Below, piece by piece: positions 1 through 64,000 of a stretch of 64,000 nucleotides of DNA; position 1 is the stretch's first letter, and the number at the start of each line of letters is the position of its first letter. The DNA is from Candidatus Rokuibacteriota bacterium. Its GTDB lineage: Bacteria; Methylomirabilota; Methylomirabilia; Rokubacteriales; CSP1-6. The stretch covers positions 3,734 to 67,733 of the forward strand of contig JBBDXN010000145.1 in assembly GCA_040902305.1 (NCBI GenBank). The letters are read 5' to 3'. The translations under genes and the position numbers were made by a program. The notes below the pieces were generated by a model that searched no databases, was not told the origin of the DNA, and saw nothing but the letters and a program-made list of their open reading frames with translations.

Positions 1-345
1 GGGGCGATACGTCCGCAGGAAGCCCGGCAGCCCGCCGAAATGATCCCAGTGGCCGTGGCTCAGCGCGAGCACGTCGATGGCCCGGGGATCGAGGCCGAGC
101 ACGCGGAAGTTGTGGGTGATCGCGGCCTCCGAGGGGCCGAAGTCGAAGGCGAGCCGCACCGTCTCGGCGCCCCGCGTGATCTCGACGAAGTGGGCGAGGC
201 CGTGCTCGGCGCGCAGCTCGGGCATCTGCCGCGCCACGAAGGCATTGTAGCGGCGGGCCACCTTCTCGTCCTGGCGGAGTGCGTCGATGTAGTTGTCCAC
301 CACCGTGGTGACGCGGACCCGGTCGACCGGCTCGAGCGGAGCCAT
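1..345 (-). CDS. MBL-fold metallo-hydrolase, N-terminal fragment (gene continues past the window start)
   Basis: Minus-strand translation from ATG 345-343 stays open to position 1: MAPLEPVDRVRVTTVVDNYID...VLALSHGHWDHFGGLPGFLRTYRP. TVVDN and SHGHWDHxGG are metallo-beta-lactamase-fold signatures. ATGA overlap with the upstream gene's stop. Confidence 0.75.
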   Translation of the reverse strand, partial: MAPLEPVDRVRVTTVVDNYIDALRQDEKVARRYNAFVARQMPELRAEHGLAHFVEITRGAETVRLAFDFGPSEAAITHNFRVLGLDPRAIDVLALSHGHWDHFGGLPGFLRTYRP

Positions 346-1067
346 CAGTCCACCCGGCTCTCGTCACGGTACATCACCTTGTGGCGGGTCGTCTTGACCC
401 ATTCATCGATCTCGGTGTCGGTCATGAGGTTGGCGGGATCGAACCGGTCCCAGCTCGCGATCTGGTCGAGCCGCTTCTTCCATCGCTTGTAGGAGGGCTT
501 GAGCGGCGGGCCGAAGCACATCACGTCGATGATACTCAGCTCGTCGGGCACGGAGAGAAGCGGCTTCACCTGCTTCTGGATGTCGTCCTGGCCGATCGCG
601 GTGATCCACCACACCGCGTACCCGAGCGCGGCGGCGGCCAGATGGGCCGACATGGTCGCGGCGGCCACCGACTGGAGCAGGATACGCTCCGCGTTCTGGT
701 GGTAGCGCCGGTCGAGGTCGGAGCCGTCGCCGAGCACCGGAAAGGCGCGGACGAAGCGGAAGTCGGCCGCGATGACGATAAGACCCGGCGCGGTCTTCAC
801 CCCGTTGTAGTTGGGGGTGGGAAAGCCCATGCGCAGCTTCGCGCGGTGCTGCTGCTCGTCCACGAAGCACTGCCCGATGGCCTGCTTGGCCGCCTCATCG
901 GTGACCACGATGAAATGCCAGGGCTGGGCATTGGCGCCCGACGGGGCGTGCCGCGCCGCCTCGAGGATCATCTCGACGTGCGCCCGGGGGATCTCGGCGG
1001 GGGCGAAAGCGCGATTGGTCATGCGGGAGCGGACGACGTCCATCAGGGACTCGTAGCGCGATATCAT
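345..1067 (-). CDS. nitroreductase family protein (240 aa)
   Basis: C-terminal 240 aa of track ORF 345..2033: MISRYESLMDVVRSRMTNRAF...EAARHAPSGANAQPWHFIVV, a classic nitroreductase motif. ATG 1067 overlaps (ATGA) the stop of the upstream cupin gene. The upstream 320 aa of the track ORF are Arg/Ala/Gly-rich read-through. Confidence 0.85.
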   Translation of the reverse strand: MISRYESLMDVVRSRMTNRAFAPAEIPRAHVEMILEAARHAPSGANAQPWHFIVVTDEAAKQAIGQCFVDEQQHRAKLRMGFPTPNYNGVKTAPGLIVIAADFRFVRAFPVLGDGSDLDRRYHQNAERILLQSVAAATMSAHLAAAALGYAVWWITAIGQDDIQKQVKPLLSVPDELSIIDVMCFGPPLKPSYKRWKKRLDQIASWDRFDPANLMTDTEIDEWVKTTRHKVMYRDESRVD

Positions 1068-2119
1068 TCGGCGCCGGCTTGTTCGTGCCACAGCCCCAGC
1101 GCGCGGAGCGCGGGCTCGTCGTTGAGATGGAAGAGGCCGGCGGGGGCTTGGCCCGAGCGGTTGCGATGCGTGGTCCAGTGCCACGGCGGCACCACGAAGA
1201 CGTCGCCGGCCTGCCAGTCGAGCGTCTGATCGCCGACCCGGCTCTCGCCCTGCCCCTCGATGACGTGGACCACCTCGCTGGCGGTGCGGCGTTCCGCGCG
1301 CGTCTCCTCGCCGGGGCGCAACCAGCGCGCCTCGGAGCCCATCGTCCGGAGCGGGTACTCGCCGGTGCGCGGGTTCACGTGGCGCAGCACCCCCGGGGCG
1401 CGCGGGGGGGCGGGCGCGGGCGGGGCCGCGAGCGCGGCGCGCGCGGTGCGCCACGGCCAGCGCACCTGCGGGTAACCCGTCTCCTCGTAGCGCGACTGGC
1501 GCGGCACGAGACCGGCCGCGGTGAACTCGTCCTGGGAGGAGTCGGTCTCGGTCGCCGGGGTGGACGCGGGCTTCATGGCCGAGGCCCAGTTGGCCTCCAT
1601 GTTGCGCACCAGTGGAATATCGAGCCCGTCGAGCCAGATCACCGGCTCGCGGCCCTCGTGGCCGTGGTCGTGCCAGCGCATCGGCGGGGTGATGATGAAA
1701 TCGCCCGGCTCCATCGCGCACCTGACGCCGTCCACCGTGGTGTAGGCGCCCTCGCCCTCGACGATCAGGCGGAGCGCCGCGGCGGTGTGATGGTGACTGG
1801 GCGCGGCCTCGCCGGGCAGGATGATCTGCAGGCCCGCGTAGAGCGTGGCGGTCGCCGAGAAGTTGCCGGGCAGGCCCGGATTGCAGAGCACCAGCACCCG
1901 CCGCTCCGCCTGCTCGATCGGCACCAGGCGCGCCGCCTCGAGCAGGGGCGCCCGCAGCTCGCTCCACCGCCAGCGATGCGGCACCACCCGCGTCTGCCGC
2001 TCGGGCGGCAGGAGCGCGTGGAGCGCGGTCCACAGCGGCGCGAGGGAGAGCGCCTCCAGCCGGTCGGAGTACGCGGCAGGTAGCTGCGCGTCGCGGGTCG
2101 ACAGCTCGCGCGGGTTCAT
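1064..2119 (-). CDS. gentisate 1,2-dioxygenase-like bicupin dioxygenase
   Basis: Track ORF of 351 aa: ...LAPLWTALHALLPPE...AERRVLVLCNPGLPG...SHHHTAAALRLIVEGEGAYTTVDG... and a second cupin module (VVHVIEGQGESRVGD). Confidence 0.75.
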   Translation of the reverse strand: MNPRELSTRDAQLPAAYSDRLEALSLAPLWTALHALLPPERQTRVVPHRWRWSELRAPLLEAARLVPIEQAERRVLVLCNPGLPGNFSATATLYAGLQIILPGEAAPSHHHTAAALRLIVEGEGAYTTVDGVRCAMEPGDFIITPPMRWHDHGHEGREPVIWLDGLDIPLVRNMEANWASAMKPASTPATETDSSQDEFTAAGLVPRQSRYEETGYPQVRWPWRTARAALAAPPAPAPPRAPGVLRHVNPRTGEYPLRTMGSEARWLRPGEETRAERRTASEVVHVIEGQGESRVGDQTLDWQAGDVFVVPPWHWTTHRNRSGQAPAGLFHLNDEPALRALGLWHEQAGAE

Positions 2120-2229
2120 GAATGGAGCCTCAGCATATCATCGGCCGGCCCGCCGATGCGGTGTTGAGGTCTCTCGGGTCTTCTCGGTATAGTCACCGAA
2201 CCAGTTCACGGCTGCTCCGCGGGAGGTGA

Positions 2230-2814
2230 ATGACGGTGAGTCACTTCTTCGCCTACATGGCACGGATGAAGTTCATCCGCAGGTGGGGCCTGATGCACAA
2301 CACGTATCCGGAAAACGTTCAGGAGCACAGCCTGCGGGTGGCCATGATCGCCCACGCCCTGGCTCTGATCAGGAACCGCATCCACGGAGGTGACGTCGAC
2401 CCGGAGCGAGTGGCAACCCTCGCGCTCTTCCACGACTCGAGTGAGGTGCTGACGGGCGATCTCCCGACACCGGTGAAGTACTTCAACCCCGAGATCAGGA
2501 CGGCCTACCAGGCCATCGAGAGGGTCGCCCAGCAGAAGCTACTGGACATGCTTCCCGACGTGCTGCAGGCCGAATATCGTCCCTACCTCTTCGGCGCCCC
2601 GGATGACCAGCCCCATTGGGAGCTGGTCAAGGCGGCCGACCGGCTGGCGGCCTACACCAAGTGCCTGGAGGAGCGCGCCGCGGGCAACCGGGAATTCTCG
2701 AGGGCCGAGAAGGCGCTCCGCGCAAGCGTCGACGCCCTGGAGCTGCCTGAAGTCCGATACTTCATGGACACGTTCGTCCCCAGCTTCACGCTCACCCTCG
2801 ACGAGCTCGGCTAG
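2230..2814 (+). CDS. yfbR: HD-domain 5'-deoxynucleotidase (YfbR family)
   Basis: Track ORF of 194 aa: MARMKFIRRWGLMHNTYPENVQEHSLRVAMIAH...LFHDSSEVLTGDLPTPVK, the H..HD..D pattern of YfbR-type nucleotidases. Confidence 0.85.
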   Translation: MTVSHFFAYMARMKFIRRWGLMHNTYPENVQEHSLRVAMIAHALALIRNRIHGGDVDPERVATLALFHDSSEVLTGDLPTPVKYFNPEIRTAYQAIERVAQQKLLDMLPDVLQAEYRPYLFGAPDDQPHWELVKAADRLAAYTKCLEERAAGNREFSRAEKALRASVDALELPEVRYFMDTFVPSFTLTLDELG

Positions 2815-2881
2815 GGTTCGCGGCGCGGCCGCAGCTCAAGCCCCTTCGCGGATTCTATCGCTTTGGCCTGGCGTAGTGTAT

Positions 2882-4072
2882 ATGACCCAGGTGCGCGTGG
2901 AGGTCGTGCTGACCGCGGTGGTGGGGCTCGGCGCCCTCTCCATCGACATGTTCCTGCCGGCGCTGCCCACCATCGCCGCCGTCTTCTCGGCCGAGCCCGC
3001 CACCGCGCAGCTCACGGTCACGCTGTTCCTGATGGCCTTCGCGGCCTCCCAGCTCGTGTACGGCCCCCTCTCCGACCGCTTCGGCCGTCGCTGGGTGCTC
3101 GTCGGCGGCCTCGGCCTCTACGCGATGGCCGGGCTCGGCTGCGCGCTGGCCCCCTCCATCGGCGTCCTGATCGGCGCCCGCGTGCTCCAGGCCCTGGGCG
3201 GCGGCACCGGCCCGGTGGTGGCGCGCGCGGTCATCCGGGACCTCTACGATCGCGAGCGGGCTGCTCGCGTCTTCTCCTACATGAGCATGGCCCAGTCCCT
3301 CAACCCGATGCTCGCGCCCATCGTGGGCGGCTACGTGCACGAGGCCTTCGGCTGGCGCGCGATCTTCTTCGTGCTGGCGGGCGCGGGCGCGCTCTTCGTG
3401 GCCCTGATGATCGCGGGGGTGCCCGAGACCAATATCCGCCAGGATCCCACCGCGCTGCAACCCGGGCAGATGGGCCGGAACGTGGCGGTGCTGCTCACCG
3501 ACCGGAGCTACGTGGCCTACGCGCTGGTCAACGCGCTGATGTTCGGCGGCCAGTTCGCCTTCATCTCCGGCTCGTCCTTCGTGCTGATCGGGGTGCTCGG
3601 CGTCTCGCCGAGCGGGTTCGGGCTCTGCTTCGGCTCGGTCGCGGTCGGCATCATGACCGGCACCTTCCTCTCCGGCCGCTTCGGCGCGCGCCTCGGGCTC
3701 GACCGCACGATCCTCTCCGGCACCGCGCTCGGCGCGGGGGCCGGGCTGACCCTGGCCGGGCTGGCCTGGAGCGGCATCCTGACGGTGGCTGCGGTGATCG
3801 TCCCGATGTTCGTCTTCGCGATCGGGCTCGGGCTCACCCTGCCCAACGGCATGGCCGGCGCGGTCGGCCCGTTCCCGCGCATGGCCGGGCTCGCCGCCGC
3901 GGTGGCCGGCTTCCTCCAGATGACGGGCTCGGCGCTCTACAGCGTGGCGGTGGGGCACTTCTACGACGGCACCGCGCGGCCGATGACCACCGCGATCGCG
4001 CTGGCCGGCGTCGCCGCGCTGGTCTGCTTCTGGCGCCTCCGGTGGAGGCGGGCGCCCGGCGTGCTAGCATGA
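2882..4072 (+). CDS. MFS transporter, Bcr/CflA drug-resistance subfamily
   Basis: ATG 2882 inside track ORF 2603..4072 (same frame); 396 aa, hydrophobic throughout. LPALPTIA...YGPLSDRFGRRWVL is the MFS motif A region typical of Bcr/CflA. Confidence 0.85.
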   Translation: MTQVRVEVVLTAVVGLGALSIDMFLPALPTIAAVFSAEPATAQLTVTLFLMAFAASQLVYGPLSDRFGRRWVLVGGLGLYAMAGLGCALAPSIGVLIGARVLQALGGGTGPVVARAVIRDLYDRERAARVFSYMSMAQSLNPMLAPIVGGYVHEAFGWRAIFFVLAGAGALFVALMIAGVPETNIRQDPTALQPGQMGRNVAVLLTDRSYVAYALVNALMFGGQFAFISGSSFVLIGVLGVSPSGFGLCFGSVAVGIMTGTFLSGRFGARLGLDRTILSGTALGAGAGLTLAGLAWSGILTVAAVIVPMFVFAIGLGLTLPNGMAGAVGPFPRMAGLAAAVAGFLQMTGSALYSVAVGHFYDGTARPMTTAIALAGVAALVCFWRLRWRRAPGVLA

Positions 4073-4365
4073 GCGCCATGGCCGCGCGCCGCGCGAAGAT
4101 CATCCGCTTCCCGACGCCTCCCCCGAAGGCGCCCGCGTCCGGTCGCGCCGCCGCGGAGCTGGTGGAGGCGCGGCGCTGCCGCGATCAGACGGAAGCCCTG
4201 GTGGTCCGCGGGCTGCTCGAGAGCGAGGGCATCGCGGTCGTGCCGCGGAACCGCCTCGCGCCCTCGGTCTATCCTTTCAGCGTGGGCCACCAGGCCGAGG
4301 TGGTGCTGCTGGTCGCGGCGGCGGATCTGCCGCGGGCGCTGGCCGTGCTGGCGCGGGAGAAGTAA
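4069..4365 (+). CDS. small DUF2007-like (putative signal-transducing) protein
   Basis: Tail of track ORF 2863..4365 from ATG 4069 (ATGA overlap with the MFS stop): ...AELVEARRCRDQTEALVVRGLLESEGIAVVPRN... The family assignment is weak. Confidence 0.5.
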   Translation: MSAMAARRAKIIRFPTPPPKAPASGRAAAELVEARRCRDQTEALVVRGLLESEGIAVVPRNRLAPSVYPFSVGHQAEVVLLVAAADLPRALAVLAREK

Positions 4366-4374
4366 CGAGGTAAC

Positions 4375-4397
4375 CCCGCGGGCCGGACGCCCGCGGG
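4375..4397 (+). terminator. GC-rich hairpin after the DUF2007-like gene (weak U-tract)
   Basis: CCCGCGGGC-CGGAC-GCCCGCGGG, a perfect 9-bp stem 10 nt after stop 4365. Followed by CGGTCACCGTTTCCC; lies in a convergent intergenic region. Confidence 0.35.
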
Positions 4398-4519
4398 CGG
4401 TCACCGTTTCCCTCGGTCAGGGTCGCACGCGTGCGCCGGTGGGTTGCGGTGGCCTCGCCTCCGGAGCGGCCGCCGGGGACGCATCCGCCCTGATCTCTGC
4501 CTTGGGTATTGGGATAACT

Positions 4520-5299
4520 TTACTTATAGAACTTGTCGGGGTCGGGGTCTTGCTTGCTGTTGAAGGCGCGGCCCATCTCCTTGGCTTCTTCCGTGTGGTA
4601 GTAGTTCGCGACCAGGTGGTCGATGGACACGCGCGAGAGGCCGGTCACGCCGTTGTGGCGGGCGTGGAAGGCGGCCTTGAGCGCGCCGAGGGCCTGCGGC
4701 CCGCGCTTCTTCAGCTCCTCGCACATCGCCTCGGTGCGCGCGCGCAGCTCGGCGTGGGGCGCCACTTCGTTGACGAGGCCCATCGCCTGCGCCTCTTTCG
4801 CGGAGTACTTGCGGTTGAGGTACCAGATCTCCTTGGCCCGCTTGCGGCCCACCGAATCCTCGAGGTACCAGGTGCCGAACCCGGCGTCGTAGGAGCCCAT
4901 CGAGGGGCCCACCTGCCGGAACGTGGCCTGCTCGCTCGCCACCGTGAGATCGCACATGTTGGCGAGCACGTTGCCGCCGCCCACCGAGAAGCCGTTGACC
5001 ATCGCGATCACCGGCACCGGCATCATGTCGATCAAGGTGTAGAGGTCCACCACCGGCGGCACGTTGTGGTAGTGGAGCTGCCCGTCGTTGGCCTCCTTCT
5101 CGCCGCCGATGCAGAAGAAGCGGTCGCCCGCCCCGGTGATCACCACCACCCGCACCCCCGCGTCGTTGCGCGCCTCGTTCAGCGCCTGGGTCATCTCCAG
5201 CACGGTCTGGCGCCGGAACGTGTTGCCCTTGTCGGGGCGGTTGATGGTGAGCCACGCGATCTGGTTACGGACCTCGAAGAGGATGTCCGAGTAGGCCAT
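4520..5299 (-). CDS. crotonase-superfamily enzyme (enoyl-CoA hydratase; MenB/BadI-like)
   Basis: Track ORF of 259 aa: ...WLTINRPDKGNTF...VVVITGAGDRFFCIGGE...VIAMVNGFSVGGGNVLANMCDLTVA, the oxyanion-hole pattern of the crotonase fold. Confidence 0.85.
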   Translation of the reverse strand: MAYSDILFEVRNQIAWLTINRPDKGNTFRRQTVLEMTQALNEARNDAGVRVVVITGAGDRFFCIGGEKEANDGQLHYHNVPPVVDLYTLIDMMPVPVIAMVNGFSVGGGNVLANMCDLTVASEQATFRQVGPSMGSYDAGFGTWYLEDSVGRKRAKEIWYLNRKYSAKEAQAMGLVNEVAPHAELRARTEAMCEELKKRGPQALGALKAAFHARHNGVTGLSRVSIDHLVANYYHTEEAKEMGRAFNSKQDPDPDKFYK

Positions 5300-5323
5300 G
5301 GTGCGACTCCTTCGTCGGTGGAG

Positions 5324-6103
5324 TTAACGGGTCGGGATGCGGAAGAGCCGGTGCGCGTTCTCGGTGACGGTCACGCCCAGGGCCTCGGGCGTGACGCCGC
5401 GCAGCCCGGCCACGTGCGCGGCGGTGATGGCCACCCAGGCGGGCTCGTTGCGCTGCCCGCGATGCGGATGCGGCGGCAGGTATGGGCAGTCGGTCTCCAC
5501 CACCAGCCGGTCGGCGGGCACGAAGCGGGCAACGTCGGGGAGCGCCCGGGCGTTCTTGTAGGTCACCGGCCCGGCCAGGGAGATCGCGAGACCGAGGTCG
5601 AGGCAGCGCTTGGCGATCTCGACGTCGGCCGAGAAGCAGTGCATCACCCCGCCGACCTCGGCCACCCGCTCCTCGGCCAGGATCGCGAGCACCTCGGGAT
5701 GCGCGTCGCGGCAGTGGATGACGACCGGCTTGCCGAGCCGCCGCGCGAGGGCGAGCTGGCGGCGGAAGACCGCCTCCTGCGCGTCGCGAGGCGAGAGGTT
5801 GCGGAAGAAGTCGAGCCCCATCTCCCCCAGCGCCACCACCTTGGCGGACTCGCGCGCGAGCCGCTCCAGCGCCTCGAAGTCCGCGTCGGTCGCCTCTCCC
5901 GCGTCGTGGGGATGGATGCCCACGGTGGCGTAGACGTCGGGCAGGCGCTCGGCCAGCGCCACCGCGGCGGGATTGGTCTCGCGATCGGTGCCGATCGTCA
6001 CCGTGCCGGTCACCCCGGCGGCCCGGGCGCGCTCCAGCACCGCGTCGAGGTCCGCCAGCAGCTCGGGGAAATGCAGGTGCGCGTGCGTGTCGAAGAGCGG
6101 CAT
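5324..6103 (-). CDS. tatD: TatD-family metal-dependent hydrolase
   Basis: C-terminal 259 aa of track ORF 5324..7105 from ATG 6103: MPLFDTHAHLHFPE...GIHPHDA...GEMGLDFF...VIHCRDA...ETDCPYLPP. Overlaps the upstream stop as TGATG. Confidence 0.9.
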   Translation of the reverse strand: MPLFDTHAHLHFPELLADLDAVLERARAAGVTGTVTIGTDRETNPAAVALAERLPDVYATVGIHPHDAGEATDADFEALERLARESAKVVALGEMGLDFFRNLSPRDAQEAVFRRQLALARRLGKPVVIHCRDAHPEVLAILAEERVAEVGGVMHCFSADVEIAKRCLDLGLAISLAGPVTYKNARALPDVARFVPADRLVVETDCPYLPPHPHRGQRNEPAWVAITAAHVAGLRGVTPEALGVTVTENAHRLFRIPTR

Positions 6104-7407
6104 CAGGCCCGCTCCGGCTCGGCCTTGACCTTCATGATCCGCGGCCCCTCCATGTCCACCACCGTCCAGTGATGGCCGGCCGCGTGGAGCGTCGCTCCCG
6201 GCCCGGGCACCGTGCCGAGCCGGCGCAGGATGAACCCGGCGATCGTCTGGTAGTCCGGCGAATCCTCGAGCGGCAGCCCGGCCTGCTCGCGGAGATCCCG
6301 GATCGTCGCGGTGCCGTCGATGATATAAGAGCCGTCCGGCCGCCGGGTGACGGATTCGAGCCGCGGGCTGTCGCGCTCGTCCCGGATCTCTCCCACGATC
6401 TCCTCGAGCAGATCCTCCGTGGTCACGAGGCCGCCGACCTGCCCGTACTCGTCCACCACCAGGGCCAGGTGCAGGCGGCTCCGCTGGAACTGGCGCAGCA
6501 CCTCGCTGACCCGGGCGACCTCGGGCACGAAGATCGGGGGGTGGAGGAGCCGCTCGAGCACGGGGGCCGTGCCCTCGGCCGCGCAGCGAAAGAGATCCTT
6601 GATCACCACCACGCCCACCGTGTCCTCCAGCGTGCCGCGGTACACCGGCAGCCGGGTGCGCCCCAGCTCCGCCGCCCGCTTCAGCACCTGCTCCGGCGGT
6701 GTGGCAATGTCCAGCCCGAGGATATTCGGCCGCGGCACCATGACCGAGCGCACCGCGGTGTCGGTGAACTGGAACACGCGGTGGACGAGATCGCTCTCCT
6801 GCCGCTCGAACACGCCCAGGGAGGCGCCTTCCCGGATCAGGTACTTCACCTCCTCCTCGGAGACCAGCGGCGCCGGCGGGGCGTCCCGCTGCCCGATCAG
6901 CGTGAGCACGATGCGGGTGGACCGGGTGAGGATCCGGCCGGGCCCGGCGACCGCACGCACCAGCCAGGCGATGGGCCAGGCCACGCGCGCGGCCCAGCCC
7001 TCGGGATTGCGCAGGGCCAGCGCCTTCGGCGTCAGCTCGCCCAGCACCAGGGAGGCAAAGGTGATCAGCACGATCACGATGCCGAGGGCCACCGCGCCGC
7101 TCCACCCTTGCGCGCCCGGCAGGTCGAGGCCCGCGAGCCAGGGCTGCAGCGCGTCCACCGCCGCGGCGCCGCCGACCGCCGAGGCCAGCGTGCTGACCAG
7201 GGTGATCGCGATCTGGATGGTGGCGAGAAAGCGCTCGGGTTCCCGCTTGAGCGCTTCCGCCACCGCCGCTCCGGAGACTCCCTCGTCGCGAAGCTGGGCG
7301 AGGCGGCTCGGCCGGGCGGAGACCAGCGCGATCTCGGAGCCGGCGAAGAACCCGTTGGCGACGATCGCCACGCCGATCAGGATCAGCTCGATCCAGATGC
7401 CGTCCAT
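6103..7407 (-). CDS. hemolysin/CNNM-family protein (DUF21 - CBS pair - CorC_HlyC)
   Basis: ATG 7407 within track ORF 6103..7677, preceded by GGAGGTGAT. MDGIWIELILIGVAIVANGFFAGSEIALVS (DUF21), CBS region, C-terminal ...DGSYIIDGTATIRDL...TIAGFILRRLG. Confidence 0.85.
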   Translation of the reverse strand: MDGIWIELILIGVAIVANGFFAGSEIALVSARPSRLAQLRDEGVSGAAVAEALKREPERFLATIQIAITLVSTLASAVGGAAAVDALQPWLAGLDLPGAQGWSGAVALGIVIVLITFASLVLGELTPKALALRNPEGWAARVAWPIAWLVRAVAGPGRILTRSTRIVLTLIGQRDAPPAPLVSEEEVKYLIREGASLGVFERQESDLVHRVFQFTDTAVRSVMVPRPNILGLDIATPPEQVLKRAAELGRTRLPVYRGTLEDTVGVVVIKDLFRCAAEGTAPVLERLLHPPIFVPEVARVSEVLRQFQRSRLHLALVVDEYGQVGGLVTTEDLLEEIVGEIRDERDSPRLESVTRRPDGSYIIDGTATIRDLREQAGLPLEDSPDYQTIAGFILRRLGTVPGPGATLHAAGHHWTVVDMEGPRIMKVKAEPERA

Positions 7408-7415
7408 ATCACCTC

Positions 7416-8435
7416 CTACGGTGTGACGGTGAAGTGCAGGCGGCCGATGAGCTGGCCGGACGCGGTGACCACGTCCACCCGGTAACGGCCCGAGACGGGG
7501 GGCGTGAGATCCGTGTGGCGCGAGTGGGTCCGGAAACCCTGCCGGCGACCGCCCATCACCGGGGTCGGCAGCGCCACGCGGGCGAGGGGCTCGCCGTCCC
7601 GCCACCAGACGTGGGCGATCGGCTGGCGCACGCCGGCCGGCGCGTAAACCGCGGTGTACGCGGCCAGCTCGCCCCATTCGAGCACGGTGGCCGCGGGCAC
7701 CCTGCCGCTCTCCACCGGCTCCACCGGCTCCAGGTTGGCGACGCTGCGAGCGGCCACCGCGCGGGCCAGGAACAGCGGGGCGGGGGGCACGAGCGCGCGC
7801 CCGGACCAGACCAGGATCAGCGCGACCACCGCCGCGGCCAGAGCCCGGGCGTGGGCCCGCAGCCAGCCGAACGTGCCCTCACGCCGGAAAGCGGGCGCGA
7901 GCGCGAGCGCGGCGAGCGTGGCGCTGCCGGCCAGAGCCAGGATGGGTTGGATGCCCACCAGCGGCAGCGCGACGTTGAGCGCGGCGAAGATGGAGAAGCC
8001 GAGCAGCGCGTGGTTCAGCCAGGGCCGCGGGTGCACGAGCCGGCGGTACAGGGGGTCGATCGCGGTGACGACCGCGCCGGCCGCGACCAGGGCCGGGAAG
8101 ACCACGTTCGGCGAGTCGAGGGTGGCCGCCACGTAGTAGGCGGGGAGCACGAAGAGCAGCAGGTTGTGGTAGAGCGTCTGGATCGTGTAGTCGGCGGCGG
8201 TGAGGACCAGGCGCCGGCCCCGCTCGAGCAGCGGCGCGCGGAGCTGGGTGATCAGCACGAAGAGCAGCCAGAGGAGCAGCAGGTAGCCCACGATCCAGCC
8301 GACGTGCGGCAGCCCGCGGCGGAAGACCAGGAGCGCGGCCAGGCCCAGGCCCAGCGAGACGATGGAGACCGGCCAGCCGCCGAGCCAGCCCACCACCGGC
8401 AGGCGCGGAGCGAGCGCGGCCCGGTCGTCCGTCAC
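7416..8435 (-). CDS. polytopic membrane protein with DUF2914-like C-terminal domain
   Basis: GTG 8435 (GTGA overlap with the upstream stop) in track ORF 7416..9110. Multiple TM helices, then ...HVWWRDGEPLARVALP...GRYRVDVVTASGQLIGRLHFTVTP. The upstream part of the track ORF is junk. Confidence 0.6.
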   Translation of the reverse strand: MTDDRAALAPRLPVVGWLGGWPVSIVSLGLGLAALLVFRRGLPHVGWIVGYLLLLWLLFVLITQLRAPLLERGRRLVLTAADYTIQTLYHNLLLFVLPAYYVAATLDSPNVVFPALVAAGAVVTAIDPLYRRLVHPRPWLNHALLGFSIFAALNVALPLVGIQPILALAGSATLAALALAPAFRREGTFGWLRAHARALAAAVVALILVWSGRALVPPAPLFLARAVAARSVANLEPVEPVESGRVPAATVLEWGELAAYTAVYAPAGVRQPIAHVWWRDGEPLARVALPTPVMGGRRQGFRTHSRHTDLTPPVSGRYRVDVVTASGQLIGRLHFTVTP

Positions 8436-9187
8436 GTGGCCGCGGACTGGACCGGCGCCGGGATCCCTTGCTTCCGCCAATAGAAGAGGAAGAGCGCGAT
8501 GGTGAAGAGGGACTGGGACACCGCCAGGATGCAGTCGAAGAGCACCCGGATCACGAAGTGATTCGAGCCGGGCACGCTGCGAAAAACCTGGCCGCCCGTC
8601 ACCGCGACCCCGAAGATAAGCGCGAAGAGCACCGCGGCGGTCCAGAGGATGCTCCACCGCTGGCCGGAGGTGAGCTCGGCCGCCTGCCGCCAGGCGCTGA
8701 ACGGGGAGGCCCCGCCGAGCACCACCGCCGAGTCCACGAGGGCGAAGCGGACCAGCAGCGCGAGGATGAGAACGGTCAGCCCGATCAGCACGAGGCCGCC
8801 CACGACCTGGAGCGCGGGGCCGGTCCGGTAGACCGCCAGCCAGCCGAGCGAGGGCAGCAGGAGCACCCAGATCAAGACGAAGCGCACCAGCATCAGGCGG
8901 GGCCAGGCCCTGAACCCCTCGGCGAGGGCCTGCCAGTACGTCACCGGCACACCGTGCTTGATCCGCGCCAGCGCGGACAGGAGCGCGCTCACCACGAACG
9001 GATCGAGCACGACCTGCGCGGTGAGGACGATCCGGAGCGCGCGGCCGGCCGAGTCTTCGCCCGGATCGAAGAACTCCAGGTAGTTCAGCACCACGTGGGT
9101 GGGCAGCCACACCGTCAGCGAGATCAGCGTGAAGAGGTGCAGGTGACTGCCGAGGAGGCGGAAGGTCTCCCCGAGCACGGCACGCAC
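8432..9187 (-). CDS. hypothetical integral membrane protein
   Basis: Track ORF of 251 aa with about 6 hydrophobic segments. GTG 9187 overlaps the metG stop by 1 nt. No family recognised. Confidence 0.55.
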   Translation of the reverse strand: MRAVLGETFRLLGSHLHLFTLISLTVWLPTHVVLNYLEFFDPGEDSAGRALRIVLTAQVVLDPFVVSALLSALARIKHGVPVTYWQALAEGFRAWPRLMLVRFVLIWVLLLPSLGWLAVYRTGPALQVVGGLVLIGLTVLILALLVRFALVDSAVVLGGASPFSAWRQAAELTSGQRWSILWTAAVLFALIFGVAVTGGQVFRSVPGSNHFVIRVLFDCILAVSQSLFTIALFLFYWRKQGIPAPVQSAAT

Positions 9188-11157
9188 TACTTGACCTTGG
9201 CGCCCGACGGCACGTCCTTGTCGACCGTGAGCAGCGACACCGTGCCGTCGTGCTCGGCGGCGAGCACCATCCCGTTCGATTCCACGCCCATCAAGGTGGC
9301 GGGCCGCAGATTGGCGACGATGACCACCTTCCGGCCGACCATGTCGCCGGGCTGGTAGTGCTCGGCCACCCCCGCCACCAGTGTGCGCGTCTCCTCCCCC
9401 ACCCGGATCGTGAGCTTGAGCAGCTTCCTGGATTTCGCGACTGCTTCGGCGGCCAGCACCTCCGCCACCCGCAGCTCCACCTTCTGGAAGTCGGCGATCG
9501 GGATCTTGCCGGCGGCCCCCTCACCCTGCCCTCTCCCCCGGGGGGGGAGGGTGGTCGGAGACTTCCCCTCTCCCCTCGTCTCTCTCTCCTTCGAGGCGCT
9601 CGACTCCCTCTTCCCTTTGGGGAGAGGGCCGGGGTGAGGGGCCTTCGTGTCGATCCGCGGAAACAGCCCGGAGATCTTGCTCACCCGCGGCACCGACGTG
9701 AGCCGTCCCACGACGGCGCCCTCGAGCGTGGGCGCCGCGCTCTGTCCAATCGCCTCCCGGATCTTCCGCGCCGCATCCGGCAGGAAGGGATCGAGCACGA
9801 TGCCCAGGAAGCCAAGCGAGTCTGCCAGTGTGCACAGCACCCGCTCGAGGCGCGGCCGCTTGCCGGGGTCCTTGGCGAGCGCCCACGGCGCGCTCGCGTC
9901 CACGTAGCGATTGACGCTGCCGATGAAGGACCAGATGCCGGCCAGCGCCTTCTGGAATGCGAACTCCGGCATGGCCTGCTCGACCGCGGCGCGCGCCGCG
10001 ACCGCGGCGGCCGCGATCTCGCGGTCCGCGGGCTCGGCCGGCGCGGTCACCTGCGCGACGGGGCCGGACGCGGCGATCAAGGTGGTGGCCCGGCTCGCGA
10101 GATTGCCGAGGTCGTTGGCCAGATCGGCGTTGAGCCGATCCACCAGCGCCTCCTCGCTGAAGCTGGCGTCGAGCCCGAAGCTCATCTCGCGGAGGAGAAA
10201 GTAGCGGAAGGCGTCGTGGCCGTACTTGTCGGTGAGCTGCAAGGCCTCCACCACGTTGCCGATGGACTTGGACATCTTGCTGCCGCCGAGGGACCAGTAG
10301 CCGTGGACGTGGAGCCCCTGGTAGAGCGGGATGCCCGCCGCCTTCAGCATGGTCGGCCAGTAGACCCCGTGCGGCTTCAGGATGTCCTTGGCGATCAGGT
10401 GCTCGACGTGCTCCCAGAGCCCGCGCGTCTTCTCGCCGCCGTCCGTCACCGCCGAGTAGTAGTTGAGCAGCGCGTCGAACCAGACGTAGGTCACGTACTT
10501 GTCGTCGAAGGGCAGCGGGATGCCCCACTCGAGGCGCGAGGTGGGCCGGCTGATCGACAGGTCTTGCAGGGGCTCGCGGAGGAAGCCCAGCACCTCGTTG
10601 CGGTACCGGTCCGGCTGGATGAACGCCGGGTGGTCCTCGAGGTGCTTGATCAGCCAGTCCTGGTACTTCGACATCTTGAAGAAGTAGTTCTTCTCCTTGA
10701 TGAAGGTGAGCGCGATCTGGTGATCGGGACACTTGCCGTCCACGATCTCCTTCTCGGTGTAGAAGCGCTCGCAGCCGTAGCAGTACCAGCCCCCGTACTC
10801 GCCGAAGTAGATCTCGCCCGCGTCGTACAGGCGCTGCAGGATGCCCTGCACCACCGCCTTGTGCCGCGGCTCGGTGGTGCGGATGAAGTCGTCGTTGGTG
10901 ATGCCCAGCCGTTGCCACGTCTCCCGGAAGATCGCCGCGATCTCGTCCGCGTAGGCCTGGGGGGACTTCCCGGCCTGGGCCGCCACCTGGGCGATCCGCT
11001 CCCCGTGCTCGTCGGTGCCGGTGAGGAAGTAGACGCGGTCGCCGGCCAGCCGGTGGTAGCGGCACATCGCGTCGGCCATGATGGTGGTGCACGCGTGCCC
11101 GAGGTGCGGGCGCGCGTTGACGTAGTAGATCGGGGTCGTGAGGTAGAAGGTGCTCAT
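9187..11157 (-). CDS. metG: methionine--tRNA ligase with C-terminal Trbp111/EMAP-like tRNA-binding domain
   Basis: ATG 11157 in track ORF 9187..11790: MSTFYLTTPIYYVNARPHLGH (HIGH), ...GSKMSKSIGN (KMSKS), C-terminal ...ADFQKVELRVAEVLAAE...VVIVANLRPATLMGVESNGMVLAA. Confidence 0.95.
   Translation of the reverse strand: MSTFYLTTPIYYVNARPHLGHACTTIMADAMCRYHRLAGDRVYFLTGTDEHGERIAQVAAQAGKSPQAYADEIAAIFRETWQRLGITNDDFIRTTEPRHKAVVQGILQRLYDAGEIYFGEYGGWYCYGCERFYTEKEIVDGKCPDHQIALTFIKEKNYFFKMSKYQDWLIKHLEDHPAFIQPDRYRNEVLGFLREPLQDLSISRPTSRLEWGIPLPFDDKYVTYVWFDALLNYYSAVTDGGEKTRGLWEHVEHLIAKDILKPHGVYWPTMLKAAGIPLYQGLHVHGYWSLGGSKMSKSIGNVVEALQLTDKYGHDAFRYFLLREMSFGLDASFSEEALVDRLNADLANDLGNLASRATTLIAASGPVAQVTAPAEPADREIAAAAVAARAAVEQAMPEFAFQKALAGIWSFIGSVNRYVDASAPWALAKDPGKRPRLERVLCTLADSLGFLGIVLDPFLPDAARKIREAIGQSAAPTLEGAVVGRLTSVPRVSKISGLFPRIDTKAPHPGPLPKGKRESSASKERETRGEGKSPTTLPPRGRGQGEGAAGKIPIADFQKVELRVAEVLAAEAVAKSRKLLKLTIRVGEETRTLVAGVAEHYQPGDMVGRKVVIVANLRPATLMGVESNGMVLAAEHDGTVSLLTVDKDVPSGAKVK
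9516..9641. repeat. 126-bp palindromic repeat element embedded in-frame in the metG linker
   Basis: Terminal inverted repeats CCCCTCACCCTGCCCTCTCCCC (9516-9538) and GGGGAGAGGGCCGGGGTGAGGGG (9619-9641). The same 22-mer occurs at 56882 and 61318, with a variant at 16740. Confidence 0.75.
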
Positions 11158-11174
11158 GTGCCGGCGCCGCGCGG

Positions 11175-12065
11175 TCAGGCCGGCTTGATGTGGTCGCGCC
11201 CTTCCCAGGTGAGCTGGTCGAGGGGGACTTCCGCCTCGGTCCCGTCCGGGAAGCCGACCACCACGGACTGCCGGAGCACGCGAATCGCCCGCACCTTGCC
11301 GGTCATGCACCCGCCTCCGCCGCAGGAGGCCGAGCACGCGGTGTTCACCCGCGGCAGCCGCGACCGCAGCTCCTCGTAGGTGGAGAACTCGTAGAGCAGA
11401 CAGCACTTCAGCCGCCCACAGTTGCCGAGGAGCCGGCTGTCGGTGAGCGGCATGTCCTGCGCCTTCGCCATCTTCACCGAGATCGGATCGAACTTGCGCA
11501 GGTGCGAGGAGCAGCAGAGCTGGCGGCCGCACGGGCCGATGCCGTCCAGCAGCTTGGTGGTGTCCCGCGCCCCGATCTGGCGCATCTCGATCCGCGCGTG
11601 GAACTCGCGGGCCAGGTCGCGGACGAGGTCGCGGAAGTCCACCCGCTCCTCCGAGTTGAAGAAGACGGTGACGCGCCGGCGCGAGGCCTCGATCTCCACG
11701 TCCACGATCTTCAGGGTGAGCCCGCGCCCGCGGGCCAGCCGCTGGCAGGTCTCCACGCCCCGCACCTCGCGCGCGCGCCGATCGCGCCACTCCGCCGCCT
11801 CCGCGGTGGTGGCGGCCCGGACGACCCGACGGTAGACCCGGTCGCGCTTGAAGGACGGCAGCGGGCGCTTGGGCCGCCGCACCTCGCCCACCGCGGTGCC
11901 CCCGCCCATGTCCACCACCACGAGGTCGCCGACGTGAAGGTCGGTCTCGGTGGTCAGGTGGTCCTCGGCCAGGAGCGGCTCGCGCAGCCGCACCCCGATG
12001 AGGTACTGGGGCGTCTCCTCGGCCGCGGAGGCGGCGGTCGCGGCGGGCTCGAGCGGCTCGCTCAT
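11175..12065 (-). CDS. ricT: PSP1-domain protein (YaaT/RicT family)
   Basis: ATG 12065 in track ORF 11175..12293: ...RVDFRDLVRDLAREFHARIEMRQIGARD...GPCGRQLCCSSHL...GNCGRLKCCLLYE. Conserved position after holB. Confidence 0.85.
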   Translation of the reverse strand: MSEPLEPAATAASAAEETPQYLIGVRLREPLLAEDHLTTETDLHVGDLVVVDMGGGTAVGEVRRPKRPLPSFKRDRVYRRVVRAATTAEAAEWRDRRAREVRGVETCQRLARGRGLTLKIVDVEIEASRRRVTVFFNSEERVDFRDLVRDLAREFHARIEMRQIGARDTTKLLDGIGPCGRQLCCSSHLRKFDPISVKMAKAQDMPLTDSRLLGNCGRLKCCLLYEFSTYEELRSRLPRVNTACSASCGGGGCMTGKVRAIRVLRQSVVVGFPDGTEAEVPLDQLTWEGRDHIKPA

Positions 12066-12067
12066 GA

Positions 12068-12958
12068 TCAGGCCGCCTTCCCGGTGAGGCGGCCCAGCAG
12101 CACCTCGACGCTGAGCCGGGGCGACACGCTGCCCTGCAGGGCGAGCCAGGCCTCGCGGCAGTCGCGGAGCGCGCTCAGCACCTGGTCGAGCGACCGCCCG
12201 CCGCCGGCCCCGGCCGACGCCTCGCCGAACAGGGCCAGGCGCGGAGCGCCGCCGGCCAGCCCGCAGAGGAGATCGCGGTGCCAGAGCCAGCACGCCTCGA
12301 CGAAGGTCTCCGCCGCCTGACGGTCCCGGCCGACCTGGTCGCCGAGCCGCAGGATGGCCTCGGCCCCCTGCTCCCGCGCCTCGGTCAGGAGGCGCAGGCT
12401 GCCGGCATGAGCCTCACTCCGGACATCCGGAAGCAGCGCGGGCACGCCCTCCACCAGCCGCGGACGGAAGCGCACCACCTGACAGCGGGAGAGCACGGTG
12501 GCGGGCAGGACCCGAAGCTGGGAGAGGATCAGGATGATCACGGTCCGGGCGGGCGGCTCCTCCAGCGTCTTCAGCAGCGCCTGCGGCGTCGAGACCGTCA
12601 TCTTTTCCGCCTCGTCCACGATGAAGACCTTCCACGCGGCCTCCGCGGGCTTGAGCGCGGCCAGCCGCTCCATCTCTCGAACCGTCTCGATGCGGAGGGC
12701 CGGGGCGCCCTTGGGATTGCTCGGGGGCGGCGTCGGCCCCAGCAGGTGCACGTCGGGATGGCTACCGCGATCGACGCGGGCCGCCGCGGGGCCGCCCTGC
12801 GGCGCGACCAGCGCGGAGGCGAAGGCCAGCGCGGTCGCTTTCCGGCCCGACGCCGCCGGGCGCACTAAGGCCCTGGCGTGGGCCACGCGCCCGGTGGAGA
12901 GCGCGCGGCGCAGCAGCGTCACCGCCTCGGCCTGGTCGCGGATCGCGTCAAGCGCCAC
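12068..12958 (-). CDS. holB: DNA polymerase III subunit delta' (clamp-loader AAA+)
   Basis: GTG 12958 in track ORF 12068..13021: ...KVFIVDEAEKMTVSTPQALLKTLEEPPARTVIILI...LPATVLSRCQVVRFRP. Degenerate P-loop, as is common for delta'. Start uncertain. Confidence 0.75.
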   Translation of the reverse strand: MALDAIRDQAEAVTLLRRALSTGRVAHARALVRPAASGRKATALAFASALVAPQGGPAAARVDRGSHPDVHLLGPTPPPSNPKGAPALRIETVREMERLAALKPAEAAWKVFIVDEAEKMTVSTPQALLKTLEEPPARTVIILILSQLRVLPATVLSRCQVVRFRPRLVEGVPALLPDVRSEAHAGSLRLLTEAREQGAEAILRLGDQVGRDRQAAETFVEACWLWHRDLLCGLAGGAPRLALFGEASAGAGGGRSLDQVLSALRDCREAWLALQGSVSPRLSVEVLLGRLTGKAA

Positions 12959-13586
12959 GGGCGTCTCCCCGCCGCGCCAGCAGCTCGTCCACCGCGCGGA
13001 CCACGTCGGCGTGCAGCGCATCCGGCTCGCGGTCGGCGTCGAGCACGACCACGCGATTCTTGTCGCCGCGCGCGATCTCGAGATAGCCCTCCCGCACCCG
13101 GCGATGGAACGCGAGGCCCATCTTCTCGAACGCGTCGAGGGCGCGGCCCCGGATGCGCCGCATGCCGGCGTCCGGATCGAGATCGAGCACCAGGGTGAGA
13201 TCCGGCAGGACTCCGCCGGTGGCCAGCATGTTCAGCTCGCGAATCGTCTGGACGTCCATGCCCTGCCCGTAGCCCTGGTAGGCGACCGTGGCGTCCGCGT
13301 AGCGATCGGAGATCACCACCGCGCCCCGCGCCAGCGCCGGCGCCACCACCCGCATCACGTGCTCCTGGCGGGCGGCCATGAAGAGGAAGGTCTGGGTGAG
13401 CGGCGTCGGCGTGGGGCCGGCGGCCTCGAACAGCGCGCGCACCCGCAGGCCCAGCGGGGTGCCGTCGGGCTCGCTGGTCCGCACGACCTCGTGGCCGCGC
13501 CCGCTCAGGTGCTGCGCCAGCCGCGCGCACTGGGTGGATTTTCCGGACCCCTCGACGCCCTCGACCGTGATCAGCACCGCTGGCAT
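12948..13586 (-). CDS. tmk: dTMP (thymidylate) kinase
   Basis: Track ORF of 212 aa: LITVEGVEGSGKSTQ...SDRYADATVAYQGYG... Confidence 0.9.
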   Translation of the reverse strand: MPAVLITVEGVEGSGKSTQCARLAQHLSGRGHEVVRTSEPDGTPLGLRVRALFEAAGPTPTPLTQTFLFMAARQEHVMRVVAPALARGAVVISDRYADATVAYQGYGQGMDVQTIRELNMLATGGVLPDLTLVLDLDPDAGMRRIRGRALDAFEKMGLAFHRRVREGYLEIARGDKNRVVVLDADREPDALHADVVRAVDELLARRGDARGA

Positions 13587-13592
13587 GGGCGT

Positions 13593-13601
13593 ACTCTAAC
13601 A
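13593..13601 (-). promoter_or_regulatory. extended -10 box (TGT-TAGAGT) 6 nt upstream of the tmk ATG; candidate leaderless promoter
   Basis: Minus strand reads ...cacTGTTAGAGTacgcccATG, with no SD between the box and the ATG. Confidence 0.35.
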
Positions 13602-13897
13602 CAGTGATTTGGCGGGGCGCCCATCGCCACGACCCTGCCTACTTCTGGGTAATTCCTTCCACAGTCCGTGCCCCATCGTTCTTGACGCGAAGCAGCGAAC
13701 CGAGCGAGAAACGCCGGACTAGCCGGGTTTGGCCGGGAAATCCGAATGGCGCGGCTCTTGCTGTTCTTGTGGAACGCCCGAGGCGGAGCGCGGGTTGAAG
13801 AGGCGTGGAGTCCTCGCCACACACCGGTTCTGCGCGAGGATCACCCGCCTCCGCCTCCGGGTCCATCTCGGACGTCACGCGATCGAGAGAGGAGAGC

Positions 13898-14284
13898 ATG
13901 AAGAACGTCGCACTGACGCTACAGAGTCAGGAGATGCGCGGCCGTGGTCTTGGCTGGCGGGCCGAGCGCTGCACCGACCCGCCGAGCTGCGAGCTGCATC
14001 TCTGCATCCCGGACGAGCAGGGCGCCTGCTGGCACCCCGCGGACCCGCTCGCTTTCGCGCGGTGGCGGATCCGCGCCGATCTCGACGCCATCCCCGCCCA
14101 CGTGATGGTCAAGGTGAGCCGCAGCCGGGAAGTGATCCGGCGCGGCGTGGTCCTGGGCGCCCTCGGCGTGGGCGGCACCGCGGCGGTGCTGGGCGGCATG
14201 TGGTGGGGCCGTCAGAGGATCTTCTCCATGAAGACGCTGAGCGGGTCCGGCTCGTACTCGCCGAACGCGTCCCGCTCCGCGTAG
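13898..14284 (+). CDS. hypothetical small protein with C-terminal TM segment
   Basis: ATG 13898 preceded by GAGAGGAGAG, in the frame of track ORF 13805..14284: MKNVALTLQSQEMRG...VVLGALGVGGTAAVLGGMWWG. Its 3' end overlaps the convergent GNAT gene by about 70 nt, and no homology was recognised. Confidence 0.3.
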   Translation: MKNVALTLQSQEMRGRGLGWRAERCTDPPSCELHLCIPDEQGACWHPADPLAFARWRIRADLDAIPAHVMVKVSRSREVIRRGVVLGALGVGGTAAVLGGMWWGRQRIFSMKTLSGSGSYSPNASRSA

Positions 14285-14670
14285 CCCGCGGTCCGATACA
14301 GCCCGAGCGCCTCCGGCTGATGAATGCCGGTCTCGAGGCGCAGGTAGCCGAGTCGCGCCTGCCGCGCCTCCTCCTCGATCCGGTCGAGGAGGAGGCGGCC
14401 GAGCTTGAGCCCCCGGGCCTCCGGGCGCACGAACATCCGCTTCAGCTCGCCGTACCCCGCCGCGTCGATCCGGAGCGCGGCGCAGCCCAGCGCAACCCCG
14501 TTCCGGCGCGCCACGAAGAACCGGACGTCGGGCGCGGAGAGCGCCTCCACGTCCAGGAAGTGGTTGCTCTCGGCCGGATAGAGCGCGCTCTGGTAGGCGT
14601 CGAGCGCCTCGAGCAGGCGCTCCACGTCGGCCTGGCGCGGCGACTCGATCTCGAGCGTGATCGGGCTCAT
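14212..14670 (-). CDS. GNAT-family N-acetyltransferase
   Basis: ATG 14670 (ATGA overlap with the upstream stop) in track ORF 14212..14796: ...FFVARRNGVALGCAALR...ELKRMFVRPEARGLKLGRLLLDRIEEEAR (acetyl-CoA motif A). Confidence 0.85.
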   Translation of the reverse strand: MSPITLEIESPRQADVERLLEALDAYQSALYPAESNHFLDVEALSAPDVRFFVARRNGVALGCAALRIDAAGYGELKRMFVRPEARGLKLGRLLLDRIEEEARQARLGYLRLETGIHQPEALGLYRTAGYAERDAFGEYEPDPLSVFMEKIL

Positions 14671-15503
14671 CCCCGGAGCCGCCGCTGCGCGCGCCGCGCC
14701 ACCGCCCAGTAGCGGAGCGCCGGCGGCACGAGCGGCAGGCCGCCCCTCGCCGCGGTGGCCATGATGCGCAGCAGGCGCTCGCGCCGACCGTCCCACCGCA
14801 GACCATAGGCGGCGCGAATCGCGGGCGGCAAGAGCCCGACCGCCGGCAGCGCGGCCAGCCAGACCGCGGGGCCGACCCCGCGGGGGACGGGGGGCGCGAT
14901 GATGTCGCGCGAGAGGCGCCGGGCCGTGTCGGTGACCTCGATCGCCCCGGAGGCCAGCATCGCGGCCAGGTAGTCGCGGAGCTCGGTTTCCGTCCGGGGC
15001 AGCCGTCCCGGCGGGATCCCCAGCGCGCGCTCGATGCCACTCGCCTCGGCGCAGTACCGATCGGCCTCCGCCGGCGTCACCGGCCGCACGAAGAGGCGGT
15101 AGGTCAGCAGGAACGACTCGATCAGGGTGGCGTGCACCCAGGTGAGCAGCTCCGGGTCGTGGGCGCTGTAGGAGGCGCCGGCGGCCGCGCCGCCCGCGGG
15201 CTCATCGAGCCGCCCGTGGACGCGGTCGTGGATGGCATTGATCCGCGCGACGGCGCTCGCCGATGCCTCCTCGGATTCGAAGGTCAGCGCGAGCATGGTG
15301 TGGAGCGTCCGGCGCAGGCGCCGCAGGCGCCCCCACGGCTCGGTGGCGAACCCGCTGTGCTCGGCCACCCCGCGCGCCACCTTCGGATGGGCGAGCTGGA
15401 GCAGGATGGCCCGGCCCCAGCCGGCCAGGAGGACTCGCTCCCGATGTATCCTCCAGGCCATGCCGTCGGCGACGAAGGGCTCGGCTGCCAGCCGGGCGCG
15501 CAT
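14667..15503 (-). CDS. DUF2236 / MpaB-family oxygenase-like protein
   Basis: ATG 15503 in track ORF 14667..16157: ...MAWRIHRERVLLAGWGRAILLQLAHPKVARGV...INAIHDRVHG... Confidence 0.75.
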   Translation of the reverse strand: MRARLAAEPFVADGMAWRIHRERVLLAGWGRAILLQLAHPKVARGVAEHSGFATEPWGRLRRLRRTLHTMLALTFESEEASASAVARINAIHDRVHGRLDEPAGGAAAGASYSAHDPELLTWVHATLIESFLLTYRLFVRPVTPAEADRYCAEASGIERALGIPPGRLPRTETELRDYLAAMLASGAIEVTDTARRLSRDIIAPPVPRGVGPAVWLAALPAVGLLPPAIRAAYGLRWDGRRERLLRIMATAARGGLPLVPPALRYWAVARRAQRRLRG

Positions 15504-15590
15504 GGGGACATTATGCGCGCGGCCCGGAAACTTCGGGAGCCCGTCGACCGTTGTGTGGGCGTCACCCCTCATTCTCGAAAGGAGAGCGCC

Positions 15591-16151
15591 ATGCGTCGAG
15601 CCACCCCGCTCCTGGTCGCAGCCCTGCTGCTGACCGGCCTGATCGCTTCCGGCCTGCCGTGGGCCGGGCCGGTCGCCGCCCTCGAAGTCGGCCAGAAAGC
15701 GCCCGACTTCACCCTTCCCGGCCCGGGCGGCAAGCCGGTGAAGTTGTCCGACCTGACCCCCAAGGGCCCCGTCGTCGTCTTCACCTTCATCCAGGCGTTC
15801 ACGAATACCTGAACCAAGGAGCTCCTCGGCTTCGAGGAGAGCCTGCCCAAGTTCCAGGCCGCCGGCGCCCAGGTCGTCGGCGTGAGCGCCGACCATGCGG
15901 CGACGCTGGACGCCTTCACCAAGCAGTTCAAGATCAGCTACCCCCTGCTGTCCGATTTCCGGCGCACGATGCTGCCCGGGTACGACGCGCTGGTCACCGA
16001 CGAGAAGAGCCCGATCTTCCGCTACGCCAAGCGCGCCTACTACGTCATCGACAAGACCGGCGTGGTCCGGTACATGAAGATCCAGGACAATGCCCTCGAC
16101 CTGCTGGATCCCGCCGACGTGCTGAAGGCCCTCAAGGAGTCGGGCGCGTGA
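15591..16151 (+). CDS. exported peroxiredoxin (AhpC/TSA, BCP-like) with predicted selenocysteine at codon 74 (TGA 15810-15812 read through)
   Basis: ATG 15591 after AAAGGAGAG. Track ORFs 15132..15812 and 15882..16151 share a frame. The joined product reads ...FTFIQAFTNT-U-TKELLGFEESLPKFQAAGAQVVGVSADH...ISYPLLSDF, with the TGA at the peroxidatic Cys position. Signal peptide MRRATPLLVAALLLTGLIASG. Confidence 0.8.
15821..15842 (+). promoter_or_regulatory. SECIS-like hairpin downstream of UGA 15810
   Basis: GCUCCUCG-GCUU-CGAGGAG(A)GC, a 7-bp core stem. The apical loop starts with G, 17 nt after the UGA. Confidence 0.5.
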
Positions 16152-16705
16152 GCGCATCCCGGCTGGCCGCAGCCGGGGTGATCACGGCGGCGCTCTGGGC
16201 CGGGGTCACGGCGGCGCAGCCCGCCGCCGCGCCCCCGGCCTGGGAAAAGCTGGGCGTGCAGGCCTACGAATCGCCCAAGCCCGCGCCCGCCTTCGCGCTG
16301 CCCGCGCTCGACGGCCGCACCGTGCGGCTGGAGGACCAGAAGGGCAAGGCCCTGCTGCTGTTCTTCTGGGCCACCTGGTGAACGACCTGCCGGGAGGAGT
16401 TGCCTTCCGTCAACCGGCTGTACGAGGAGTTCAAGGGACAGGGGCTCCAGGTGCTGCTGATCAGCTTCCGCGAGAGCAGGGAGGTCGTGCAGCGCGCGGT
16501 GACCGCGCGCGGCTATACCGCGCCCGTGCTGCTCGACACCTCCGGCGATCTCACCGGCCGGGTCTACGGCGTCTTCGGGCCGCCCACCGCGTATCTGGTG
16601 GACCGCGAGGGGCGCCTGATCGGCCGGATGATCGGCGGCCGGGAGTGGAGCGGCGCCGCCGCGCGCGATCTCATCCGCGACTTCGTCGCGCCCCGCCCGC
16701 GATGA
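16148..16705 (+). CDS. exported TlpA/ResA-like thioredoxin-fold protein with predicted selenocysteine (U-T-T-C motif; TGA 16379-16381 read through)
   Basis: GTG 16148 (GTGA overlap with the peroxiredoxin stop). The tail of track ORF 15263..16381 and ORF 16400..16705 share a frame. The joined product reads ...KGKALLLFFWATW-U-TTCREELPSVNRLYEEF...GPPTAYLVDREGRLIG. Confidence 0.8.
16391..16409 (+). promoter_or_regulatory. SECIS-like hairpin downstream of UGA 16379
   Basis: C-GGGAGG-AGUUG-CCUUCC-G (one G-U pair). The apical loop begins 17 nt after the UGA, with G at loop position 2. Confidence 0.45.
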
Positions 16706-16739
16706 CGCGTCGGTCCTAGCAGGTTCCAGCCGGGCGCTA

Positions 16740-16792
16740 CCCTCACCCCGACCCACTCCCTCGCCGAGGGAGAGGGGGTCAGGGTGAGGGGG
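16740..16792. repeat. palindromic repeat (variant of the CCCTCACCC...CCCTCTCCC family) in a convergent intergenic region
   Basis: CCCTCACCCCGACCCACTCCCTC-GCCG-AGGGAGAGGGGGTCAGGGTGAGGGGG, between stops 16705 (+) and 16819 (-). Could act as a bidirectional terminator. Confidence 0.7.
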
Positions 16793-16818
16793 CGGGCCGG
16801 ACGCGGGACACGCATTCG

Positions 16819-17400
16819 TCAGGGCCCGGCGGCCAGCGGGGGTGGGCCCGCCTGGTCCCGGGCGTGGCCCGCCATCGCCACGAGTGCGATCACCAGATCG
16901 TTGATCTGCGCGCGGGCGGCCGGATCGGCGAGCTTGCCGTCCTGGAAGTGGCCGGACTCGAGGTACACGCTGGTCGGCACCACCAGCGCCCCGAACCAGG
17001 CCAGCACCGCGCGGAGCTGCCAGTCCACGCCCAGGTAGTGATGAAGCGTGGCGCCCATCGCCACGATGCCCACCGGCTTGGCGCGCAGCGCCTCCAGCGG
17101 CGTGAGATCGAGCAGGTTCTTGAGCGCGCCGGTGAACGAGGCGCGATAGACGGGGCTCGCGAGCAGGACCAGGTCGGCCTCGGCGATCGCGCCGACGACG
17201 CGCGCGGTGTCGTCGGGGTAGCGATCGAGCGGGCGCCCGTCCGCGAAGGAGACCCGATGCTCGCCCAGGCTCAGCACGGTGGCGGAAATGTTCCCCCGAT
17301 CGCCAACGTGGTCGGCCGCGCGCTCCGCCGCGAAGCGCACCGCTGCGTCGAGACGCCCCGGGGGCGTCACCGCGCCCACGACGGCCAGGAGCCGCGTCAC
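16819..17400 (-). CDS. NADPH-dependent FMN reductase (SsuE/MsuE-like)
   Basis: GTG 17400 (GTGA overlap) in track ORF 16819..18408: VTRLLAVVGAVTPPGRL...DLVLLASPVYRASFTGALKNLLD... Confidence 0.75.
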   Translation of the reverse strand: MTRLLAVVGAVTPPGRLDAAVRFAAERAADHVGDRGNISATVLSLGEHRVSFADGRPLDRYPDDTARVVGAIAEADLVLLASPVYRASFTGALKNLLDLTPLEALRAKPVGIVAMGATLHHYLGVDWQLRAVLAWFGALVVPTSVYLESGHFQDGKLADPAARAQINDLVIALVAMAGHARDQAGPPPLAAGP

Positions 17401-18500
17401 CGCGAGAGCGCCGCCGCGCGATCCCGCTCGCGGCGGGCGACCTCGGCTTGTACCAGGGGGATGAGCTCGCGGCCGTACTCGATCGCGTCGTTGAGCGGAT
17501 CGAAGCCACGGATCAGTAGCGTGGTCACGCCGAGGTCGTAGTAGTCCAGCAGCGCCTCCGCCACCTGCTCGGGCGTGCCCACGAGCGCGGTGGTATTGCC
17601 CTGGCCGCCCGCCGCCGCCGCGATCGATGTCCAGAGGCGCTTGTCGTGCACGTCGGCCTGCTTCGCGAAGTCCACCAGGCGCCGGGCGCCGACCGCTTCG
17701 GGCGGGGGGGCGGCACGCTCGCCCTGCTTCGTCTGGACCTGCTCCAGGATCGTGCGCGCCTTGGCCCAGGCCTGCGCCTCGGTGGGCGCGATGATCGGTC
17801 GCAGCGACACGCTGAACCGCGGGGCGCCCGGCTCGCGGCCGGCCTCCGCCGCCGCCGCGCGCACGGTCGCGATGCGGTCGCGGATCGCGGCGAGCGGCTC
17901 GCCCCACAGCATGTAGACGTCGCAGTGCCGGACGCCGATGCGGTGCGCGGCCGCCGAGGCGCCGCCGAAGTAGAGCGGCACGCAGGGTTGCTGCACCGGC
18001 CTGACGTCCGAGTAGGCCGCGGTGACCCGGTAGAACTCCCCGGTGTGATCGAAGGGGCGCGCCTCCGTCCACGCGCGTCGCATCAGCCCGAGGTACTCGT
18101 CGGTGCGCCGGTAGCGCGTATCGTGGTCCACGAAGTCGCCGTCGCGCGCCTGGTCGGCGTCGCTGCCGCCGGTGATGATGTGGAGCGCAAGCCGGCCACC
18201 CGAGAGCTGGTCGAGCGTGGCCGCCTTGCGCGCGGCCAGCGTGGGCGCGACGAAGCCGGGGCGGTGGGCGAGCAGGTAGCCGAGGCGCTCGGTGTGGGCG
18301 GCGGCATACGCCGAGACCAGGAAGCCGTCCGCGGAGGTGGACATGTAGCCCACCAGCACCTTGTCGAAGCCCGCGCGCTCGTGGGCCCGGGAGAACTCCC
18401 GGACCCATGCCATGTCGATCTCGCCGCCGATCACGTGCACCGCGGCGCCGTCGGCCCCCTCGGGCCGCACTCCGATCATGCCGATGAACTCGATGGCCAT
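17397..18500 (-). CDS. LLM-class flavin-dependent monooxygenase (SsuD/SfnG-like)
   Basis: ATG 18500 in track ORF 17397..18557: MAIEFIGMIG...LSGGRLALHIITGG...RYRRTDEYLGLMRRAWTE...GTPEQVAEALLDYYDLGVTTLLIRGF. Confidence 0.85.
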   Translation of the reverse strand: MAIEFIGMIGVRPEGADGAAVHVIGGEIDMAWVREFSRAHERAGFDKVLVGYMSTSADGFLVSAYAAAHTERLGYLLAHRPGFVAPTLAARKAATLDQLSGGRLALHIITGGSDADQARDGDFVDHDTRYRRTDEYLGLMRRAWTEARPFDHTGEFYRVTAAYSDVRPVQQPCVPLYFGGASAAAHRIGVRHCDVYMLWGEPLAAIRDRIATVRAAAAEAGREPGAPRFSVSLRPIIAPTEAQAWAKARTILEQVQTKQGERAAPPPEAVGARRLVDFAKQADVHDKRLWTSIAAAAGGQGNTTALVGTPEQVAEALLDYYDLGVTTLLIRGFDPLNDAIEYGRELIPLVQAEVARRERDRAAALSR

Positions 18501-18513
18501 CACGCCCTCCCGA

Positions 18514-19773
18514 TCAATCCCGGCCGGACGCGCGTGGCGCCCGCGGCAACCGTGCACCGGTCAAATCGTATGCTATGTGGTCGGCGAGATGGGCGGCGTC
18601 GTCCCCGACCCCGCACAGCACCGATGACTTGAGCTTGTGGAGCCACGGCAGCCCCAGGAAGTAGAGGCCCTCGCAGCCGGTGACGCCACGCCGGTGGATC
18701 GGCTCGCCCCGCTCGTCGAAGACCGGCGCGTCGACCCATCCGAAGTCGCGCCGGAAGCCGGTGGCCCAGACCACCGACGCGATACCAGCCGCTGCGAGAT
18801 CGAGCTCGCGGATCGACGAAGGCGGCGCGGCTCGAGGCGACGCGACCGCCTCCGCCGGGGTCGGCAGCCCGGACCGGCCGACGTAGGCGTCGACCGCGCG
18901 CGTGAACACGGCGACGCTTTCGTCGCCCGCGGCCAGGAGCGCCGAGAGGTCGTCGGCCAGAAGGAGCCGCGCGCCCGGGACGTCGAGGAGACGCCCCAGC
19001 AAGGTCACGCCGGCGGCCGCGTAGTCGCGCAGGTCGATGTCGTGGCCGCCGCCGACCCCCGTGACGAGCGGGTTCGGCCGCTCCCGCACCTCGCCCCGCT
19101 CCTCGAGCGTCTGGTCCAGCGCGCCGATCCGCTCCATCCACCAGAACATGTCGCGGCCACGGTAGCGGCGCGGATAGCGCCGGTGCCGGCCCACCGAGAA
19201 GTACACGGTCCGGCCCGCGGCGAGCAGGTCCTCCACGATCTGGCAGCCGGAGGCGCCGGACCCGACGACGAGCACCGCGCCCGGCGGGAGCTGGGCCGGA
19301 TTGCGGTAGCCGTTCGAATGCATCTGGACGACACCCGGCGGAAAGGCCTGGCGGATGGCCGGCAGGATCGGCTCCTGGTACGGGCCGGTAGCCACGACCA
19401 CGTTGACCGCTTCGACCAGGCCCTCCGTGGTCTCGAGCTGGAAGCCGCCGTCGATCGGGCGGACCCGGGCGACGCGCACCCCGGTCCTCACGGGCGCGTC
19501 GATCAGCTCGCGGTAGCGCTCGATGAAGGCGATCACCTCGTCGCGCGTGGCGAAGCCGTCGGGCCGGGTCCCGCCGTACTCCTGACCGGGCAGCCGGAGG
19601 CTCCAGTTCGGGAACTGGAACATCAGCGAATCCCAGCGCTCGCTCCGCCACCGCTCGGCCAGCCGCCCGCGCTCGAGGATCACGTGTGGGCGTCCGAGCC
19701 GGCCCAGGTGATAGCTGAGCGCGAGCCCGGCGTGCCCGCCGCCCACGATCACGGTCTCGTACCGGTTCGCCAT
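18514..19773 (-). CDS. flavin-containing monooxygenase / NAD(P)-binding oxidoreductase
   Basis: Track ORF of 419 aa: YETVIVGGGHAGLALSYHL (FAD GxGxxG) and VLVVGSGASGCQIVEDL (second dinucleotide motif). Confidence 0.8.
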   Translation of the reverse strand: MANRYETVIVGGGHAGLALSYHLGRLGRPHVILERGRLAERWRSERWDSLMFQFPNWSLRLPGQEYGGTRPDGFATRDEVIAFIERYRELIDAPVRTGVRVARVRPIDGGFQLETTEGLVEAVNVVVATGPYQEPILPAIRQAFPPGVVQMHSNGYRNPAQLPPGAVLVVGSGASGCQIVEDLLAAGRTVYFSVGRHRRYPRRYRGRDMFWWMERIGALDQTLEERGEVRERPNPLVTGVGGGHDIDLRDYAAAGVTLLGRLLDVPGARLLLADDLSALLAAGDESVAVFTRAVDAYVGRSGLPTPAEAVASPRAAPPSSIRELDLAAAGIASVVWATGFRRDFGWVDAPVFDERGEPIHRRGVTGCEGLYFLGLPWLHKLKSSVLCGVGDDAAHLADHIAYDLTGARLPRAPRASGRD

Positions 19774-19817
19774 AACGCGACAAGGCTACGGAGGCCCGAG
19801 GGACTAGTCAATCCGAC

Positions 19818-19823
19818 TATACT
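19818..19823 (+). promoter_or_regulatory. -10-like TATACT 6 nt upstream of the lhr ATG (candidate leaderless promoter)
   Basis: ...ccgacTATACTggggcgATG. No convincing -35 seen. Confidence 0.3.
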
Positions 19824-19829
19824 GGGGCG

Positions 19830-22800
19830 ATGTTTCACCCCGTCGTCGACGCTTGGTTCCGCGCGCGCTACTCCGAGCCCACCCCGGTCCAGGCCGGCGC
19901 CTGGCCCCTGATCGCGGCCGGGCAGGACGTGCTGCTGACCGCGCCCACCGGCTCCGGCAAGACGCTCGCGGCCTTCCTGGCCTGCCTCGACCGCCTCTTC
20001 CGGCAGGCGGTCGAGGGCCGGCTCGAGGACCGGACCGCCATCCTCTACATCTCGCCCCTCAAGGCGCTCTCCAACGACGTGCGGCGCAACGTGGACGAGC
20101 CCCTCGCCGAGCTGGCCGCGGCCGCGGTGGCGGCGGGGCTGCCCCGGCCGGAGATCCGCACCGCGGTGCGCACCGGCGACACTCCCGCGCACGAGCGGCG
20201 GCTCACCGGCCGCCGGCCGCCGCACGTGATGGTGACCACGCCCGAATCGCTCTTCATCCTGCTCACCGCCGAGTCGAGCCGGCGCTGGCTCGCCGACGTG
20301 CGCACCGTGATCGTGGACGAGATCCACGCGGTGGCCGGCGACAAGCGCGGCGCGCATCTCGCGCTCTCGCTCGAGCGGCTCGCCGAGCTGGTGGCCGCCC
20401 CCGGCGGCGCCGCACGGCTGCAGCGCATCGGCCTCTCCGCCACCGTGCGCCCGATCCAGACCGCGGCCCGGCTCCTGGTCGGCGCCGAGCGGCCGCTGCC
20501 CGAGATCGTCAACGTGGGCCAGCGGCGCGACATGGACCTGGCCATCGAGGTGCTCGGCGACGAGCTGGGCGCGGTGTGCACCAACGAGCAGTGGGAGGAG
20601 ATCTACGATCGGGTGGCCGCGCTGGCCCGGGGCCATCGCTCGACGCTCGTGTTCGTCAATACGCGGCGGCTCGTCGAACGGGTGACCCGCCACCTGGCCG
20701 ACCGGCTGGGGGCGGAGCGGGTGGCCGCGCACCACAGCAGCTTGAGCCGGCATCGGCGCTTCGACGCCGAGCAGCGGCTCAAGTCCGGCGAGCTGTCGCT
20801 GGTGGTGGCCACCGCCTCGCTCGAGCTGGGCATCGACGTGGGCACGGTGGACCTCACCTGCCTGATCGGATCGCCCCGGTCGATCGCCACCGCGCTCCAG
20901 CGGGTGGGCCGCTCGGGCCACGCGCTGCTCGCGACGCCGAAAGGCCGGCTCTTCCCGCTGACCCGCGACCAGCTCGTGGAGTGCGCGGCGCTCGTGCGCG
21001 CGGCGCGCCGCGGCGAGATCGACCGGCTCGGTCTTCGCCGCGCGCCTCTGGACGTCCTGGCCCAGCAGATCGTGGCGATGTGCGCCTGCGAGGAGCAGGA
21101 CGAGGACCGGCTCTTCGAGGCGTGCCGGCGCGCGGCCCCGTACGCCGGGCTCACCCGCGAGGACTTCGATCAGGTCGTGGACATGCTCGCCGAGGGCATC
21201 GCGACGCGGCGGGGGCGCCACGCGGCGCGGCTGCACCGCGACGCGGTGGGCCGGCGGCTCACCGCGCGGCGGGGGGCGCGGCTGGCCGCGCTCACCTCCG
21301 GCGGAGCCATCCCCGACAACGCGAGCTACGAGGTCGTGCTGGAGCCCGACGAGACCACGATCGGCTCGCTCGACGAGGACTTCGCGATCGAGTCCATGGC
21401 GGGCGACGTCATCCTGCTCGGCAATAGCTCGTGGCGCATCCGCCGCATCGAGAGCGGCCGCGTGCGCGTCGAGGACGCGGGCGGAGCGCCGTCGACCATT
21501 CCGTTCTGGCTCGGGGAGGGCCCGGCGCGCACGCTCGAGCTGTCCGCCGAGCTCTCGGCGGTGCGGCAGGGCGTGGCCGATCGCCTGGACGATCCGGAGC
21601 GGGCGGCGGCCTGGCTGGAGCAGGAGACCGGCCTCGACCGCCGCGGCGCGCTGCTCGCGCGCGACTACATCGCGGCGGCCCAGGCCGCGCTCGGCGCGGT
21701 GCCCACCCGCGACACGGTGGTGGTGGAGCGCTTCTTCGACGAGGCGGGCGGCATGCAGCTCGTCGTCCACGCCCCGTTCGGCGGCCGCATCAACCGCGCC
21801 TGGGGCATGGCGCTGCGCAAGCGCCTCTGTCACAGCTTCAACTTCGAGCTGCAGGCCGCGGCCACCGACGACGGGGTGCTGCTGTCCCTGGGCCCGCAGC
21901 ACAGCTTCCCGCTCGAGGCGGTCTTCGAGATGCTGCACCCGAGCGGGATCGAGGAGCTCCTGACCCAGGCCGCGCTGCAGGCGCCGATGTTCAATACCCG
22001 CTGGCGCTGGAACGCCAACCGCGCGCTCGCCCTGCTGCGCTGGCAGAACGGGCGGAAGGTCCCGCCGTACCTGCAGCGCATGCGCGCGGAGGATCTGCTC
22101 GTCGCGGTCTTCCCGGCCCAGCTCGCCTGCCAGGACAACATGGAGGCCGGGCCCATCGAGGTGCCCGACCACCCGCTGGTGCGGGAGACCCTGCGCGACT
22201 GCCTCACCGAGGCGATGGACATCGACGGCCTGCGCGCCACGCTCACCGCGCTCCACGATGGGCAGATCAGGCGGGTGACCCGCGAGACGCCCGAGCCGTC
22301 CGTGTTCGCCCACGAGATCCTGAACGCCAACCCCTATGCCTTCCTCGACGACGCGCCGCTCGAGGAGCGCCGCGCCCGCGCGGTCACGCTCCGCCGTGGG
22401 CTGCCCGCCGCGGTGGCCGACGACGTGGGGCGGCTCGATCCCGCCGCGATCACCGCGGTGGTCGAGGAGGCGTGGCCCGATCTGCGGAACGCGGACGAGC
22501 TACACGATCTCCTGCTCGACCTGGGCGCCCTGCCCGAGGGCGACGCCGGCGCGTGGGCCGGCTATCTCGACGAGCTGATCGCGGCCGGGCGCGCGGCGCG
22601 TCTCCGCCACGCGGGCCGCGTGTTCTGGGTCCCGGCGGAGCGGCGCGCGCTGGCCGCCACCGTGTGGCCGCACTACCGCTTCGAGCCGGACGTGGTCGAG
22701 CCGCCCGCGCGCCGCGCGCCCGGCTGGGCCGACCGCGCCGGCGCGCTGGTGGAGATCGTGCGGGCCCGGCTCGGCCTCGTGGGGCCCACCACCGCGGCGG

Positions 22801-24110
22801 CGCTCGCGGCGGCGCTCGACGTCGGACCGGGCGAGGTGGACGCGGCGCTGGCCGCCATCGAGGCGGAAGGCGGCGTGCTGCGCGGGCGCTTCACGCCCGA
22901 CTCGATCGCCGCGGAGGCGAGCCGGAACGGCAAGGAGCCGCAGCTCGAATGGTGCGAGCGCCGGCTGCTGGCGCGCATCCACCGGCGGACCCTCGACGGC
23001 CTGCGCCGCTTGATCGAGCCGGTGTCGCCCGCGGTGCTCCTGCGCTTCCTCCTGTCCTGGCAGCACGCGCGGCCGGCGACCCAGCCGCACGGGCGCGACG
23101 GCCTCCTGCGCGTGATCGAGCGGCTGCAGGGCTTCGAGGCCGCGGCCGGCGTGTGGGAGCGGGATCTGCTGCCCGCGCGGGTGGCGGGCTATCAGCCCGC
23201 CTGGCTCGACGAGCTCTGCCTGTCCGGCGAGGTGACGTGGGGGCGGCTCGCGCGGCACGAGAGCGCGCGCCACGCCGGCCGGCGCCTCTCCGCCACGGTG
23301 CCCGTGGCCCTCTTGCTGCGGCGCGAGCTCGCCTGGCTGCTCGAGCCGCGGCCCGCGCCGGCCGCCGCGCCCGCGGACCCGGCGCCCGCCGGGGCGATCT
23401 CGCCGATCCAGCCCTCGGGCCCCGCGCGCGACGTGCTGGCGCATCTGGAGCGCGTCGGCGCCTCCTTCGTGGACGACATCGCCGCCGGCGTGCGGCGGCT
23501 CCGCATCGAGGTGGAAGAAGCGCTCTGCGAGCTCGTGACCGCCGGGCTCGTCACCGGTGACGGCTTCGCGGGACTGCGCAGCCTGCTCCATGGGGAGAAG
23601 CGGCGCCGGGTGCGCCCCGGCCGGCCGGTCGCGGCGCGGCCCTCGCCCGGCACCGGGCGCTGGGCTCGCCTGATGCCGCCCGCCACCCCGGCGGCCGACG
23701 ACGTCGTCGAGGCCAAGGCCCGCCAGTACGTCAAGCGCTACGGCGTGGTCTTCCGCGATCTCCTGCAGCGCGAGCCGGGCGTTCCGGCCTGGCGGGATCT
23801 CCTGCGGGTCTACCGGCGGCTCGAGATGCGCGGCGACCTGCGGGGCGGGCGCATCGTGGGCGGCTTCGTCGGCGAGCAGTTCGCGGCCCCCGAGGCGCTC
23901 TCCGCCCTGCGGGCGATCCGGCGCGAAGAACCCTCCGGCCAGACCGTCAGGCTCTCGGCCTGCGACCCGCTCAATCTGGTGGGCATCATCACGCCGGGCC
24001 CGCGGGTGCCCGCCACGCCCGGCCACCACGTGGCCTACCGTGACGGCGTTCCCGTGCTGGAGGAGCCGCGCCCCCACCGCGCCCGCGCATCCGCCCGCAA
24101 GCGCCGCTAG
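19830..24110 (+). CDS. lhr: Lhr-family ATP-dependent DNA/RNA helicase (large helicase-related protein)
   Basis: Track ORF of 1426 aa: ...[34 protein letters not shown]...VIVDEIHA...SATV...HHSSLS...VATASLELGIDVG..., with the long Lhr-type C-terminal extension. Confidence 0.95.
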   Translation: MFHPVVDAWFRARYSEPTPVQAGAWPLIAAGQDVLLTAPTGSGKTLAAFLACLDRLFRQAVEGRLEDRTAILYISPLKALSNDVRRNVDEPLAELAAAAVAAGLPRPEIRTAVRTGDTPAHERRLTGRRPPHVMVTTPESLFILLTAESSRRWLADVRTVIVDEIHAVAGDKRGAHLALSLERLAELVAAPGGAARLQRIGLSATVRPIQTAARLLVGAERPLPEIVNVGQRRDMDLAIEVLGDELGAVCTNEQWEEIYDRVAALARGHRSTLVFVNTRRLVERVTRHLADRLGAERVAAHHSSLSRHRRFDAEQRLKSGELSLVVATASLELGIDVGTVDLTCLIGSPRSIATALQRVGRSGHALLATPKGRLFPLTRDQLVECAALVRAARRGEIDRLGLRRAPLDVLAQQIVAMCACEEQDEDRLFEACRRAAPYAGLTREDFDQVVDMLAEGIATRRGRHAARLHRDAVGRRLTARRGARLAALTSGGAIPDNASYEVVLEPDETTIGSLDEDFAIESMAGDVILLGNSSWRIRRIESGRVRVEDAGGAPSTIPFWLGEGPARTLELSAELSAVRQGVADRLDDPERAAAWLEQETGLDRRGALLARDYIAAAQAALGAVPTRDTVVVERFFDEAGGMQLVVHAPFGGRINRAWGMALRKRLCHSFNFELQAAATDDGVLLSLGPQHSFPLEAVFEMLHPSGIEELLTQAALQAPMFNTRWRWNANRALALLRWQNGRKVPPYLQRMRAEDLLVAVFPAQLACQDNMEAGPIEVPDHPLVRETLRDCLTEAMDIDGLRATLTALHDGQIRRVTRETPEPSVFAHEILNANPYAFLDDAPLEERRARAVTLRRGLPAAVADDVGRLDPAAITAVVEEAWPDLRNADELHDLLLDLGALPEGDAGAWAGYLDELIAAGRAARLRHAGRVFWVPAERRALAATVWPHYRFEPDVVEPPARRAPGWADRAGALVEIVRARLGLVGPTTAAALAAALDVGPGEVDAALAAIEAEGGVLRGRFTPDSIAAEASRNGKEPQLEWCERRLLARIHRRTLDGLRRLIEPVSPAVLLRFLLSWQHARPATQPHGRDGLLRVIERLQGFEAAAGVWERDLLPARVAGYQPAWLDELCLSGEVTWGRLARHESARHAGRRLSATVPVALLLRRELAWLLEPRPAPAAAPADPAPAGAISPIQPSGPARDVLAHLERVGASFVDDIAAGVRRLRIEVEEALCELVTAGLVTGDGFAGLRSLLHGEKRRRVRPGRPVAARPSPGTGRWARLMPPATPAADDVVEAKARQYVKRYGVVFRDLLQREPGVPAWRDLLRVYRRLEMRGDLRGGRIVGGFVGEQFAAPEALSALRAIRREEPSGQTVRLSACDPLNLVGIITPGPRVPATPGHHVAYRDGVPVLEEPRPHRARASARKRR

Positions 24111-24142
24111 CCGGTCGAATCAGCCGAATTGGCAAGCGGAAG

Positions 24143-24372
24143 CCTCGGGCGCCGAGAAGGGTCCAGCTGCGAGGCGGCGCCCGAAGGCCGCACGCGAAGC
24201 GTACTTTCTGTACGTTGAGCACCCCGACCCAGGGCGCCAATGAAGTAATCGAGCCTCGATCGGCCGGCCTCGGGCGCCGAGAAGGGTCCAGCTACGAGGC
24301 GGCGCCCGAAGGTCGGGCGCGAGGCGTACTCTCTGTACGTTGAGCGCCCCGACCGAGGGCGCCAACGAAGTA
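24143..24372. repeat. tandem direct repeat, 2 x 105 bp units (about 90% identical), period 125 bp, each with internal hairpins
   Basis: Unit A 24143-24247, unit B 24268-24372. Both begin CCTCGGGCGCCGAGAAGGGTCCAGCT and end GGGCGCCAA(T/C)GAAGTA. The units fall in different reading frames. Confidence 0.8.
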
Positions 24373-24381
24373 GATGGGCCC

Positions 24382-24669
24382 TTATCGGCGCCCGAGGCCG
24401 CGGGACTGGATGCCTTGGGTGATGTCCCGGTCGAGGTCCGGCCGGCGTGCGGCACCCGGCTGGACGTCGCGCAGCATGCGGTCGGTGCGCTGGCGATCGA
24501 GCTCGCGCGCGGCCTGGTTGGTGTCCTCCTCGACCTTCCGCGGCGGCACCGGCCGGAGCGCCGGAGTGCGCGGCTTGTACTCCAGATCGAGCGGGCCCGA
24601 CTTCGTCTGGGCCGCCACGATCGCAGCACTCCCCAGCAACAGCAGCAAGGCCAGCGACAGCGTCCTCAT
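24382..24669 (-). CDS. small secreted hypothetical protein (95 aa)
   Basis: ATG 24669 preceded by GGAGGGAGCC, in track ORF 24382..24813: signal peptide MRTLSLALLLLLGSAAIVAAQ, then a charged Arg/Asp/Pro-rich region. Lies 20 nt downstream of cobA. Confidence 0.5.
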   Translation of the reverse strand: MRTLSLALLLLLGSAAIVAAQTKSGPLDLEYKPRTPALRPVPPRKVEEDTNQAARELDRQRTDRMLRDVQPGAARRPDLDRDITQGIQSRGLGRR

Positions 24670-24689
24670 GGCTCCCTCCGTGCTAGAGC

Positions 24690-25547
24690 CTAGGCGCCGC
24701 CGGGGCGCGGAGTCAAATTTTGCCGCGCTGCTCCATGCCAGGCGCCGAAGACCACCCGGGTACCCGTGGAGGGCCCCAGTGCCTCCTGTCGCCGGCCCCG
24801 CGTCCCGAGCCACTCGAGGCGCTCCCTCAGTCTCACGACCTCTCCGATGACCGCCACGACCGGCGGCGGGAGGCGCGCCGCGCGCGCCCCGGTGACGATG
24901 TCGCGAAGCGTGCCGACGACCGTCTCCTGCGCCTCGGTCGTGCCCCAGCGGATCAGGGCCACCGGCGTATCGGGAGAGCGGCCGTGGCCGATCAGCTCCG
25001 CCGCGATGCGCGGCAGGCTCTGCGCGCCCATGAGGACGACGATCGTGCCCACCGACGTGGCGAGCCGGCCCCAGTCCACCGCGGCTCGGTCCTTGCCGGG
25101 GTCCTCGTGGCCGGTCACCACCGCGAACGAGGAGGCGAGGCCCCGGTGCGTCACCGGGATGCCGGCATAGGCCGGCACCGCGACCGCGGCGCTGACGCCG
25201 GGCACGACCTCGAAGGCGATGCCCGCCTCGGCGAGGGCCAGCGCTTCTTCGCCGCCGCGGCCGAAGACGAACGGATCGCCACCCTTCAGGCGGACCACGA
25301 GGCGCCCGCGGCGCGCCTGCTCGACCAGCAGCGCGTTGATCCGCTCCTGCGGCAGGCAGTGACCGCCGCTGCGCTTGCCCGCGAAGCGCCGGAGCGCGGT
25401 GGGGGGCGCCTCATCGAGCAGAGCCGGGTTGACGAGCCGATCGTAGACGACCACCTCGGCCCGGCGCAGGACCGCGAGCCCCCGCACCGTCATGAGCCCG
25501 GGATCGCCCGGGCCCGCGCCGACGAGATAGACGCGACCGTCGCCCAT
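24690..25547 (-). CDS. cobA: uroporphyrinogen-III C-methyltransferase (SUMT)
   Basis: Track ORF 24690..25550: VYLVGAGPGDPGLMTVRG...VVRLKGGDPFVFGRGGEE...VVPGVSAA...VLMG. The ATG at 25547 is preferred (TGATG overlap with the sirC stop). Confidence 0.9.
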   Translation of the reverse strand: MGDGRVYLVGAGPGDPGLMTVRGLAVLRRAEVVVYDRLVNPALLDEAPPTALRRFAGKRSGGHCLPQERINALLVEQARRGRLVVRLKGGDPFVFGRGGEEALALAEAGIAFEVVPGVSAAVAVPAYAGIPVTHRGLASSFAVVTGHEDPGKDRAAVDWGRLATSVGTIVVLMGAQSLPRIAAELIGHGRSPDTPVALIRWGTTEAQETVVGTLRDIVTGARAARLPPPVVAVIGEVVRLRERLEWLGTRGRRQEALGPSTGTRVVFGAWHGAARQNLTPRPGGA

Positions 25548-26176
25548 CACGCGGACCCGAGGCTCCGGGCCAGCCGGGCGCGCGCCTGGCGATAGCGCTT
25601 GGCCGCGATGAGCCGGCGCAGCGTGCCGTCAAGCGCGCCGCGCCAGCGCGCCGGGCTCGGGGTCACCAGCCGCCCGCGCAGCTCCCGCCGCACGTCCGCC
25701 GCCACCTCGACCAGCCCCGCGTGATCGTCGGTGAGGTAGCCCTCCAGCTCCTCCCGGATCGCCCGCGCCGCCGCCGGGCTCGCCCCGCCGGTGGACACCG
25801 CCACCACGAGCCGCCCACGACGGATCACCGCGGGCAGGATGAAGTCGCAGCGCGCGGGCTCGTCGGCCGCGTTGACCCACACGCCGCGCTCCCGTCCCTC
25901 CGCCGCCACCGCCGCGCTGACCGTCTCGTCGCCGGCCGCGACGAGGGCGAGCCGCCGGCCCTCCAGATCGCCGGGACGATACGCGCGCGGCACGTGCTGG
26001 ATCCGCCCGGCCTCGGCCCAGGCCGCGAGGCGCGGCGTGGTGGTGAGACTCACCACCGTGACGCGCGCGCCCGCGGCCAGCAGGCCCTCGACCTTCCCCT
26101 CGGCCACCGGACCGCCCCCGATCACGAGGCAGGGACGGTCCGCGAGGTCGAGGAAGGCGGGGTAGTAGGTGCTCAC
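25547..26176 (-). CDS. sirC: precorrin-2 dehydrogenase / sirohydrochlorin ferrochelatase (CysG N-terminal / SirC / Met8-like)
   Basis: Track ORF of 209 aa (GTG start): YYPAFLDLADRPCLVIGGGPVAEGKVEGLLAAGARVTVV...NAADEPARCDFILPAV... Confidence 0.8.
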   Translation of the reverse strand: MSTYYPAFLDLADRPCLVIGGGPVAEGKVEGLLAAGARVTVVSLTTTPRLAAWAEAGRIQHVPRAYRPGDLEGRRLALVAAGDETVSAAVAAEGRERGVWVNAADEPARCDFILPAVIRRGRLVVAVSTGGASPAAARAIREELEGYLTDDHAGLVEVAADVRRELRGRLVTPSPARWRGALDGTLRRLIAAKRYRQARARLARSLGSA

Positions 26177-26177
26177 C

Positions 26178-26276
26178 TCAACGATCGGGCTGGATGCGAG
26201 GCCACCGGGTCGATCGAGGGCCGGCGGTCGTCTCGGCCTGGAAGTCGGGAGCGGTGTCGCCCAGTCGTAGCGTCAT
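26178..26276 (-). pseudogene. 32-codon ORF resembling the N-terminus of a 1-Cys peroxiredoxin (probable gene relic)
   Basis: GAGGAGAG-6 nt-ATG 26276: MTLRLGDTAPDFQAETTAGP then unrelated RSTRWPRIQPDR-stop. The first 20 aa match the conserved start of Prx6/LsfA-type peroxiredoxins as I recall them. Confidence 0.4.
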
Positions 26277-26310
26277 GGTCGTCTCTCCTCGTGATAGGTG
26301 TGGCCGGTCG

Positions 26311-28011
26311 TCAGCCGTCGAGCCCCTGCGGAACCGGGCCCGGTGATGCGTCGCGGGTCACCGCCGCGACCTCGGCGCCGGCCAGGAAGGTTCGGATCTC
26401 TTCGTCGGTGCGATCGGCGCAGAAGGCGCGGAACGTCTGGCCCTCGCGGCGCTCGGCCACGTAGGCGCGCAGCAGGCGCTCCACCGCCTCCGGCACCTCG
26501 GGGGCGGGGATCCGATAGCCGATGGGCCGCGCCACCGCCTGCTGCCGGCCCACCGCGCCGCCCACGCAAAAGTAGTAGGCGTCCACCAGGCGGCCGTCCA
26601 CCTTGACCTTCTTGCCTTCGATGCCGATGTCGGCGATCCAGTGCTGGCCGCAGCTATTGGGGCAGCCGGTGACGTTGATCCGCACGTGCTCCTGGAAGCC
26701 GGGCAGCCGGTCCTCGAGCTGCTCGACGAGCCAGCCGGCGAAGCCCTTGGTCTCGGTCAGCGCGAGCTTGCAGAACTCGCTGCCCGTGCAGGCCACGGTG
26801 CCGCGACGGAACGGCGAGCCGTCCAGCCGGAAGCCCTTGCGGTCGACCTCGCGCTCGAGCTCGCCCGCGCGGGCGCGCGGCACGTTGACGATCACGAGGT
26901 TCTGCATGGTGGTGGCCCGCAGCTCCCCGGTGCCGAAGCGGTCCGCGAGGGCGGCGAGGCCCCGCATCTCCGGCGGGGTGAGCCGCCCACGGAGAATCGG
27001 CAGGCCCGCGTAGACGAGACCGGCCTGCTTCTGCGGATGGATCCCCACGTGATCGCGATAGGCTTCGTCGGGCAGGGTCTCGGCCACCGCGGGATCCAGC
27101 CGGAAGCCCAGCCGCGTTTCGAGCTCGTGGAGGAACCGGTCGGAGGTCCACCCGTGGTCGAGGAAGAGGAACTTCAGCCGCGCCTTCTCGCGGTTCTGGC
27201 GGAGCACGTCGCTGTCCCGGAAGATCTCCGAGACGCCCTTGACCACCGCGAGCACCTGATCCGGCCGCACGAAGGCGTCGAGCCGGGACGCGAGACGCGG
27301 CTGGGTGGAGAGCCCACCGCCCACGCGCAGCGAGTAGCCCACGTGCCCGCGGTAGCCGTCGCGCACCGCGCTGAGCCCCACGTCGTTGATCTCGGGATAG
27401 CTGCACCAGACGCGGCAGCCGGTGATCGAGACCTTGTACTTGCGCGGCAGGTTGTAGAACTCCGGGCTGCCGTTGACCATGGCGGTGACCGCGTGCACCA
27501 GGGGCGAGGCATCCACGATCTCGTCGGCGTCGAGCCCGGCCAGCGCGCAGCCCGTGACGTTACGCGTGACGTCGCCGCAGGTGCCGAGGCTGCTGAGCCC
27601 GCACCCCCCCAGGGCCGAGAAGATCGTCGGCAGATCCTCGATCCGCACCCAGTGGAGCTGGACGTTCTGGCGCACCGTGAGGTCCGCGACCCCCCGGGCG
27701 TGGCGCTCGGCCAGATCGGCCAGGACGCGGAGCTGGGCGGCGGTCATGATGCCGTTCGGGATGCGGATGCGCAGCATGAAATACGGCACCGCCCGGCCCT
27801 CGCCGCCCTTGCCGCCGACGGCCCCCGCCCCGTCGCCCTGGGTATAGATGCCCCACCAGCGGAAATAGGTGCCGAGCCACTCCGCGGGAATCGCCTCGAA
27901 GCCCTCGCGGGCGAAGCGCTCGATCTCCGAGTAGGCGGCCCACGGGTTCAGCTCCCGCTTGAGCCGCTCCACCCGCTGCGCCTTGGTCTCTCTCACCACG
28001 GTTTCGCTCAC
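26311..28011 (-). CDS. sir: ferredoxin-dependent sulfite (or nitrite) reductase, siroheme/4Fe-4S hemoprotein
   Basis: GTG 28011 preceded by GGAAGGAG, in track ORF 26311..28062: ...GTCGDVTRNVTGC...TGCRVWCS... and ...VACTGSEFCKLALTETK...NVTGCPNSCGQH (siroheme-cluster Cys motifs). Sulfite versus nitrite specificity cannot be resolved by eye; the context (siroheme genes, Cys leader) favours sulfite. Confidence 0.9.
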   Translation of the reverse strand: MSETVVRETKAQRVERLKRELNPWAAYSEIERFAREGFEAIPAEWLGTYFRWWGIYTQGDGAGAVGGKGGEGRAVPYFMLRIRIPNGIMTAAQLRVLADLAERHARGVADLTVRQNVQLHWVRIEDLPTIFSALGGCGLSSLGTCGDVTRNVTGCALAGLDADEIVDASPLVHAVTAMVNGSPEFYNLPRKYKVSITGCRVWCSYPEINDVGLSAVRDGYRGHVGYSLRVGGGLSTQPRLASRLDAFVRPDQVLAVVKGVSEIFRDSDVLRQNREKARLKFLFLDHGWTSDRFLHELETRLGFRLDPAVAETLPDEAYRDHVGIHPQKQAGLVYAGLPILRGRLTPPEMRGLAALADRFGTGELRATTMQNLVIVNVPRARAGELEREVDRKGFRLDGSPFRRGTVACTGSEFCKLALTETKGFAGWLVEQLEDRLPGFQEHVRINVTGCPNSCGQHWIADIGIEGKKVKVDGRLVDAYYFCVGGAVGRQQAVARPIGYRIPAPEVPEAVERLLRAYVAERREGQTFRAFCADRTDEEIRTFLAGAEVAAVTRDASPGPVPQGLDG

Positions 28012-28026
28012 GCGCGCTCCTTCCCC

Positions 28027-28078
28027 TAAAACACGAAAGCCGAGCGGCGGCCGCCTCTTCACGGCCCCCGCTCGGCTT
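28027..28078 (-). terminator. intrinsic terminator / attenuator hairpin immediately upstream of the sir SD
   Basis: Minus strand: AAGCCGAGCGGGGGCC-GUGAAGAGGC-GGCCGCCGCUCGGCUU (16 bp, 1 mismatch), followed by UCGUGUUUUAGG, then GGAAGGAG and GTG 28011. Confidence 0.7.
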
Positions 28079-28105
28079 GCGTCTCGGTGCGACGACGTTC
28101 GGCTG

Positions 28106-28177
28106 CTAGAAGGCCCCCCGGTCCCCTGCTGGACAACAACAGAAGTGCTGGGCGACGCTGATCATGACCTGCTTCAT
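28106..28177 (-). CDS. poly-Cys leader sORF, 23 aa (MKQVMISVAQHFCCCPAGDRGAF)
   Basis: ATG 28177 ... TGT TGT TGT (28141-28133) ... TAG 28108-28106. No SD; a -10 box lies 7 nt upstream (leaderless geometry). Sits between the promoter and the terminator upstream of sulfite reductase. Confidence 0.5.
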   Translation of the reverse strand: MKQVMISVAQHFCCCPAGDRGAF

Positions 28178-28184
28178 GCCGCGA

Positions 28185-28214
28185 ATACTAGTCTAACTCG
28201 AGTGATATTGTCAA
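28185..28214 (-). promoter_or_regulatory. sigma70-like promoter: TTGACA - 18 nt - TAGTAT
   Basis: -35 TTGACA at 28214-28209 (contains the mscS-like stop TGA), -10 TAGTAT at 28190-28185. Locally AT-rich in a 70% GC genome. Confidence 0.45.
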
Positions 28215-29011
28215 GAACTCATAAGTACCCGAACTTCTTGCTTCGGAAGCGGCGTCGGGACGCCGGACGCGGCGAACCGGTCGGCCAGGCTCTTGTAGAT
28301 CTCGGCTTCGCCGGGGACGACGTCCGGCACCCGCACCCAGGGGTTCACGCCCACCCGGACCCCGACCAGCTCGAGCTGCGCCACGCCCACCACCGGAGCC
28401 GGGTCGACGAGCACGCGGGGGTTGGCGGTGACGACCTCGCGGATCATGGCCAGCACCGCGGCGAGGTCCGAGCCGTGCGGCACCATCACGCTCAGGTGGA
28501 TCTGCCGGGTGTGGCCGAAGTTGTGGAGGATCTCGCCCACGATCTTGCGGTTGGGAATGATGATGCGGGAGCGGTCGGGATGCAGCAGGGTGGTGGAGAA
28601 CAGCTCGACGGTGTGCACGTCCCCCTTCTCCCCGACCACCTCGATGTGCTCGCCCACCCGGAACGGCTTGGTGAAGATGATGGTGAGCCCCGCGATGACG
28701 TTGCCGAGCACCCCCTGCAGCGCGATGCCGATGCCGATGCCCGCGACGCCGATGCCCGCGACGAGCGGGGCGATCTGGAAGCCGAACTTGTCGAGCGCGA
28801 TCACCAGCGCGAACAGGACGACGACGATTCTCACGACTCGGACCATCAGCCGGCGCATCGGCGGCTCGAGCGCCATCCGGGTGAGCGGCCGCTCCACCGC
28901 CTTGCCCACCCACCAGGCGGCCATGAAGCCGGCCGCGAGGATCACGAGCGCGCCGAGGACCTGAAACCCGTAGCGGATCGCGAGATCCAGGACCAGATCC
29001 GGGATGGGCAT
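28211..29011 (-). CDS. mechanosensitive ion channel family protein (MscS-like)
   Basis: ATG 29011 preceded by GGGAGG, in track ORF 28211..29029: ...LQGVLGNVIAGLTIIFTKPFRVGEHIEV...GDVHTVELFSTTLLHPDRSRIIIPN... Confidence 0.85.
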   Translation of the reverse strand: MPIPDLVLDLAIRYGFQVLGALVILAAGFMAAWWVGKAVERPLTRMALEPPMRRLMVRVVRIVVVLFALVIALDKFGFQIAPLVAGIGVAGIGIGIALQGVLGNVIAGLTIIFTKPFRVGEHIEVVGEKGDVHTVELFSTTLLHPDRSRIIIPNRKIVGEILHNFGHTRQIHLSVMVPHGSDLAAVLAMIREVVTANPRVLVDPAPVVGVAQLELVGVRVGVNPWVRVPDVVPGEAEIYKSLADRFAASGVPTPLPKQEVRVLMSS

Positions 29012-29069
29012 GGTCGCCTCCCTGCTCATGACCGCGAGCCGTGAGCGTGCATCAGTCTCTCCGCCCGCC

Positions 29070-29657
29070 TCACCGCTCCTTGGTCAGGAAGGTGTCGTTG
29101 CGGTTCTTCGACCAGCACGCCTCGTTCTTCTCGCTGCAGCCGGGCCGCTCCTCGCCGTAGGAGATCGTCGTGATGCGGGAGGCCTCGATCCCCTGGGAGA
29201 CGAGGTAGTTCATGGCCGCCTTGGCCCGCCGCTCGCCCAGGGCGAGGTTGTACTCGGAGGTGCCGCGCTCGTCGCAGTGCCCCTCGATCAGCACGAGCTG
29301 ATTGGAATTGGCCTTGAGGTAGGCCGCGCCGGCGTCGAGCGTCTTGGCGTCCTCGGGCCGCACGTCCGACTTGTCGAACGAGAAGAAGATCGGCTTGAGC
29401 GCGGAGTTGGCCCGGTACTCCTTGGGCGGCGCCGGCGCAGGAGCCGGTGCGGCGGTCGGCGGCGCGACTGGAGCCGGCGCCACCGGGGCGGGCGCCGGGG
29501 CCGGCGCGGCGGGAGTGGGCGGCGCGGCCGCGGGGGGCGGCACGGGCGGCGGCGCGGTGGCCGCGGTCATGGCAGGGCGCTTGGGACAGCCCGCGAGAAG
29601 GAGGGTGAGGGAGACGATCGGCAGCAGCGCGGCGACGGTTCGCACGTGTCCATTCAT
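29070..29657 (-). CDS. pal: peptidoglycan-associated lipoprotein (OmpA-family C-terminal domain)
   Basis: ATG 29657 (AGGAGG 8 nt upstream) in track ORF 29070..29663. Lipobox LLLAGC, Pro/Ala linker, then ...IFFSFDKSDVRPE...LVLIEGHCDERGTSEYNLALGERRA... Confidence 0.9.
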   Translation of the reverse strand: MNGHVRTVAALLPIVSLTLLLAGCPKRPAMTAATAPPPVPPPAAAPPTPAAPAPAPAPVAPAPVAPPTAAPAPAPAPPKEYRANSALKPIFFSFDKSDVRPEDAKTLDAGAAYLKANSNQLVLIEGHCDERGTSEYNLALGERRAKAAMNYLVSQGIEASRITTISYGEERPGCSEKNEACWSKNRNDTFLTKER

Positions 29658-29690
29658 GGTCAAGTCCTCCTAATTGGTCTCCATGTTTGA

Positions 29691-30863
29691 CTACTTTTTC
29701 ATGCGCTGTTCGAGACCGCGCAGCAGCCTCTCCGCCTGGTCGATGTTGCGGCGGGCATTGGCGTTCCCCGGGTCCATCTCGAGCACCACGCGCCACTCCG
29801 CGATGGCTTCCCGGAGCTTCTCCTCGCGGTAGTAGCGTACGCCCCGCGTGTAGTGCTGCTCGATGAAGCGAGTGCGGGCCTGCCGGAGCAGGGCCGGCGT
29901 ATCCTCGTAGTCGGGCTGCAGCCGCGCGAGCTGAGTCAGGCTCTGGATGGACTCGCCGTACTGCCGCGCGGTCATCTGGCCCTTGGCCTGGCCGTAGAGG
30001 GCCTGCTTCTTCAGCGTCAGCCCGTCGCGGTCACCCGGTTTGCCGGCCAGGAACTTGTCCACCGTCGTGATGGCGTCCGGATAGTCGTTGCGCTCGAGCG
30101 CCTCCCGGGCCTCCGCGAGCAACGGATTGACCTCGGGCGTGAACTCGTCCTTGGTCGCGGGCGCGCCGGGCGCCGCGGGCCCGGGGGCCGGGCCGGGCCG
30201 CGGCACGTCGGGGGTGGGGACGGCCGCCACCGCGGGCGCGGGCCGGCGCGCCTCCGGATGGATGAACGGGACGCCCGGGATCTCGGGAATCTTCAGCGTG
30301 GTGCCGGCGGCCAGGCGTGGATTGGGCGGCAGCTGATTGGTCTCCCAGATCACCTCCGACCGCGAGCGGTCGCCGTAGTACCGCTGGGCGAGGGCGGTCA
30401 GGGTATCCCCCGCCCGCACGGTGTGGGTGATGGACTCGACCTCGCGCGTGTCGCTCTGCAGCGCCTCGAAGGCGGCGCGGTTCGACGGGTCGAGGGCGAG
30501 CGCGGCCAGGAACTGCCGCCGCGCCTCCACGTGCACCCCCCGGCCAAGGGCCTTGCGCCCCTCGTCGAGCCGCTCCGCCCCCGCCTGGGCGATTCGCGCC
30601 TGCAGGGCGCGCAGGGACTCGCGCGCCCTGGCATCGCCCGGCGTGATCGCGAGCGCGATCTTCCATTCCTCGGCGGCGCGCCGGAGCTGGCCGTCGCGCT
30701 CCAGCACCTCCGCCTGCTCGCGGTGCCGGGCCGCGAGCGGATCCCGCGCGATGGGGGCGGCCCCCGCGGCGGGCTCGCTCGGTGCGCCGGTCAGCATCGC
30801 GCAGCCGCCGAGCGCCAGGGCGAGCGCCGCGGCGGCGAGCCATCCTCGCTCGGTGGGCTTCAC
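29691..30863 (-). CDS. lipoprotein with TPR repeats and a LysM domain
   Basis: GTG 30863 (GTGA overlap) in track ORF 29691..31838. Lipobox LALGGC; LysM HTVRAGDTLTALAQRYYGDRSRSEVIWETNQL...GTTLKIP; TPR-like helices on both sides. Confidence 0.75.
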   Translation of the reverse strand: MKPTERGWLAAAALALALGGCAMLTGAPSEPAAGAAPIARDPLAARHREQAEVLERDGQLRRAAEEWKIALAITPGDARARESLRALQARIAQAGAERLDEGRKALGRGVHVEARRQFLAALALDPSNRAAFEALQSDTREVESITHTVRAGDTLTALAQRYYGDRSRSEVIWETNQLPPNPRLAAGTTLKIPEIPGVPFIHPEARRPAPAVAAVPTPDVPRPGPAPGPAAPGAPATKDEFTPEVNPLLAEAREALERNDYPDAITTVDKFLAGKPGDRDGLTLKKQALYGQAKGQMTARQYGESIQSLTQLARLQPDYEDTPALLRQARTRFIEQHYTRGVRYYREEKLREAIAEWRVVLEMDPGNANARRNIDQAERLLRGLEQRMKK

Positions 30864-31897
30864 CGCAGATTCTCCTCCTGGAAGACGTTCAGGTTCTTGA
30901 CGAAGTCGTCGAGCGTCATCTCGGAATAGATCTGGCTCCGGTGCCCGGCGAGCGGCCGCACGAAGGAGGCATTGCCCTGGCGCCGGACCGAGAACGCGGC
31001 GACATAGCCGTGCTCCTTCACCTTCGACAGCAGTCCCTCCTCCCAGCGCCCGTAAGGGTAGGCCAGGACCTGGCTCCGCCGCCCGAGGTTGCGATTGAAC
31101 AGGTCCTGCGGCTGCTCCAGCTCCGCCTGCATCCGGCGCGCGTACTGCGCCTCGGTCTCGCCCGCCGCGCGGCGCAGGTCGGCGTGGGTCTTGGTGTGGG
31201 CCTGGATGTCGAAGCCCGCGGCGGCCAGCTCCCGCAGGTCGTTCCAGGACAGCGCGCCGCGCCCCGCCCCCACCCAGTCCGTATAGATGAAGAGGGTGGC
31301 GGTGAAACCCAGCTCCTTGAGGACCGGATAGGCGTGGTCCTTGAAGGCGCGATAGCCGTCGTCGAAGGTGAGCACGACCGCTCGCTGCGGGAGCTGGCGG
31401 TCGAGGCGGGTGAACTCGACGAAGTCGGCGAGGCTCACCACCCGGTAGCCGTTGGTCTTGAGATACCGCATCTGCTCGCGGAAGCTCGCGGCGGCCAGCA
31501 CGAGACGGCCCTTCGCCTGCTCGGCCAGGTTGTGATAGGTGAGGATCGGCACGATCTGGTAGCCGCCCGGCGTCACCCCGCCCGGGTTCCACGGCCGGCG
31601 CGGGATCACGACCTCCTGGCCCGGCGCGAAGGCGCTGCGTCCGGTGTAGTCCTCGATCATCCACGCGCGGTCGCCGCCGCCCAGGTATCGCGCCGCGAGG
31701 GTCTCGGGCGTGTCGCCGGGCTGGGCGAAGGTGACGATGAAATCTTCCGACTCGTAGGCGGCGGGACGCGGCGCCGGCGCGGCGGCCGGCGTCGGGCCGG
31801 ACGCGGGCGGCGTCGCGGTGGCGCAGCCGACGAGCCACAGCGCGGCGACACTTGAAGCCAGAACCCGCCCTCGGACACGCCGCCCGATCATCCCCAT
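30860..31897 (-). CDS. polysaccharide deacetylase family lipoprotein (NodB homology domain)
   Basis: Track ORF of 345 aa. Lipobox LVGC; ...VVLTFDDGYRAF...TLFIYTDW...HTKTH...AYPYG... Confidence 0.85.
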   Translation of the reverse strand: MGMIGRRVRGRVLASSVAALWLVGCATATPPASGPTPAAAPAPRPAAYESEDFIVTFAQPGDTPETLAARYLGGGDRAWMIEDYTGRSAFAPGQEVVIPRRPWNPGGVTPGGYQIVPILTYHNLAEQAKGRLVLAAASFREQMRYLKTNGYRVVSLADFVEFTRLDRQLPQRAVVLTFDDGYRAFKDHAYPVLKELGFTATLFIYTDWVGAGRGALSWNDLRELAAAGFDIQAHTKTHADLRRAAGETEAQYARRMQAELEQPQDLFNRNLGRRSQVLAYPYGRWEEGLLSKVKEHGYVAAFSVRRQGNASFVRPLAGHRSQIYSEMTLDDFVKNLNVFQEENLR

Positions 31898-31925
31898 ATC
31901 CTACGCGACCCGGTCGAGAACGCGC

Positions 31926-33380
31926 TCAAACTACGGCCGCCAACCCCAGCACCTCGTAGACCTCGACTTCCTCTTCCTTGCCCTTGACCCGAATGCGTCC
32001 CAGCGGCCGCGCGTCCACGAGGTCGCGCACGCGCTCGTAGGTGCGGTGGCTGATCAGGATCTGGCCGGGCTTGGCGTTGGACTCGAGCCGCGCCGCGAGG
32101 TTGACGCTGTCGCCGATGACGGTGTACTCCATCCGGTCCTCGGTGCCCACCGTGCCGGCCACCGCCTCGCCGGCGCTGACCCCGATGCCCACCGCGATGG
32201 GCTCCTTGCCGTCGCGCTGCCGGCGCGCGTTGAGGCCGGTGATGCCCTCCTGCATGGCGAGCGCGGTGCGGATGGCGCGCGCGGAGTGATCGGGATGCGC
32301 CATCGGGGCACCGAACACCGCCATCACCGCGTCGCCCAGGAACTTGTCGAGGGTGCCGTCGAACTTGAAGGTGGTCTCGATCATGAGGGTGTAGAAGTCG
32401 TTGAGCAGCAGCACGACCTCCTCCGGGCTCAGGCGCTCCGAGAGCGGGGTGAACCCCCGCACGTCGCAGAAGAGGACGGTCACCTGGCGCCGCTCGCCGG
32501 AGAGGACCAGGTTCTCCGGATCTTTCAGGATCTCCTCCACGACCTCGCGCGCCACGTAGCGGGTGAAGGCGCGCTTGATCATCTCCTTCTCGCGCAGGCT
32601 GCGCGCCATCCGGTTGAAGGAGTCGGTCAGCACGCCCAGCTCGTCGCGCGAGGCCACCGGCAGCGCGATGTTGAAGTTGCCGGAGGCGATCGCGCGGGTC
32701 GCCTGCACCAGGCGGAAGATCGGGCGCGAGAGCAGCGCGGCCAGGCCGACCGCGCCGCCGAGCCCGGCCAGGACCATGAGCAGGGTGATCAGCAGGGCCT
32801 GGTTGCGCGCGCTCACGAGCGCGGCGGTGATCGCCTCCTCGCTGAAGCCCAGGTAGAGCGCGCCGACCGGCACCCCGCTGTACACCAGCGGCACCGCGAA
32901 GTCGATGATGCGGCCCTGCGGCGTCTTGTAGGTCTGGACCAGGAGCCGGTTCTCGAGCGGCTCCAGCTCCTTCGGCCGCACCACCGCGCTCTTCACCGCC
33001 CGCGCGTCGGAGTGGGCGAGCACCTTGCCGTCGTGGTCGGACACGATCACGTAGGCCACGTCCTTGTCCTTCATGGCGTCGGTGACCAGCACCCCGAGGG
33101 TCAGCTCGTCGTTCGTGAGCAGCGGGGTCTTGGCGCCGGCCGCGAAGTTCTCGGCCATGGTGAGCCCGCGCTTGGTCATCTCCGCGGTCAGGCTCTGCTG
33201 CTGTTGCCGGAGCAGGAAGAAGCCCACCAGCGCCACCGCGAGCACCACGAGCGCGGTGATGAGGAGGCTGAGCTTGATCTTGAGCGGCACGCGGATCGCG
33301 GTCGAATCCGGCGCCTCGCCCGCTCCGACCACGTCCGTCGCCACCGGGGAAGCCGCCATCGAGCCGGTCGGGGTGTCCAC
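31926..33380 (-). CDS. membrane-anchored class III adenylate/guanylate cyclase with HAMP domain
   Basis: Track ORF of 484 aa: TM - periplasmic domain - TM - HAMP (LVQATRAIASGNFNIALPV...LTDSFNRMARSL), then cyclase VTVLFCDVRGFTPL...KFLGDAVMAVFGAP...YTVIGDSVNLAARLE. The start could instead be the internal Met. Confidence 0.9.
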   Translation of the reverse strand: MDTPTGSMAASPVATDVVGAGEAPDSTAIRVPLKIKLSLLITALVVLAVALVGFFLLRQQQQSLTAEMTKRGLTMAENFAAGAKTPLLTNDELTLGVLVTDAMKDKDVAYVIVSDHDGKVLAHSDARAVKSAVVRPKELEPLENRLLVQTYKTPQGRIIDFAVPLVYSGVPVGALYLGFSEEAITAALVSARNQALLITLLMVLAGLGGAVGLAALLSRPIFRLVQATRAIASGNFNIALPVASRDELGVLTDSFNRMARSLREKEMIKRAFTRYVAREVVEEILKDPENLVLSGERRQVTVLFCDVRGFTPLSERLSPEEVVLLLNDFYTLMIETTFKFDGTLDKFLGDAVMAVFGAPMAHPDHSARAIRTALAMQEGITGLNARRQRDGKEPIAVGIGVSAGEAVAGTVGTEDRMEYTVIGDSVNLAARLESNAKPGQILISHRTYERVRDLVDARPLGRIRVKGKEEEVEVYEVLGLAAVV

Positions 33381-33389
33381 CCCCCGATT

Positions 33390-34517
33390 CTACAGCCCGT
33401 GCAGCGGGAATATCTTCTCCTGGATCTCCCCCACCTGCCGGCGCGCGTACTCCTCGGCCCAGCGGCGGGTGTCCGGCGGCAGTACCTCGGGCGGATCGGC
33501 CAGGGACAGGATCCCCAGCCCGAGCCGCTGCATGTCCTGGTGACTCTCGCGCGGCAGGGCCAGGGGCAGCTCCACGTCGTTCATGGCCGCCCACGCCGCG
33601 GTCCAGGCCCGGGCCACGTTGGTCAGGTCATAGCCCCCGCCGCCCAGGGCCACGACCCGGGGCGCCAGCGGCAGGAGGCGTTTCACCGCGCGGGTGAAGC
33701 CCTGGACGGTCAGGCTCAAGTGGGTCAGCGGGTCGGTGCGGTGCGAATCGATGCCGAGCTGGATGACCAGCGCGTCGGGCTTGAAGGCGGTCACCAGTGG
33801 AGGGACCACCGCCTCGAACGCCTCGTGGTAGACCGCGTCGTCGGTGAGCGGCTGGAGCGGCACGTTCACCGAATACCCGAGGCCGGCCCCCTCCCCCATC
33901 TCCACCACGAAGCCGGTGCCCGGGAAGAGCCGGTCGCCGCGCTCGTGGGTGGACACCGTGAGCACGTTGGGATCGTCGTAGAAGGCGAACTGGACCCCGT
34001 CGCCGTGGTGCGCGTCGATGTCCACGTAGGCCACCCGGAGGCCGCGCTCGCGCAGGCGCATGATGGCCAGCACCGCGTCGTTGATGTAGCAGAAGCCCGA
34101 GGCCCGCCCGGGCATGGCGTGATGCAGCCCGCCCGCGAAGTGGAAGGCGCGCGTCGCTTCCCCGTCGGCCACCAGCCGCGCCGCCAGCAGGGAGCCGCCC
34201 GCCCCGAGCTGGGCGGCCTCCCAGAGCCCCGGGAAGATCGGGTTGTCGCCCGGGCCGAGCCCGTAGCGGGCGGCGTGCGGCACCCAGTCCCCCGCGCTCA
34301 CCGCGCGCAGGACCTCGATGTATTCGCGCGAGTGGAAGCGGGCGATCTCGTCGAGCTCGGCGGCCTCGGGTGCCAGCACCTTGGCGCGCGGCAGCGTGGT
34401 GAGGCCGTAGGCCTCCATCAACCGCCAGGTGAGCCCGAGCCGCTCCATGCGGAGCGGGTGCTCCGGCCCGTAGTCGAACTGGCGCCACTCGTCGGAGTAG
34501 ATGATCGCGGTGGTCAT
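33390..34517 (-). CDS. histone deacetylase-family enzyme (AcuC / acetylpolyamine amidohydrolase-like)
   Basis: Track ORF of 375 aa: ...AGGLHHAMPGRASGFCYINDAV...VDIDAHHGDGVQ...GGGGY... Confidence 0.85.
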   Translation of the reverse strand: MTTAIIYSDEWRQFDYGPEHPLRMERLGLTWRLMEAYGLTTLPRAKVLAPEAAELDEIARFHSREYIEVLRAVSAGDWVPHAARYGLGPGDNPIFPGLWEAAQLGAGGSLLAARLVADGEATRAFHFAGGLHHAMPGRASGFCYINDAVLAIMRLRERGLRVAYVDIDAHHGDGVQFAFYDDPNVLTVSTHERGDRLFPGTGFVVEMGEGAGLGYSVNVPLQPLTDDAVYHEAFEAVVPPLVTAFKPDALVIQLGIDSHRTDPLTHLSLTVQGFTRAVKRLLPLAPRVVALGGGGYDLTNVARAWTAAWAAMNDVELPLALPRESHQDMQRLGLGILSLADPPEVLPPDTRRWAEEYARRQVGEIQEKIFPLHGL

Positions 34518-34523
34518 GCGCGG

Positions 34524-35051
34524 TCAGGGTCCGTTGCGGTGACTTGGCCCACTGCGGCGCCAGGTGCCGGATTTGCCTCCGGACTTCTCGACGAGGCAGA
34601 GGTTCGTCAAGACGACGCCCTTGTCGATGGCCTTCACCATGTCGTACACGGTGAGGCCCGCCACCGCGGCCGCGATCAGCGCTTCCATCTCCACGCCGGT
34701 CTTGTCCACCGTGCGCACGCGGGCGTGCACCGTGATGGTGGAGCGGCGCGAGTCCAGCGCGAACTCGACGTCCACCCCCGTGATGCGCAGCGGATGGCAG
34801 AGCGGGATCAGGTCGGGCGTGCGCTTGGCCGCCATGATGCCCGCGGTGCGGGCGACCCCGAGCACGTCGCCCTTGGCGAGCTGGCCGGCGCGGACCGCGG
34901 CCAGGGTCGCCGCCTTCATCTTGAGGGTGACGCGGGCCGCCGCCGCCCGGACGGTCTCCGCCTTGGCGGAGACATCCACCATCCGCGCCTCACCGGCAGG
35001 GGTCAGGTGGGAGAGGCCACGAAAGCCCGGCATCTCCCGGGACGGGGACAT
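34524..35051 (-). CDS. moaC: cyclic pyranopterin monophosphate synthase MoaC
   Basis: ATG 35051 in track ORF 34524..35165: ...[18 protein letters not shown]...[30 protein letters not shown]...[23 protein letters not shown]. The exact start is uncertain. Confidence 0.9.
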
Positions 35052-35071
35052 CGGTCGGGTGGGAACCCGAC

Positions 35072-35302
35072 TCAGGCGTGAGTCGCGGCGCGCGCGTGCC
35101 GGAGAAGCGCTTCCATCCGGTCCTTCGCGATGAGCTTGAGCTTCTTCAGCTCGCTCACGCGCCACTGCTGATCGGAGGAGAGGAAGCCGCGTCCGGTCAG
35201 CGCGCCCAGCTCCTCCTCGTAGCGGGTGTGCTCCTCGCGGAGCGTGCGGAAATCGTGATTCTCGGCGGTGAGTCGCTCGATGAACGCTTCCGTATCGGGC
35301 AT
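35072..35302 (-). CDS. DUF465 (YdcH-like) small coiled-coil protein
   Basis: Track ORF of 76 aa, preceded by AAGGAGG: ...[15 protein letters not shown]...[23 protein letters not shown]... Confidence 0.7.
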
Positions 35303-35355
35303 GCGGACCTCCTTGCGAGGCGGTTGACCCTGCCCCAGCCAGCGTCAGTACCCGC

Positions 35356-35385
35356 GTTATACTCCCCGGCTCTTCGACGTGTCAA
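35356..35385 (-). promoter_or_regulatory. sigma70-like promoter: TTGACA - 18 nt - TATAAC, upstream of DUF465-moaC
   Basis: -35 at 35385-35380 (contains the TGA stop of the upstream ATPase gene), -10 at 35361-35356. Confidence 0.4.
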
Positions 35386-36479
35386 GGCTTGGCGTGGCGC
35401 AGGAGATGGGGCGCCGTCGCCTTGAAGTGCGCGGTCACCGGACTGCCCGGCGCGAAGCCCAACTCCTCCACGGAGCGCTGCGTCACGAGGGCCACCAGCG
35501 GGAATCCGCAGTCAATGATCACACGTACATGTGGACCATTCGGCACCAGGCGCTGGACCCGCCCGCCGAGCCGGTTGAACTCCCGCGTCCCGCCCGGCTT
35601 GGGGCCGCCGGGAAAGACCGCCACGTCCTCCGGTCTCACGCAGAGGCGCACGCGCTCGCCCGGCGCGGCCCGCTGCGCCACCTCGACCATCTGTCCCCCG
35701 ACGTCCACCAGGGCCCGATCCTGATTCCACTCCACGACCCGCCCGTCGAGAATGGTCTCCACCCCCACGAATCGCGCCACGTCCTCCGACGCGGGGGCCC
35801 GGAAGACCTGGGCCGCGTCGTCGAGCTGGACCAGGCGGCCGCCCATGAGGACGCCGACCCGATCGCCCAGCGTCATGGCCTCGGCGCGATCGTGCGTCAC
35901 CAGCACGGTGGTCGTGCGCTCCTGGCGCAGGATCCCGGCGAAATCCTCGAGGAGCGCCTCGCGGGTGGGCGGGTCGAGGGAGGAGAACGGCTCGTCCAGC
36001 AACAGCAGCTCGGGCTCGAGCACGAGCGCGCGGGCGAGCGCGGTCCGCTGGGCTTCGCCCCCCGAGAGCGTCCGGGCCTGGCGGGAGGCCAGATGCGCGA
36101 TGCCGAGCCGGGTGAGCCACGCGTCCACCTGGGGCGCGGTCCGCCCGGCGGCCACCCCGCGAAAGCGGAGCCCGAGGGCGACGTTGTCCCGGACGGTGGT
36201 GTCGGCGAGCAACGGCTCCTGGAAGACGCTGGCCATGCGCCGCCTCACCGCGAGGCCATCGGACCGGCTCACCGGCTCGCCCTGGAATCGCACGCTGCCC
36301 ACGGTCGGCACCTCGAGCAGGCCCAGCAGGCGGAGCAGGGTGGACTTGCCCGCGCCGTTCGGGCCGATGACCGCGAGCACCTGGCCCGCGTCCACCGCCA
36401 GCTCGGGGATCTCCAGCACGGTTCCGCCGGCGCGGATGACCTGGACGGCATGGAGCGCGACGACGGGCGGCGGCGTCAT
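35382..36479 (-). CDS. tupC: ABC transporter ATP-binding protein with C-terminal TOBE domain; probable tungstate TupC partner of TupAB
   Basis: ATG 36479 (ATGA overlap with the modC stop) in track ORF 35382..37691: ...GPNGAGKSTLLRLL...LSGGEAQRTALARAL...LLLLDEPFSSLD...; TOBE-like tail ...NRLGGRVQRLVPNGPHVRVIIDCG. The TupC assignment is by context. Confidence 0.7.
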   Translation of the reverse strand: MTPPPVVALHAVQVIRAGGTVLEIPELAVDAGQVLAVIGPNGAGKSTLLRLLGLLEVPTVGSVRFQGEPVSRSDGLAVRRRMASVFQEPLLADTTVRDNVALGLRFRGVAAGRTAPQVDAWLTRLGIAHLASRQARTLSGGEAQRTALARALVLEPELLLLDEPFSSLDPPTREALLEDFAGILRQERTTTVLVTHDRAEAMTLGDRVGVLMGGRLVQLDDAAQVFRAPASEDVARFVGVETILDGRVVEWNQDRALVDVGGQMVEVAQRAAPGERVRLCVRPEDVAVFPGGPKPGGTREFNRLGGRVQRLVPNGPHVRVIIDCGFPLVALVTQRSVEELGFAPGSPVTAHFKATAPHLLRHAKP

Positions 36480-37606
36480 GCCGACGGCAGGACGTGGATC
36501 GAGCCGCGATGCAGCGAGAATCGCCAGTGGCGGTCGCGGTCGATCTCGAGAATCTCGTAGACGAGCCGGGGCACCTCGACCTCCAGATCGTAGTCGCCCT
36601 GCGCGGGCGGCCCGGGCTCGTCGAGCCGGAAGTAGAGCGTCCAGATCGTGCCGAAGTCCACCTCGCGCACGATGGTGCCGGACATGAGATTCATGTGGTG
36701 GGCGGAGTCCACCCCGTCGCGGTCCTTCCGGATCAGGCGGACGTACTCCGGACGGATGAAGAAGGCGAGCGGGCTGTCCGGCGCGGGCAGGTACGAGCGG
36801 ATCGGCGAGTTCACGGCCTCGAGCGTCTGGCCACGCCAGCGGAACTGGATGCGGTCCGGCGTGGCCTTGAGCGTCACACCCTGGAGCAGGTTGCGCAGCC
36901 CCATGATGCGGGCCACGCTGCGCGAGGACGGCTGCCAGAGCAGCTCCGAACGCGGCGCGGCCTGGATCACGCGGCCGTCCTCGTACACCACGATGCGGTC
37001 GCCGAGCCGGTAGGCCTCGGTGAGGTCGTGGGTGACCAGCACCGCCGCGGTGCCCCAGCCGGTGAGGATGCTCCGCAGCTCGTCGCGGAGCGCCTGGCGG
37101 AGCGGCAGGTCGAGCGCGGACAGCGGCTCGTCCAGCAGGAGCAGCGAGGGGTCCGTGGCGAGGGCGCGCCCGAGCGCCACCCGCTGGCGCTGGCCACCCG
37201 ATAAGTCGCGCGGGTAGCGGTCCGCGTGCGCTTCGATCGAGAGCCGGGCCAGCACGTCGTTCACCCGCTGCCCGCGCTCCGCGCGGCTCCGGTCGCGAAG
37301 GCCGAAGCCCACGTTCTGGCGGACGGTGAGATGCGGGAACAGCGCATAGCCCTGGAAAACGTAGCCCACCCGCCGCCGCTGGGGCCGTAGGTCGATCCCG
37401 GCCGCCGCGTCGAAGAGGACCTGGTCGTTCACCACGATACGACCCGCATCGGGACGAACGAGCCCGGCCAGGCATTGCAGGGTGAGGGTCTTGCCGGATC
37501 CGGACGGGCCGAAGAGCACCGCGACGCCGTCGCCCGCGTGCCACTCCACGTCCAGGGTGAACCCGGGCAAGGATTTGCGCACGCTGACCTCGAGCCGGCT
37601 CGTCAT
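36476..37606 (-). CDS. modC: molybdate ABC transporter ATP-binding protein
   Basis: Track ORF of 376 aa: ...VAVLFGPSGSGKTLTLQCLAGLVRPDAGRIVVNDQVLFDAAAGIDLRPQRRRVGYVFQGYALFPHLTV..., close to E. coli ModC over the N-terminal half. C-terminal Mop/TOBE-like domain. Confidence 0.9.
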   Translation of the reverse strand: MTSRLEVSVRKSLPGFTLDVEWHAGDGVAVLFGPSGSGKTLTLQCLAGLVRPDAGRIVVNDQVLFDAAAGIDLRPQRRRVGYVFQGYALFPHLTVRQNVGFGLRDRSRAERGQRVNDVLARLSIEAHADRYPRDLSGGQRQRVALGRALATDPSLLLLDEPLSALDLPLRQALRDELRSILTGWGTAAVLVTHDLTEAYRLGDRIVVYEDGRVIQAAPRSELLWQPSSRSVARIMGLRNLLQGVTLKATPDRIQFRWRGQTLEAVNSPIRSYLPAPDSPLAFFIRPEYVRLIRKDRDGVDSAHHMNLMSGTIVREVDFGTIWTLYFRLDEPGPPAQGDYDLEVEVPRLVYEILEIDRDRHWRFSLHRGSIHVLPSA

Positions 37607-38268
37607 GCCGCCCGCGCTCCGAGGCGATTGGCGACGACGAGCACGAGGCAGGAGAGGACCGTGAGCACCGCCACCAGCCCCAGCGCCTCACCGCTCTCCC
37701 CGGTCTGCACCGCGGTGTAGATGGAGAGCGGCACGGTCGCGGTGCGGCCGGGAATGTTCCCGGCGAGCATCAGGGTCGCGCCGAACTCGCCCAGCGCCCG
37801 CGCGAAGGCGAGCACGACCCCGGCCAGGATGCCGTTGCGGGCGAGCGGCAGCGTGACCTCGAGCACGGTGCGCAGCTCCGAGCGGCCGAGGGTGTAGGCG
37901 GCGCGCTCGAGGTCGCGGTCCACCGACTCGATGGCGGCGCGCACCGTGCGGACCAGCAGCGGCAGCGCCATCACGGTGGCGGCGATCACCGCCGCGTACC
38001 AGGTGAAGGCCACCGTGAAGCCCGACAGCTCGTACAGTGGCGCGCCCAGCACGCCGCGCCGGCCCAGCAGCACGATCAGGTAGTAGCCGACCACGGTGGG
38101 CGGCAGCACCAGCGGCAGCGTCACCAGCAGGTCCACGACGCTCTTGCCCCAGAAGCGTCGACGCGCCAGCACGTAGGCGATCGGAATGCCCACGAGCGCG
38201 TTGAGGGCCGTGGCGGCCACCGCGACCTGGAGCGACAACCGGAGAGCGGAGAGATTGTCCGGGCTCAT
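37603..38268 (-). CDS. modB: molybdate ABC transporter permease
   Basis: Track ORF of 221 aa: ...LPLVLPPTVVGYYLIVLLG...EAAYTLG...ARALGEFGATLMLAGNIPGRT... (EAA loop). Confidence 0.9.
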   Translation of the reverse strand: MSPDNLSALRLSLQVAVAATALNALVGIPIAYVLARRRFWGKSVVDLLVTLPLVLPPTVVGYYLIVLLGRRGVLGAPLYELSGFTVAFTWYAAVIAATVMALPLLVRTVRAAIESVDRDLERAAYTLGRSELRTVLEVTLPLARNGILAGVVLAFARALGEFGATLMLAGNIPGRTATVPLSIYTAVQTGESGEALGLVAVLTVLSCLVLVVANRLGARAA

Positions 38269-38386
38269 GACGGATCCACATGACGCCCCGGTAGTATGCC
38301 ATGCCCGAATGCGCGGGCGATCTCCAGCACCGCCACGAGCGCGAGCGGGCGCCGGAGCGCGGCCGGCCTGAGCCGCAACGCGCGTG

Positions 38387-39157
38387 CTATCGCAGGCCCG
38401 CCGGCGGCGGCTGGAAGCCGAAGCACGCGAGGGTCGCCTGGCCCTCGCGGCTCACGAGCACACCGATCAAGGCCCGGGCGAGCGCGGGCTGGCGCGTTCC
38501 CGCCATGACGGCCACCGGGTATACCACCGGTCGATAGGTGTCCTCCGCCGGCCGGAAGGCCTCCTTCACCGCCTGGCCGCGGACCGCCGCGTCGGTGGTG
38601 TAGACGAACCCCGCGTCCACCTCGCCCCGGGTGACGTAGTCCAGCGCCTGGCGCACGTTCTCCGCGAAGATCAGCTTGGACCGCACCCGATCCCAGAGCC
38701 CGAGCGCCCGGAGGCTCTCCTCCGCGTACTGGCCCGCGGGCACAGTCCTGGGGTTGCCCACCACGATCCGGGTGATCCGCGCCTCGGCGAGATCGGCGGC
38801 CTTGGTGATGTCCACCCGTGAATCGGCGGGCTTGATCACGGTGAGCAGGTTCCGCGCGAAGGCCCGGCGGGTGCCGGGCACGATGAGCTGGCGCTTCTCG
38901 AGCTCGTCCATCTGGACCACCGACGCTGAGATGAACAGGTCAGAAGGCGCTCCCGCCTCGATCTGCTTCTGCAGCGCGCCCGAGGAGCCCCAGTTGTAGA
39001 GCACGGTCACGCCGGGTCGGGCCGCCGCGAAACCCTTGCCGACCTCGGTGACCGCGTCCTTCATGCTGATCGCCGCCGACACCGTCAGCGACTGGGCATC
39101 CGCGGCGGGAGCCACGCCCACCAGGACCGAGAGCGCCAGCGTGATCCACCGCATCAT
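38387..39157 (-). CDS. modA: molybdate ABC transporter substrate-binding protein
   Basis: Track ORF of 256 aa: signal peptide, ...LTVSAAISMKDAV...SSGALQKQIEAGAPSDLFISAS...VPAGQYA...VDAGFVYTTDA... Confidence 0.9.
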   Translation of the reverse strand: MMRWITLALSVLVGVAPAADAQSLTVSAAISMKDAVTEVGKGFAAARPGVTVLYNWGSSGALQKQIEAGAPSDLFISASVVQMDELEKRQLIVPGTRRAFARNLLTVIKPADSRVDITKAADLAEARITRIVVGNPRTVPAGQYAEESLRALGLWDRVRSKLIFAENVRQALDYVTRGEVDAGFVYTTDAAVRGQAVKEAFRPAEDTYRPVVYPVAVMAGTRQPALARALIGVLVSREGQATLACFGFQPPPAGLR

Positions 39158-39213
39158 GGCCGTGAGTGCCTCCAGGCCCCATGGTACCGCCGCCGGCTCC
39201 TCTGGGCAGGCGC

Positions 39214-39909
39214 TCAGGCGCGGCGGCGCTGCTGGATGACGCTCAGCGCCCAGTTCACCAGGAAGGTGATCAGCAGCAGGATCAGCGAGAGCGCGATCGC
39301 GATGTCGAAGTTGCCCTTGCCGGTCTCGAGTACGGTGGCGGTGGTGAGCACGCGGGTGGAGCCGCGGATATTGCCGCCCAGCATCATGGAGGCGCCCACC
39401 TCGGAGATCACGCCGCCGAAGCCCGCCATCACCGCGGCCAGCATCGGCAGCCGCGCTTCCTTGAGCAACACCCAGATCATCTGGAGGCGCGAGGCGCCCA
39501 GCCCGAGCATCTGCAGCCGGAACCGGTCCGGCACCTGCTGCACCGCGGCCAGCGTGAGGCCGGTGACAATGGGCACCGCGATCACGAACTGACCCGCCAC
39601 CATCGCCGACGGGGTGTAGAGCAGCTCGAGGAAGCCGAGCGCGCCGTTGCGCCAGAGGAGGATGGTCACGAACAGGCCCACCACCACCGGCGGCAGCCCC
39701 ATGCCGGTGTTCACGAGGCTGACCGCGAGGGCGCGGCCGGGGAAGCGCGAGAGCGCGAGCAGCGCGCCCAGCGGGATCCCGGCCAGGAGTGACAGGGCGG
39801 TCGCTCCCGCCGAGATCTGCAGCGACAGCCAGGTGATCTGCCAGACTTCGGGATCACCCGCCAGCAGCAGGCGGAACGCTTCGAGAACGCCCTGCCCGAA
39901 CAGTCCCAC
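39214..39909 (-). CDS. tupB: tungstate ABC transporter permease
   Basis: Track ORF of 231 aa: ...LLLAGDPEVWQITWLSLQIS...NTGMGLPPVVVGL...GFGGVISEVGASMMLGGNIRGSTRVLTTATVLETGKGNF... Confidence 0.85.
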   Translation of the reverse strand: MGLFGQGVLEAFRLLLAGDPEVWQITWLSLQISAGATALSLLAGIPLGALLALSRFPGRALAVSLVNTGMGLPPVVVGLFVTILLWRNGALGFLELLYTPSAMVAGQFVIAVPIVTGLTLAAVQQVPDRFRLQMLGLGASRLQMIWVLLKEARLPMLAAVMAGFGGVISEVGASMMLGGNIRGSTRVLTTATVLETGKGNFDIAIALSLILLLITFLVNWALSVIQQRRRA

Positions 39910-39924
39910 CGCGGACCGGGCCGG

Positions 39925-40767
39925 CTAGAGGTCTTCGTCCTTCTTGCCGGCCACCGGGACGAAGAGCGGCTGGCCGTACTTGTCCACCCCGAAGGTCTTG
40001 ATGACCGCCTGCGTCTCGGGCGTCAGCATGAAGTCGGCGAAGGCTTTCCCGCCCTTGGGGTTGACGCGCGGGCCGTTGGCCGGGTTCACCTCCATCACCG
40101 AGTAGATGTTGAGCAGCGGGCGGTCCTTCTCGACGAGGATCGGCAGGTCCACCCGCTTTTGGAACGCGAGAAACGTCGCCCGGTCGGTCAGGGTGTAGGC
40201 GCGCCGATCGTTGGCGATGCCGAGGGTCTGCCCCATGCCCTGCCCCGACTCGATGTACCACGCGCCCTTGGGCGCGATGCCCGCCTGCTTCCACAGGGCC
40301 AGCTCGAGGGTGTGGGTGCCCGACTTGTCACCACGCGAGGCGAAGCGCGACTGGCTCTGCGCGATGCGCTTGAGCGCGTCCACCGCCTTGGGCAGCCCCT
40401 TGATCTTCGCGGGATCGTCCGGCGGCCCGATGACGACGAAGTCGTTGTACATGACGAGGCGCCGGTTGGACATCTTGCCCTCGTCCACGTACTTCTTCTC
40501 GAGGCCTGGGGCGTGCGCGAGCGTGACGTCGGCCTCGCCGCGGGCGGCCAGGGCGAGCGCCTGGCCGGTGCCGACCGAGATGGTCTTCACGGTGAGCCCG
40601 CTGTTCTTCTCGAACATGGGCACCAGGACGTCGAGCAGCTCGGAGTCTTGGGTGCTCGTGGTGGTGGAGAGGATGACGATGTTCGATTGGGCGACTGCCG
40701 GCCCCGTCATGGACGGGAGCAGACCGACCGGCACCAGCCACAGAACCGCGGCGAGTCGAGCCATCAC
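39925..40767 (-). CDS. tupA: tungstate ABC transporter substrate-binding protein
   Basis: Track ORF of 280 aa: signal peptide, ...ILSTTTSTQDSELLDVLVPMFEK...VGTGQALALAARGEADVTLAHAP...MYNDFVVIGPPDDPA...SRGDKSGTH...GQGMGQTL... Confidence 0.85.
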   Translation of the reverse strand: MMARLAAVLWLVPVGLLPSMTGPAVAQSNIVILSTTTSTQDSELLDVLVPMFEKNSGLTVKTISVGTGQALALAARGEADVTLAHAPGLEKKYVDEGKMSNRRLVMYNDFVVIGPPDDPAKIKGLPKAVDALKRIAQSQSRFASRGDKSGTHTLELALWKQAGIAPKGAWYIESGQGMGQTLGIANDRRAYTLTDRATFLAFQKRVDLPILVEKDRPLLNIYSVMEVNPANGPRVNPKGGKAFADFMLTPETQAVIKTFGVDKYGQPLFVPVAGKKDEDL

Positions 40768-40904
40768 GAGGGTGCGCCTCCCAGGCTATATGCGGCTCGG
40801 AGCATACAGGCTCTCCGGAGCATAGTCAATGCGGTAGACTCGCCGCCGACCCGTCGCGACTCGGTGTATCATGGCCAGCGCGCGCCAAACCCCTGGGAGA
40901 CCAC

Positions 40905-41757
40905 ATGCGACGATTCGATCTCGTTCTGCCGAGTAGCCTCGAAGACTGCCTGAAGATCCTCGCGGAGCACGGAGGCCGGGCCAAGCTGCTGGCCGGAGGC
41001 ACCGATCTCCTGCCCCAGATGAAGAACGGCGCGCTGCATCCCGCCCTGGTGGTGGACCTCTCGGGTATCGCCCGGGTTCGCCAGGTCCAGAACGGCAACG
41101 GCCTCCGCATCGGCGCCGCGGTCACCGCGCGCGAGCTCGAGGTGAGCCCGGCGCTGCGCGGCGCCTATCTCGCGATCGCGGAGAGCGCGGCCATGGTCGG
41201 CTCGCTCCAGGTCCGCAACCTGGCCACGGTGGGCGGCAACCTCTGCAACGCCGCGCCCTCGGCCGACATGGCCCCGCCGCTGGTGGCGCTGGAGGCCCAG
41301 GCGGTCATCGCGGGGCCGGGCGGCGAGCGGCGCGTGCCGGTGGCCGATTTTTTCACCGGGGTCCGCACGACCGTGCTGGCGCCGAACGAGCTGCTGGTCG
41401 AGCTGGTGGTGCCGGCGCCCGGGGCCCACTGCGGGGGCCAGTACCTGCGGCACACCCCGCGGCGCGAGCTCGACATTGCCGTCGTAGGGGTGGCTTCTCA
41501 GCTCACCATGGCCGCCGGCCGCTGCACCAAGGCGCGCATCGCGCTCGCGTCGGTGGCCCCGACGCCGATCCGCGCCACCGCGGTCGCTCGAGGGCCAGGC
41601 GGTGACGCCCGAGGCCATCGAGCGCGCGGCCGCGCTGGCGATCGAGGCGGCCAAGCCCATCGACGACCAGCGCGGCTCCATCGAGTTCCGCAAGCACCTG
41701 GTCCGCGTCCTCACCCGTCGCACGCTCACGACCGCGCTCGCCCGCGCGAGCGCCTGA
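40905..41757 (+). CDS. FAD-binding medium subunit of an XDH/CODH-family molybdenum hydroxylase (CoxM-like), with an apparent +1 frameshift near 41585
   Basis: Track ORF 40905..41792 is CoxM-like up to ...APTPIRATAV, then turns to Arg/Pro/His junk. The next frame reads LEGQAVTPEAIERAAALAIEAAKPIDDQRGSIEFRKHLVRVLTRRTLTTALARASA-stop (TGA 41755-41757), the expected CoxM C-terminus, 17 nt before the next gene. Confidence 0.75.
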
Positions 41758-41773
41758 TCCGGAGGCAGATCCC

Positions 41774-42265
41774 GTGGCCAAGCACATCCTGAGCTGTACC
41801 GTCAACGGCGAGCCGGTCGAGGTGCTCGTCCAGCCGTACGTCACCCTCCTCGACGCCCTGCGCGAGGACATCGGGCTCACCGGCCCCAAGGAAGGCTGCG
41901 GCACGGGCGACTGCGGCGCCTGCACCGTCCACGTGGACGGCAAGGTGGTGGCGAGCTGCCTGATGCTGGCCATGCAGGCCCGCGGCCGGAAGATTCGCAC
42001 CATCGAGGGCCTGGCATCCGCGGACACCACCCTGCACCCGCTGCAGGACGCCTTCGTCCGCCACGGGGTGCCCCAGTGCGGCTTCTGCATCCCGGGCGTC
42101 CTGATGGCGGCGGCCGCGCTGCTCGAGGAGAACCCGCGGCCCTCCGAGGAGGAGATCCGCTACGGCATCGCCGGCAATCTCTGCCGCTGCACCGGCTACA
42201 CCAAGATGGTAACCGCGATCAGCGAGGCGGCGGGCGCCCTCGCCTCGCAGAGGAGCGCTCGATGA
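41774..42265 (+). CDS. [2Fe-2S]-binding small subunit of the molybdenum hydroxylase (CoxS-like)
   Basis: Track ORF of 163 aa: ...GCGTGDCGACTV...CLMLA... and ...QCGFCIPG...CRCTGY... Confidence 0.9.
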   Translation: MAKHILSCTVNGEPVEVLVQPYVTLLDALREDIGLTGPKEGCGTGDCGACTVHVDGKVVASCLMLAMQARGRKIRTIEGLASADTTLHPLQDAFVRHGVPQCGFCIPGVLMAAAALLEENPRPSEEEIRYGIAGNLCRCTGYTKMVTAISEAAGALASQRSAR

Positions 42266-44574
42266 GCACGATGAAGACCACGCGCGACGTCAAGGGAGTG
42301 GGGGTCTCGATCCCGCGGCCGGACGGCCCCGAGAAGGTCACCGGCCGGGTGCAGTACGTGGCCGACATCCAGCCCAAGGGCCTGCTGCACGCCAAGCTGC
42401 TGCGCAGCCCCCACGCGCACGCCAAGATCGTCTCGATCGACACCAGCGCGGCCCGAGCGCTGCCGGGCGTCCGCGCGGTCCTCACCGCCAAGGACATCCC
42501 GCATCTGAAGAAGAAGGCCCCGACGCGCGCCCACGCCGTCCTCGCGATCGACCGCGCGGTGTTCATGGGCCAGCCGGTGGCCGCGGTGGCCGCCGACGAG
42601 CTGGCCATCGCCGAGGAGGCCCTCGATCTCATCAAGGTCGAGTACCAGGTGCTGCCCGCCTCGATCGATCCGCTCAAGGCCATGCTGCCCGGCGCGCCGC
42701 CGGTGGCCGACGCGGGCACCGAGGCCGACACCAGCGAGGCGCTCGCCCACTCCGCGGTGGCCATCGCCAAGAGCGAGGCGCCCGCCAAGGCGGTGAACAT
42801 CTCCCAGCAGGCCCGCCTGCAGCGCGGCGATCCCGCCAAGGGCTTCGCCGAGTCCGATCACGTGCTCGAGAAGACCTACCGCGTGCCGATGGTGCACCAG
42901 GGCTATCTCGAGGCGCACGCGGTGCTGGCGGAGTGGGACCGCAACGGGCTGCTGACGCTGTGGGCCAGCACCCAGGGCTCGTTCAACACGCGCTCCGAGG
43001 TGGCGGACGTGCTCGGCATCCCCGAGAACCAGATCCGGGTGATTCCGGTGGAGTGCGGCGGCGGCTTCGGGGGCAAGATCCGCGCGCTCTGCGAGCCCAT
43101 CACCGCGGTGCTGGCGCAGGTCACCCGGCGGCCGGTCCGCTACGTCATGACACGGAGAGAAGAGCTGCAGGCGGGCATGCCCGCCCCGCAGGTCATCATC
43201 AAGCTCAAGACCGGCGTCAAGCGCGACGGCACCCTCATGGCCCTCGACGCGGAGACCGTCATCGATTCCGGCGCGTTCTCCGGCGCGGTGCTGGCAGTGA
43301 GCGCGGTCTTCCTCGGCAGCATGTACAAGTGGCCGTCGTTCGACATCCGCGGCTTCGAGGTGCTGACCCACAAGCCGAGCGTGGCCGCGTATCGCGCCCC
43401 GGTGGCGCCGCAGACCATCTTCGCGATCGAGTCGCACATGGAGCAGATCGCCCGGGATCTCGATCTCGATTCCGTCGAGTTCCGGATGCGCCACCTGATC
43501 CAGGAAGGCGATCCGATGGTGAACGGCCAGCCCTGGCAGTCCAACGGGGCCAAGCAGGTCCTGAGTCGCATCGCGGAACATCCCCACTGGAAGACCCGCA
43601 AGCAGTGGGTGGCCGCAGCGGGCAAGAACGGCAAGCGCCGCGGCGTGGGCCTGGCCCTCGGCGGCTGGCTCGGGGGGCTCCAGCCCACCGGGGCGACCGT
43701 CCGCTTGAACCCCGATGGATCCCTCGCCGTGCTCACCGGCCAGGTGGACATCGCGGGCACCAACATCTCGCTGGCCCAGATCGCGGCGTCCGCCTACGGG
43801 GTGGACACCGACCTGGTGCGCATCACCACCGGCGACACCGACGTCGCGCCGATGACCGGGCTCAGCGCGGGCAGCAAGACGATCTACACCGTGGGCGCGG
43901 CGGTGCTGCAGGCCGCGGAGGATGCCCGGCGGCAGACGTTCGAGATCGCCGCGAAGGAGCTCGAGGCCTCCATCCACGACCTCGAGCTGGTGGACGGCAA
44001 GGTCACGGTGCGCGGCATGCCGGACAAGGGCATCACGCTGGCCGCCATCGGCAAGAAGGGCAACCTCTACATGTCGAAGACCCCGCCGGTGCTCGGCAAG
44101 GCCAACCCGGCGTTCACCCAGCAGGCGCCGGGCTTCGCGGCCCAGCTCGCCCGGCTCGAGGTGGATCCGGACACCGGCGAGGTGACCCTCCAGGACTTCG
44201 TGATCGTCCAGGACGTGGGGAAGGCGATCAACCCGCTCGGGGTGGAAGGCCAGATGCAGGGCGGCGCGGTGCAGAGCCTCGGGATGGCGCTCACCGAAGG
44301 GCTCCTGTTCGACGACAGCGGGCGGCTCACCAACCCGAGTCTGCTCGACTATCGCAAGCTCACCGCGGCCGACCTGCCCAACCTCGAGACCATCATCGTG
44401 GAGGTGCCCGCGCCCGCCGGTCCCTTCGGCGCCCGCGGGGTGGGCGAGCCGCCCATCATCCCGGCGCCCGCCGCGATCGCCAACGCGATCCAGAACGCGA
44501 CTGGGGCGCGCCTGACCGAGCTGCCGATGAGCCCGGAGCGGATCGCGCTGGCCCTGGTCAACGGCAAGCACTGA
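42262..44574 (+). CDS. molybdopterin-binding large subunit, xanthine dehydrogenase / aldehyde oxidoreductase family
   Basis: ATG 42262 (ATGA overlap with the small-subunit stop) in track ORF 42076..44574; 770 aa: ...KVTGRVQYVADI...VECGGGFGGK...RGVGEPPIIPAPAAIANAI. It has AAYRAPVAP rather than the CODH AYRCSFR loop, so it is not a form I CO dehydrogenase. Confidence 0.9.
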   Translation: MSTMKTTRDVKGVGVSIPRPDGPEKVTGRVQYVADIQPKGLLHAKLLRSPHAHAKIVSIDTSAARALPGVRAVLTAKDIPHLKKKAPTRAHAVLAIDRAVFMGQPVAAVAADELAIAEEALDLIKVEYQVLPASIDPLKAMLPGAPPVADAGTEADTSEALAHSAVAIAKSEAPAKAVNISQQARLQRGDPAKGFAESDHVLEKTYRVPMVHQGYLEAHAVLAEWDRNGLLTLWASTQGSFNTRSEVADVLGIPENQIRVIPVECGGGFGGKIRALCEPITAVLAQVTRRPVRYVMTRREELQAGMPAPQVIIKLKTGVKRDGTLMALDAETVIDSGAFSGAVLAVSAVFLGSMYKWPSFDIRGFEVLTHKPSVAAYRAPVAPQTIFAIESHMEQIARDLDLDSVEFRMRHLIQEGDPMVNGQPWQSNGAKQVLSRIAEHPHWKTRKQWVAAAGKNGKRRGVGLALGGWLGGLQPTGATVRLNPDGSLAVLTGQVDIAGTNISLAQIAASAYGVDTDLVRITTGDTDVAPMTGLSAGSKTIYTVGAAVLQAAEDARRQTFEIAAKELEASIHDLELVDGKVTVRGMPDKGITLAAIGKKGNLYMSKTPPVLGKANPAFTQQAPGFAAQLARLEVDPDTGEVTLQDFVIVQDVGKAINPLGVEGQMQGGAVQSLGMALTEGLLFDDSGRLTNPSLLDYRKLTAADLPNLETIIVEVPAPAGPFGARGVGEPPIIPAPAAIANAIQNATGARLTELPMSPERIALALVNGKH

Positions 44575-44587
44575 GCAGGAGGCGGGC

Positions 44588-46033
44588 ATGAAGGCAGGCG
44601 AGATCTTCGTCGCGGGGAAGTGGCAGGCGACGCGGTCGGGTGAGACCTACCAGCCGATCAACCCGGCCAACGAGGAGCCGATCTCGGCGGTCGGCAAGGG
44701 CGACGAGCGCGACATCGATCTGGCGGTGACGGCGGCCCGCAAGGCCTTCGACGAGGGCCCGTGGCCGAAGATGTCGCCCCACGAGCGCGGCCGCATCGTC
44801 TGGCGCCTCGGCGACCTGATCCAGCAGAACCTCGACGAGATGGCCCGGCTCGAGAGCCTCTGCACCGGCAAGACCATGTTCGACTCGGGCAAGGTCGAGA
44901 TCCCGTTCGCGGCCGAGGTCTTCCGCTACTACGCGGGCTGGGCCACCAAGATCCACGGCGAGACGCTCGGCCTGCGCGACAACGCGTTCACCTTCACGCT
45001 GCGCCAGCCGGTGGGGGTGGTCGGGGCGATCGTGCCCTGGAACTTCCCCTTCCTGCTCTCGTCCTGGAAGATCGCCCCCGCGCTGGCCGCGGGCAACACG
45101 ATGGTGATCAAGCCCGCGTCGCAGACCCCGCTCACCGCGCTGCGCTTCGCCGAGATCTGCCAGGAGGCGGGGGTGCCGGAGGGCGTGTTCAACGTGGTGA
45201 CCGGGCCGGGCGGCAAGGTGGGCATGGCCCTGGTGCGGGATCCGCGCGTCGACAAGATCGCCTTCACCGGCTCCACCGAGGTCGGCCGGCAGATCATGCG
45301 CGAGGCGGCGGGCACGCTCAAGCGCCTCTCGCTCGAGCTGGGCGGCAAGTCGCCCAACATCGTGTTCGCGGACGCGGACATGGACGCGGCGGTGCGCGGC
45401 GCGCTCACCGGCATCTTCTACAACAAGGGCGAGGTGTGCGCGGCCGGCTCGCGGCTCTTCCTGGAAGACTCGATCCACGACCAGTTCATGTCCAAGCTCA
45501 CCGACCGGGTCAAGAGCCTGAAGGTCGGCGACCCGATGGACAAGACCACCCGCATGGGGCCGGTGGTGTCGAAGGGCCAGATGGAGACCGTGCTGTCCTA
45601 CATCGAGTCCGGCAAGCAGGAAGGGGCGCGGGTGGTGGCGGGCGGCGGCCGGGCCGACGTCGGCACCGGCAAGGGCTACTTCATTCAGCCCACCATCTTC
45701 GACGGGGTCACCAACGAGATGAAGATCGCCCGCGAGGAGATCTTCGGGCCGGTGCTCTCGGTGATCCCGTTCCGCTCGGTCGAGGACGGCATCGCCCAGG
45801 GCAACCACACCTCCTACGGCCTGGCCGCCGCGGTGTGGACGCGAGACGTCTCCAAGGCGCTGAAGGCGGCGAAGGCGATCCGGGCGGGCACGGTGTGGGT
45901 CAACGCCTACAACCTCTTCGACGCGGCGCTGCCGTTCGGCGGCTTCAAGGAGTCGGGCTTCGGCCGCGAGATGGGGTCGGTGGGGCTCGACAACTACACC
46001 GAGGTCAAGACCGTCTGGGTCGACCTGTCGTAG
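44588..46033 (+). CDS. NAD(P)-dependent aldehyde dehydrogenase
   Basis: Track ORF of 481 aa, preceded by AGGAGG: ...VPWNFPFLL...FTGSTEVGR...LELGGKSP...NKGEVCAAGSR...EEIFGPV... Confidence 0.95.
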   Translation: MKAGEIFVAGKWQATRSGETYQPINPANEEPISAVGKGDERDIDLAVTAARKAFDEGPWPKMSPHERGRIVWRLGDLIQQNLDEMARLESLCTGKTMFDSGKVEIPFAAEVFRYYAGWATKIHGETLGLRDNAFTFTLRQPVGVVGAIVPWNFPFLLSSWKIAPALAAGNTMVIKPASQTPLTALRFAEICQEAGVPEGVFNVVTGPGGKVGMALVRDPRVDKIAFTGSTEVGRQIMREAAGTLKRLSLELGGKSPNIVFADADMDAAVRGALTGIFYNKGEVCAAGSRLFLEDSIHDQFMSKLTDRVKSLKVGDPMDKTTRMGPVVSKGQMETVLSYIESGKQEGARVVAGGGRADVGTGKGYFIQPTIFDGVTNEMKIAREEIFGPVLSVIPFRSVEDGIAQGNHTSYGLAAAVWTRDVSKALKAAKAIRAGTVWVNAYNLFDAALPFGGFKESGFGREMGSVGLDNYTEVKTVWVDLS

Positions 46034-46053
46034 CCGCTCCACCGCGGACGGGC

Positions 46054-48288
46054 ATGCGCTCGCCGTCCGCCGCTGACATCCGGCACGACCTGGTCCTGGT
46101 GGGCGGCGGTCACACCCACATCCAGGTGCTCAAGCGGTGGGCCATGGGCCCCGTGCCGGGGGCGCGCCTGACCCTCGTCGTGGACCGGCCGATCGCGGTG
46201 TACTCCGGCATGGTGCCGGGCTTCGTGGCCGGCCAGTACTCCCGGGAAGACCTCGAGATCGACGTGCGGCCCCTCGCGCTCCGCGCGGGGGCGCGCTGCA
46301 TCGTGGCCGCCGCCTCCGGGCTCGACACGGCCGCGCGGCGCCTCGCGCTCCGTGGCCGCCCGCCGATCGCCTACGACACGGTCTCCTTCGACGTGGGCTC
46401 CACGGTGGCCGGGCTCGAAGTGCCCGGCGTCCGCGAGCACGCGCTCCCCACCCGCCCCATCGGCGATTTCGTCCGTCGCGTGGACGAGGTGCCGGCCACG
46501 GCGCGGGGTCGCGACCTCTTTCGGGTCGTCGTGGTCGGCGCGGGCGCCGGAGGCGTCGAGGTCGCCTTCGCCCTCGCCGCGCGACTGGGCCGCGAGCGTG
46601 CCGGCCGCGTCGAGGTGCTGCTCCTCGAGTCCGGTCCGCGGGTGCTGCCCGGCTACGCGGCGAGCGCGGCCGGGCGCGTCGAGGCCGCCGCGGCGGCGCG
46701 GGGGATCGCGATCCGCGTGGGCGCGCGCGTCGCCCAGGTCGAGGGCGATGCGGTGCGCCTGGAAGGCGGCGAGCGGCTGCCCGCCGACGGGGTGGTCTGG
46801 GTGGCCGGCGCCGCCGCGCTCCCGATCTTCGACGGCTCCGGGCTCGAGACGGACGAGGCCGGCTTCGCGCGGATCCGCCCCACGCTCCACTGCGTGGGGC
46901 ACGACGACACGAGAACGGTGGGCGACTGCGCGGCGTGGACCGCGGGCCCGGGCCTGGCCAAGGCCGGCGTGTACGCGGTCCGCCAGGGCCCGGTGCTCGC
47001 GCACAACCTGATCGCGCGCCTCCGCGGCCGGCGGCTCCGCGCCTACCGCCCGCAGCGCGACTTCCTCTCGCTCCTGAACCTGGGCGACGGCCACGCGATC
47101 GGAACCAAGTGGGGCGTCTCGGTCCAGGGCCGTCGCGTGTTCGCGCTCAAGAACTGGATCGACCGCCGCTTCGTGCGCCGCTTCCAGGTGCTCGATCAGG
47201 ACGGCGCGGTCACGCCCGACTTCGCGGCCGCGCCCATGCCCGGCGGGGACATGCTCTGCGGCGGCTGCGCGGCCAAGGTGGGCGAGTCCTCGCTCACCCG
47301 CGCGCTCGAGCGGCTCGGCGTCCCGAGCTGCCCCGCCGTCGTCCTGGGCCTGGCCCAGCCCGACGACGCGGCCGCGGTGGAGAGCGAGCGCGGCGAGATC
47401 GTCGCCGCCACCGTCGACTCCTTCCGCGCCTTCGCCGACGATCCCTACCTGGTCGGCCGCGTCGCGGCGGTGAACGCGGTCAGCGATCTCTGGGCCAAGG
47501 GCGTGGCGCCGCGGTTCGCGCTGGCCCAGGTGAGCGTGCCGGACACCGAGCCCGCGCGGGCGGAGGAGACGCTCTACCAGGTGATGGCGGGCGCCCGCGC
47601 GGCGCTGGACGCCGACGGCGTCACCCTCGTGGGCGGCCACACCACGACGGGGCCGGAGCTGGTGGTGGGCTTCGCGGTCTGGGGCTTCGCGGCCTCGGCG
47701 GATGCGCTGATCCGCATCGGGGGCGTCGCGCCGGGGGATCAGCTCATCCTGACCAAGCCGCTCGGCACCGGTGTGATCCTCCAGGCCGACATGCGCGGGC
47801 TGGCGCGGGGCGAGTGGGTGGAGGCGGCCGACGCGTCCATGCTCCGCTCCAATGGATCGGCCGCGCGGGCGATGGCCGCGCGGCGGCCGACCGCCGCCAC
47901 CGACGTCACCGGCTTCGGACTGGCCGGGCACCTGGGCGGGATGCTGCGCGCGAGCAAATGCTCCGCGGTGCTCGACCTCGCCGCGCTGCCCGCCCTGCCC
48001 GGCGCGGTGGCCCTGCTGACCCGGGGCGTGCGGAGCACCGCCCACCCCGAGAACGCCCGGGCCCGGCGCGCCATCCTCGTGGAGCCGGAGGCCGGGACGC
48101 ATCCGGCGCTGGATCTGCTCTTCGACCCGCAAACCTCGGGCGGGTTGCTGCTCGGAGTCTCGCGAGATCGGAGCATGGCGATGCTGGCGGCGCTGCGCGA
48201 GGCCGGCGACGAGCGCGCCGCCATCATCGGCGAGGTCACGCCGCCGCGACCCGACGGGGCGCTGATCCGGGTGGTTGCAACCGCCTAG
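46054..48288 (+). CDS. selD: fusion protein: FAD-dependent pyridine nucleotide-disulfide oxidoreductase (NDH-2-like) + selenide, water dikinase SelD
   Basis: ATG 46054 in track ORF 44761..48288; 744 aa. N-terminal part: LVLVGGGHTHIQVL...VVVVGAGAGGVEVAFAL. C-terminal part: ...GDMLCGGCAAKVGES...DDAAVV...VNAVSDLWAKG...LVGGHTT...LILTKPLGTG...ATDVTGFGLAGHL (AIR-synthase-like SelD fold, Cys form). Confidence 0.9.
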   Translation: MRSPSAADIRHDLVLVGGGHTHIQVLKRWAMGPVPGARLTLVVDRPIAVYSGMVPGFVAGQYSREDLEIDVRPLALRAGARCIVAAASGLDTAARRLALRGRPPIAYDTVSFDVGSTVAGLEVPGVREHALPTRPIGDFVRRVDEVPATARGRDLFRVVVVGAGAGGVEVAFALAARLGRERAGRVEVLLLESGPRVLPGYAASAAGRVEAAAAARGIAIRVGARVAQVEGDAVRLEGGERLPADGVVWVAGAAALPIFDGSGLETDEAGFARIRPTLHCVGHDDTRTVGDCAAWTAGPGLAKAGVYAVRQGPVLAHNLIARLRGRRLRAYRPQRDFLSLLNLGDGHAIGTKWGVSVQGRRVFALKNWIDRRFVRRFQVLDQDGAVTPDFAAAPMPGGDMLCGGCAAKVGESSLTRALERLGVPSCPAVVLGLAQPDDAAAVESERGEIVAATVDSFRAFADDPYLVGRVAAVNAVSDLWAKGVAPRFALAQVSVPDTEPARAEETLYQVMAGARAALDADGVTLVGGHTTTGPELVVGFAVWGFAASADALIRIGGVAPGDQLILTKPLGTGVILQADMRGLARGEWVEAADASMLRSNGSAARAMAARRPTAATDVTGFGLAGHLGGMLRASKCSAVLDLAALPALPGAVALLTRGVRSTAHPENARARRAILVEPEAGTHPALDLLFDPQTSGGLLLGVSRDRSMAMLAALREAGDERAAIIGEVTPPRPDGALIRVVATA

Positions 48289-48299
48289 ATCAACGGAGG

Positions 48300-48638
48300 C
48301 TACTGGGCCGCGCGCCGGCGGGCGGCCGGGGCGATCTCGACGACCAGCCCGCCGCCCCAGCCGTACTTGGCTTCGGAGAGTCGGCGGATCGTGGACACCA
48401 GATCCCGCTCGCCCCGAGCATCGACCACGCGGGCGCGCCCGCGGAAGGTCCGGCGGCCGACGCGCGCCCGCACCGCGGGCTCCGCGAGGAGATTCTGCAC
48501 CCAGTGCGCCTTCCGGCCGTGCTCGGCGACCAGGTAGTAGCGGCCCTGTTGGCGGGTGAACCAGATCTCGATCCGCCGGGCAAGCCCGCTGCGCCGCCCG
48601 GTCGTGGTCAGATAGAGGTATTTCAGCTCGGGGCTCAC
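48300..48638 (-). CDS. DUF385 / deazaflavin-dependent nitroreductase-family protein
   Basis: Track ORF of 112 aa: ...LYLTTTGRRSGLARRIEIWFTRQQGRYYLVAEHGRKAHWVQNLLAEPAVRARVG... Confidence 0.7.
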   Translation of the reverse strand: MSPELKYLYLTTTGRRSGLARRIEIWFTRQQGRYYLVAEHGRKAHWVQNLLAEPAVRARVGRRTFRGRARVVDARGERDLVSTIRRLSEAKYGWGGGLVVEIAPAARRRAAQ

Positions 48639-48970
48639 GCGCCGAAGGCGCGCTCGAACTGCCGCCTGGCCGCGTCGTCGAGGCCGTTACGGAACTTCTT
48701 GTAGCGCTCGAGGAAGCGCTTGCCCGCCTTGGTGAGGCGCATGCCGCTCGCGGGGCCGCCGCCGGGCACACGCTCCACGAACTTGAAGCCGGCCGCCTCC
48801 TCGAGGTCGCGGAGGTAGCCCCACGCGTTGCGGTAGGACATCTCGAGCTCCTGGGCCGCCTTCTTGAGCGACCCGCGCTCCTCGATCAGCTCGAAGAGCC
48901 GGGCCCGCCCGTCTCCGAACTTGAGCTGGTCACCGAACATCACCCAGACGCGCAGCTTGGGCTTCATCAC
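48635..48970 (-). CDS. ModE-N-terminal-like winged-helix regulator (molybdate-responsive family, no Mop domains)
   Basis: Track ORF of 111 aa: ...GRARLFELIEERGSLKKAAQELEMSYRNAWGYLRDLEEAAGFKFVER...GMRLTKAGKRFL... ATGA overlap with the downstream DUF385 gene. Confidence 0.7.
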   Translation of the reverse strand: MMKPKLRVWVMFGDQLKFGDGRARLFELIEERGSLKKAAQELEMSYRNAWGYLRDLEEAAGFKFVERVPGGGPASGMRLTKAGKRFLERYKKFRNGLDDAARRQFERAFGA

Positions 48971-49577
48971 CGCGCATCTTACTCAAGGGAGAGGGCTTCG
49001 GCCAGTCGCGGGGAGGGGCCGCGCTCAAGCGTCGGCGGCGGTGGACTCGGCGGTGAAGCGTCCCGATCCGTCGCGCCGATCCCAGCGGGCGCGCGGGGTC
49101 CGCTGGATCTCCCGGCGCGTCATCGCCCGCCGCGGGTCCCAGATTCCCCGCCCGTAGGCGTCGAGAAGCCGTTACGATCCGCCTGAGATGCCCCTCTCCA
49201 GCCTCCAGCTCGCGTGCCTGGTCCAAGCCTATGTGGCCGAGCCCGGCGGCTCCCTCGAGGAGAAGGCGAGCCGGGCCGGGGTCCGCCGGAGCGTGCTCCT
49301 GCGAGCCGGGCGGGGCACGATCTCCCGCACCACCAGGCTGCGCCTGCTTGCTTTCTTCGCCGCGGCCGGCGCGCGCCGGGGTCGACGGCCTCGTCGCCAG
49401 CCGAAACGGGGGGTTACATGAGCCCCGCCTCGGCCGGGCGGCGCCCGGCGCAGGAGGCAGTCCCGACGACGGGGCCGGCGCCCCACCCCGGGGCCGGCTG
49501 TGGTACCCTAGCCGCCGCTCGCTGAATCGCGCGAGCCAAGCACGCCGCGCTCAAACCACCTCGAGGAGGAGAAACCC

Positions 49578-50084
49578 ATGCCGATCAAAGTTGGTGATCG
49601 CGTGCCGGACGGCACGCTCACGGAGTTCATCGAGCAGGAAACCCCGGGCTGCACCGTCGGCCCCAACGCGTTCCAGGTGGCCGACCTGACCAAGGGCAAG
49701 AAGATCGTCGTCTTCGGCCTGCCCGGCGCCTTCACCCCCACCTGCTCGGCCAAGCACGTGCCGGGCTACGTGGCGAACGTCGACAAGCTCAAGGGCAAGG
49801 GCATCGACGAGGTCTGGTGCGTGTCCGTCAACGACGCCTTCGTTATGGGCGCGTGGGCCAAGGACCAGAAGAGTGCCGGCAAGGTCCGCTTGATGGCCGA
49901 CGGCAGCGCCGCGCTCACCAAGGCGATGGGCCTCGAGATGGATCTCACCGCTCGCGGGATGGGGGTGCGCTCCCAGCGCTACTCGATGCTGGTGGACAAC
50001 GGCGTGGTCAAGTCGCTGAACGTGGAGCAGCCCGGCAAGTTCGAGGTGAGCGACGCCGATTCGATGCTGAAACAGATCGGCTAA
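49578..50084 (+). CDS. peroxiredoxin, Prx5 subfamily (Cys form)
   Basis: Track ORF of 168 aa, preceded by GGAGGAG: ...KKIVVFGLPGAFTPTCSAKHVPGY...VWCVSVNDAFVMGAW... Confidence 0.9.
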   Translation: MPIKVGDRVPDGTLTEFIEQETPGCTVGPNAFQVADLTKGKKIVVFGLPGAFTPTCSAKHVPGYVANVDKLKGKGIDEVWCVSVNDAFVMGAWAKDQKSAGKVRLMADGSAALTKAMGLEMDLTARGMGVRSQRYSMLVDNGVVKSLNVEQPGKFEVSDADSMLKQIG

Positions 50085-50090
50085 CGATCG

Positions 50091-50303
50091 GTGCCGGCCG
50101 CCGGGCCCGCGCCGGACGCCGAATGGGATGCGGGCGACATGGGCGGTGGCGAGCTGGCGCTGGAGCTGCGATCACGCCTCGGCGTCTTGAGGCCCGGGCA
50201 AGTCCTGAAGCTGACGGCGCGGGATCCCGGCGCGCCGGCCGATATCCCGGCGTGGTGCCGGCTGACCGGCCAGACCCTGGTCGGCCGGCACCACCCGGTC
50301 TAG
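50091..50303 (+). CDS. TusA/SirA-like domain protein lacking the catalytic Cys; possibly truncated
   Basis: Track ORF of 70 aa: ...WDAGDMGGGELALELRSRLGVLRPGQVLKLTARDPGAPADIPAWCRLTGQTLV... aligns with the TusA pattern (LDxxGLxCPxP...GxxLxxxxDDPxxxxDIPxWC), but GGG replaces C-P, and the TAG falls about 10 residues before the expected domain end. Confidence 0.45.
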   Translation: MPAAGPAPDAEWDAGDMGGGELALELRSRLGVLRPGQVLKLTARDPGAPADIPAWCRLTGQTLVGRHHPV

Positions 50304-50493
50304 GAGACGCTGGTCTTTCTCAGCATCGAGGGCGTCCGCCTCGCCCAGAAGGGTACGCCGACGATATCCGTGAAGAGGGCTTTGCGCCGCTCAAGGAGCG
50401 CAAGCTCGACGAGAGCAGCCTGGTGGCCGGCGCCGTCATCGCGGGCGGGGTCAAGCTCGTCGAGTTCCTCGCCGACGGCAGCCCCTGCGTGAG

Positions 50494-52092
50494 CTACTGA
50501 GGCGTCAGCACCCTGCCGGCGGGCACCGCGTGGTAGCGGGCGCCGTCCACCACCACCTGGCCGTTGACGATGACGTAGGGAATGCCGACCGGGTGGCGGT
50601 GCGGATCCGGGAAGGTGGCCTGGTCGCGCACCGTGGCCGGATCGAAGACCGTGAGATCGGCGGCGCGGCCGCCCTGCACCAGCCCGCGGTCCTTGAGGCC
50701 GAGCTTGGTCGCGGCCATCCCAGTCATCTTATGCACCGCGGTCTCCCACGAGAAGAGCCGCTTCTCTCGGCAGTAGACGCCGAGCACGCGGGGGAACGTC
50801 CCATAGCTGCGCGGGTGGGGCTTGCCCGGATGCGGGCCGGTCCCCGCGTGGAGGGAGAGCGAGTCCGAGCCCACCATGGTGTGGGCGTAGCCCAGTGCTA
50901 CGCCCACGTTCTCCTCGCTCTGGGAGAACACCACCATCGAGACGCCGGCGCGCTCCTCCATCACCAGGTCCATCATGGCCTGGGCCGGCTCCTTGCCGGT
51001 GCGCCGCGCCAGCTCCGCGATGTGGATGCCGGCCAGCTCCGGCTTCGAGCAGGTGGCGATCATGATCTCGTCCCAGCCCATGCCGCCCGAGCCGGTGCGC
51101 CAGCGCTCGCCGTCCACCAGGCAGTCCGCGATCGCGCGCTGCCGCGCCTTCGGGTCGGTCAGGCGCTCGAGCAGCTTCGAGATGCCACCGTCGTGCATCC
51201 ACGCGGGGAGCAGGTTGTCCATCTTGGTGCTGCCGGCCGGATACGGATAGACGTCGCCGGTCACGTCCACCCCGCGGGCCCGAGCGCCGTCGATCATGCG
51301 CAGGACGCGGTCCATCTTGCCCCAGTTCTCGCGTCCCGAGGCTTTCACGTGGGCGATCTGCACCGGCACGCCGCCCTGCTCGCCGATCCGGATCGCCTCC
51401 TCGGCGGCCTGCTCGAGCGTGGCCGCCTCGCCGCGGATGTGTGAAAAGTAGAGTCCGCGCCGGCTCGCCATGCTGCGGGCCAGCCCCACCAGCTCCTCGG
51501 TGTTGCCGTAGACGCTGGGGGCGTAGACGAGGCCGGTGGAGAAGCCGAAGGCGCCCGCGTCGAGCGCCTCCGCGAGGAGCCGCTCCATGCCCTGCTGTTC
51601 CTCGGGCGTGGCCGGGCGCGCGGAGGGCCCGACCGCGGCCAGACGCAGCGCGCCGTGACCGACGAACTGCACGATGTTCACCGAGGGCCCGAGCCCGCGG
51701 AGGTGATCGAGGTACTCGCCGAAGGTGTTCCAGGTGATCGGCAGCTTGCCGCCGATGCCGCCCGCCCACTCCTGCACCAGATCCGCGCGGCCCGGGGCGA
51801 CGGGCGCCGGGGAGAAGCTGCACATGCCGACGACCTCGGTGGTCACGCCCTGGCGCACCTTGGACTCGGCGGACGGGCACTTGTCGTAGACCAGGTCCGA
51901 GTGCGAGTGGATGTCGATGAACCCGGGCGCGACCATCAGACCCTTGGCCTCGATCACCCGCGCGGCCTCGCCGGCCAGGCCCGGCCCCACCGCGGCGATG
52001 CGATCGCCCTCCACCGCCACGTCGGCGGCGCGCGCGGGCGCGCCGCTGCCGTCCACCACCGTGCCGTTCCGAATCAGGAGCGACCAGGCCAT
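50494..52092 (-). CDS. N-acyl-D-amino-acid deacylase (D-aminoacylase) family amidohydrolase
   Basis: Track ORF of 532 aa: [13 protein letters not shown]...[13 protein letters not shown]... Confidence 0.85.
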
Positions 52093-52096
52093 GGCG

Positions 52097-52723
52097 CTAC
52101 TGGGCGGCCTCGTTGATCTTCACCGACTTCATCTTGTCGCCGACCTTGATCTTGTCCACCACCTCCATGCCGGAGGTGACCCGGCCGAAGACGGTGTACT
52201 GCCCGTCCAGGAAGTGGGCGGGGGCCAGCGTGAAGTAGAACTGGCTGCCCGCCGAGTTCGGGGCCTGGGTGCGCGCCATCGCGACCACGCCGCGGACGTG
52301 CTTCTGCTTGTTGAACTCGTCCTTGATGGTGTAGCCGGGACCGCCGGTGCCGTTGCCCTTGGGGTCGCCGCCCTGGACGACGAAGCCCGGCTCCACCCGA
52401 TGGAAGGTGACCCCGTCGTAGTAGCCCTTCTTGGCCAGCGTGACGAAGTTCTCCACCGTCTTGGGGGCGTCCTCCGGGAAGAACTCGATGGCGATCTCGC
52501 CGCCCTTCTCCATGGTGATGACGGCCGTCTGTCTCACCTTCTTGCCTCCCTTGGGTGCCGCGTTGGTGGGTGCCGCTTTGGTGGGTGCCGCCTTGGCGGG
52601 CGCCTCTTTGGGCGCGGGGGTCGTGGGCGACTGCGCCCCGGCCGGATGGATCGGGCCGGGCGCGGGCAGGACGACTGCGGCGAGCAGCGCGACGAGCGCG
52701 ATGATGGCGATGCGAGCCTTCAC
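52097..52723 (-). CDS. secreted cyclophilin-type peptidyl-prolyl cis-trans isomerase
   Basis: Track ORF of 208 aa: signal peptide, Ala/Pro/Lys linker, ...[21 protein letters not shown]...GVVAMAR...[11 protein letters not shown]...GQYTVFGRV... Confidence 0.9.
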
Positions 52724-52803
52724 GAAAGAGCCTCCTTCACGTGGAATGCCGGGTTGGACGCGTCATTATGCCCCACCGCCCCGCTGGTTCGCCACTCCAT
52801 CCG

Positions 52804-52812
52804 TGGTACAGT
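52804..52812 (+). promoter_or_regulatory. extended -10 box (TGG-TACAGT) 7 nt upstream of the typA ATG; candidate leaderless promoter
   Basis: ...ccgTGGTACAGTgagaaccATG. Confidence 0.35.
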
Positions 52813-52819
52813 GAGAACC

Positions 52820-54619
52820 ATGCCGCAGCGCCCCGATGTCCGTAACGTTGCCATCATCGCGCACGTCGACCACGGCAAGACCACTCTGGTCGACGCCATG
52901 CTCTGGCAGTCCGGCATCTTCCGCGCCAACGAGCACGTGGCCGAGCGAGTCATGGATTCGATCGACCTGGAGCGGGAGAAGGGCATCACGATCATGGCCA
53001 AGAACACCGCCATCTACTACCAGGGCGTGAAGATCAATATCGTGGACACGCCCGGCCACGCCGACTTCGGGGGCGAGGTGGAGCGGACGCTGACGCTGGT
53101 GGACGGCGTGCTCCTCCTGGTGGACGCCGCGGAGGGCCCCCTGCCCCAGACGCGCTTCGTGCTGAAGAAGGCGCTGGAAGCGAACCTGACCCCGGTGGTG
53201 GTCATCAACAAGATCGACCGGCAGGACGCCCGCGCGGCCGAAGTGCTCGACGAGGTCTACGACCTCTTCATCGACCTGGACGCGGCGGTGGAACAGCTCG
53301 AGTTCCCGGTGCTCTACACCGACGCCCGCAAAGGCATCGCCAAGCGGGCGCTCACCGACGACGGGAAGACCCTCGCCCCGCTCTTCGACACCCTGATCGA
53401 GATGATCCCCGCGCCCCATTTCGAGGAGGGGCACGGGCTGCAGCTCCGGGCCGCCTCGCTGGACTGGGACGACTACGTGGGCCGCCTCATCATCGGCCGT
53501 ATCGTCAACGGCCGGGTCCGCCAGTACGACCGGGTGGCGGTGGTGCATCGCGACGGCGCAGTCGACCACGCCAAGATCACCGTGCTCTACGGCTACGAGG
53601 GCCTCAAGCGCGTGGAGATTCCCGAGGCCTCCGCGGGCGACATCGTGGCGGTGGCGGGCATCGAGGCCATGGAGATCGGCGAGACCATCGCGGACCCCGA
53701 CAAGCCGGTGGCCCTGCCCGTGATGCACATCGACGAGCCCACCGTGTCCATGCTGTTCTCCTCCAACATCTCGCCGTTCGCGGGCAAGGAGGGCAAGTTC
53801 GTCACCTCCACCCAGCTCCGCGAGCGGCTCTGGCGGGAGAAGCGCAGCAACGTGGCCCTGCGGGTGGAGGAGACCGACTCGCCCGACACCTTCAACGTGG
53901 CCGGGCGCGGCGAGCTGCAGCTCGCGATCCTCATCGAGATGATGCGGCGCGAGGGCTTCGAGATGGAGGTCTCCAAGCCCCAGATCATCACCCACGAGGA
54001 GGACGGCAAGACGCTCGAGCCGATGGAGCACCTGGTGGTGGACGTGCCCGACGACTTCATCGGCGCGGTCACCCAGAAGCTCGGGCCGCGCAAGGGCCAG
54101 ATGGTGAAGATGATCAACCACGGCACCGGCCGGGTGCGGCTCGAGTACCGCATCCCGTCCCGCGGGTTGATCGGCTATCGGTCGGAGTTCCTCACCGATA
54201 CGCGCGGCACCGGCCTGCTGAACCATCTCTTCGACGGCTGGGCGGAGTGGCAGGGCGACATCCCCCACCGGGCCAACGGGGCCCTGGTGGCCGACCGCAC
54301 CGGCAAGACCACGGCGTACGCGATCGATCACCTGCAGCCGCGCGGGGTGCTGTTCCTGGGTCCGGGCGAGCCGGTCTACGAGGGCCAGGTGGTGGGCGAG
54401 AACGCGCGCGACAACGATCTCGACGTCAACATCACCAAGGAGAAGAAGCTCACCAACGTGCGCTCGTCCACCTCGGACGAGGCGGTGCGCCTCACTCCCC
54501 CGCGCCTCATGAACCTCGAGCAGTCGCTCGAGTGGATTCGCGAGGACGAGCTGATCGAGATCACCCCGAAGTCGATCCGCCTCCGCAAGAAGTCCCTCAC
54601 CGGCCGCCGCCGCTTCTAG
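52820..54619 (+). CDS. typA: translational GTPase TypA/BipA
   Basis: ATG 52820 in track ORF 51911..54619; 599 aa: [22 protein letters not shown]...[14 protein letters not shown]...NKIDR... Confidence 0.95.
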
Positions 54620-54623
54620 GCCC

Positions 54624-55597
54624 GGGGTCAGGTCTTACATTCCGACATTTTCGATGGCGTGATGTGCGTCCGCTTCAGCCAGGGCACGGCTCACCGTGAT
54701 GTAGTGGCGGCCCAAGAAGTCTCCGACCTCTCTCATGGTGTATCCGTGGTCTCGAACGGCCACGACGGCACGGGCATTCCGGTCGGCCCGGGAGGTCACG
54801 CCCGCAAAGACCTCTCCGAGCGGTGGCCTCGAGGCGAACCGTTGAGCGCGCGGAAACTCCGCGCACTGCATCGCCTCGCGGCACTGGTCAGCGAGACCCT
54901 CGCTCATCACCGGCTTTGACCTGAATCGGTCCAGGGAGGACTCGGGCTCTCCGATGCCCGCCTCCACGAACGACGTGTAGCGCTTCACACCCTCGCCACG
55001 AGTCCTCGCTCCAGCGAGGGCCCGCACCCAGTCCACCGTCAAGAATCCAGGCACGACCGCTCCGCCGGCGGTAGCGCGGAAGCTGCTCCATCTCCAATCG
55101 GCTGGATGCGCGACGAGACCGGCTCGCACCGGATTGAGCACGATGTAGCGGCACACCTCGCGCAGGTAGGCCTCGCCATCCACGAGCTGGGCGCCGAACC
55201 GCCCTTGCAGGAGATGGCCGCATCGCTCGTGCCGGCGATTGAAGCGCTGCGTGTACACACCGTTGAGCTGTCGCATCGTGGTAGAAAGGTTCGCTTCGGG
55301 CGTTTGGAGCAACACGTGATAGTGATTGCCCATGAGGCAGTAGGCGTGACAGACCACGCGATAGCGGGCGACAGTGGCTGCGAGCACGACGAGAAAGCGA
55401 GCGCGGTCGTCGTCGTCTTCAAAGATCGGGCGTCGGTCATTCCCACGCGCGGTGACGTGGTAGATCCCGCCCGGAAACTGGAGGCGGAGCGGTCGGGCCA
55501 TGCGCCCACGCTACCGCTCCGACCTCCACGCGCTCAAGTGTGACGGTTAGGACACACCCGGGAACCGAGAAAATGTCGGGATGTAAGACCTGACCCC
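54624..55597. mobile_element. RAYT-type Y1 transposase unit bounded by 29-bp inverted repeats
   Basis: IR-L GGGGTCAGGTCTTACATTCCGACATTTTC (54624-54652). The reverse complement of IR-R (55569-55597) is GGGGTCAGGTCTTACATCCCGACATTTTC (28/29). The unit sits exactly between the typA stop (54619) and the stop of the VOC gene (55597). Confidence 0.7.
54635..55501 (-). CDS. REP-associated tyrosine transposase-like protein (IS200/IS605 Y1 HUH domain + C-terminal DnaA-type HTH)
   Basis: Track ORF of 288 aa: ...GGIYHVTARGN...GNHYHVLLQTP (HUH)...CRYIVLNPVRAGL (catalytic Tyr)...; C-terminal ...RDHGYTMREVGDFLGRHYITVSRAL. Confidence 0.85.
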   Translation of the reverse strand: MARPLRLQFPGGIYHVTARGNDRRPIFEDDDDRARFLVVLAATVARYRVVCHAYCLMGNHYHVLLQTPEANLSTTMRQLNGVYTQRFNRRHERCGHLLQGRFGAQLVDGEAYLREVCRYIVLNPVRAGLVAHPADWRWSSFRATAGGAVVPGFLTVDWVRALAGARTRGEGVKRYTSFVEAGIGEPESSLDRFRSKPVMSEGLADQCREAMQCAEFPRAQRFASRPPLGEVFAGVTSRADRNARAVVAVRDHGYTMREVGDFLGRHYITVSRALAEADAHHAIENVGM

Positions 55598-56082
55598 TAT
55601 TTCTTCATCGCGGCCATGCGGCGGTTCATCTCCTCCATGCTCACGTCTTCTTTGTGGGTGGAGAGGTGCCAGCTATGGCCGAAGGGGTCCTTGAGGGTGC
55701 CGGAGCGGTCGCCGTAGAACTGGTCGGTCAGCGGGCGCACCTCGGTGCCGCCGGCCGCGATGGCCTGCTTGAACTGCTTATCCACGTCCTCCAAATAGAT
55801 CATGATGCTGATCGGCGAGCCCCCGTAGTGCTTCGGGCTCCGCGCGTCCATCTCGGGGTGCTCGTCGGCCAGCATGATCACGGAATTGCCGATCTTGATC
55901 TCGGCGTGGCCGATCTTGTCGCCGGGCGATGGAATGCGCATCAGCTCCTTCGCGTCGAAGGCCCGCTTGTAATACTCGATGGCGCGGGCGGCGCCGTCGA
56001 TGATCAGGTACGGGGTGGCCGAGTGGTAGCCATCCGGGATCGCCTTCACCTTGGCCGGCTTGCTCGTCGTCTTGGTCGTCAT
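55597..56082 (-). CDS. VOC (glyoxalase/bleomycin-resistance) family protein, PhnB-like
   Basis: ATG 56082 preceded by GGAGGGAGCC, in track ORF 55597..56625; 161 aa: ...SATPYLIIDGAARAIEYYKRAFDA...GHAEIKIGNSVIMLADE...GDRSGTLKDPFGHSWHLSTH. Confidence 0.85.
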   Translation of the reverse strand: MTTKTTSKPAKVKAIPDGYHSATPYLIIDGAARAIEYYKRAFDAKELMRIPSPGDKIGHAEIKIGNSVIMLADEHPEMDARSPKHYGGSPISIMIYLEDVDKQFKQAIAAGGTEVRPLTDQFYGDRSGTLKDPFGHSWHLSTHKEDVSMEEMNRRMAAMKK

Positions 56083-56113
56083 GGCTCCCTCCTTGTCGAG
56101 TAGGGCGTTTCGG

Positions 56114-56833
56114 TCACCGTACACCTCCCCGGCCGAGCGTGCCACTGGTCCGGACCGGAAGCAGCTCCACGGTGAGATCGAGATCGGCGGGCCATTCGCC
56201 GTAGCCCAGCAGCTCGCGCACCGTCGCGCCGGGCGCCCCCGGCGCCGCCGGATCGAGCAGGGTACGGTAGAGGCCGGGCCCGGGCACGAAGAGCGCGGCG
56301 TCCGGCGAGTCCGCCACGCTGAGAAGCAGGCACGCGCCGCCGGCGCCGGCGGTGACCGCGATGCCGCGATCCGCTTCCCAGGAATACTCCCCGTGCCGGC
56401 CCCGCTCCCGAAGCACGCGCACGTCGTGAACCCGTCCGAGCCGGTCCCCGAGCGGCGGCCCGTCATAGCGCCAGTCCGGCCGTGCCGGGGCGCGGGCCGC
56501 GCCGCCCGAGCGGTCGGGCGTGAACGCGTACACGGTGCCGGCGCGCGACGGCTTGAAGAAGGAGCCGAAGGTCTCGGGCCGATAGTGATCGAGCGGCTCG
56601 AGGCGAAGACGGCAGAGCTCGCCACCGAAGGCCGGCGTGACGAGGGACGACAGACGCACGGCGGCGCCCTCGACGGGCACGATCACGAAGCTCGACCGGT
56701 AGGCTCCCGGATCGAGGGGCGAGGTGAAGCCGGGACCGGGAGCATAGAGCACGTCGCGCCACGCACCGGCCAGTCCGGCCGCGAGCCGACGCTCGCCGGC
56801 GGGGAGGTGGAGGTCGACACTGGGAACGACCAT
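56114..56833 (-). CDS. hypothetical protein (239 aa)
   Basis: ATG 56833 in track ORF 56114..56980: MVVPSVDLHLPAGERRLAAG... No family recognised. The upstream part of the track ORF is the translated repeat element. Confidence 0.5.
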   Translation of the reverse strand: MVVPSVDLHLPAGERRLAAGLAGAWRDVLYAPGPGFTSPLDPGAYRSSFVIVPVEGAAVRLSSLVTPAFGGELCRLRLEPLDHYRPETFGSFFKPSRAGTVYAFTPDRSGGAARAPARPDWRYDGPPLGDRLGRVHDVRVLRERGRHGEYSWEADRGIAVTAGAGGACLLLSVADSPDAALFVPGPGLYRTLLDPAAPGAPGATVRELLGYGEWPADLDLTVELLPVRTSGTLGRGGVR

Positions 56834-56866
56834 CGGATGAGCCCCTTGCCCTCCTCGCCCCCCCGG

Positions 56867-56928
56867 CCCCTCACCCTCCAGCCCCTCACCCTGCCCTCTC
56901 CCCAAAGGGAGAGGGGTTTGGGGGGTGG
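56867..56928. repeat. palindromic repeat copy (CCCCTCACCC half-unit + full 22-mer + hairpin)
   Basis: CCCCTCACCCTCCAG-CCCCTCACCCTGCCCTCTCCCC-AAA-GGGAGAGGGGTTTGGGGGGTGG, between the hypothetical gene start (56833) and the helicase stop (56931). Confidence 0.7.
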
Positions 56929-56930
56929 AC

Positions 56931-58226
56931 CTAGCGGCGGGGACCCCGGCCGGGGCTACGGCCGTCGCGACGGCCGCCACCCGCGCCGCCGCGCCCGCCG
57001 CGGGCGGCCATGCGCTGCCGCTTCTCCTCGGCGTAGCGGCGCCGCTCCTCGCTGGTCGGCTTGATCTCGGGCAGGTACAGCGCGTCCTCGGCCCAGTCCA
57101 CCTGGATCTTCTGGCTGATGAACTTTTCGATGGGCTCGAGCGCGAGCGCCCCCGCCTCGTCCACGAGGCTGATCGCCTTGCCGGCGGCGCCCGCGCGCGC
57201 GGTGCGCCCGATCCGGTGCACGTAGTCCTCGGCGTCCTGCGGCATGTCCCAGTTGACCACGTGACTCACGCCCTCGATGTGCAGCCCCCGCGAGGCCACG
57301 TCGGTCGCGACGAGGATCGGAAGTTGCCCGTCCTTGAAGTCGTTGAGGATCTTGAGCCGCTTCTTCTGGTCCACGTCGCCGGTGAGGGCGCGCGCCTGCC
57401 AGCCGTTGCGCCCCAGCCGATCCTCGAGGCGCCGCGCCTCCTCGCGCGTGTTCGAGAAGATCAGGATGCGGCTACCGCCCTCGCGCTTCAGCAGTCCCAG
57501 CAGGAGATTGAACTTCTCCTCGCGGCCGACGTGATAGAGCACCTGCTCCGCCTTCTCCACCGTCTTCTGTTGCGGGGTGATGCTGATCTGGGTCGGATTG
57601 TTCATGAACTCCCAGGTCAGCTCCAGCACCCGGAACGACAGCGTGGCCGAAAACAGGAAGGACTGGCGCTTCTCCGGCTTGGGCAGCCGGCGCAGGATGA
57701 AGCGCAGGTCGGCGATGAAGCCCATGTCGAACATCCGGTCGGCCTCGTCGATGACCAGCACCTCGACCCGCCCGGGCGACCACACGTGCTGCTTCAGGTA
57801 GTCGATGAGCCGGCCCGGCGTGCCGACCAGCACGTCGCAGCCCTCGCGCAGCTCCTCGCGCTGCTTGTTGTAGTCGATGCCGCCGTAGACCGAGAGGATG
57901 CGCAGGCCGGTGTGCGCGCCGAGGAGGTGCGCGTCGGCTTCGATCTGCACCACCAGCTCGCGGGTGGGGGCGATGATGAGCACGCGGGGCGCGGTCGGCC
58001 CGCTGCGCGCGGGTGCGGGGTGGGTCAGGCAGCGGGTGAAGGCCGCGATGAGGAAGGCGGCGGTCTTGCCGGTGCCGGTCTGCGACTGCCCGGCCACGTC
58101 CTTGCCCCGGAGGGCGAGCGGCAGCGCCGCCTCCTGGATGGCGGTAGTGGCGGCGAAGCCCGCGTCCTCGATCCCGCGGCGCACCGGCCCGGGCAGGTCG
58201 AGCGAGGTGAACTCGAGCGGGCTCAC
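56931..58226 (-). CDS. DEAD-box ATP-dependent RNA helicase with Arg/Gly-rich tail
   Basis: GTG 58226 (GTGA overlap with the tatC stop) in track ORF 56931..58712: ...[31 protein letters not shown]...VIDEADRM...SAT...[10 protein letters not shown]... Confidence 0.9.
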
Positions 58227-59008
58227 TTCACGGCCTCCTCGGTGGCGACCGGCTTCGCCTTCTTCCGGCCGAACACTCGCGCGCAGATGATGCCCACCTC
58301 GTACAGGATGATGAGCGGGCCCGCCATCAGCAACTGGTTCACGATGTCGGGCGTCGGCGTCAGCATGGCCGCGATGACGAAGTTGATCAGGATCGCGTAC
58401 TTGCGGTTCTTGGACAGGAACTGCGGCGTCACGATCCCGAGCAGGGACAGCAGCGTGATCACCACCGGCATCTCGAACACCAGCCCGAAGGCCAGCGTGA
58501 ACTTCAGGATGAAGTCGATGTAGCTCGAGATCGTGATCATGGGGCGAAGCCCCTGGTCCTGCCCGAAGCTCACCAGGAAGCTGATCGCGAAGGGCACGAC
58601 GACGAAGAGGGCAAAGGCCCCGCCGCCGAGAAAGAGCAGCGAGCCGACGATGACGAAGGGCGCCGCGTACTTGCGCTCGCGCTTGTGCAGGCCCGGGGCC
58701 ACGAAGGCCCACACGTTCCAGAGGATGATCGGCATCGCGATGAAGAGGCCCATGATCATGGCCACCTTCATGTAGGTCCAGAACGCCTCGGTGGGGGTGG
58801 TGAAGACGAGCTCGGTCTTGAGATGACCGGACAGCGCGCGCATCACGCTGCTGGTGAAGTACAGCGAGACGAGGAGACCGACGCCGGCGGGGACGAGGCT
58901 CCAGACGATACGGGTGCGCAGCTCGGTCAGGTGATCGAAGAACGACATCTTGCCGGGCTCATCGAGCCCCGCCGCGTCGGGGCTGGCGTTCGGCTCGGGC
59001 TCGCTCAT
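58223..59008 (-). CDS. tatC: twin-arginine translocase subunit TatC
   Basis: ATG 59008 (TGATG overlap with the thiD stop) in track ORF 58223..59566: ...[18 protein letters not shown]...[15 protein letters not shown]...[13 protein letters not shown]... Confidence 0.9.
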
Positions 59009-59802
59009 CACCAGTCCGGAATGAAGTGGCGGAGCTGGCCCACGCCCCGGCCCGCCGCGAAGCCCTCGCGGATCGCCCGCGTCACGTACGCCTTGGCCGC
59101 CCGGATCGCGTCGCCGAGCGCCTGGCCACGGGCCAGCTCCGCCGCGATGGCGGCGGAGAACGTGCAGCCGGTGCCGTGGGTGTTCCCCGAGTCTATTCGA
59201 GCGGTCGAGAATCGGGTGAAGTCGCGCCCGTTCCAGAGCAGATCGGTGGCGTCGCCCTTCAGGTGCCCGCCCTTCACCAGCACGTATCGCGGCCCCATGG
59301 TGTGGATGCGCCGCGCCGCTTCCTCCATGTCCTCGGGTTCGCTGATCTGCATCCCGGCCAGCACCTCCGCCTCCGGCAGGTTGGGGGTGACGACCAGGGC
59401 GAGCGGCAGGATACGATCGGCGAGTGCCGCGCGGGCCGCGGGCTCGAGCAGCCGGTCGCCGGACTTCGCCACCATGACCGGGTCCACCACCAGCTTCTCG
59501 ACCCGGCGCTCGGCCAGCGTCGCGGCCACCGCTTCGATGATCGGCGCGGTGGAGAGCATCCCGCACTTGGCCGCGTCGGCGCCGAAGTCGTCCAGGACGG
59601 AGCGGAGCTGCTGCGCCACGAAGGCGGGCGGCAGGTTCTCCACACCCTGGACCCCGAGGGAATTCTGCGCCGTCACCGCGGTGATCACCGACATGCCGAA
59701 CACCCGGAACGCCGAGAACGTCTTGAGATCAGCCTGGATACCCGCCCCGCCGCCGGAATCGGAGCCGGCGATGGTCAGGGCCTTGGGGATCAACATGGCC
59801 AC
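59008..59802 (-). CDS. thiD: hydroxymethylpyrimidine / phosphomethylpyrimidine kinase
   Basis: Track ORF of 264 aa: [22 protein letters not shown]...[10 protein letters not shown]...[12 protein letters not shown]... Confidence 0.9.
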
Positions 59803-59860
59803 TTAGTATACGGGATACGTCCGAGACGGCGGGAAGAACCTGCCCGCCCCGGCCTCGCGG

Positions 59861-60595
59861 CTACCAGCGCGCGGAGATGCCGAGGAGGGCCGAATGGGTG
59901 TCGAGCTCGGTCCGCAGCGTGGTCTTGCGGTTGGAGGCGTCGCGCAGCTCCACTTCCGGCGAGACGTGGGTGAACCGGTACTCGCCGAACAGCGACAGGT
60001 TGCTGAAGATCTGGACCGCGACCCCGCCCGCGAGCTTGTAGCCGAAGGAGAACTCGGTGTCGGACTCGTGGTTCCGGAAATTCCGCGTATGCCGCGGCGT
60101 GATGGTGGTCATGAAGAGCGGCGGGCCCACCGCCACGTAGGGCTGCACCCGACCGTGCGGCGCGTCGGCCGTCTTCAAGAGCGGCAGGCGGAGCATCAGG
60201 TCCACCGACACCGCGGTGGTCTCCACGTCGAAGGAGCCGGTGCCTCCGCGCCCGCTGCCGCAGCCGCCGGGGTAGAAGCAGCCCCGGAGATTGACGGACT
60301 GCGGGCCGATGTACGGGGAGAACCGGAAGAAGTCGAGCCCGAGCCCGAGGAAGGGCAGCGAGTCGAAGTAACGGCCGGCGCGGCCGCCCCAGGCCAGGGC
60401 CTTGTCGAACTCCACGCCCTCGAAGGTCCCCGGCCCGATGCCCTGATCGTTGAGCTTGAGATCGCTGTTCTGCGTGAAGCTCGAGCCGGCGTAGAGGTCG
60501 GCGAACCACTCCGCGGAGGCGGGACGGCTGCCGAACCCCGCACTCGCCAGCCCCGCGACCAGCAGCGTCCACCCGAGCACCGAGCGCCTGATCAT
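59861..60595 (-). CDS. outer-membrane beta-barrel protein (OmpW/OmpA-beta-barrel-like)
   Basis: Track ORF of 244 aa: signal peptide, alternating-hydrophobic strands, C-terminal ...ALLGISARW (terminal aromatic residue). Confidence 0.65.
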   Translation of the reverse strand: MIRRSVLGWTLLVAGLASAGFGSRPASAEWFADLYAGSSFTQNSDLKLNDQGIGPGTFEGVEFDKALAWGGRAGRYFDSLPFLGLGLDFFRFSPYIGPQSVNLRGCFYPGGCGSGRGGTGSFDVETTAVSVDLMLRLPLLKTADAPHGRVQPYVAVGPPLFMTTITPRHTRNFRNHESDTEFSFGYKLAGGVAVQIFSNLSLFGEYRFTHVSPEVELRDASNRKTTLRTELDTHSALLGISARW

Positions 60596-60626
60596 GGCGT
60601 CACTCTACCACCGCGTCCGGCCCGCG

Positions 60627-61307
60627 CTACTCGAAACGCGGCGAGGGAATGATCACGGTGAACTCGCCCCGCGCGGTCCCCGCGCCGAAGCGCTCCCGGA
60701 GGGCCGCCGCGGAGCCGCGGACGATCTCCTCGAACTGCTTGGTCATCTCGCGGGCCACCACGATCTCGCGCTCGCCGAACACCTGGGCGATCGCCTCCAG
60801 CGCGCCCAGGATGCGATGCGGGGACTCGTAGCAGACCACCGTCATCTCGAGGTCGCGCAGCGCCTCCAGGCGGTGGACGCGCCGGCCCGGCTTCACGGGC
60901 AGGAAGCCGTCGAAGACGAAGCGGTCGGCCGGCACGCCCGCCGCGGACACGGCCGCTGCCACCGCCGAGGGCCCCGGCACCGGCACCACCGCGACGCCGG
61001 CTTCCCGCGCCTGCTTGACCAGCAGGAAGCCCGGGTCCGAGATGCCGGGAGTACCCGCGTCGGTGACCAGGGCCACGGCCTGGCCGGCCTGGAGCGTCGC
61101 GAGCAGGCGGGTCCCCTTGCGCAGCTTGTTGTGCTCGAAGTAGCTCGTGACCGGGACGTGGATGCCGAAATGGGTGAGGAGGATGCGGGTGCGCCGCGTG
61201 TCCTCGCAGGCGACGAGGGCCACCTCCTTCAGGACGCGGAGCGCGCGCAGCGTGATGTCCTCGAGGTTGCCGAGGGGGGTCGCGACCACGTAGAGGGTGC
61301 CGGACAT
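60627..61307 (-). CDS. rsmI: 16S rRNA (cytidine1402-2'-O)-methyltransferase
   Basis: ATG 61307 in track ORF 60627..61325: GTLYVVATPLGNLEDITLRALRVLKEV..IACEDTR...TDAGTPGISDPG... Confidence 0.9.
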   Translation of the reverse strand: MSGTLYVVATPLGNLEDITLRALRVLKEVALVACEDTRRTRILLTHFGIHVPVTSYFEHNKLRKGTRLLATLQAGQAVALVTDAGTPGISDPGFLLVKQAREAGVAVVPVPGPSAVAAAVSAAGVPADRFVFDGFLPVKPGRRVHRLEALRDLEMTVVCYESPHRILGALEAIAQVFGEREIVVAREMTKQFEEIVRGSAAALRERFGAGTARGEFTVIIPSPRFE

Positions 61308-61317
61308 GGGAGGGGGA

Positions 61318-61359
61318 CCCCTCACCCTGCCCTCTCCCCGACGGGAAGAGGGTGAAGAG
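61318..61359. repeat. palindromic repeat copy between the rsmI start and the clpX stop
   Basis: CCCCTCACCCTGCCCTCTCCCC-GAC-GGGAAGAGGGTGAAGAG. The same 22-mer occurs at 9516 and 56882. Confidence 0.7.
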
Positions 61360-61361
61360 AC

Positions 61362-62609
<1,248 letters not shown>

Positions 62610-62617
62610 GTCCAGTC

Positions 62618-63241
<624 letters not shown>

Positions 63242-63273
63242 CGGGCGCCTCCTTGCCATGCTGGTAGTGTACC

Positions 63274-64000
63274 TCAGGCGGTGTTTGCCTGATTCTTTTC
63301 GATGAGGAAATCGATGGTCCGGCGCTCGCCCAGGGAGTGACGGATCCCCCCCAGGTCCCCGCTCTGCTCGAGCATCCGGCGGACGGCGGGCGCCGGCCGC
63401 TGGCTGGCCTGGGCCACGCGCTCCACCTCGGCGTCCACGTCCGCGTCGGCCGCGGCCAGGCCCTCCTTCTCGGCGATGGCCTCGATCAACAACGCGCGCT
63501 TGACCGCCTTCTCGGCCCCCGGGCGGAGGTCTTCCAGGAGCTTCTTGTAGTCCCACGGCACGCGGTCGGGGTCCACGCCCTGCCGCCGCATGTGCTCCCG
63601 GGCGTGCTCGATCTGGTGACCCACCTGGCGCAGGATGAGCGCCTCCGGGACCTCGAAGGCGTGCCCGGCCATCACCGCGTCGAGCACCGCGGTCTCCAGC
63701 GCGCGGCGGTTGTCCGCGTCGCGCCGCGCCGCGAGCCCGGTGCGAACCTCGCCCTTGAGGGCCTCCAGCGTCTCGAAGGTGCCGCCCACGCTCTTGGCGA
63801 ACTCGTCGTCGAGCGCGGGCAGGATCTTCTCCTTCACCTCGGACACCGTGACGGAGGCCTCGGCCGACTTGCCCCGCAGCGCCTCGTTGCGATGGTCGTC
63901 GCCGAAGCGCACCCGGGTCTGGCGCGAGCCGCCCGCGGCCAACCCGATCACCGCTTCTTCCATCTCGGGCAGCACGCTGCCGCCCCCGATGACGAACCCG
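63274..64000 (-). CDS. tig: trigger factor, C-terminal part (gene continues past the window end)
   Basis: Track ORF 63274..63975 stays open to the window end. PPIase-to-C-terminal-arm region ...[14 protein letters not shown]...; conserved tig-clpP-clpX order. Confidence 0.9.

Follow-up and report, generated by a model that had tools for sequence, protein, structure and literature searches.

The window, a 64,000 nt stretch of a contig from a soil Candidatus Rokuibacteriota genome (4.65 Mb, 70% GC, 169 contigs; referred to below as G000), includes a methionyl-tRNA synthetase (MetRS) gene, metG, with a long palindrome lying in its open reading frame (Table 1). A protein search of the genome itself finds metG to be the only MetRS gene in this 92%-complete assembly, the next-best match being another class I synthetase at 29% identity; an exact-protein look-up returned no independent contig carrying the same MetRS. 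The domain limits of the protein are set from Pfam and PDB matches and not from structure models. By Pfam, the class I MetRS catalytic and anticodon-binding domains end at about residue 475; the Thermus MetRS core (PDB 1a8h/3vu8) matches residues 3–486, and Trbp111 (PDB 1pyb) matches residues 552–655, both in agreement with the initial annotation of a class I enzyme followed by a C-terminal Trbp111/EMAP-like tRNA-binding domain. Because folded domains are matched only up to about residue 486 and again from about residue 552, the palindrome falls in the gap between them. The 45 aa peptide said to join the two domains is confirmed by conceptual translation (residues 506–550, positions 9508–9642), and Pro, Gly, Ser, Thr and charged residues together make up 82% of it. 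Structure models built from the single sequence (mean pLDDT 37) and from 19 close homologues (mean pLDDT 41) are of low confidence overall and too poor to show disorder.

Table 1. Positions of metG, of the palindrome within it and of related repeats in the window.
Feature	Position	Strand	Details
metG, methionyl-tRNA synthetase, 656 aa	9190–11157	minus	Open reading frame and start codon; Pfam PF09334, PF19303, PF01588
C-terminal Trbp111/EMAP-type tRNA-binding domain, residues 562–654	9196–9474	minus	PF01588, E = 3.5e-26; PDB 1pyb
Inverted BoxC/TMECO pair, nested palindrome of 125 nt with three inner blocks	9517–9641		Encodes MetRS residues ~507–549
Left arm, 22 nt	9517–9538		CCCCTCACCCTGCCCTCTCCCC
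Left triplex-motif unit	~9517–9550	minus	CCCTCCCCC-CCC-GGGGAGAGGG-CA-GGGTGAGGG; regex match at 9518
Extra inner segment, 42 nt (14 codons)	9558–9599		Within ...SASKERETRGEGKSPT...; bounds depend on the alignment
Right triplex-motif unit	~9606–9641	plus	CCCTCTTCCC-TTT-GGGGAGAGGG-CCG-GGGTGAGGGG
Right arm, 23 nt	9619–9641		GGGGAGAGGGCCGGGGTGAGGGG
Diverged palindromic copy of the same family	16740–16792
RAYT (Y1) transposase gene, PF01797	54635–55501		Flanked by a different repeat
Intergenic single triplex-motif unit of the same family	56882–56917		Exact 22-mer, regex
Intergenic single unit of the same family	61318–61357		In a ~60 nt spacer between two minus-strand genes

The element was originally placed at 9516 and given as 126 bp bounded by inverted repeats. 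The palindrome and its inverted repeats are both present, but the left arm starts one position later, 9516 contributing only an extra C, and the whole is a base shorter. The right arm is the reverse complement of the left except at the inner loop, which reads CCG as against CA, making the right arm one base longer. Inverted-repeat analysis places C-block/G-block hairpins between the arms, and the RNA of the region has a predicted fold of −93 kcal/mol (z = −4.35). On the sense strand of metG the left unit encodes ...PPRGRGQGEG and the right unit APHPGPLPKGK. The 42 nt inner segment, delimited by alignment against the elements of two related genomes (G014 and G013) and of E. coli, is seen in this assembly only among the sequences compared and is absent from all 25 of the metagenomic MetRS linkers considered below. 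Each strand of a canonical pair has two open frames out of three, and the remaining one meets a TGA in the outer G-rich arm.

The arms belong to a repeat known since the 1990s under the names BoxC, PIT (potential intrastrand triplex) and TMECO, for which the formation of an intrastrand DNA triplex in vitro is taken as characteristic. It is a GC-rich interspersed repeat found across phyla, and we know of no enzyme that mobilises it and of no function for it. Scanning the genome for the TMECO consensus yields 30 strict matches and a further 165 with a 2 nt second loop, mostly CA, as against none in the reversed control. That consensus, CCCTCNCCC-N3-6-GGGNGAGGG-N3-GGGNGAGGG, has loop types A (TTA) and B (CCG); the motif is reported from more than 260 genomes, with raised local variability and no association with mobility genes, and the 23 copies of E. 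coli MG1655 are described as "always located intergenically" (Holder et al. 2015, PMC4666352, where earlier work on the triplex motif by Bachellier et al. and Hoyne/Maher is cited). The right unit in metG fits the consensus with a single mismatch in the first block and has the CCG loop of type B, and the left unit, read on the minus strand, fits except for its 2 nt second loop. The family element also matches 5404 of 5426 complete E. coli genomes, at a median of 22 places in each. One E. coli copy, in the wcaA-wzc intergenic region, is an 88 nt inverted pair whose right arm is identical to that of metG at 23 of 23 positions, and it matches the metG element of a congener at 72 of 88 positions, the differences lying in the loops and the spacer. 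Among species-representative genomes, the exact 22-mer of the left arm is found in Planctomycetota, Acidobacteriota, Alpha-, Beta- and Deltaproteobacteria, Verrucomicrobiota, Chloroflexota, Omnitrophota and others.

The fit to the consensus together with the E. coli matches shows membership in the BoxC family, and as a matter of sequence the metG palindrome is established as an inverted pair of this known triplex-motif repeat and not as the founder of a new family. The copies in this genome are interspersed, multi-copy and mainly intergenic, and the raised local variability typical of the family, with palindromic pairs that lose inner parts, is seen in the metG linkers of the relatives and metagenomic clusters described below. 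An Rfam scan of positions 9400–9750 gave nothing near the threshold of any family, and a full-text literature search for the arm sequences and peptides retrieved no paper. In the literature on TMECO, PIT and BoxC, the only relevant work was that of Holder et al. (2015), and no report of copies inside genes was found.

Two further exact copies of the 22-mer lie in the window, at 56882 and 61318, as had been noted, whereas 100 shuffles predict 0.00 copies, and the variant reported at 16740 is indeed a diverged palindrome. Counted across the genome, as the initial annotation proposed, the 22-mer is present in 180 exact copies and in 266 when up to three mismatches are permitted, with none in reversed controls; at no more than one mismatch there are 114 on the forward and 127 on the reverse strand, and thus no strand bias. 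When merged, the matches make up 238 elements, comprising 42 full inverted pairs (47–242 nt) and a remainder of single or half units. A full element has outer arms CCCCTCACCCTG...CAGGGTGAGGGG around one to six hairpins of the form CCCTCTCCCC-N3-5-GGGGAGAGGG with variable spacers, an architecture that the metG copy shares. The 42 full copies have no conserved target sequence and no consistent target-site duplication (24 have no flank identity and 15 share one base).

An element was scored as lying within a coding sequence if an open frame spans it and both of its flanks have coding-type GC3. By this test 13 of the 238 elements (5.5%) lie in coding frames as against 68% of 4000 random sites, an approximately twelve-fold depletion from genes, and neither of the two exact copies elsewhere in the window is among them. 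Ten host genes checked with Pfam are real genes in which the copy lies mostly between domains. These ten encode an MFS transporter (in the central loop), an acyl-CoA dehydrogenase, an FGGY kinase, a MaoC double hot-dog protein, LigD (at the junction of ligase and primase-polymerase), a hydantoinase A-B protein, an ABC-F protein, a CoxM-type flavoprotein and two integrases. At least four different frames and peptides are used by the coding copies (PLTLPSP, APHPALSP, GRGQGEG and GEGRVRG).

Comparison with E. coli BoxC reveals a common core and several departures. Both have the three-block motif CCCTCNCCC-loop-GGGNGAGGG-loop-GGGNGAGGG, both occur in the inverted-pair ("palindromic TM") form, and both are multi-copy, mostly intergenic, locally unstable in sequence and without a mobility gene nearby; the identity of the metG right arm to an E. 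coli copy has been described above. In contrast to the 23 copies of E. coli K-12, reported as always intergenic, one copy here lies in frame within an essential gene, and coding copies make up about 5% of the total. A second loop of 2 nt (CA) in place of 3 nt marks the dominant local variant, copies are about ten times as numerous, and the elements often have several inner hairpin units.

The closest functional parallel is with the Rickettsia palindromic elements (RPEs; Ogata et al. 2000, 2002), selfish palindromes that sit in frame within housekeeping genes (PMC10969869); this is an analogy and not a homology, and no sequence relation is expected. Both are multi-copy palindromes lying in frame in unrelated genes, at sites that the fold tolerates and with the protein preserved, and the arrangement of domains on both sides of an in-frame copy, the test of the RPE type, is recognised by Pfam in metG and in ten further genes. 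However, nearly half of RPE copies are in genes as against 5.5% for this family, the RPE peptide is conserved in contrast to the several frames and freely drifting peptide of this family, and RPEs are restricted to one genus while BoxC spans many phyla.

The element was first described as REP/MITE-like, of which the palindromic, interspersed character stands and the MITE assignment does not. Like REP/REPIN sequences mobilised by RAYT (Y1) transposases, these are short, GC-rich, palindromic interspersed repeats that often form inverted doublets at gene ends. The only Y1 transposase gene of the genome has a repeat of its own, GGGGTCAGGTCTTACATTCCGACATTTTC, at its flanks, and RAYT is therefore rejected as the mobiliser of BoxC. 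This 29 bp repeat constitutes a separate family of 95 copies. The elements also resemble MITEs such as Correia, ERIC and Nezha in their small size, their terminal inverted repeats and the occasional in-frame fusion to a host gene; strict MITE status is rejected given the lack of a target-site duplication, and no parent insertion sequence or transposase with matching ends was found.

Forty relatives were searched with the MetRS protein and the 22-mer. The repeat family is present in all 20 congeners, in 8 to 240 copies each, and the metG element or a clear remnant of it is seen in 17 of the 19 congeneric genomes read, the other two (G016 and G017) being too decayed to assign. These 17 linkers show the pattern APHPGPLP.GERE...GRGQGEG or a clear remnant of it, flanked by ...LFPR(I/V)DTK and GKIPI.... 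The element takes many forms: complete two-hairpin versions of 80–83 nt (G014, G020 and G009), a full two-hairpin version in a metG that reads in several frames (G013), a version with a 15 nt expansion of the outer block (G004), decayed copies (e.g. G019, G002, G005 and G008), left or right halves (G007, G015, G010 and G018), and copies within which a contig ends (G001, G003 and G011). In other genera of the family and order the linker is unrelated, Ala/Pro-rich and about 20–30 aa long; one of these outgroups has the repeat in 51 copies, and in another genus eight genomes lack it altogether. The suggestion that the 45 aa are a lineage-specific insertion thus holds at the level of the genus, the insertion being absent from the other genera compared, but not for this genome alone, and a homologous linker in repeat-free genomes, which would have spoken against an insertion, was not found. 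Judged from these alignments, the metG insertion is ancestral to the genus and only the 42 nt inner unit is specific to this genome.

The comparison with outgroups bears on two further points. First, where the linker is shortest, 27 of its 28 residues come from the element, so that, as far as the aligned linkers tell, the element replaced the ancestral linker instead of being added to it. With the old linker gone, the ancestral empty site cannot be reconstructed, and the arm-to-arm lengths (125, 83, 80 and 110 nt), none of which is a multiple of three, count against defined insertion boundaries. Second, the possibility that the element had welded two genes into one is rejected for metG, since in the outgroups the two domains are already fused, through a different linker.

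A region-restricted search of a large protein collection retrieved 25 metagenomic MetRS clusters with this linker, from JGI, ENA and NCBI data, all of them, where named, from Methylomirabilota-type metagenome-assembled genomes; the search returned MetRS of the same lineage only and is silent on independent insertions in the MetRS of other phyla. These 25 linkers have 15 distinct lengths, from 25 to 58 aa, all in frame, the changes in length arising from gains of inner units, arrays of GEGxK outer blocks, and deletions. The rest of MetRS is 86–90% identical while the linker varies, and the downstream tRNA-binding domain is 80–89% identical among congeners.

The account that we favor, to which we assign a probability of about 0.85, is that an ancestral insertion of a BoxC pair became the linker of MetRS and subsequently changed in length, in frame and under selection. 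The common ancestor of this Rokubacteria genus would have acquired an inverted BoxC/PIT/TMECO pair in the inter-domain linker of its metG. As two of the three frames are free of stops and encode Pro, Gly, Ser and charged residues, the copy could have been read through as a disordered tether between the core and the tRNA-binding domain, and the original Ala/Pro-rich linker would then have been lost, with the repeat becoming the linker. Local instability of the palindrome would have produced the deletions, half-copies, inner-unit gains and 15 nt outer-block expansions, from among which selection on the downstream domain would pass only variants that remain in frame, with this genome arriving at its private three-block version. 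The site would tolerate a repeat because only the length and flexibility of the linker matter there. The initial proposal of an interspersed palindromic repeat lying in frame in a permissive linker of the only MetRS gene is borne out by its position between domains and by the non-homologous linkers of the outgroups.

The state of the arms raises a different interpretation, which is that the metG linker is a hot spot subject to independent or renewed insertions, or to gene conversion, rather than the site of a single insertion that has drifted since. In G000, G014 and G013 the two arms are still perfect copies of the family consensus, despite four-fold degenerate sites in metG that average only 67% identity, and arms this perfect fit poorly with one old, freely drifting insertion, suggesting instead gene conversion, re-insertion or constraint at the level of DNA. 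The inner units also vary in number and sequence, the divergent congener L026 reads the right arm in another frame, and members of the family are found in other linkers of this genome. Three observations weigh against recurrent insertion and lead us to consider it unlikely. First, wherever it is readable in congeners the element lies in the same place beside ...DTK and in the same orientation. Second, of the eight congeners that keep the right arm within one mismatch, six (L002, L005, L012, L015, L025 and L026) have the exact CCG arm and two (L003, GAGCCGGGG; L010, GGGTCGGGG) are one base off at the CCG position, yet just 8 strict-TMECO copies with CCG are present among the approximately 195 units of this genome; the sharing of this minority form argues for a single ancestral insertion. 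Third, the decayed and half copies form a graded series, as descent predicts.

Another interpretation is that the palindrome is kept for a role as nucleic acid, either as an mRNA hairpin that pauses ribosomes or as a DNA structure that tunes expression, with the peptide as a by-product. Its strong predicted fold would suit such a role, as would the conservation of the arms above the level of synonymous sites in some species. We regard this as improbable, however, in that the gene remains intact in many congeners from which one arm or the greater part of the palindrome has gone, and that published in vivo tests in E. coli detected neither promoter nor terminator nor polymerase-blocking activity for these repeats (PMC4666352). 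Misjoining of a repeat copy into metG during assembly has to be considered for any metagenome-assembled genome built from short reads, the more so where contigs end within the element in three congeners and the 42 nt unit is unique to one assembly. Nonetheless, an artefact is very hard to reconcile with an element that occupies the same position in 17 of the 19 other assemblies of the genus that were read and in 25 protein clusters from three sources (JGI, ENA and NCBI), with a frame that stays open across it, and with a length of 125 nt, shorter than typical reads plus their unique flanks. That the peptide is a native low-complexity linker resembling the repeat by chance or convergence can be dismissed, for although Pro/Gly-rich linkers are common, the arms are identical to the repeat at 22 of 22 and 23 of 23 positions, palindromy at the DNA level is not a product of protein selection, and the outgroup linkers are unrelated.

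Ancestral insertion of a BoxC pair followed by in-frame change therefore remains our preferred reading, and it may have a wider counterpart that we put forward tentatively and consider doubtful as a general rule. BoxC might act across phyla as a source of disordered linkers that are absorbed at domain boundaries by virtue of their open frames, with instability of the DNA structure generating in-frame length variants. In MetRS, any benefit might lie in the length of the tether (25–58 aa), which could tune the reach of the tRNA-binding domain, and the same process may weld neighboring genes, for example at the hydantoinase A-B junction in this genome.

For annotators, the practical consequence is that Pro/Gly-rich "linkers" in GC-rich metagenome assemblies may be repeat DNA that breaks assemblies and is prone to frameshift errors. 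For the family itself, a repeat whose E. coli copies are described as strictly intergenic forms part of an essential enzyme throughout a genus, where by all appearances it took the place of the native linker and acts as a hot spot for in-frame changes in length, and about a dozen more genes in this genome have an in-frame repeat at domain boundaries. An in-frame repeat in an essential protein is not unprecedented, and this is a clear case of it, providing a concrete example outside Rickettsia of selfish or structural repeats that supply and remodel protein linkers.

Besides metG, ten genes of the same genome (G000) carry a BoxC copy in frame, usually at a domain boundary. They encode an MFS transporter, an acyl-CoA dehydrogenase, an FGGY kinase, MaoC, LigD, a hydantoinase A-B, an ABC-F protein, a CoxM-like flavoprotein and two integrases. 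The copy in the 1293-aa hydantoinase A-B lies exactly at the A-B junction, which raises the question of whether a BoxC copy may have welded two genes together.

In-frame BoxC copies outside metG, and the RAYT-type gene
Feature	Sequence	Position	Details
BoxC copy	G000 C9	10066-10215	
BoxC copy	G000 C10	24630	
BoxC copy	G000 C40	147916	
BoxC copy	G000 C67	8773	
BoxC copy	G000 C106	30697-30863	
BoxC copy	G000 C115	5048-5130	
BoxC copy	G000 C128	22867	
BoxC copy	G000 C134	26834	
BoxC copy	G000 C1	9318	
BoxC copy	G000 C108	12611	
RAYT-type Y1 transposase gene with bracketing repeats	window	54624-55597	288 aa; PF01797 and DnaA-C-like tail

The RAYT-type gene is flanked on both sides by 29-bp inverted repeats, GGGGTCAGGTCTTACATTCCGACATTTTC, present 95 times in G000 and frequently as doublets spaced 35-235 nt apart. 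Gene and repeats make up a REPIN-RAYT system of their own, which has no relation to the BoxC repeats.

Within metG, a congener (L005, genome G004) and the MetRS protein P0008 show amplification in 15-nt steps of a unit made up of the outer block CCCCTCACC and 6 further nt, giving peptide arrays GEGLKGEGLK or GEGSKGEGSKGEGSK in the product. These 15-nt periodic blocks also flank several intergenic BoxC copies.

Three contigs from metagenome bins, L047 and L082 (labeled Candidatus Limnocylindria) and L061 (labeled Candidatus Acidoferrum), share 88-95% nucleotide identity with the Rokubacteria-type genome G000 over kilobases; the organism labels of these bins look doubtful.

Contig ends fall within the metG element in three relatives (G001 contig C68, G003 contig C297 and G011 contig C177), and the repeat thus breaks short-read assemblies inside an essential gene. 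In three others (L011 of G007, L152 of G012 and L025 of G013), assembled in few contigs and apparently from long reads, metG shifts frame inside or adjoining the element and in G/C runs; homopolymer errors are more likely here than true pseudogenes. Repeats of this kind may be frameshift traps in annotation.

Follow-up and report, generated by a model that had tools for sequence, protein, structure and literature searches.

A predicted selenocysteine peroxiredoxin, translationally coupled to a predicted UxxC selenoprotein, in Rokubacteria

The locus

The window, by which we mean the whole 64-kb stretch of DNA analyzed, carries on its plus strand a gene for a BCP/PrxQ-like peroxiredoxin (15591..16151) with an in-frame TGA at 15810..15812. 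An earlier note on this DNA had proposed that two listed ORFs, 15132..15812 and 15882..16151, share a frame and read through as a single protein of 186 aa, and translation confirms this. The gene has 186 codons and ends at TGA 16149-16151; its sole internal stop is the TGA at codon 74. A ribosome-binding site, AAGGAG at 15579..15584 of the same strand, can be read directly 6 nt ahead of the ATG. The third-position GC content is 0.92-0.97 both upstream and downstream of the internal TGA.

The stop codon of the peroxiredoxin gene overlaps the GTG (16148-16150) that starts a second plus-strand gene of 185 codons, 16148..16705, whose ribosome-binding site, AAGGAG at 16134..16139, falls within the 3' end of the peroxiredoxin gene and is separated from the GTG by 8 nt. 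The second gene also has an in-frame TGA, at 16379..16381 (codon 78). In the whole 64 kb, the TGAs at 15810 and 16379 are the only ones flanked on both sides by strong coding signal. A third candidate, at 34526 on the minus strand, was rejected as a true stop, after which the next gene starts. Scanning 15300-17000 for sigma-70 promoters and intrinsic terminators gave none, a scan that is uninformative for an organism of 71% GC.

The peroxiredoxin and its active site

The read-through product belongs to the AhpC/TSA family. Pfam AhpC-TSA (PF00578) covers residues 33-162, bridging the TGA (E 1.9e-30; 105.8 bits against a cut-off of 26), and PF08534 (Redoxin) scores 74 bits against a cut-off of 26.6. 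About 140 residues can be aligned with Cys-containing BCP/PrxQ proteins of known structure, namely those of Sulfolobus tokodaii (2ywn, 4g2e) and Aeropyrum pernix (2cx3) and Bcp4 of Sulfolobus (3hjp), with E values from 2.8e-25 (2ywn) to 7e-21; the motif AFT..(C/U)TKE and the active-site Arg are common to all. In these alignments the TGA column is the peroxidatic Cys of 2ywn (AFTQVCTKE), 2cx3 (AFSPVCTKEL) and 3hjp. The same column holds Cys in eight homologues, two of which, P0008 and P0009, use ordinary TGC/TGT codons and share 54 and 53% identity with the window protein, the other six being more distant, and Arg148 is invariant in the alignment with the Cys homologues. The claim that the TGA occupies the peroxidatic-Cys codon of a BCP-like protein is thus borne out, and the TGA is the predicted selenocysteine (Sec) codon of a T71-x-x-U74 center.

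The earlier note had also named FTPxC(T/P)xE as the catalytic motif of the family, and the catalytic column of that motif stands. The -7 position, Pro in the canonical PxxxTxxC, is Ile in 36 of 40 orthologues and Val in the other four. At -3, the window protein has T71, and Thr or Ser is found in 35/40 orthologues, Asn or Gly in 5/40. The BCP resolving-Cys site, five residues after the peroxidatic one, is Leu, and the mature protein is free of Cys in 40/40 orthologues. The BCP/PrxQ proteins of known structure differ: they use Cys, mostly have the +5 resolving Cys (CTKELC) and Pro at -7, and are cytoplasmic. Without any Cys and with Leu at +5, the window protein should act as a 1-Cys-type ("1-Sec") peroxidase.

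The loss of the -7 Pro in every orthologue means that peroxidase chemistry is not guaranteed. The protein might instead be a selenol oxidoreductase of the thioredoxin fold that acts on some other substrate, such as a periplasmic reductase of disulfides or selenosulfides, or a protein that handles metals or metalloids, in which case the gene pair would not be a couple of peroxiredoxin and reductant. Besides the Ile/Val replacement, the Asn/Gly at -3 in five orthologues would fit such a role, as would the NCBIfam search, in which no model, including any curated peroxiredoxin equivalog, scored above cut-off for either the peroxiredoxin or its neighbor. The PrxU equivalog, NF040737, gave 27.4 bits against a cut-off of 270, so the protein is not a member of that family. 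The literature also notes that the function of predicted redox selenoproteins is mostly untested. However, the best structural relatives are characterized BCP-type peroxiredoxins (E 1e-25 to 1e-21), the -3 Thr/Ser prevails and the catalytic Arg is retained, and Val at -7 also occurs in some Cys homologues (L047, L059, L072). We consider a non-peroxidase role unlikely on balance, and the predicted activity is that of a Sec peroxidase.

The protein appears to be exported. Residues M1-A30 (15591..15680, plus strand) form a predicted signal peptide, judged by eye from an RR pair, a hydrophobic core and VAA before LEVGQ. The N-termini of the orthologues are similar, with AxA ahead of (L/I)(E/D)VGQ, and the Pfam domain begins only at residue 33.

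Conservation of the internal TGA

In Rokubacteria/Methylomirabilota genomes, 39 orthologous loci were found, at 58-89% identity. The TGA at codon 74 is present in all 39, with no instance of TGC, TGT, TAA or TAG, and the protein is conserved both upstream and downstream of it. More distant homologous loci have TGC or TGT at the catalytic codon.

Could the TGA be a real stop, the result of pseudogene decay or an assembly error, leaving two non-functional halves? Gene callers do report fragments, and a few database relatives have lesions at or near codon 74 (deletions in P0001 and P0022, Gly in P0010, Leu in P0021 and a frameshift in L073). But decay would not leave a stop in 39/39 orthologues, at identities as low as 58%, with the protein conserved and a third-position GC of 0.92-0.97 on both sides, nor would it place the stop exactly on the catalytic codon or repeat the pattern in the neighboring gene, where 31/31 copies have it. 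An independent Logan assembly contains the identical sequence, which speaks against an assembly error. The conservation effectively refutes this explanation, to which we attach hardly any credence.

The fragmentary calls reflect the way such genes are annotated. Most database orthologues of the peroxiredoxin are C-terminal fragments of 102-113 aa named "redoxin domain-containing protein", and on the Logan contig with the identical fragment the two genes are called as four pieces, as had been anticipated for automatic callers.

Equally, the TGA is not a sense codon for Trp or Gly, as in genetic codes 4 and 25. Full-length JGI calls of the orthologues do show W here (P0002-P0007, P0011, P0012), but the same calls overrun the true stop into junk C-terminal tails (e.g. 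...KASWCVGSPSSG), indicating that the code was misapplied. Most high-GC3 genes of the window, the peroxiredoxin gene included, terminate with TGA; only the two TGAs named above, in 64 kb, lie within coding signal; and a GC content of 71% is unlike that of the lineages using those codes. With TGA serving as a stop all along the window, a reassigned code is refuted, and it is about as improbable as any reading we considered. Moreover, the terminal stop of the peroxiredoxin gene itself is TGA in 35/40 orthologues, and a codon that is a true stop in the same gene points to context-dependent recoding. The split peroxiredoxin is almost certainly one intact gene, with the internal TGA encoding selenocysteine at the catalytic site. 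Of the computational checks that the earlier note had put forward, all those carried out favor its reading.

Hairpins downstream of the UGA codons

In bacteria, the published SECIS model asks for a loop of 3-9 nt, a stem of at least 4 bp, G at loop position 1 or 2, a spacing of 16-37 nt and an energy of -7.5 kcal/mol or lower (PMC13188914). Because Rfam gave no match for either SECIS (none in the whole window at gathering thresholds, and chance matches only in a permissive scan of 15780-16460), we scripted this pattern model. Folding predicts a SECIS hairpin at 15817..15844 on the plus strand, with an upper stem of 7 bp (CUCCUCG 15822-15828 with CGAGGAG 15833-15839), the loop GCUU (15829-15832) and a lower stem of 3 bp (15817-15819 with 15842-15844). 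Its energy is -10.6 kcal/mol alone and -17.9 kcal/mol with the lower stem, and its base-pair probability is 0.97. The spacer from UGA to loop is 16 nt. The hairpin had been placed at 15821-15842 before; its existence and its GCUU loop hold, but the stem has 7 bp (15822-15839), not 8. The G that opens the loop is the seventeenth nucleotide after the UGA, as a count of positions verifies.

The hairpin satisfies every element of the scripted model (loop, stem, G, spacing and energy), which upholds the suggested bacterial-SECIS-like geometry, although the exact hairpin is not conserved in the family. Taken in isolation it is modestly unusual: z is -1.75, 9/200 shuffles fold equally well, and a hairpin compliant with the model (-7.5 kcal/mol or lower) also turns up at about 10% of the in-frame positions used as controls in these genes. 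Across the family, hairpins are enriched downstream of the Sec sites over control positions taken from the same genes (p = 3e-10 and 1e-7, Mann-Whitney). The window hairpin is common only to the closest relatives (L001, L002, L003, L005). Among the 39 orthologues it does not covary: 52.7% of cells pair, as many as in shuffles, and for this reason it was rejected as a family-wide SECIS and retained for the clade of the window. At the same place, a longer two-helix hairpin is found family-wide, with 84% of cells paired and eight double-change pairs, a score reached by 0/500 shuffles. Folding the window sequence gives the long hairpin a probability of about 0.002. Since the window hairpin lacks family covariation and the long one is disfavored in the window, the window hairpin is a candidate for the element bound by SelB.

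The downstream gene and the gene pair

The second gene encodes a TlpA/ResA-like (Prx-like) thiol:disulfide oxidoreductase, as judged by translation, Pfam and PDB. Pfam identifies AhpC-TSA (5.4e-26), as well as Redoxin and Thioredoxin_8, and the best structural matches are 3kcm (2e-28) and ResA. The predicted Sec codon, in the context WATW-U-TTC, falls in the alignment on the first Cys of the CxxC motif, both in 3kcm (FWATWCPPCREE) and in ResA, giving a W-U78-T-T-C81 center. The TGA is present at codon 78 in 31/31 orthologous copies. The N-terminus holds a predicted signal or anchor sequence.

The SECIS hairpin of this gene (16391..16409, plus strand) consists of CGGGAGG (16391-16397), the loop AGUUG (16398-16402) and CCUUCCG (16403-16409). 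It has a 16-nt spacer, G second in the loop and an energy of -9.5 kcal/mol, and it is present in 32/32 sequences. Here covariation is seen: 99.1% of cells are paired, there are two compensatory pairs, and 0/500 shuffles reach the covariation score. Codons ending in T and TTR codons are conserved in the SECIS region despite a GC3 of about 0.93. The protein thus has the marks of a UxxC selenoprotein, namely a thioredoxin fold, U at the first Cys of W-C-x-x-C, and a conserved TGA and SECIS.

The second gene lies downstream of the peroxiredoxin gene in about 31/39 loci. Only this two-gene pair is conserved; no conserved electron-donor neighbors of the CcdA/DsbD type were found near the orthologous loci. 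The predicted tryptic peptides spanning the Sec residues are GPVVVFTFIQAFTNT-U-TK for U74 of the peroxiredoxin and ALLLFFWATW-U-TTCR for U78 of its neighbor.

Selenocysteine machinery

The window encodes SelD (46054..48288, plus strand), which is of the Cys form (LCGGCAAK) and has a pyridine-nucleotide-disulfide oxidoreductase domain fused to its N-terminus. The two halves were identified with NCBIfam models TIGR00476 (selD; 272.9 bits against a cut-off of 125) and TIGR03169 (Nterm_to_SelD; 386.6 bits against 310). SelD alone also supplies selenouridine and selenium-cofactor pathways. Ndh-SelD fusions with a CxxC motif have been described before (PMC2398784). The fusion gene adjoins Mo-hydroxylase genes.

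Neither selA, selB nor tRNA-Sec was found within the 64-kb window or 865 kb of related loci. A scan of the 865 kb for the SelA motif (GDKLLGGPQ) and for a SelB-type G domain was negative, and neither the window nor 41 related loci yielded a tRNA with ARAGORN. We assume the presence of these genes in this genome on the basis of the literature on the phylum: 63 selenoprotein genes have been predicted in one Methylomirabilota MAG, and Sec-type hydrogenases have also been reported in Methylomirabilota.

Recoding through SECIS and SelB need not by itself mean Sec. A tRNA of the tRNA-ReC/selC* type might insert Cys at the UGA, or Sec and Cys might alternate with selenium supply. Indeed, tRNAs that read UGA as Cys given a downstream SECIS have been described (Vargas-Rodriguez 2018, as cited in PMC13582414), and such tRNAs occur in some selenoprotein-rich lineages (PMC13582414). 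Yet tRNA-ReC is linked to UXXU-type genomes and, among other Sec-type genomes, occurs in just about 2.3% (PMC13582414), and SelD is encoded in the window. The close TGC/TGT forms P0008 and P0009 show that an ordinary Cys codon is available, so that the retention of a costly UGA route by 39 species speaks for an advantage particular to Sec. Insertion of Cys is therefore quite improbable.

Relation to known selenoproteins

Both peroxiredoxins with Sec in a TxxU motif (COG1225/PF00578) and Prx-like selenoproteins of the UxxC type became known in 2001-2005; the former are established experimentally and the latter are predicted with high confidence. The TxxU proteins include PrxU of Eubacterium acidaminophilum (Sohling 2001) and the Prx of the Sargasso Sea and GOS data (PMC1088965, PMC2398784, PMC13188914). 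The window protein resembles them in the AhpC/TSA fold, the T-x-x-U replacing the peroxidatic Cys and a hairpin within the coding region after the UGA. Unlike these Sec peroxiredoxins, proteins of the window clade have a predicted signal peptide, no Cys and Ile/Val for the motif Pro, and they are found in Methylomirabilota/Rokubacteria and in a fixed operon with a UxxC partner. That partner resembles the UxxC Prx-like and TlpA/ResA-like selenoproteins of Zhang and Gladyshev (PF00578 or cd02966) in having a thioredoxin fold and W-U-x-x-C, but here it is translationally coupled to a Sec peroxiredoxin and the pair is conserved across the phylum. In the GOS data, just one adjacent pair of Prx and Prx-like 2 was reported (PMC2398784).

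The hairpins of the window follow the bSECISearch model (E. coli fdhF/fdnG type) in lying within the ORF 3' of the UGA, with a small loop, G first or second in it and 16 nt between UGA and loop. However, in sequence they do not resemble the E. coli elements, and, in departure from the bacterial SECIS consensus, the form of the hairpin varies within one orthologous family, being short with GCUU in the window clade and long with two helices elsewhere.

A possible two-selenoprotein relay

The evidence as a whole is best explained if UGA 15810-15812 is read as Sec, giving a 1-Sec BCP/PrxQ-type product that is likely recycled by the UxxC partner, and we hold this to be very probably correct. A ribosome at the UGA would meet the hairpin beginning 9 nt downstream, whose apical GCUU loop, beginning 17 nt after the UGA, would recruit SelB-GTP-Sec-tRNA(Sec). 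The selenium would come as selenophosphate from the SelD fusion. The expected product is a pre-protein of 186 residues with a signal peptide and with Sec74 as its sole redox-active residue (T71-x-x-U74, with Arg148). On reaction with peroxide, Sec74 would become a selenenic acid that has to be recycled by an external reductant, and the likeliest recycler is the coupled downstream product (16148-16705), predicted to be exported and to have a U78-x-x-C81 center.

A Cys-free and apparently exported peroxiredoxin that is translationally coupled to a UxxC partner suggests a periplasmic relay of two selenoproteins. The selenenic acid of the peroxiredoxin could be resolved intermolecularly by the Sec of the UxxC protein, through a selenenyl-selenide intermediate. 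In its fullest form, this idea envisages an exported, all-selenoprotein peroxide relay in the periplasm of Rokubacteria/Methylomirabilota, together with remodeling of the peroxiredoxin SECIS from clade to clade, from the long two-helix hairpin to the short GCUU hairpin, while the SECIS of the partner stayed fixed. We put it forward tentatively, as a conjecture that is rather doubtful as a whole. If true, the relay would amount to an all-selenium counterpart of the peroxiredoxin-thioredoxin couple, of a kind not characterized so far.

Implications

No new principle is involved, since Sec peroxiredoxins and UxxC Prx-like proteins are kinds known for two decades and the bacterial group was already known to be rich in selenoproteins. 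What the locus brings out is that fragment calls and miscalls as Trp hide from automated surveys both the half of these proteins with the active site and their dependence on selenium, and that miscalling of this kind affects a widespread antioxidant system of soil bacteria. With correct calls, each genome of a common soil phylum would gain two selenoproteins. The gene pair also offers a test case for why Sec is kept over Cys in extracytoplasmic redox enzymes, and for how far a bacterial SECIS may drift while still encoding protein.

Reading frame and its internal TGA

The peroxiredoxin gene occupies 15591-16151 (+) as a single frame by translation, with an ATG start preceded by a ribosome-binding site (AAGGAG, 15579-15584, +, read from the sequence) and a TGA terminator at 16149-16151. 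Its sole internal stop is the TGA of codon 74 (15810-15812, +), and the two ORFs named in the earlier note are indeed in the same frame. GC content of the window is 71% and third-position GC of its real genes is near 0.9; on either side of TGA 15810 it is 0.92-0.97. In the whole 64 kb, only this TGA and the one at 16379 have strong coding signal on both flanks. A third candidate, TGA 34526 on the minus strand, proved to be a true stop followed by the start codon of the next gene. Read through with Cys at codon 74, the protein gives a Pfam AhpC-TSA match at residues 33-162 (E 1.9e-30), indicating that the domain spans the TGA.

The PDB matches are BCP-type peroxiredoxins, aligned over about 140 residues (2ywn, 2.8e-25; 2cx3, 1.8e-23; 3hjp, 7e-21), and the peroxidatic Cys of such solved structures (AFTQVCTKE, AFSPVCTKEL) aligns exactly with the TGA. 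The same column is Cys in all eight Cys-containing homologues aligned, namely the close database relatives P0008 and P0009 (54% and 53% identity to the window protein) and six distant ones, and the catalytic Arg, R148, is invariant among them. These alignments bear out the proposal that the TGA occupies the catalytic Cys site.

Conservation of the TGA

Taking one genome per species, 39 orthologous loci were collected (58-89% identity). Almost all bear the label Rokubacteria, Methylomirabilota or NC10, which makes this group the most likely origin of the window. The aligned codon is TGA in 39/39, and TGC, TGT, TAA or TAG in none; in distant homologues, among them archaeal, Streptomyces and cyanobacterial ones, it is TGC or TGT. 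A pseudogene or a sequencing error is excluded by this constancy. A reassigned genetic code is excluded as well: TGA terminates the peroxiredoxin gene itself in 35 of 40 orthologues and many high-GC3 ORFs of the window, indicating that it is a normal stop here and is recoded only in this context. TGA 15810-15812 is very probably a genuine selenocysteine (Sec) codon within a peroxiredoxin-family gene.

In-frame TGAs were also seen in related loci from other genomes. In Binatia, Deltaproteobacteria and Rokubacteria, the peroxidatic codon is likewise TGA in another, more remote BCP subfamily (FYVLDFTPT-TGA-IKEL; L041, L053, L055, L056 and L077, near 6139-6202; L064, at 449). The thioredoxin-like ORF at L022:466 (+) contains TGA in frame at VAWGSW-TGA-GC and resembles the published 'UGC-containing TlpA family' selenoproteins.

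Candidate SECIS of the peroxiredoxin gene

Folding predicts a SECIS hairpin downstream of the UGA (+), with CUCCUCG (15822-15828) and CGAGGAG (15833-15839) closing the loop GCUU (15829-15832), and a lower stem of 15817-19 paired with 15842-44 (+). Its energy is -10.6 kcal/mol alone and -17.9 when the lower stem is counted; in the ensemble its base pairs have a probability of 0.97, and the apical loop starts 16 nt past the UGA with G as its first base. The bacterial consensus has a loop of 3-9 nt, an upper stem of 4 bp or more, 16-37 nt spacing, G as the first or second loop base and a folding energy no weaker than -7.5 kcal/mol (PMC13188914), and the hairpin, called SECIS-like in the earlier note, agrees with it on every point. 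As 9.7% of other in-frame positions in these genes, taken as controls, pass the same test, the hairpin by itself counts for little; against shuffles it reaches a z-score of only -1.75.

The exact hairpin is common only to the nearest relatives (L001, L002, L003, L005), and across the 39 orthologues its columns are paired in 52.7% of cells, a level that shuffling reaches as well. The family-wide structure is instead a longer two-helix hairpin (columns 24-32/50-58 and 34-38/42-46 of the orthologue alignment), paired in 84% of cells versus 31-53% after shifting the 3' partners by one to three columns. Both sides have changed in eight of its pairs. It scores 0.184 for covariation, where shuffles give 0.088 and 0/500 of them attain the observed value. 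In the window sequence, however, its probability is about 0.002. The short hairpin remains the best SECIS candidate for the window, and the contrast between a clade-limited and a family-wide structure suggests that the post-UGA element has been remodelled between clades, which merits follow-up. In the orthologue alignment (window 15827-15861), the forms by clade are the short GCUU hairpin, CGCG-GCUUCGA-CGCG, CCGGGC-UGGAC-GCCCGG and the long two-helix hairpin. Amino-acid changes tied to the switch (LL..EE versus IR..DA) look pairing-driven.

A second predicted selenoprotein gene

A TlpA/ResA-like gene follows at 16148-16705 (+), as judged by translation. Its GTG start at 16148 overlaps the peroxiredoxin stop (GTGA), with its own AAGGAG 8 nt upstream, and the overlap predicts translational coupling of the two genes. 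Its in-frame TGA (16379-16381, +) lies in FFWATW-U-TTC-REE. The protein matches AhpC-TSA, Redoxin and Thioredoxin_8 domains, and its closest PDB similarity is to TlpA/ResA-type proteins, with U78 falling on the first Cys of WCxxC. Of 39 loci, about 31 have this gene downstream of the one for the peroxiredoxin, with the TGA in every copy.

The SECIS of this gene (CGGGAGG-AGUUG-CCUUCCG, 16391-16409) follows a 16-nt spacer and has G as its second loop base. It was found in 32/32 sequences, with 99.1% of cells paired, two compensatory double changes and one pair position alternating among GU, AU and GC; TTR and CCT codons are kept in the region despite GC3 of about 0.93. As a separate example from the one operon, and a far clearer one, the second gene strongly supports Sec decoding in the organism.

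Known selenoproteins and Sec machinery

A Sec-peroxiredoxin (TxxU) has been demonstrated experimentally in Eubacterium acidaminophilum, in work that also described UxxC 'Prx-like' proteins, and the GOS study (PMC2398784) mentions one pair of adjacent genes, Prx and Prx-like 2. Against the PrxU equivalog the window protein scores 27 bits (cut-off 270) and is therefore not PrxU; no NCBIfam model covers it. It probably represents a distinct, exported, Cys-free subfamily within the known Sec-peroxiredoxin class. That class, like the abundance of selenoproteins in the lineage, was already documented.

Automatic callers had been expected to fragment the gene, and they do: most database orthologues are C-terminal fragments of 102-113 residues ('redoxin domain-containing protein [Methylomirabilota bacterium]'), and in a Logan contig with an identical fragment the two genes are called as four ORFs. 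Full-length JGI calls (P0002-P0007, P0011, P0012) place Trp at the Sec codon and continue beyond the true TGA stop into junk C-terminal tails; a TGA=Trp code was apparently applied in translating these short contigs.

A Cys-form SelD (CGGC motif) fused to an N-terminal pyridine-nucleotide-disulfide (NADH-dehydrogenase-like) oxidoreductase domain is encoded at 46054-48288 (+), with two NCBIfam models above cut-offs. It is of the type described in the GOS study, an Ndh-SelD fusion with a CxxC motif (PMC2398784). No selA, selB or tRNA-Sec was found in the 64-kb window or in the fetched related loci. One Methylomirabilota MAG has 63 predicted selenoprotein genes according to the literature, and Sec-type hydrogenases are recorded in Methylomirabilota in a survey whose genomes were scored for selABCD as well (PMC13582414).

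The SelD fusion adjoins Mo-hydroxylase subunits (40905-44574) and an aldehyde dehydrogenase (44588-46033); nearby are ModE-like (48635-48970) and MoaC (34524-34982) genes, and ABC-transporter genes with TOBE domains and periplasmic solute-binding proteins (35382-40734). A selenium-cofactor Mo-hydroxylase trait could be a further possibility. The CoxM-like FAD subunit (40905-41792, +) is divided between two reading frames, one with FAD_binding_5 and the first half of CO_deh_flav_C, the other (that of 41488-41757) with the second half (profile positions 51-101), which indicates a frameshift near 41.59 kb. An error, a pseudogene or a programmed shift might each account for it. An IS200-like Y1 transposase ORF (54635-55510, -) lies in a lower-GC patch (65% versus 71% for the window).

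Predicted function of the two-gene unit

The closest characterised relatives of the window protein are BCP/PrxQ peroxiredoxins. The active-site Thr at -3 and the Arg are kept; in 40/40 orthologues the Pro at -7 is replaced by Ile or Val, the resolving Cys is missing and the mature protein is Cys-free. Both proteins of the pair have signal-peptide-like N-termini, judged by eye, and the window codes for outer-membrane proteins of the OmpA and beta-barrel types, in keeping with a cell that has a periplasm. A Prx5-like redoxin of the usual Cys type (GLPGAFTPTCS; 49575-50084, +), followed by a short TusA-like ORF (50085-50303, +), indicates that the genome also retains cytoplasmic Cys-based peroxiredoxins.

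Across loci, conservation of the gene neighbourhood is limited to the two-gene unit, and no CcdA/DsbD-type electron donor is linked to the pair among its neighbours. In the most economical model, the first protein would act as an exported 1-Sec peroxidase and its co-translated UxxC partner would recycle it; we regard such a relay as a tentative proposal, somewhat less probable than an even chance. A conserved pair of genes, both predicted to encode selenoproteins, is worth follow-up.

Follow-up and report, generated by a model that had tools for sequence, protein, structure and literature searches.

Two neighbouring genes, each with an in-frame UGA within its coding sequence, raise the question of whether both codons are read as selenocysteine (Sec) and, if so, what a pair of selenoproteins encoded side by side might do. 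The genes occupy positions 15,591 to 16,705 of the 64,000-nucleotide stretch of DNA analysed here (the window, to whose numbering all coordinates refer), which comes from a Candidatus Rokuibacteriota bacterium. A preliminary description had seen in them a candidate extracytoplasmic peroxide-detoxifying module, in which a thioredoxin-fold protein serves as the reductant of a peroxiredoxin (Prx). From sequence comparison and by analogy with a characterised system, we propose that one operon yields two secreted selenoproteins that act as a periplasmic redox relay, a Prx and its TlpA-like reductant, and we put the probability of this reading at roughly 60%. The core features of the pair are the following.

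15591..16151, plus strand: gene 1, predicted exported BCP/PrxQ-type Sec-peroxiredoxin (ATG at 15591, stop TGA at 16149-16151, 186 codons)
15810..15812, plus strand: UGA read as Sec74 at the peroxidatic position of gene 1 (T71-x-x-U74), in the context FTNT-U-TKE
16148..16705, plus strand: gene 2, predicted exported TlpA/ResA-like thioredoxin-fold selenoprotein (GTG at 16148, stop TGA at 16703-16705, 185 codons)
16379..16381, plus strand: UGA read as Sec78, the N-terminal (attacking) residue of the UxxC motif of gene 2, in the context WATW-U-TTC
16388..16390, plus strand: TGC for Cys81, the resolving residue of UxxC in gene 2, invariant in 66/66 orthologues
16148..16151, plus strand: GTGA start/stop overlap of genes 1 and 2, the arrangement expected for translational coupling

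Each gene has a single internal in-frame TGA, at codon 74 in gene 1 and codon 78 in gene 2, and both align exactly with the catalytic cysteine of homologues, as the suggestion that UGA stands at the redox-active nucleophile of both proteins had implied. Gene 1 matches the Pfam family AhpC-TSA (1.9e-30) and the solved structures of BCP-type Prx proteins (2ywn at 3e-25, with 4g2e, 2cx3 and 3hjp; range 3e-25 to 6e-21), whose catalytic Cys lines up with the TGA. The same codon is TGA in 120 of 125 related gene 1 loci, and TGC or TGT occupies the position in loci L081, L082 and L086-L088. Arg148 is invariant in the family, and 109 of 110 mature Prx domains contain no additional Cys. By these sequence features the gene 1 product is a 1-Sec form of peroxiredoxin, of the BCP/PrxQ subfamily, with no resolving Cys; an outside resolving partner is therefore needed, most plausibly the adjacent UxxC protein. 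The universal Prx motif, PxxxTxxC plus a distal Arg, is present in part: Thr71-x-x-U74 and Arg148 are there and the Pro is absent. This Pro (position -7) is missing from all family members, which have Ile, Val or Leu there, the family alignment showing a one-residue deletion or gap relative to 2ywn, and the Thr at -3 is kept in at least 80% of sequences, with N, G or S in some. The loss of the Pro and the variability of the Thr mean that peroxidase chemistry is not guaranteed for this protein. Gene 1 also scores below the NCBIfam cut-offs for curated Sec-containing Prx families (PrxU, 27 bits against 270; Prx-SUH, 28 against 298), and no equivalog cut-off in that collection, including those for PrxQ, PrxU, Prx-SUH, ResA and TlpA, is reached by either gene.

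Gene 2 matches AhpC-TSA (5.4e-26) together with Redoxin and Thioredoxin_8 in Pfam, and its solved-structure matches are 3kcm (1.4e-28), ResA and TlpA, the TlpA/ResA/CcmG family being hit at 1e-16 to 1e-28. The first Cys of the CxxC motif in ResA and 3kcm aligns with the gene 2 TGA. Among related loci codon 78 is TGA in 73 and TGC in three (L083-L085). Invariant positions in the family are W74, T76, W77, U78, C81, E84, P86 and the cis-Pro P146, within the invariant motifs W77-U78-T-T-C81-R-E-E84-L-P86 and G-P-P146-T, and no mature orthologue (66/66) has a Cys beyond UxxC. The sequence hallmarks of the TlpA/ResA/CcmG family are thus found in gene 2 with the first Cys changed to Sec, and with an N-terminal signal or anchor recognised heuristically. 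Because its scores lie under the NCBIfam cut-offs for ResA (97.3 bits against 170), TlpA (76.1 against 230) and DsbE (54.4 against 123), we file the protein as TlpA-like and not as TlpA or ResA. The matches to solved BCP and ResA/TlpA structures settle the folds of both proteins.

Whether the UGAs are translated was addressed by conservation, coding signal and RNA structure, to which the following features are relevant.

15822..15839, plus strand: candidate SECIS hairpin of gene 1 (7-bp stem CUCCUCG/CGAGGAG, loop GCUU)
16391..16409, plus strand: SECIS hairpin of gene 2 (stem CGGGAGG/CCUUCCG, loop AGUUG)
46054..48288, plus strand: fusion of Ndh (pyridine nucleotide-disulfide oxidoreductase) and SelD (744 aa, CGGC active-site motif)

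Comparison across relatives shows that both internal UGAs are decoded as selenocysteine and, as anticipated, are not genuine stops. Protein conservation crosses the TGA at 58-89% identity (tblastn; 120 loci for gene 1, 73 for gene 2), GC3 downstream of each TGA is 0.92-0.94, and Cys codons take its place in the few relatives noted above. Among 31 Pfam-confirmed genes in the window the only internal in-frame TGAs are these two, and a scan of the window found no further genes with an in-frame TGA. Public gene calls contain only C-terminal fragments of 101-109 residues or split ORFs for both genes, and proteins in the JGI collection have Trp or Gly placed at the UGA. The latter prompted us to consider reassignment of UGA (code 4 or 25), which was rejected because TGA is the ordinary stop of 20 of the 31 confirmed window genes. 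With both genes mis-annotated in public records, the module is invisible in current annotation.

The hairpin downstream of the gene 2 UGA is conserved as a structure. Across 67 distinct sequences 99.1% of its cells are paired, against 55-68% in slid controls; pairs 15-29 (GC to AU) and 17-27 show compensatory changes, and pair 16-28 is found as GU, GC and AU. Its loop, AGUU(G/A), is near-invariant, with AGGUA as the single exception, and is built from rare TTG/TTA and CCT codons despite a GC3 of 0.92 in the gene. For gene 1, the region 15800-15860 folds with z = -2.6, and the window-type hairpin is kept only within the window clade (seven sequences). In the remaining 87 family members another hairpin, which covaries, lies 19-45 nt downstream of the UGA; it is 92% paired, with 50 compensatory cells where shuffles give 11 +/- 2.6. 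RNAalifold did not recover the window hairpin when the gene 1 SECIS windows were pooled, and splitting the set gave two hairpin solutions. In both window genes the folds put the start of the apical loop 17 nt downstream of the UGA, bearing out the earlier remark (in a SECIS the apical loop is expected at roughly 16-37 nt and should contain G/U). Rfam scans at gathering thresholds and by E-value returned no SECIS or other meaningful RNA family. The sole Rfam matches were chance, miRNA-like ones at a palindrome downstream of gene 2.

The selD gene said to share the window is the Ndh-SelD fusion, which passes the NCBIfam cut-offs for both halves (TIGR00476 selD, 272.9 bits against 125; TIGR03169, 386.6 against 310) and which by sequence is a true SelD, the selenophosphate synthetase on which Sec synthesis depends. 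A search of the window with ARAGORN gave no tRNA-Sec, nor were selA and selB found among the 31 window ORFs scanned. The phylum has been reported as rich in selenoproteins (PMC13188914).

Are the two genes a unit? We compared 165 related loci, nearly all of the named ones coming from Methylomirabilota/Rokubacteria, and scored pairing over the approximately 105 loci with enough downstream DNA. A partner gene lies directly downstream of the Prx gene in 76 of these, the flanking genes vary between loci, and the pair is the only unit conserved across them; the expected co-conservation is thus seen, and this comparison of sequences shows that the pair is inherited as a unit. The GTGA overlap of the preliminary description is real, and stop and start codons overlap in 72 of 75 orthologous pairs, by 4 nt in 56/75, by 1 nt in 15/75, and also by 14 nt, so that translational coupling of the two genes would be expected. 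The 29 loci lacking an adjacent partner fall mostly in one paralogous Sec-Prx clade, which indicates that adjacency is not obligatory for this kind of Prx. As to the Sec and Cys states on which comparative genomics had been asked to bear, 71 pairs are Sec/Sec, three combine a Sec-Prx with a Cys partner, and two a Cys-Prx with a Sec partner. No Cys/Cys pair was seen among the 165 related loci, nor in a metagenome scan seeded with a Cys-type Prx (P0008), where both evaluable Cys-Prx loci have a Sec partner; four Cys-Prx loci give no partner state, their sequence ending before the partner motif. In all three Cys-partner loci the Prx retains Sec. In this clade Sec/Sec dominates and is probably the older state.

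The expression signals read from the sequence around the pair are these.

15526..15552, plus strand: GGAAAC-N17-CGTT, a candidate promoter of the ECF-sigma type, 65 nt ahead of the gene 1 start codon
15579..15584, plus strand: Shine-Dalgarno AAGGAG of gene 1, 6 nt before the ATG
16134..16139, plus strand: Shine-Dalgarno AAGGAG of gene 2, lying in Lys-Glu codons close to the end of gene 1 and separated from the GTG by 8 nt

The genes had been described as sharing one Shine-Dalgarno and promoter region. The first half of that claim does not hold, each gene having its own AAGGAG: motifs of this kind precede gene 1 in 102/118 orthologues and lie at -18 to -4 of gene 2 in 53/75 (AAGGA in 43 of these). 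The second half, a promoter serving both genes, is one that we infer. The candidate element sits in the 87-bp divergent intergenic region beyond which lies, as stated earlier, an MpaB-like gene (14667-15503, minus strand; 9.9e-61). When 12 upstream regions of the window clade are aligned, GGAAAC-N17-CGTT stands out as conserved blocks. Relaxed to GGAA(A)C-N15-19-GTT, the motif is found in 36 of the 106 distinct regions upstream of gene 1, compared with about 0.8% expected from the background rate. By its likeness to the known ECF consensus, the element may be an ECF-sigma-type promoter. Consensus scans of 15350-16950 for sigma-70 promoters and intrinsic terminators found nothing. Genes for cytochrome c or Cu-centre maturation are absent from the neighbourhood of the pair.

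Both products begin with segments typical of exported proteins.

15591..15683, plus strand: predicted Sec-type signal peptide of gene 1 (M1-A31, MRR...PVAA, followed by LEVGQ), by heuristic
16148..16216, plus strand: predicted signal peptide of gene 2 (about M1-A23, ...GVTAA, followed by QP), or an uncleaved anchor, by heuristic

The h-region was scored by a heuristic, not a trained predictor, as a 12-residue mean Kyte-Doolittle hydropathy of at least 2.0. By this measure all 119 gene 1 orthologues with a callable start have an h-region, and 116 have a net-positive n-region. AxA stands just before the conserved LEVGQ in 83/117, and AxA, VxA or LxA in 108/117; the n-h-c architecture is constant while the sequence itself is variable. 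Among gene 2 orthologues 68/75 have such an h-region, most with an AxA-type site ahead of the conserved (A)PDF/PNW...QPY segment. The export signals proposed for both genes thus recur in their orthologues, and their sequences strongly indicate that both products carry Sec-type signal peptides. Genes for OmpA and an outer-membrane beta-barrel protein in the window indicate a diderm envelope, and in an organism with outer-membrane proteins both products should reach the periplasm. Two other arrangements were rejected: Tat export as a general route, considered since gene 1 begins MRR, because conservation of the RR does not extend beyond the window clade, and lipoprotein anchoring, because the N-termini of the window copies are free of Cys, which makes a lipobox impossible.

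The relay that we propose would run as follows. The Sec74 selenolate of the BCP/PrxQ-type Prx would reduce H2O2, an organic hydroperoxide or peroxynitrite and become a selenenic acid. A Prx with no other Cys could not recycle itself, and the exposed Sec78 of the TlpA-like partner would attack the selenenic acid, giving a transient Se-Se bond between the two proteins. Cys81 of the partner would then resolve this bond, freeing the reduced Prx and leaving the partner with an intramolecular Se-S bond. Re-reduction of the partner would fall to a CcdA/DsbD/ScsB-type membrane transporter whose gene lies elsewhere and which draws its electrons from cytoplasmic thioredoxin, a step that we model on the supply of TlpA and PprX in Caulobacter. 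Through the stop/start overlap, production of the partner would depend on ribosomes having read through Sec74, and transcription from the candidate ECF-sigma-type promoter is possible. Direct electron transfer from partner to Prx is suggested by the missing resolving Cys and the operon coupling, and a peroxidase-plus-reductant function by homology together with the Caulobacter TlpA-PprX precedent. Counting against the relay, the selenenylsulfide of a UxxC motif should resist reduction more than a disulfide does, as in seleno-glutaredoxin analogues. No CcdA/DsbD/ScsB-like gene was found, either in the window or next to the pair at the 165 loci; the search, by neighbour clustering and a heuristic for multi-transmembrane, Cys-containing ORFs, turned up only QueT and ABC permeases.

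It is conceivable, if unlikely, that the relay is genuine and the substrate is not a peroxide, gene 1 encoding a non-peroxidase, Prx-fold selenol oxidoreductase that acts on some other oxidised species, for example sulfenylated or otherwise oxidised envelope proteins, methionine sulfoxide, or metal or metalloid species. The family-wide loss of the PxxxTxxC Pro, a Thr at -3 that is not invariant and the failure of both proteins to reach an equivalog cut-off are in keeping with this possibility, as is the example of Caulobacter PrxL, which is exported and ScsB-dependent and has no detectable peroxidase activity (PMC3322552); clients of the TlpA family, moreover, include non-peroxide ones, such as cytochrome oxidase maturation. 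Unlike PrxL, however, the gene 1 protein retains the T-x-x-U spacing, the invariant Arg148 and a CTKE-like BCP context, it matches solved BCP structures over the whole domain at 3e-25, and the selenoprotein Prx family, TxxU, is known to carry Sec at the peroxidatic site (PMC13188914; PMC2398784).

Less likely again is that electrons pass between the two proteins to the opposite end, the pair forming a peroxide-fuelled, self-contained selenium relay in which the Prx uses peroxide to oxidise its partner, and the partner in turn oxidises envelope proteins, a sensor or some other signalling target. Oxidant relays built on peroxidases of this kind are known, namely PRDX4-PDI in the endoplasmic reticulum and Orp1-Yap1. 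Peroxide would then lead to an inter-protein diselenide and from there to a selenenylsulfide on the TlpA-like protein, and no membrane reductase would be required, with which the lack of a linked reductase gene in 165 loci, the movement of the pair between genomic contexts as a self-contained module and a possible promoter of the ECF (envelope-stress) type all agree. If true, the pair would be a bacterial, all-selenium counterpart of those relays, with no dedicated membrane reductase. Against it, Sec in the attacking position makes a motif more reducing, not more oxidising. TlpA, ResA and CcmG belong to a family of reductants that CcdA or DsbD keeps reduced, and the sole envelope Prx/TlpA pair studied experimentally runs in the reductive direction (PMC3322552).

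We regard with similar doubt the idea that the two proteins exchange no electrons and are parallel clients of one upstream reductant, co-regulated by selenium supply or envelope stress. The thioredoxin-like domain of DsbD does reduce PprX directly, without TlpA (PMC3322552), and the paralogous clade shows that a Sec-Prx can occur with no adjacent partner. On the other hand, an overlap in 72/75 pairs and co-inheritance across changing contexts are what one typically sees for proteins that interact and are produced at a set ratio, and a Prx that in 109/110 cases has no resolving Cys needs a foreign nucleophile, which the partner offers as an exposed selenolate. That one or both UGAs are real stops, leaving truncated genes, pseudogenes or independent short ORFs, is very improbable: the fragmentary public calls, the missing selA, selB and tRNA-Sec of the window and the lack of an Rfam SECIS match would fit, but in more than 100 loci the reading frame is conserved across the TGA at 55-89% identity, the TGA invariably sits at the catalytic codon, the downstream hairpins covary (that of gene 2 and the majority hairpin of gene 1), a few relatives have a Cys codon instead, selD is at hand, and the N-terminal halves alone would amount to a signal peptide and half a thioredoxin fold.

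If the peroxidase-reductant relay is the right reading, several consequences follow. Peroxidase and reductant would both contain Sec and both be exported through the Sec translocon, the stop/start coupling would make synthesis of the partner depend on Sec insertion upstream, and an inter-protein diselenide intermediate is predicted. Such an obligatory Prx-Se-Se-partner intermediate, to be expected where the pair scavenges peroxide as much as where it relays oxidant, would be a natural diselenide between two different proteins. The Sec/Sec, Sec/Cys and Cys/Sec variants found in nature would allow one to ask what selenium buys in a thiol-type relay, and the module is widespread in Methylomirabilota/Rokubacteria from soil and groundwater.

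Both families are already known selenoprotein families, recorded individually in bacterial surveys (PMC2398784; PMC13188914), as had been pointed out; the literature that we searched contained no description of a conserved, exported Sec/Sec bicistron of a Prx and a Prx-like 1/TlpA-like protein, in agreement with the preliminary description, which could point to no such pair. Gene 1 resembles the selenoprotein family 'Prx' (PF00578, TxxU; PMC2398784, PMC13188914) in Pfam family and in its peroxidatic Sec, and differs from it in that the gene 1 family lacks the Pro at -7 of the motif given in review, PxxxTxxU (PMC13188914), and is predicted to be exported. Gene 2 resembles 'Prx-like 1', or 'Prx-like thiol:disulfide oxidoreductase' (PF00578, UxxC), in matching PF00578 and Redoxin and carrying UxxC; whereas surveys treat that family as an orphan of unknown function, gene 2 is tied to a partner gene by a conserved overlap. 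Like ResA, TlpA and CcmG (DsbE), it combines their fold and cis-Pro with the sequence context WxxW-CxxC-xxE-x-P and a signal or anchor at the N-terminus, but has Sec for the attacking Cys. As in known two-selenoprotein operons, two selenoprotein genes stand together, presumably in one pathway.

The closest functional parallel is the envelope of Caulobacter crescentus, where peroxide reduction runs from ScsB/DsbD through TlpA to PprX (Cho et al. 2012, mBio, PMC3322552). TlpA was found there in a genome-wide search for exported thioredoxin-like proteins, and the PprX that it reduces is a signal-peptide-bearing Prx of the BCP/PrxQ type with two Cys (PMC3322552). In both cases a predicted or known exported BCP/PrxQ-type Prx is combined with an exported donor of the TlpA family, and the same electron flow would be expected. 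In contrast to the Caulobacter system, both nucleophiles here are Sec, the Prx has neither a resolving Cys nor the canonical Pro, and the genes form an overlapping bicistron with no linked ScsB, DsbD or CcdA gene. If our model is right, the pair would be a selenium-for-sulfur version of the only characterised bacterial pathway of envelope peroxide reduction.

The two genes stand in tandem on the plus strand, between a divergent MpaB-like gene and a convergent FMN reductase gene downstream of gene 2. The main features, with gene limits, internal codons and motifs read from the sequence, are as follows (U, selenocysteine, Sec; Prx, peroxiredoxin).

14667-15503, minus: MpaB-like gene, divergent, upstream of gene 1
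15526-15552, plus: GGAAAC-N17-CGTT, 65 nt upstream of gene 1, in the 87 bp that separate it from the divergent gene; conserved among the gene 1 sequences closest to the window copy (the window clade)
15579-15584, plus: AAGGAG Shine-Dalgarno site of gene 1
15591 (ATG) to 16149-16151 (TGA), plus: gene 1, AhpC/TSA peroxiredoxin
15810-15812, plus: the only internal in-frame TGA of gene 1, codon 74, FTNT-U-TKE
15822-15839, plus: candidate SECIS hairpin of gene 1, 7 bp, kept only in seven window-clade sequences
16134-16139, plus: AAGGAG Shine-Dalgarno site of gene 2, inside Lys-Glu codons near the gene 1 C-terminus
16148-16151, plus: GTGA overlap of genes 1 and 2
16148 (GTG) to 16703-16705 (TGA), plus: gene 2, TlpA/ResA-like partner
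16379-16381, plus: the only internal in-frame TGA of gene 2, codon 78, WATW-U-TTC
16391-16409, plus: SECIS hairpin of gene 2, in all 67 distinct orthologous sequences
46054-48288, plus: Ndh-SelD fusion with a CGGC active-site motif, passing curated cut-offs TIGR00476 and TIGR03169

The overlap and the divergent neighbor are as the preliminary description had them, but the single shared Shine-Dalgarno site it proposed is wrong in detail, as genes 1 and 2 are each preceded by a separate site. When U is treated as C, the gene 1 product matches AhpC/TSA (Pfam, 1.9e-30) and that of gene 2 matches AhpC-TSA, Redoxin and Thioredoxin_8. Sequence searches place gene 1 nearest to the archaeal BCP-type peroxiredoxin structures 2ywn (3e-25) and 2cx3, with its TGA aligned opposite the peroxidatic Cys, and gene 2 nearest to 3kcm, ResA and TlpA, with its TGA opposite the first Cys of CxxC. 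Both proteins score below every NCBIfam equivalog cut-off, those for PrxQ, PrxU, Prx-SUH, ResA, TlpA and WAxxUGC included.

Scanning species-representative genomes gave 40 close loci (L001-L039, L073), nearly all of them labeled Methylomirabilota, Rokubacteria or NC10. TGA occupies the peroxiredoxin site in 40/40, and the partner gene lies directly downstream in 32 of the 38 loci whose sequence extends far enough, its codon always being TGA. Adding a metagenome scan and five contigs from a protein look-up gave 165 loci, 125 with a close gene 1 homologue. Among these, the peroxiredoxin/partner state is Sec/Sec at 71 loci, Sec/Cys at three (L083-L085), Cys/Sec at two (L087, L088) and Cys/Cys at none; a Sec-peroxiredoxin lacks an adjacent partner at 29, and in the remaining 20 a contig end cuts the locus or the partner match is only partial. 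Amino-acid identity of 55-89% carries on across the TGA in homologues, and GC3 after each TGA is still 0.92-0.94. That one or both UGAs are genuine stops is effectively excluded by these comparative data, in which TGA holds the catalytic codon across relatives, identity continues beyond it and Cys codons replace it in a few; the proposal of Sec at both sites is upheld. Codon reassignment is excluded as well, because 20 of the 31 Pfam-confirmed window genes terminate normally at TGA and a scan of the window found no internal TGA in any other gene. The reported selD proved to be a genuine selenophosphate synthetase gene, its N-terminal fusion part being a pyridine nucleotide-disulfide oxidoreductase (Ndh); such fusions with CxxC are a type known from ocean metagenomes (PMC2398784). 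selA, selB and tRNA-Sec were not found within the 64-kb window.

The only Cys-type peroxiredoxins of the gene 1 family (motif YTKDC) derive from one sample lineage; in its Ga0073934 contigs L087 and L088 the stretch that was once the peroxiredoxin SECIS has only weak folding energy (-4 to -10 kcal/mol), while the partner stays Sec-containing with an intact SECIS.

Both hairpins are present, with apical loops beginning 17 nt after the UGA as first described. For gene 2, 99.1% of alignment cells are paired across the 67 sequences, versus 55-68% with slid partners; two pairs show compensatory GC-to-AU and AU-to-GC changes and one varies among GU, GC and AU. Its loop, AGUU(G/A), is near-invariant (single exception AGGUA), and the loop codons TTG/TTA and CCT are rare in this 71% G+C genome. 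Whereas the window clade keeps the 7-bp hairpin, the other 87 gene 1 family members (among L004-L165) form a composite hairpin in two parts, spanning nt 19-45 past the UGA (columns 22-48 of A2, the gene 1 downstream-of-UGA alignment). It is 92% paired; its compensatory cells number 50, where shuffles give 11 ± 2.6 and 0/500 of them reach that count. The window sequence cannot form this composite structure. The gene 1 SECIS has therefore been remodeled inside one orthologous family, in what looks like SECIS turnover within a coding region. A scan of Rfam matched no family to the SECIS hairpins.

Co-conservation, on which the paired reading depended, is borne out: nothing but the pair is conserved as a unit across these loci, the flanking genes varying from one to the next, and gene 1 stop and gene 2 start overlap in 72 of 75 pairs (4 nt in 56/75, 1 nt in 15/75, 14 nt in 1/75). 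Ahead of the gene 2 start, 53/75 have an SD-like motif. The AAGGAG Lys-Glu codons of the peroxiredoxin C-terminal region double as the partner's Shine-Dalgarno site, AAGGA being retained in 43/75 pairs. The 29 unpartnered copies belong mainly to one paralogous clade (L022, L028, L032, L036, L038, L130-L165; for example L038:4560-4973), whose members are exported Sec-peroxiredoxins with the motif IAAFTPTU. In 10 of its loci a conserved ORF for a putative lipoprotein of ~137 aa, its N-terminus lipoprotein-like (...LSAAC), starts 12-18 nt downstream. One metagenome-assembled genome (L013/L022) holds both partnered and unpartnered kinds, and L105 and L110 carry a second Sec-peroxiredoxin copy in tandem.

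Of 106 distinct regions upstream of Sec-peroxiredoxin genes, taken from different contexts, 36 contain a relaxed motif, GGAA(A)C-N15-19-GTT, ~40-fold above the ~0.8% expected from background, the 106 regions being phylogenetically related. From consensus resemblance we take the window motif to be akin to ECF-sigma promoters; a promoter of that type would suit an extracytoplasmic stress function. Downstream, a very stable, GC-rich palindrome (16706-16805; -67.5 kcal/mol, z = -4.6) takes up the space between gene 2 and the convergent FMN reductase gene; it lacks a T-tract, gives weak chance matches to miRNA models and has related 15-mers at 9518, 56883 and 61319. A REP-like element and a bidirectional terminator are both possible readings of it. 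A second, Cys-type Redoxin-family peroxiredoxin of 168 aa (49578-50084, plus; Pfam Redoxin 9.7e-39), near a LysR-type regulator fragment (48635-48970, minus), appears unconnected with the Sec pair.

Export signals were called by heuristics (charge, hydropathy and cleavage-site motif) rather than a trained predictor, and the predicted signal peptides are conserved in orthologues of both genes. Almost all gene 1 orthologues start with ATG 28-31 codons before a conserved LEVGQKAPDF; the n-region is basic, with net positive charge in 116/119, the h-region reaches a 12-residue Kyte-Doolittle mean of at least 2.0 in 119/119, and an AxA, VxA or LxA site is present in 108/117, a constant architecture in a freely variable sequence. 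The same n-h-c architecture recurs in 68 of 75 gene 2 orthologues, the AxA-type site usually preceding a conserved (A)PDF...QPYxPPKPAP segment. OmpA and outer-membrane beta-barrel protein genes within the window fit the existence of a periplasm. Lipoprotein anchoring of the window copies was rejected, since neither N-terminus contains a Cys and so no lipobox, and Tat export is unlikely as a general route because relatives beyond the window clade do not keep the twin Arg of window gene 1. We put the probability that this is a conserved, exported and co-translated pair of true selenoproteins at roughly 0.9.

With U74 as their active-site residue, 109/110 mature peroxiredoxin domains contain no Cys at all, so the enzyme would be a '1-Sec' type that has to obtain its resolving nucleophile from a second molecule. 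The partners have none besides U78 and C81 (66/66), and the exposed N-terminal residue of their thioredoxin-type motif is here a selenolate. In the proposed cycle, the U74 selenolate would react with ROOH to give U74-SeOH; attack by U78 would form an inter-protein diselenide; C81 would resolve it, yielding reduced peroxiredoxin and a U78-C81 selenenylsulfide on the partner; and a CcdA/DsbD/ScsB-type transporter would re-reduce the partner. We hold this specific peroxidase-plus-reductant model, framed by analogy, to be reasonably probable and no firmer, because the Pro of the 'absolutely conserved' PxxxTxxC is missing family-wide (a one-residue gap versus 2ywn), Thr-3 is kept by at least 80% of the family but not by every member, the NCBIfam cut-offs are missed, and no membrane reductase gene was found in the window or beside the pair at any locus; Arg148 is invariant. 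Three less likely rivals are that the peroxiredoxin acts on a non-peroxide substrate, PrxL-like, that the pair is a peroxide-driven oxidant relay, and that the two proteins are parallel clients of one reductant. The donor/acceptor reading of the preliminary description is supported as a candidate, with the absent resolving Cys and a Caulobacter precedent in its favor and the missing Pro and the lack of a linked reductase gene against it.

Public annotation presents these genes in faulty forms only, and does so systematically across the family (public protein records P0002-P0007, P0010, P0122, P0123, P0014-P0120, P0125-P0240). Most entries are the pieces of 101-109 residues that follow the UGA, under names such as 'redoxin domain-containing protein' and 'TlpA disulfide reductase family protein, partial'. 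In some JGI entries the use of an alternative code has placed Trp or Gly at this codon, and split ORFs also occur, as in L083-L085, where gene 1 is annotated as two.

Both components belong to predicted selenoprotein families long known, 'Prx' (PF00578, TxxU) and 'Prx-like 1 / Prx-like thiol:disulfide oxidoreductase' (PF00578, UxxC) (PMC2398784; PMC13188914), and up to 63 selenoprotein genes were recently reported in a single Methylomirabilota MAG (PMC13188914). Published lists of multi-selenoprotein operons take in grd, prd, frh-hdr, SAO and Tso, and an exported Prx plus TlpA-like Sec/Sec bicistron is absent from them (PMC13188914; PMC2398784); full-text searches, with Haft & Tolstoy 2025 and Deng et al. 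2026 outside their scope, found no description of one. In the Caulobacter envelope, the signal-peptide-bearing BCP/PrxQ-type PprX is reduced by TlpA and TlpA by ScsB, for which DsbD can substitute, an experimental precedent for the proposed cycle (PMC3322552). In contrast to that relay, both nucleophiles of the window pair are selenium, making it a candidate selenium version of a TlpA-PprX type envelope relay, assembled from two known selenoprotein families.
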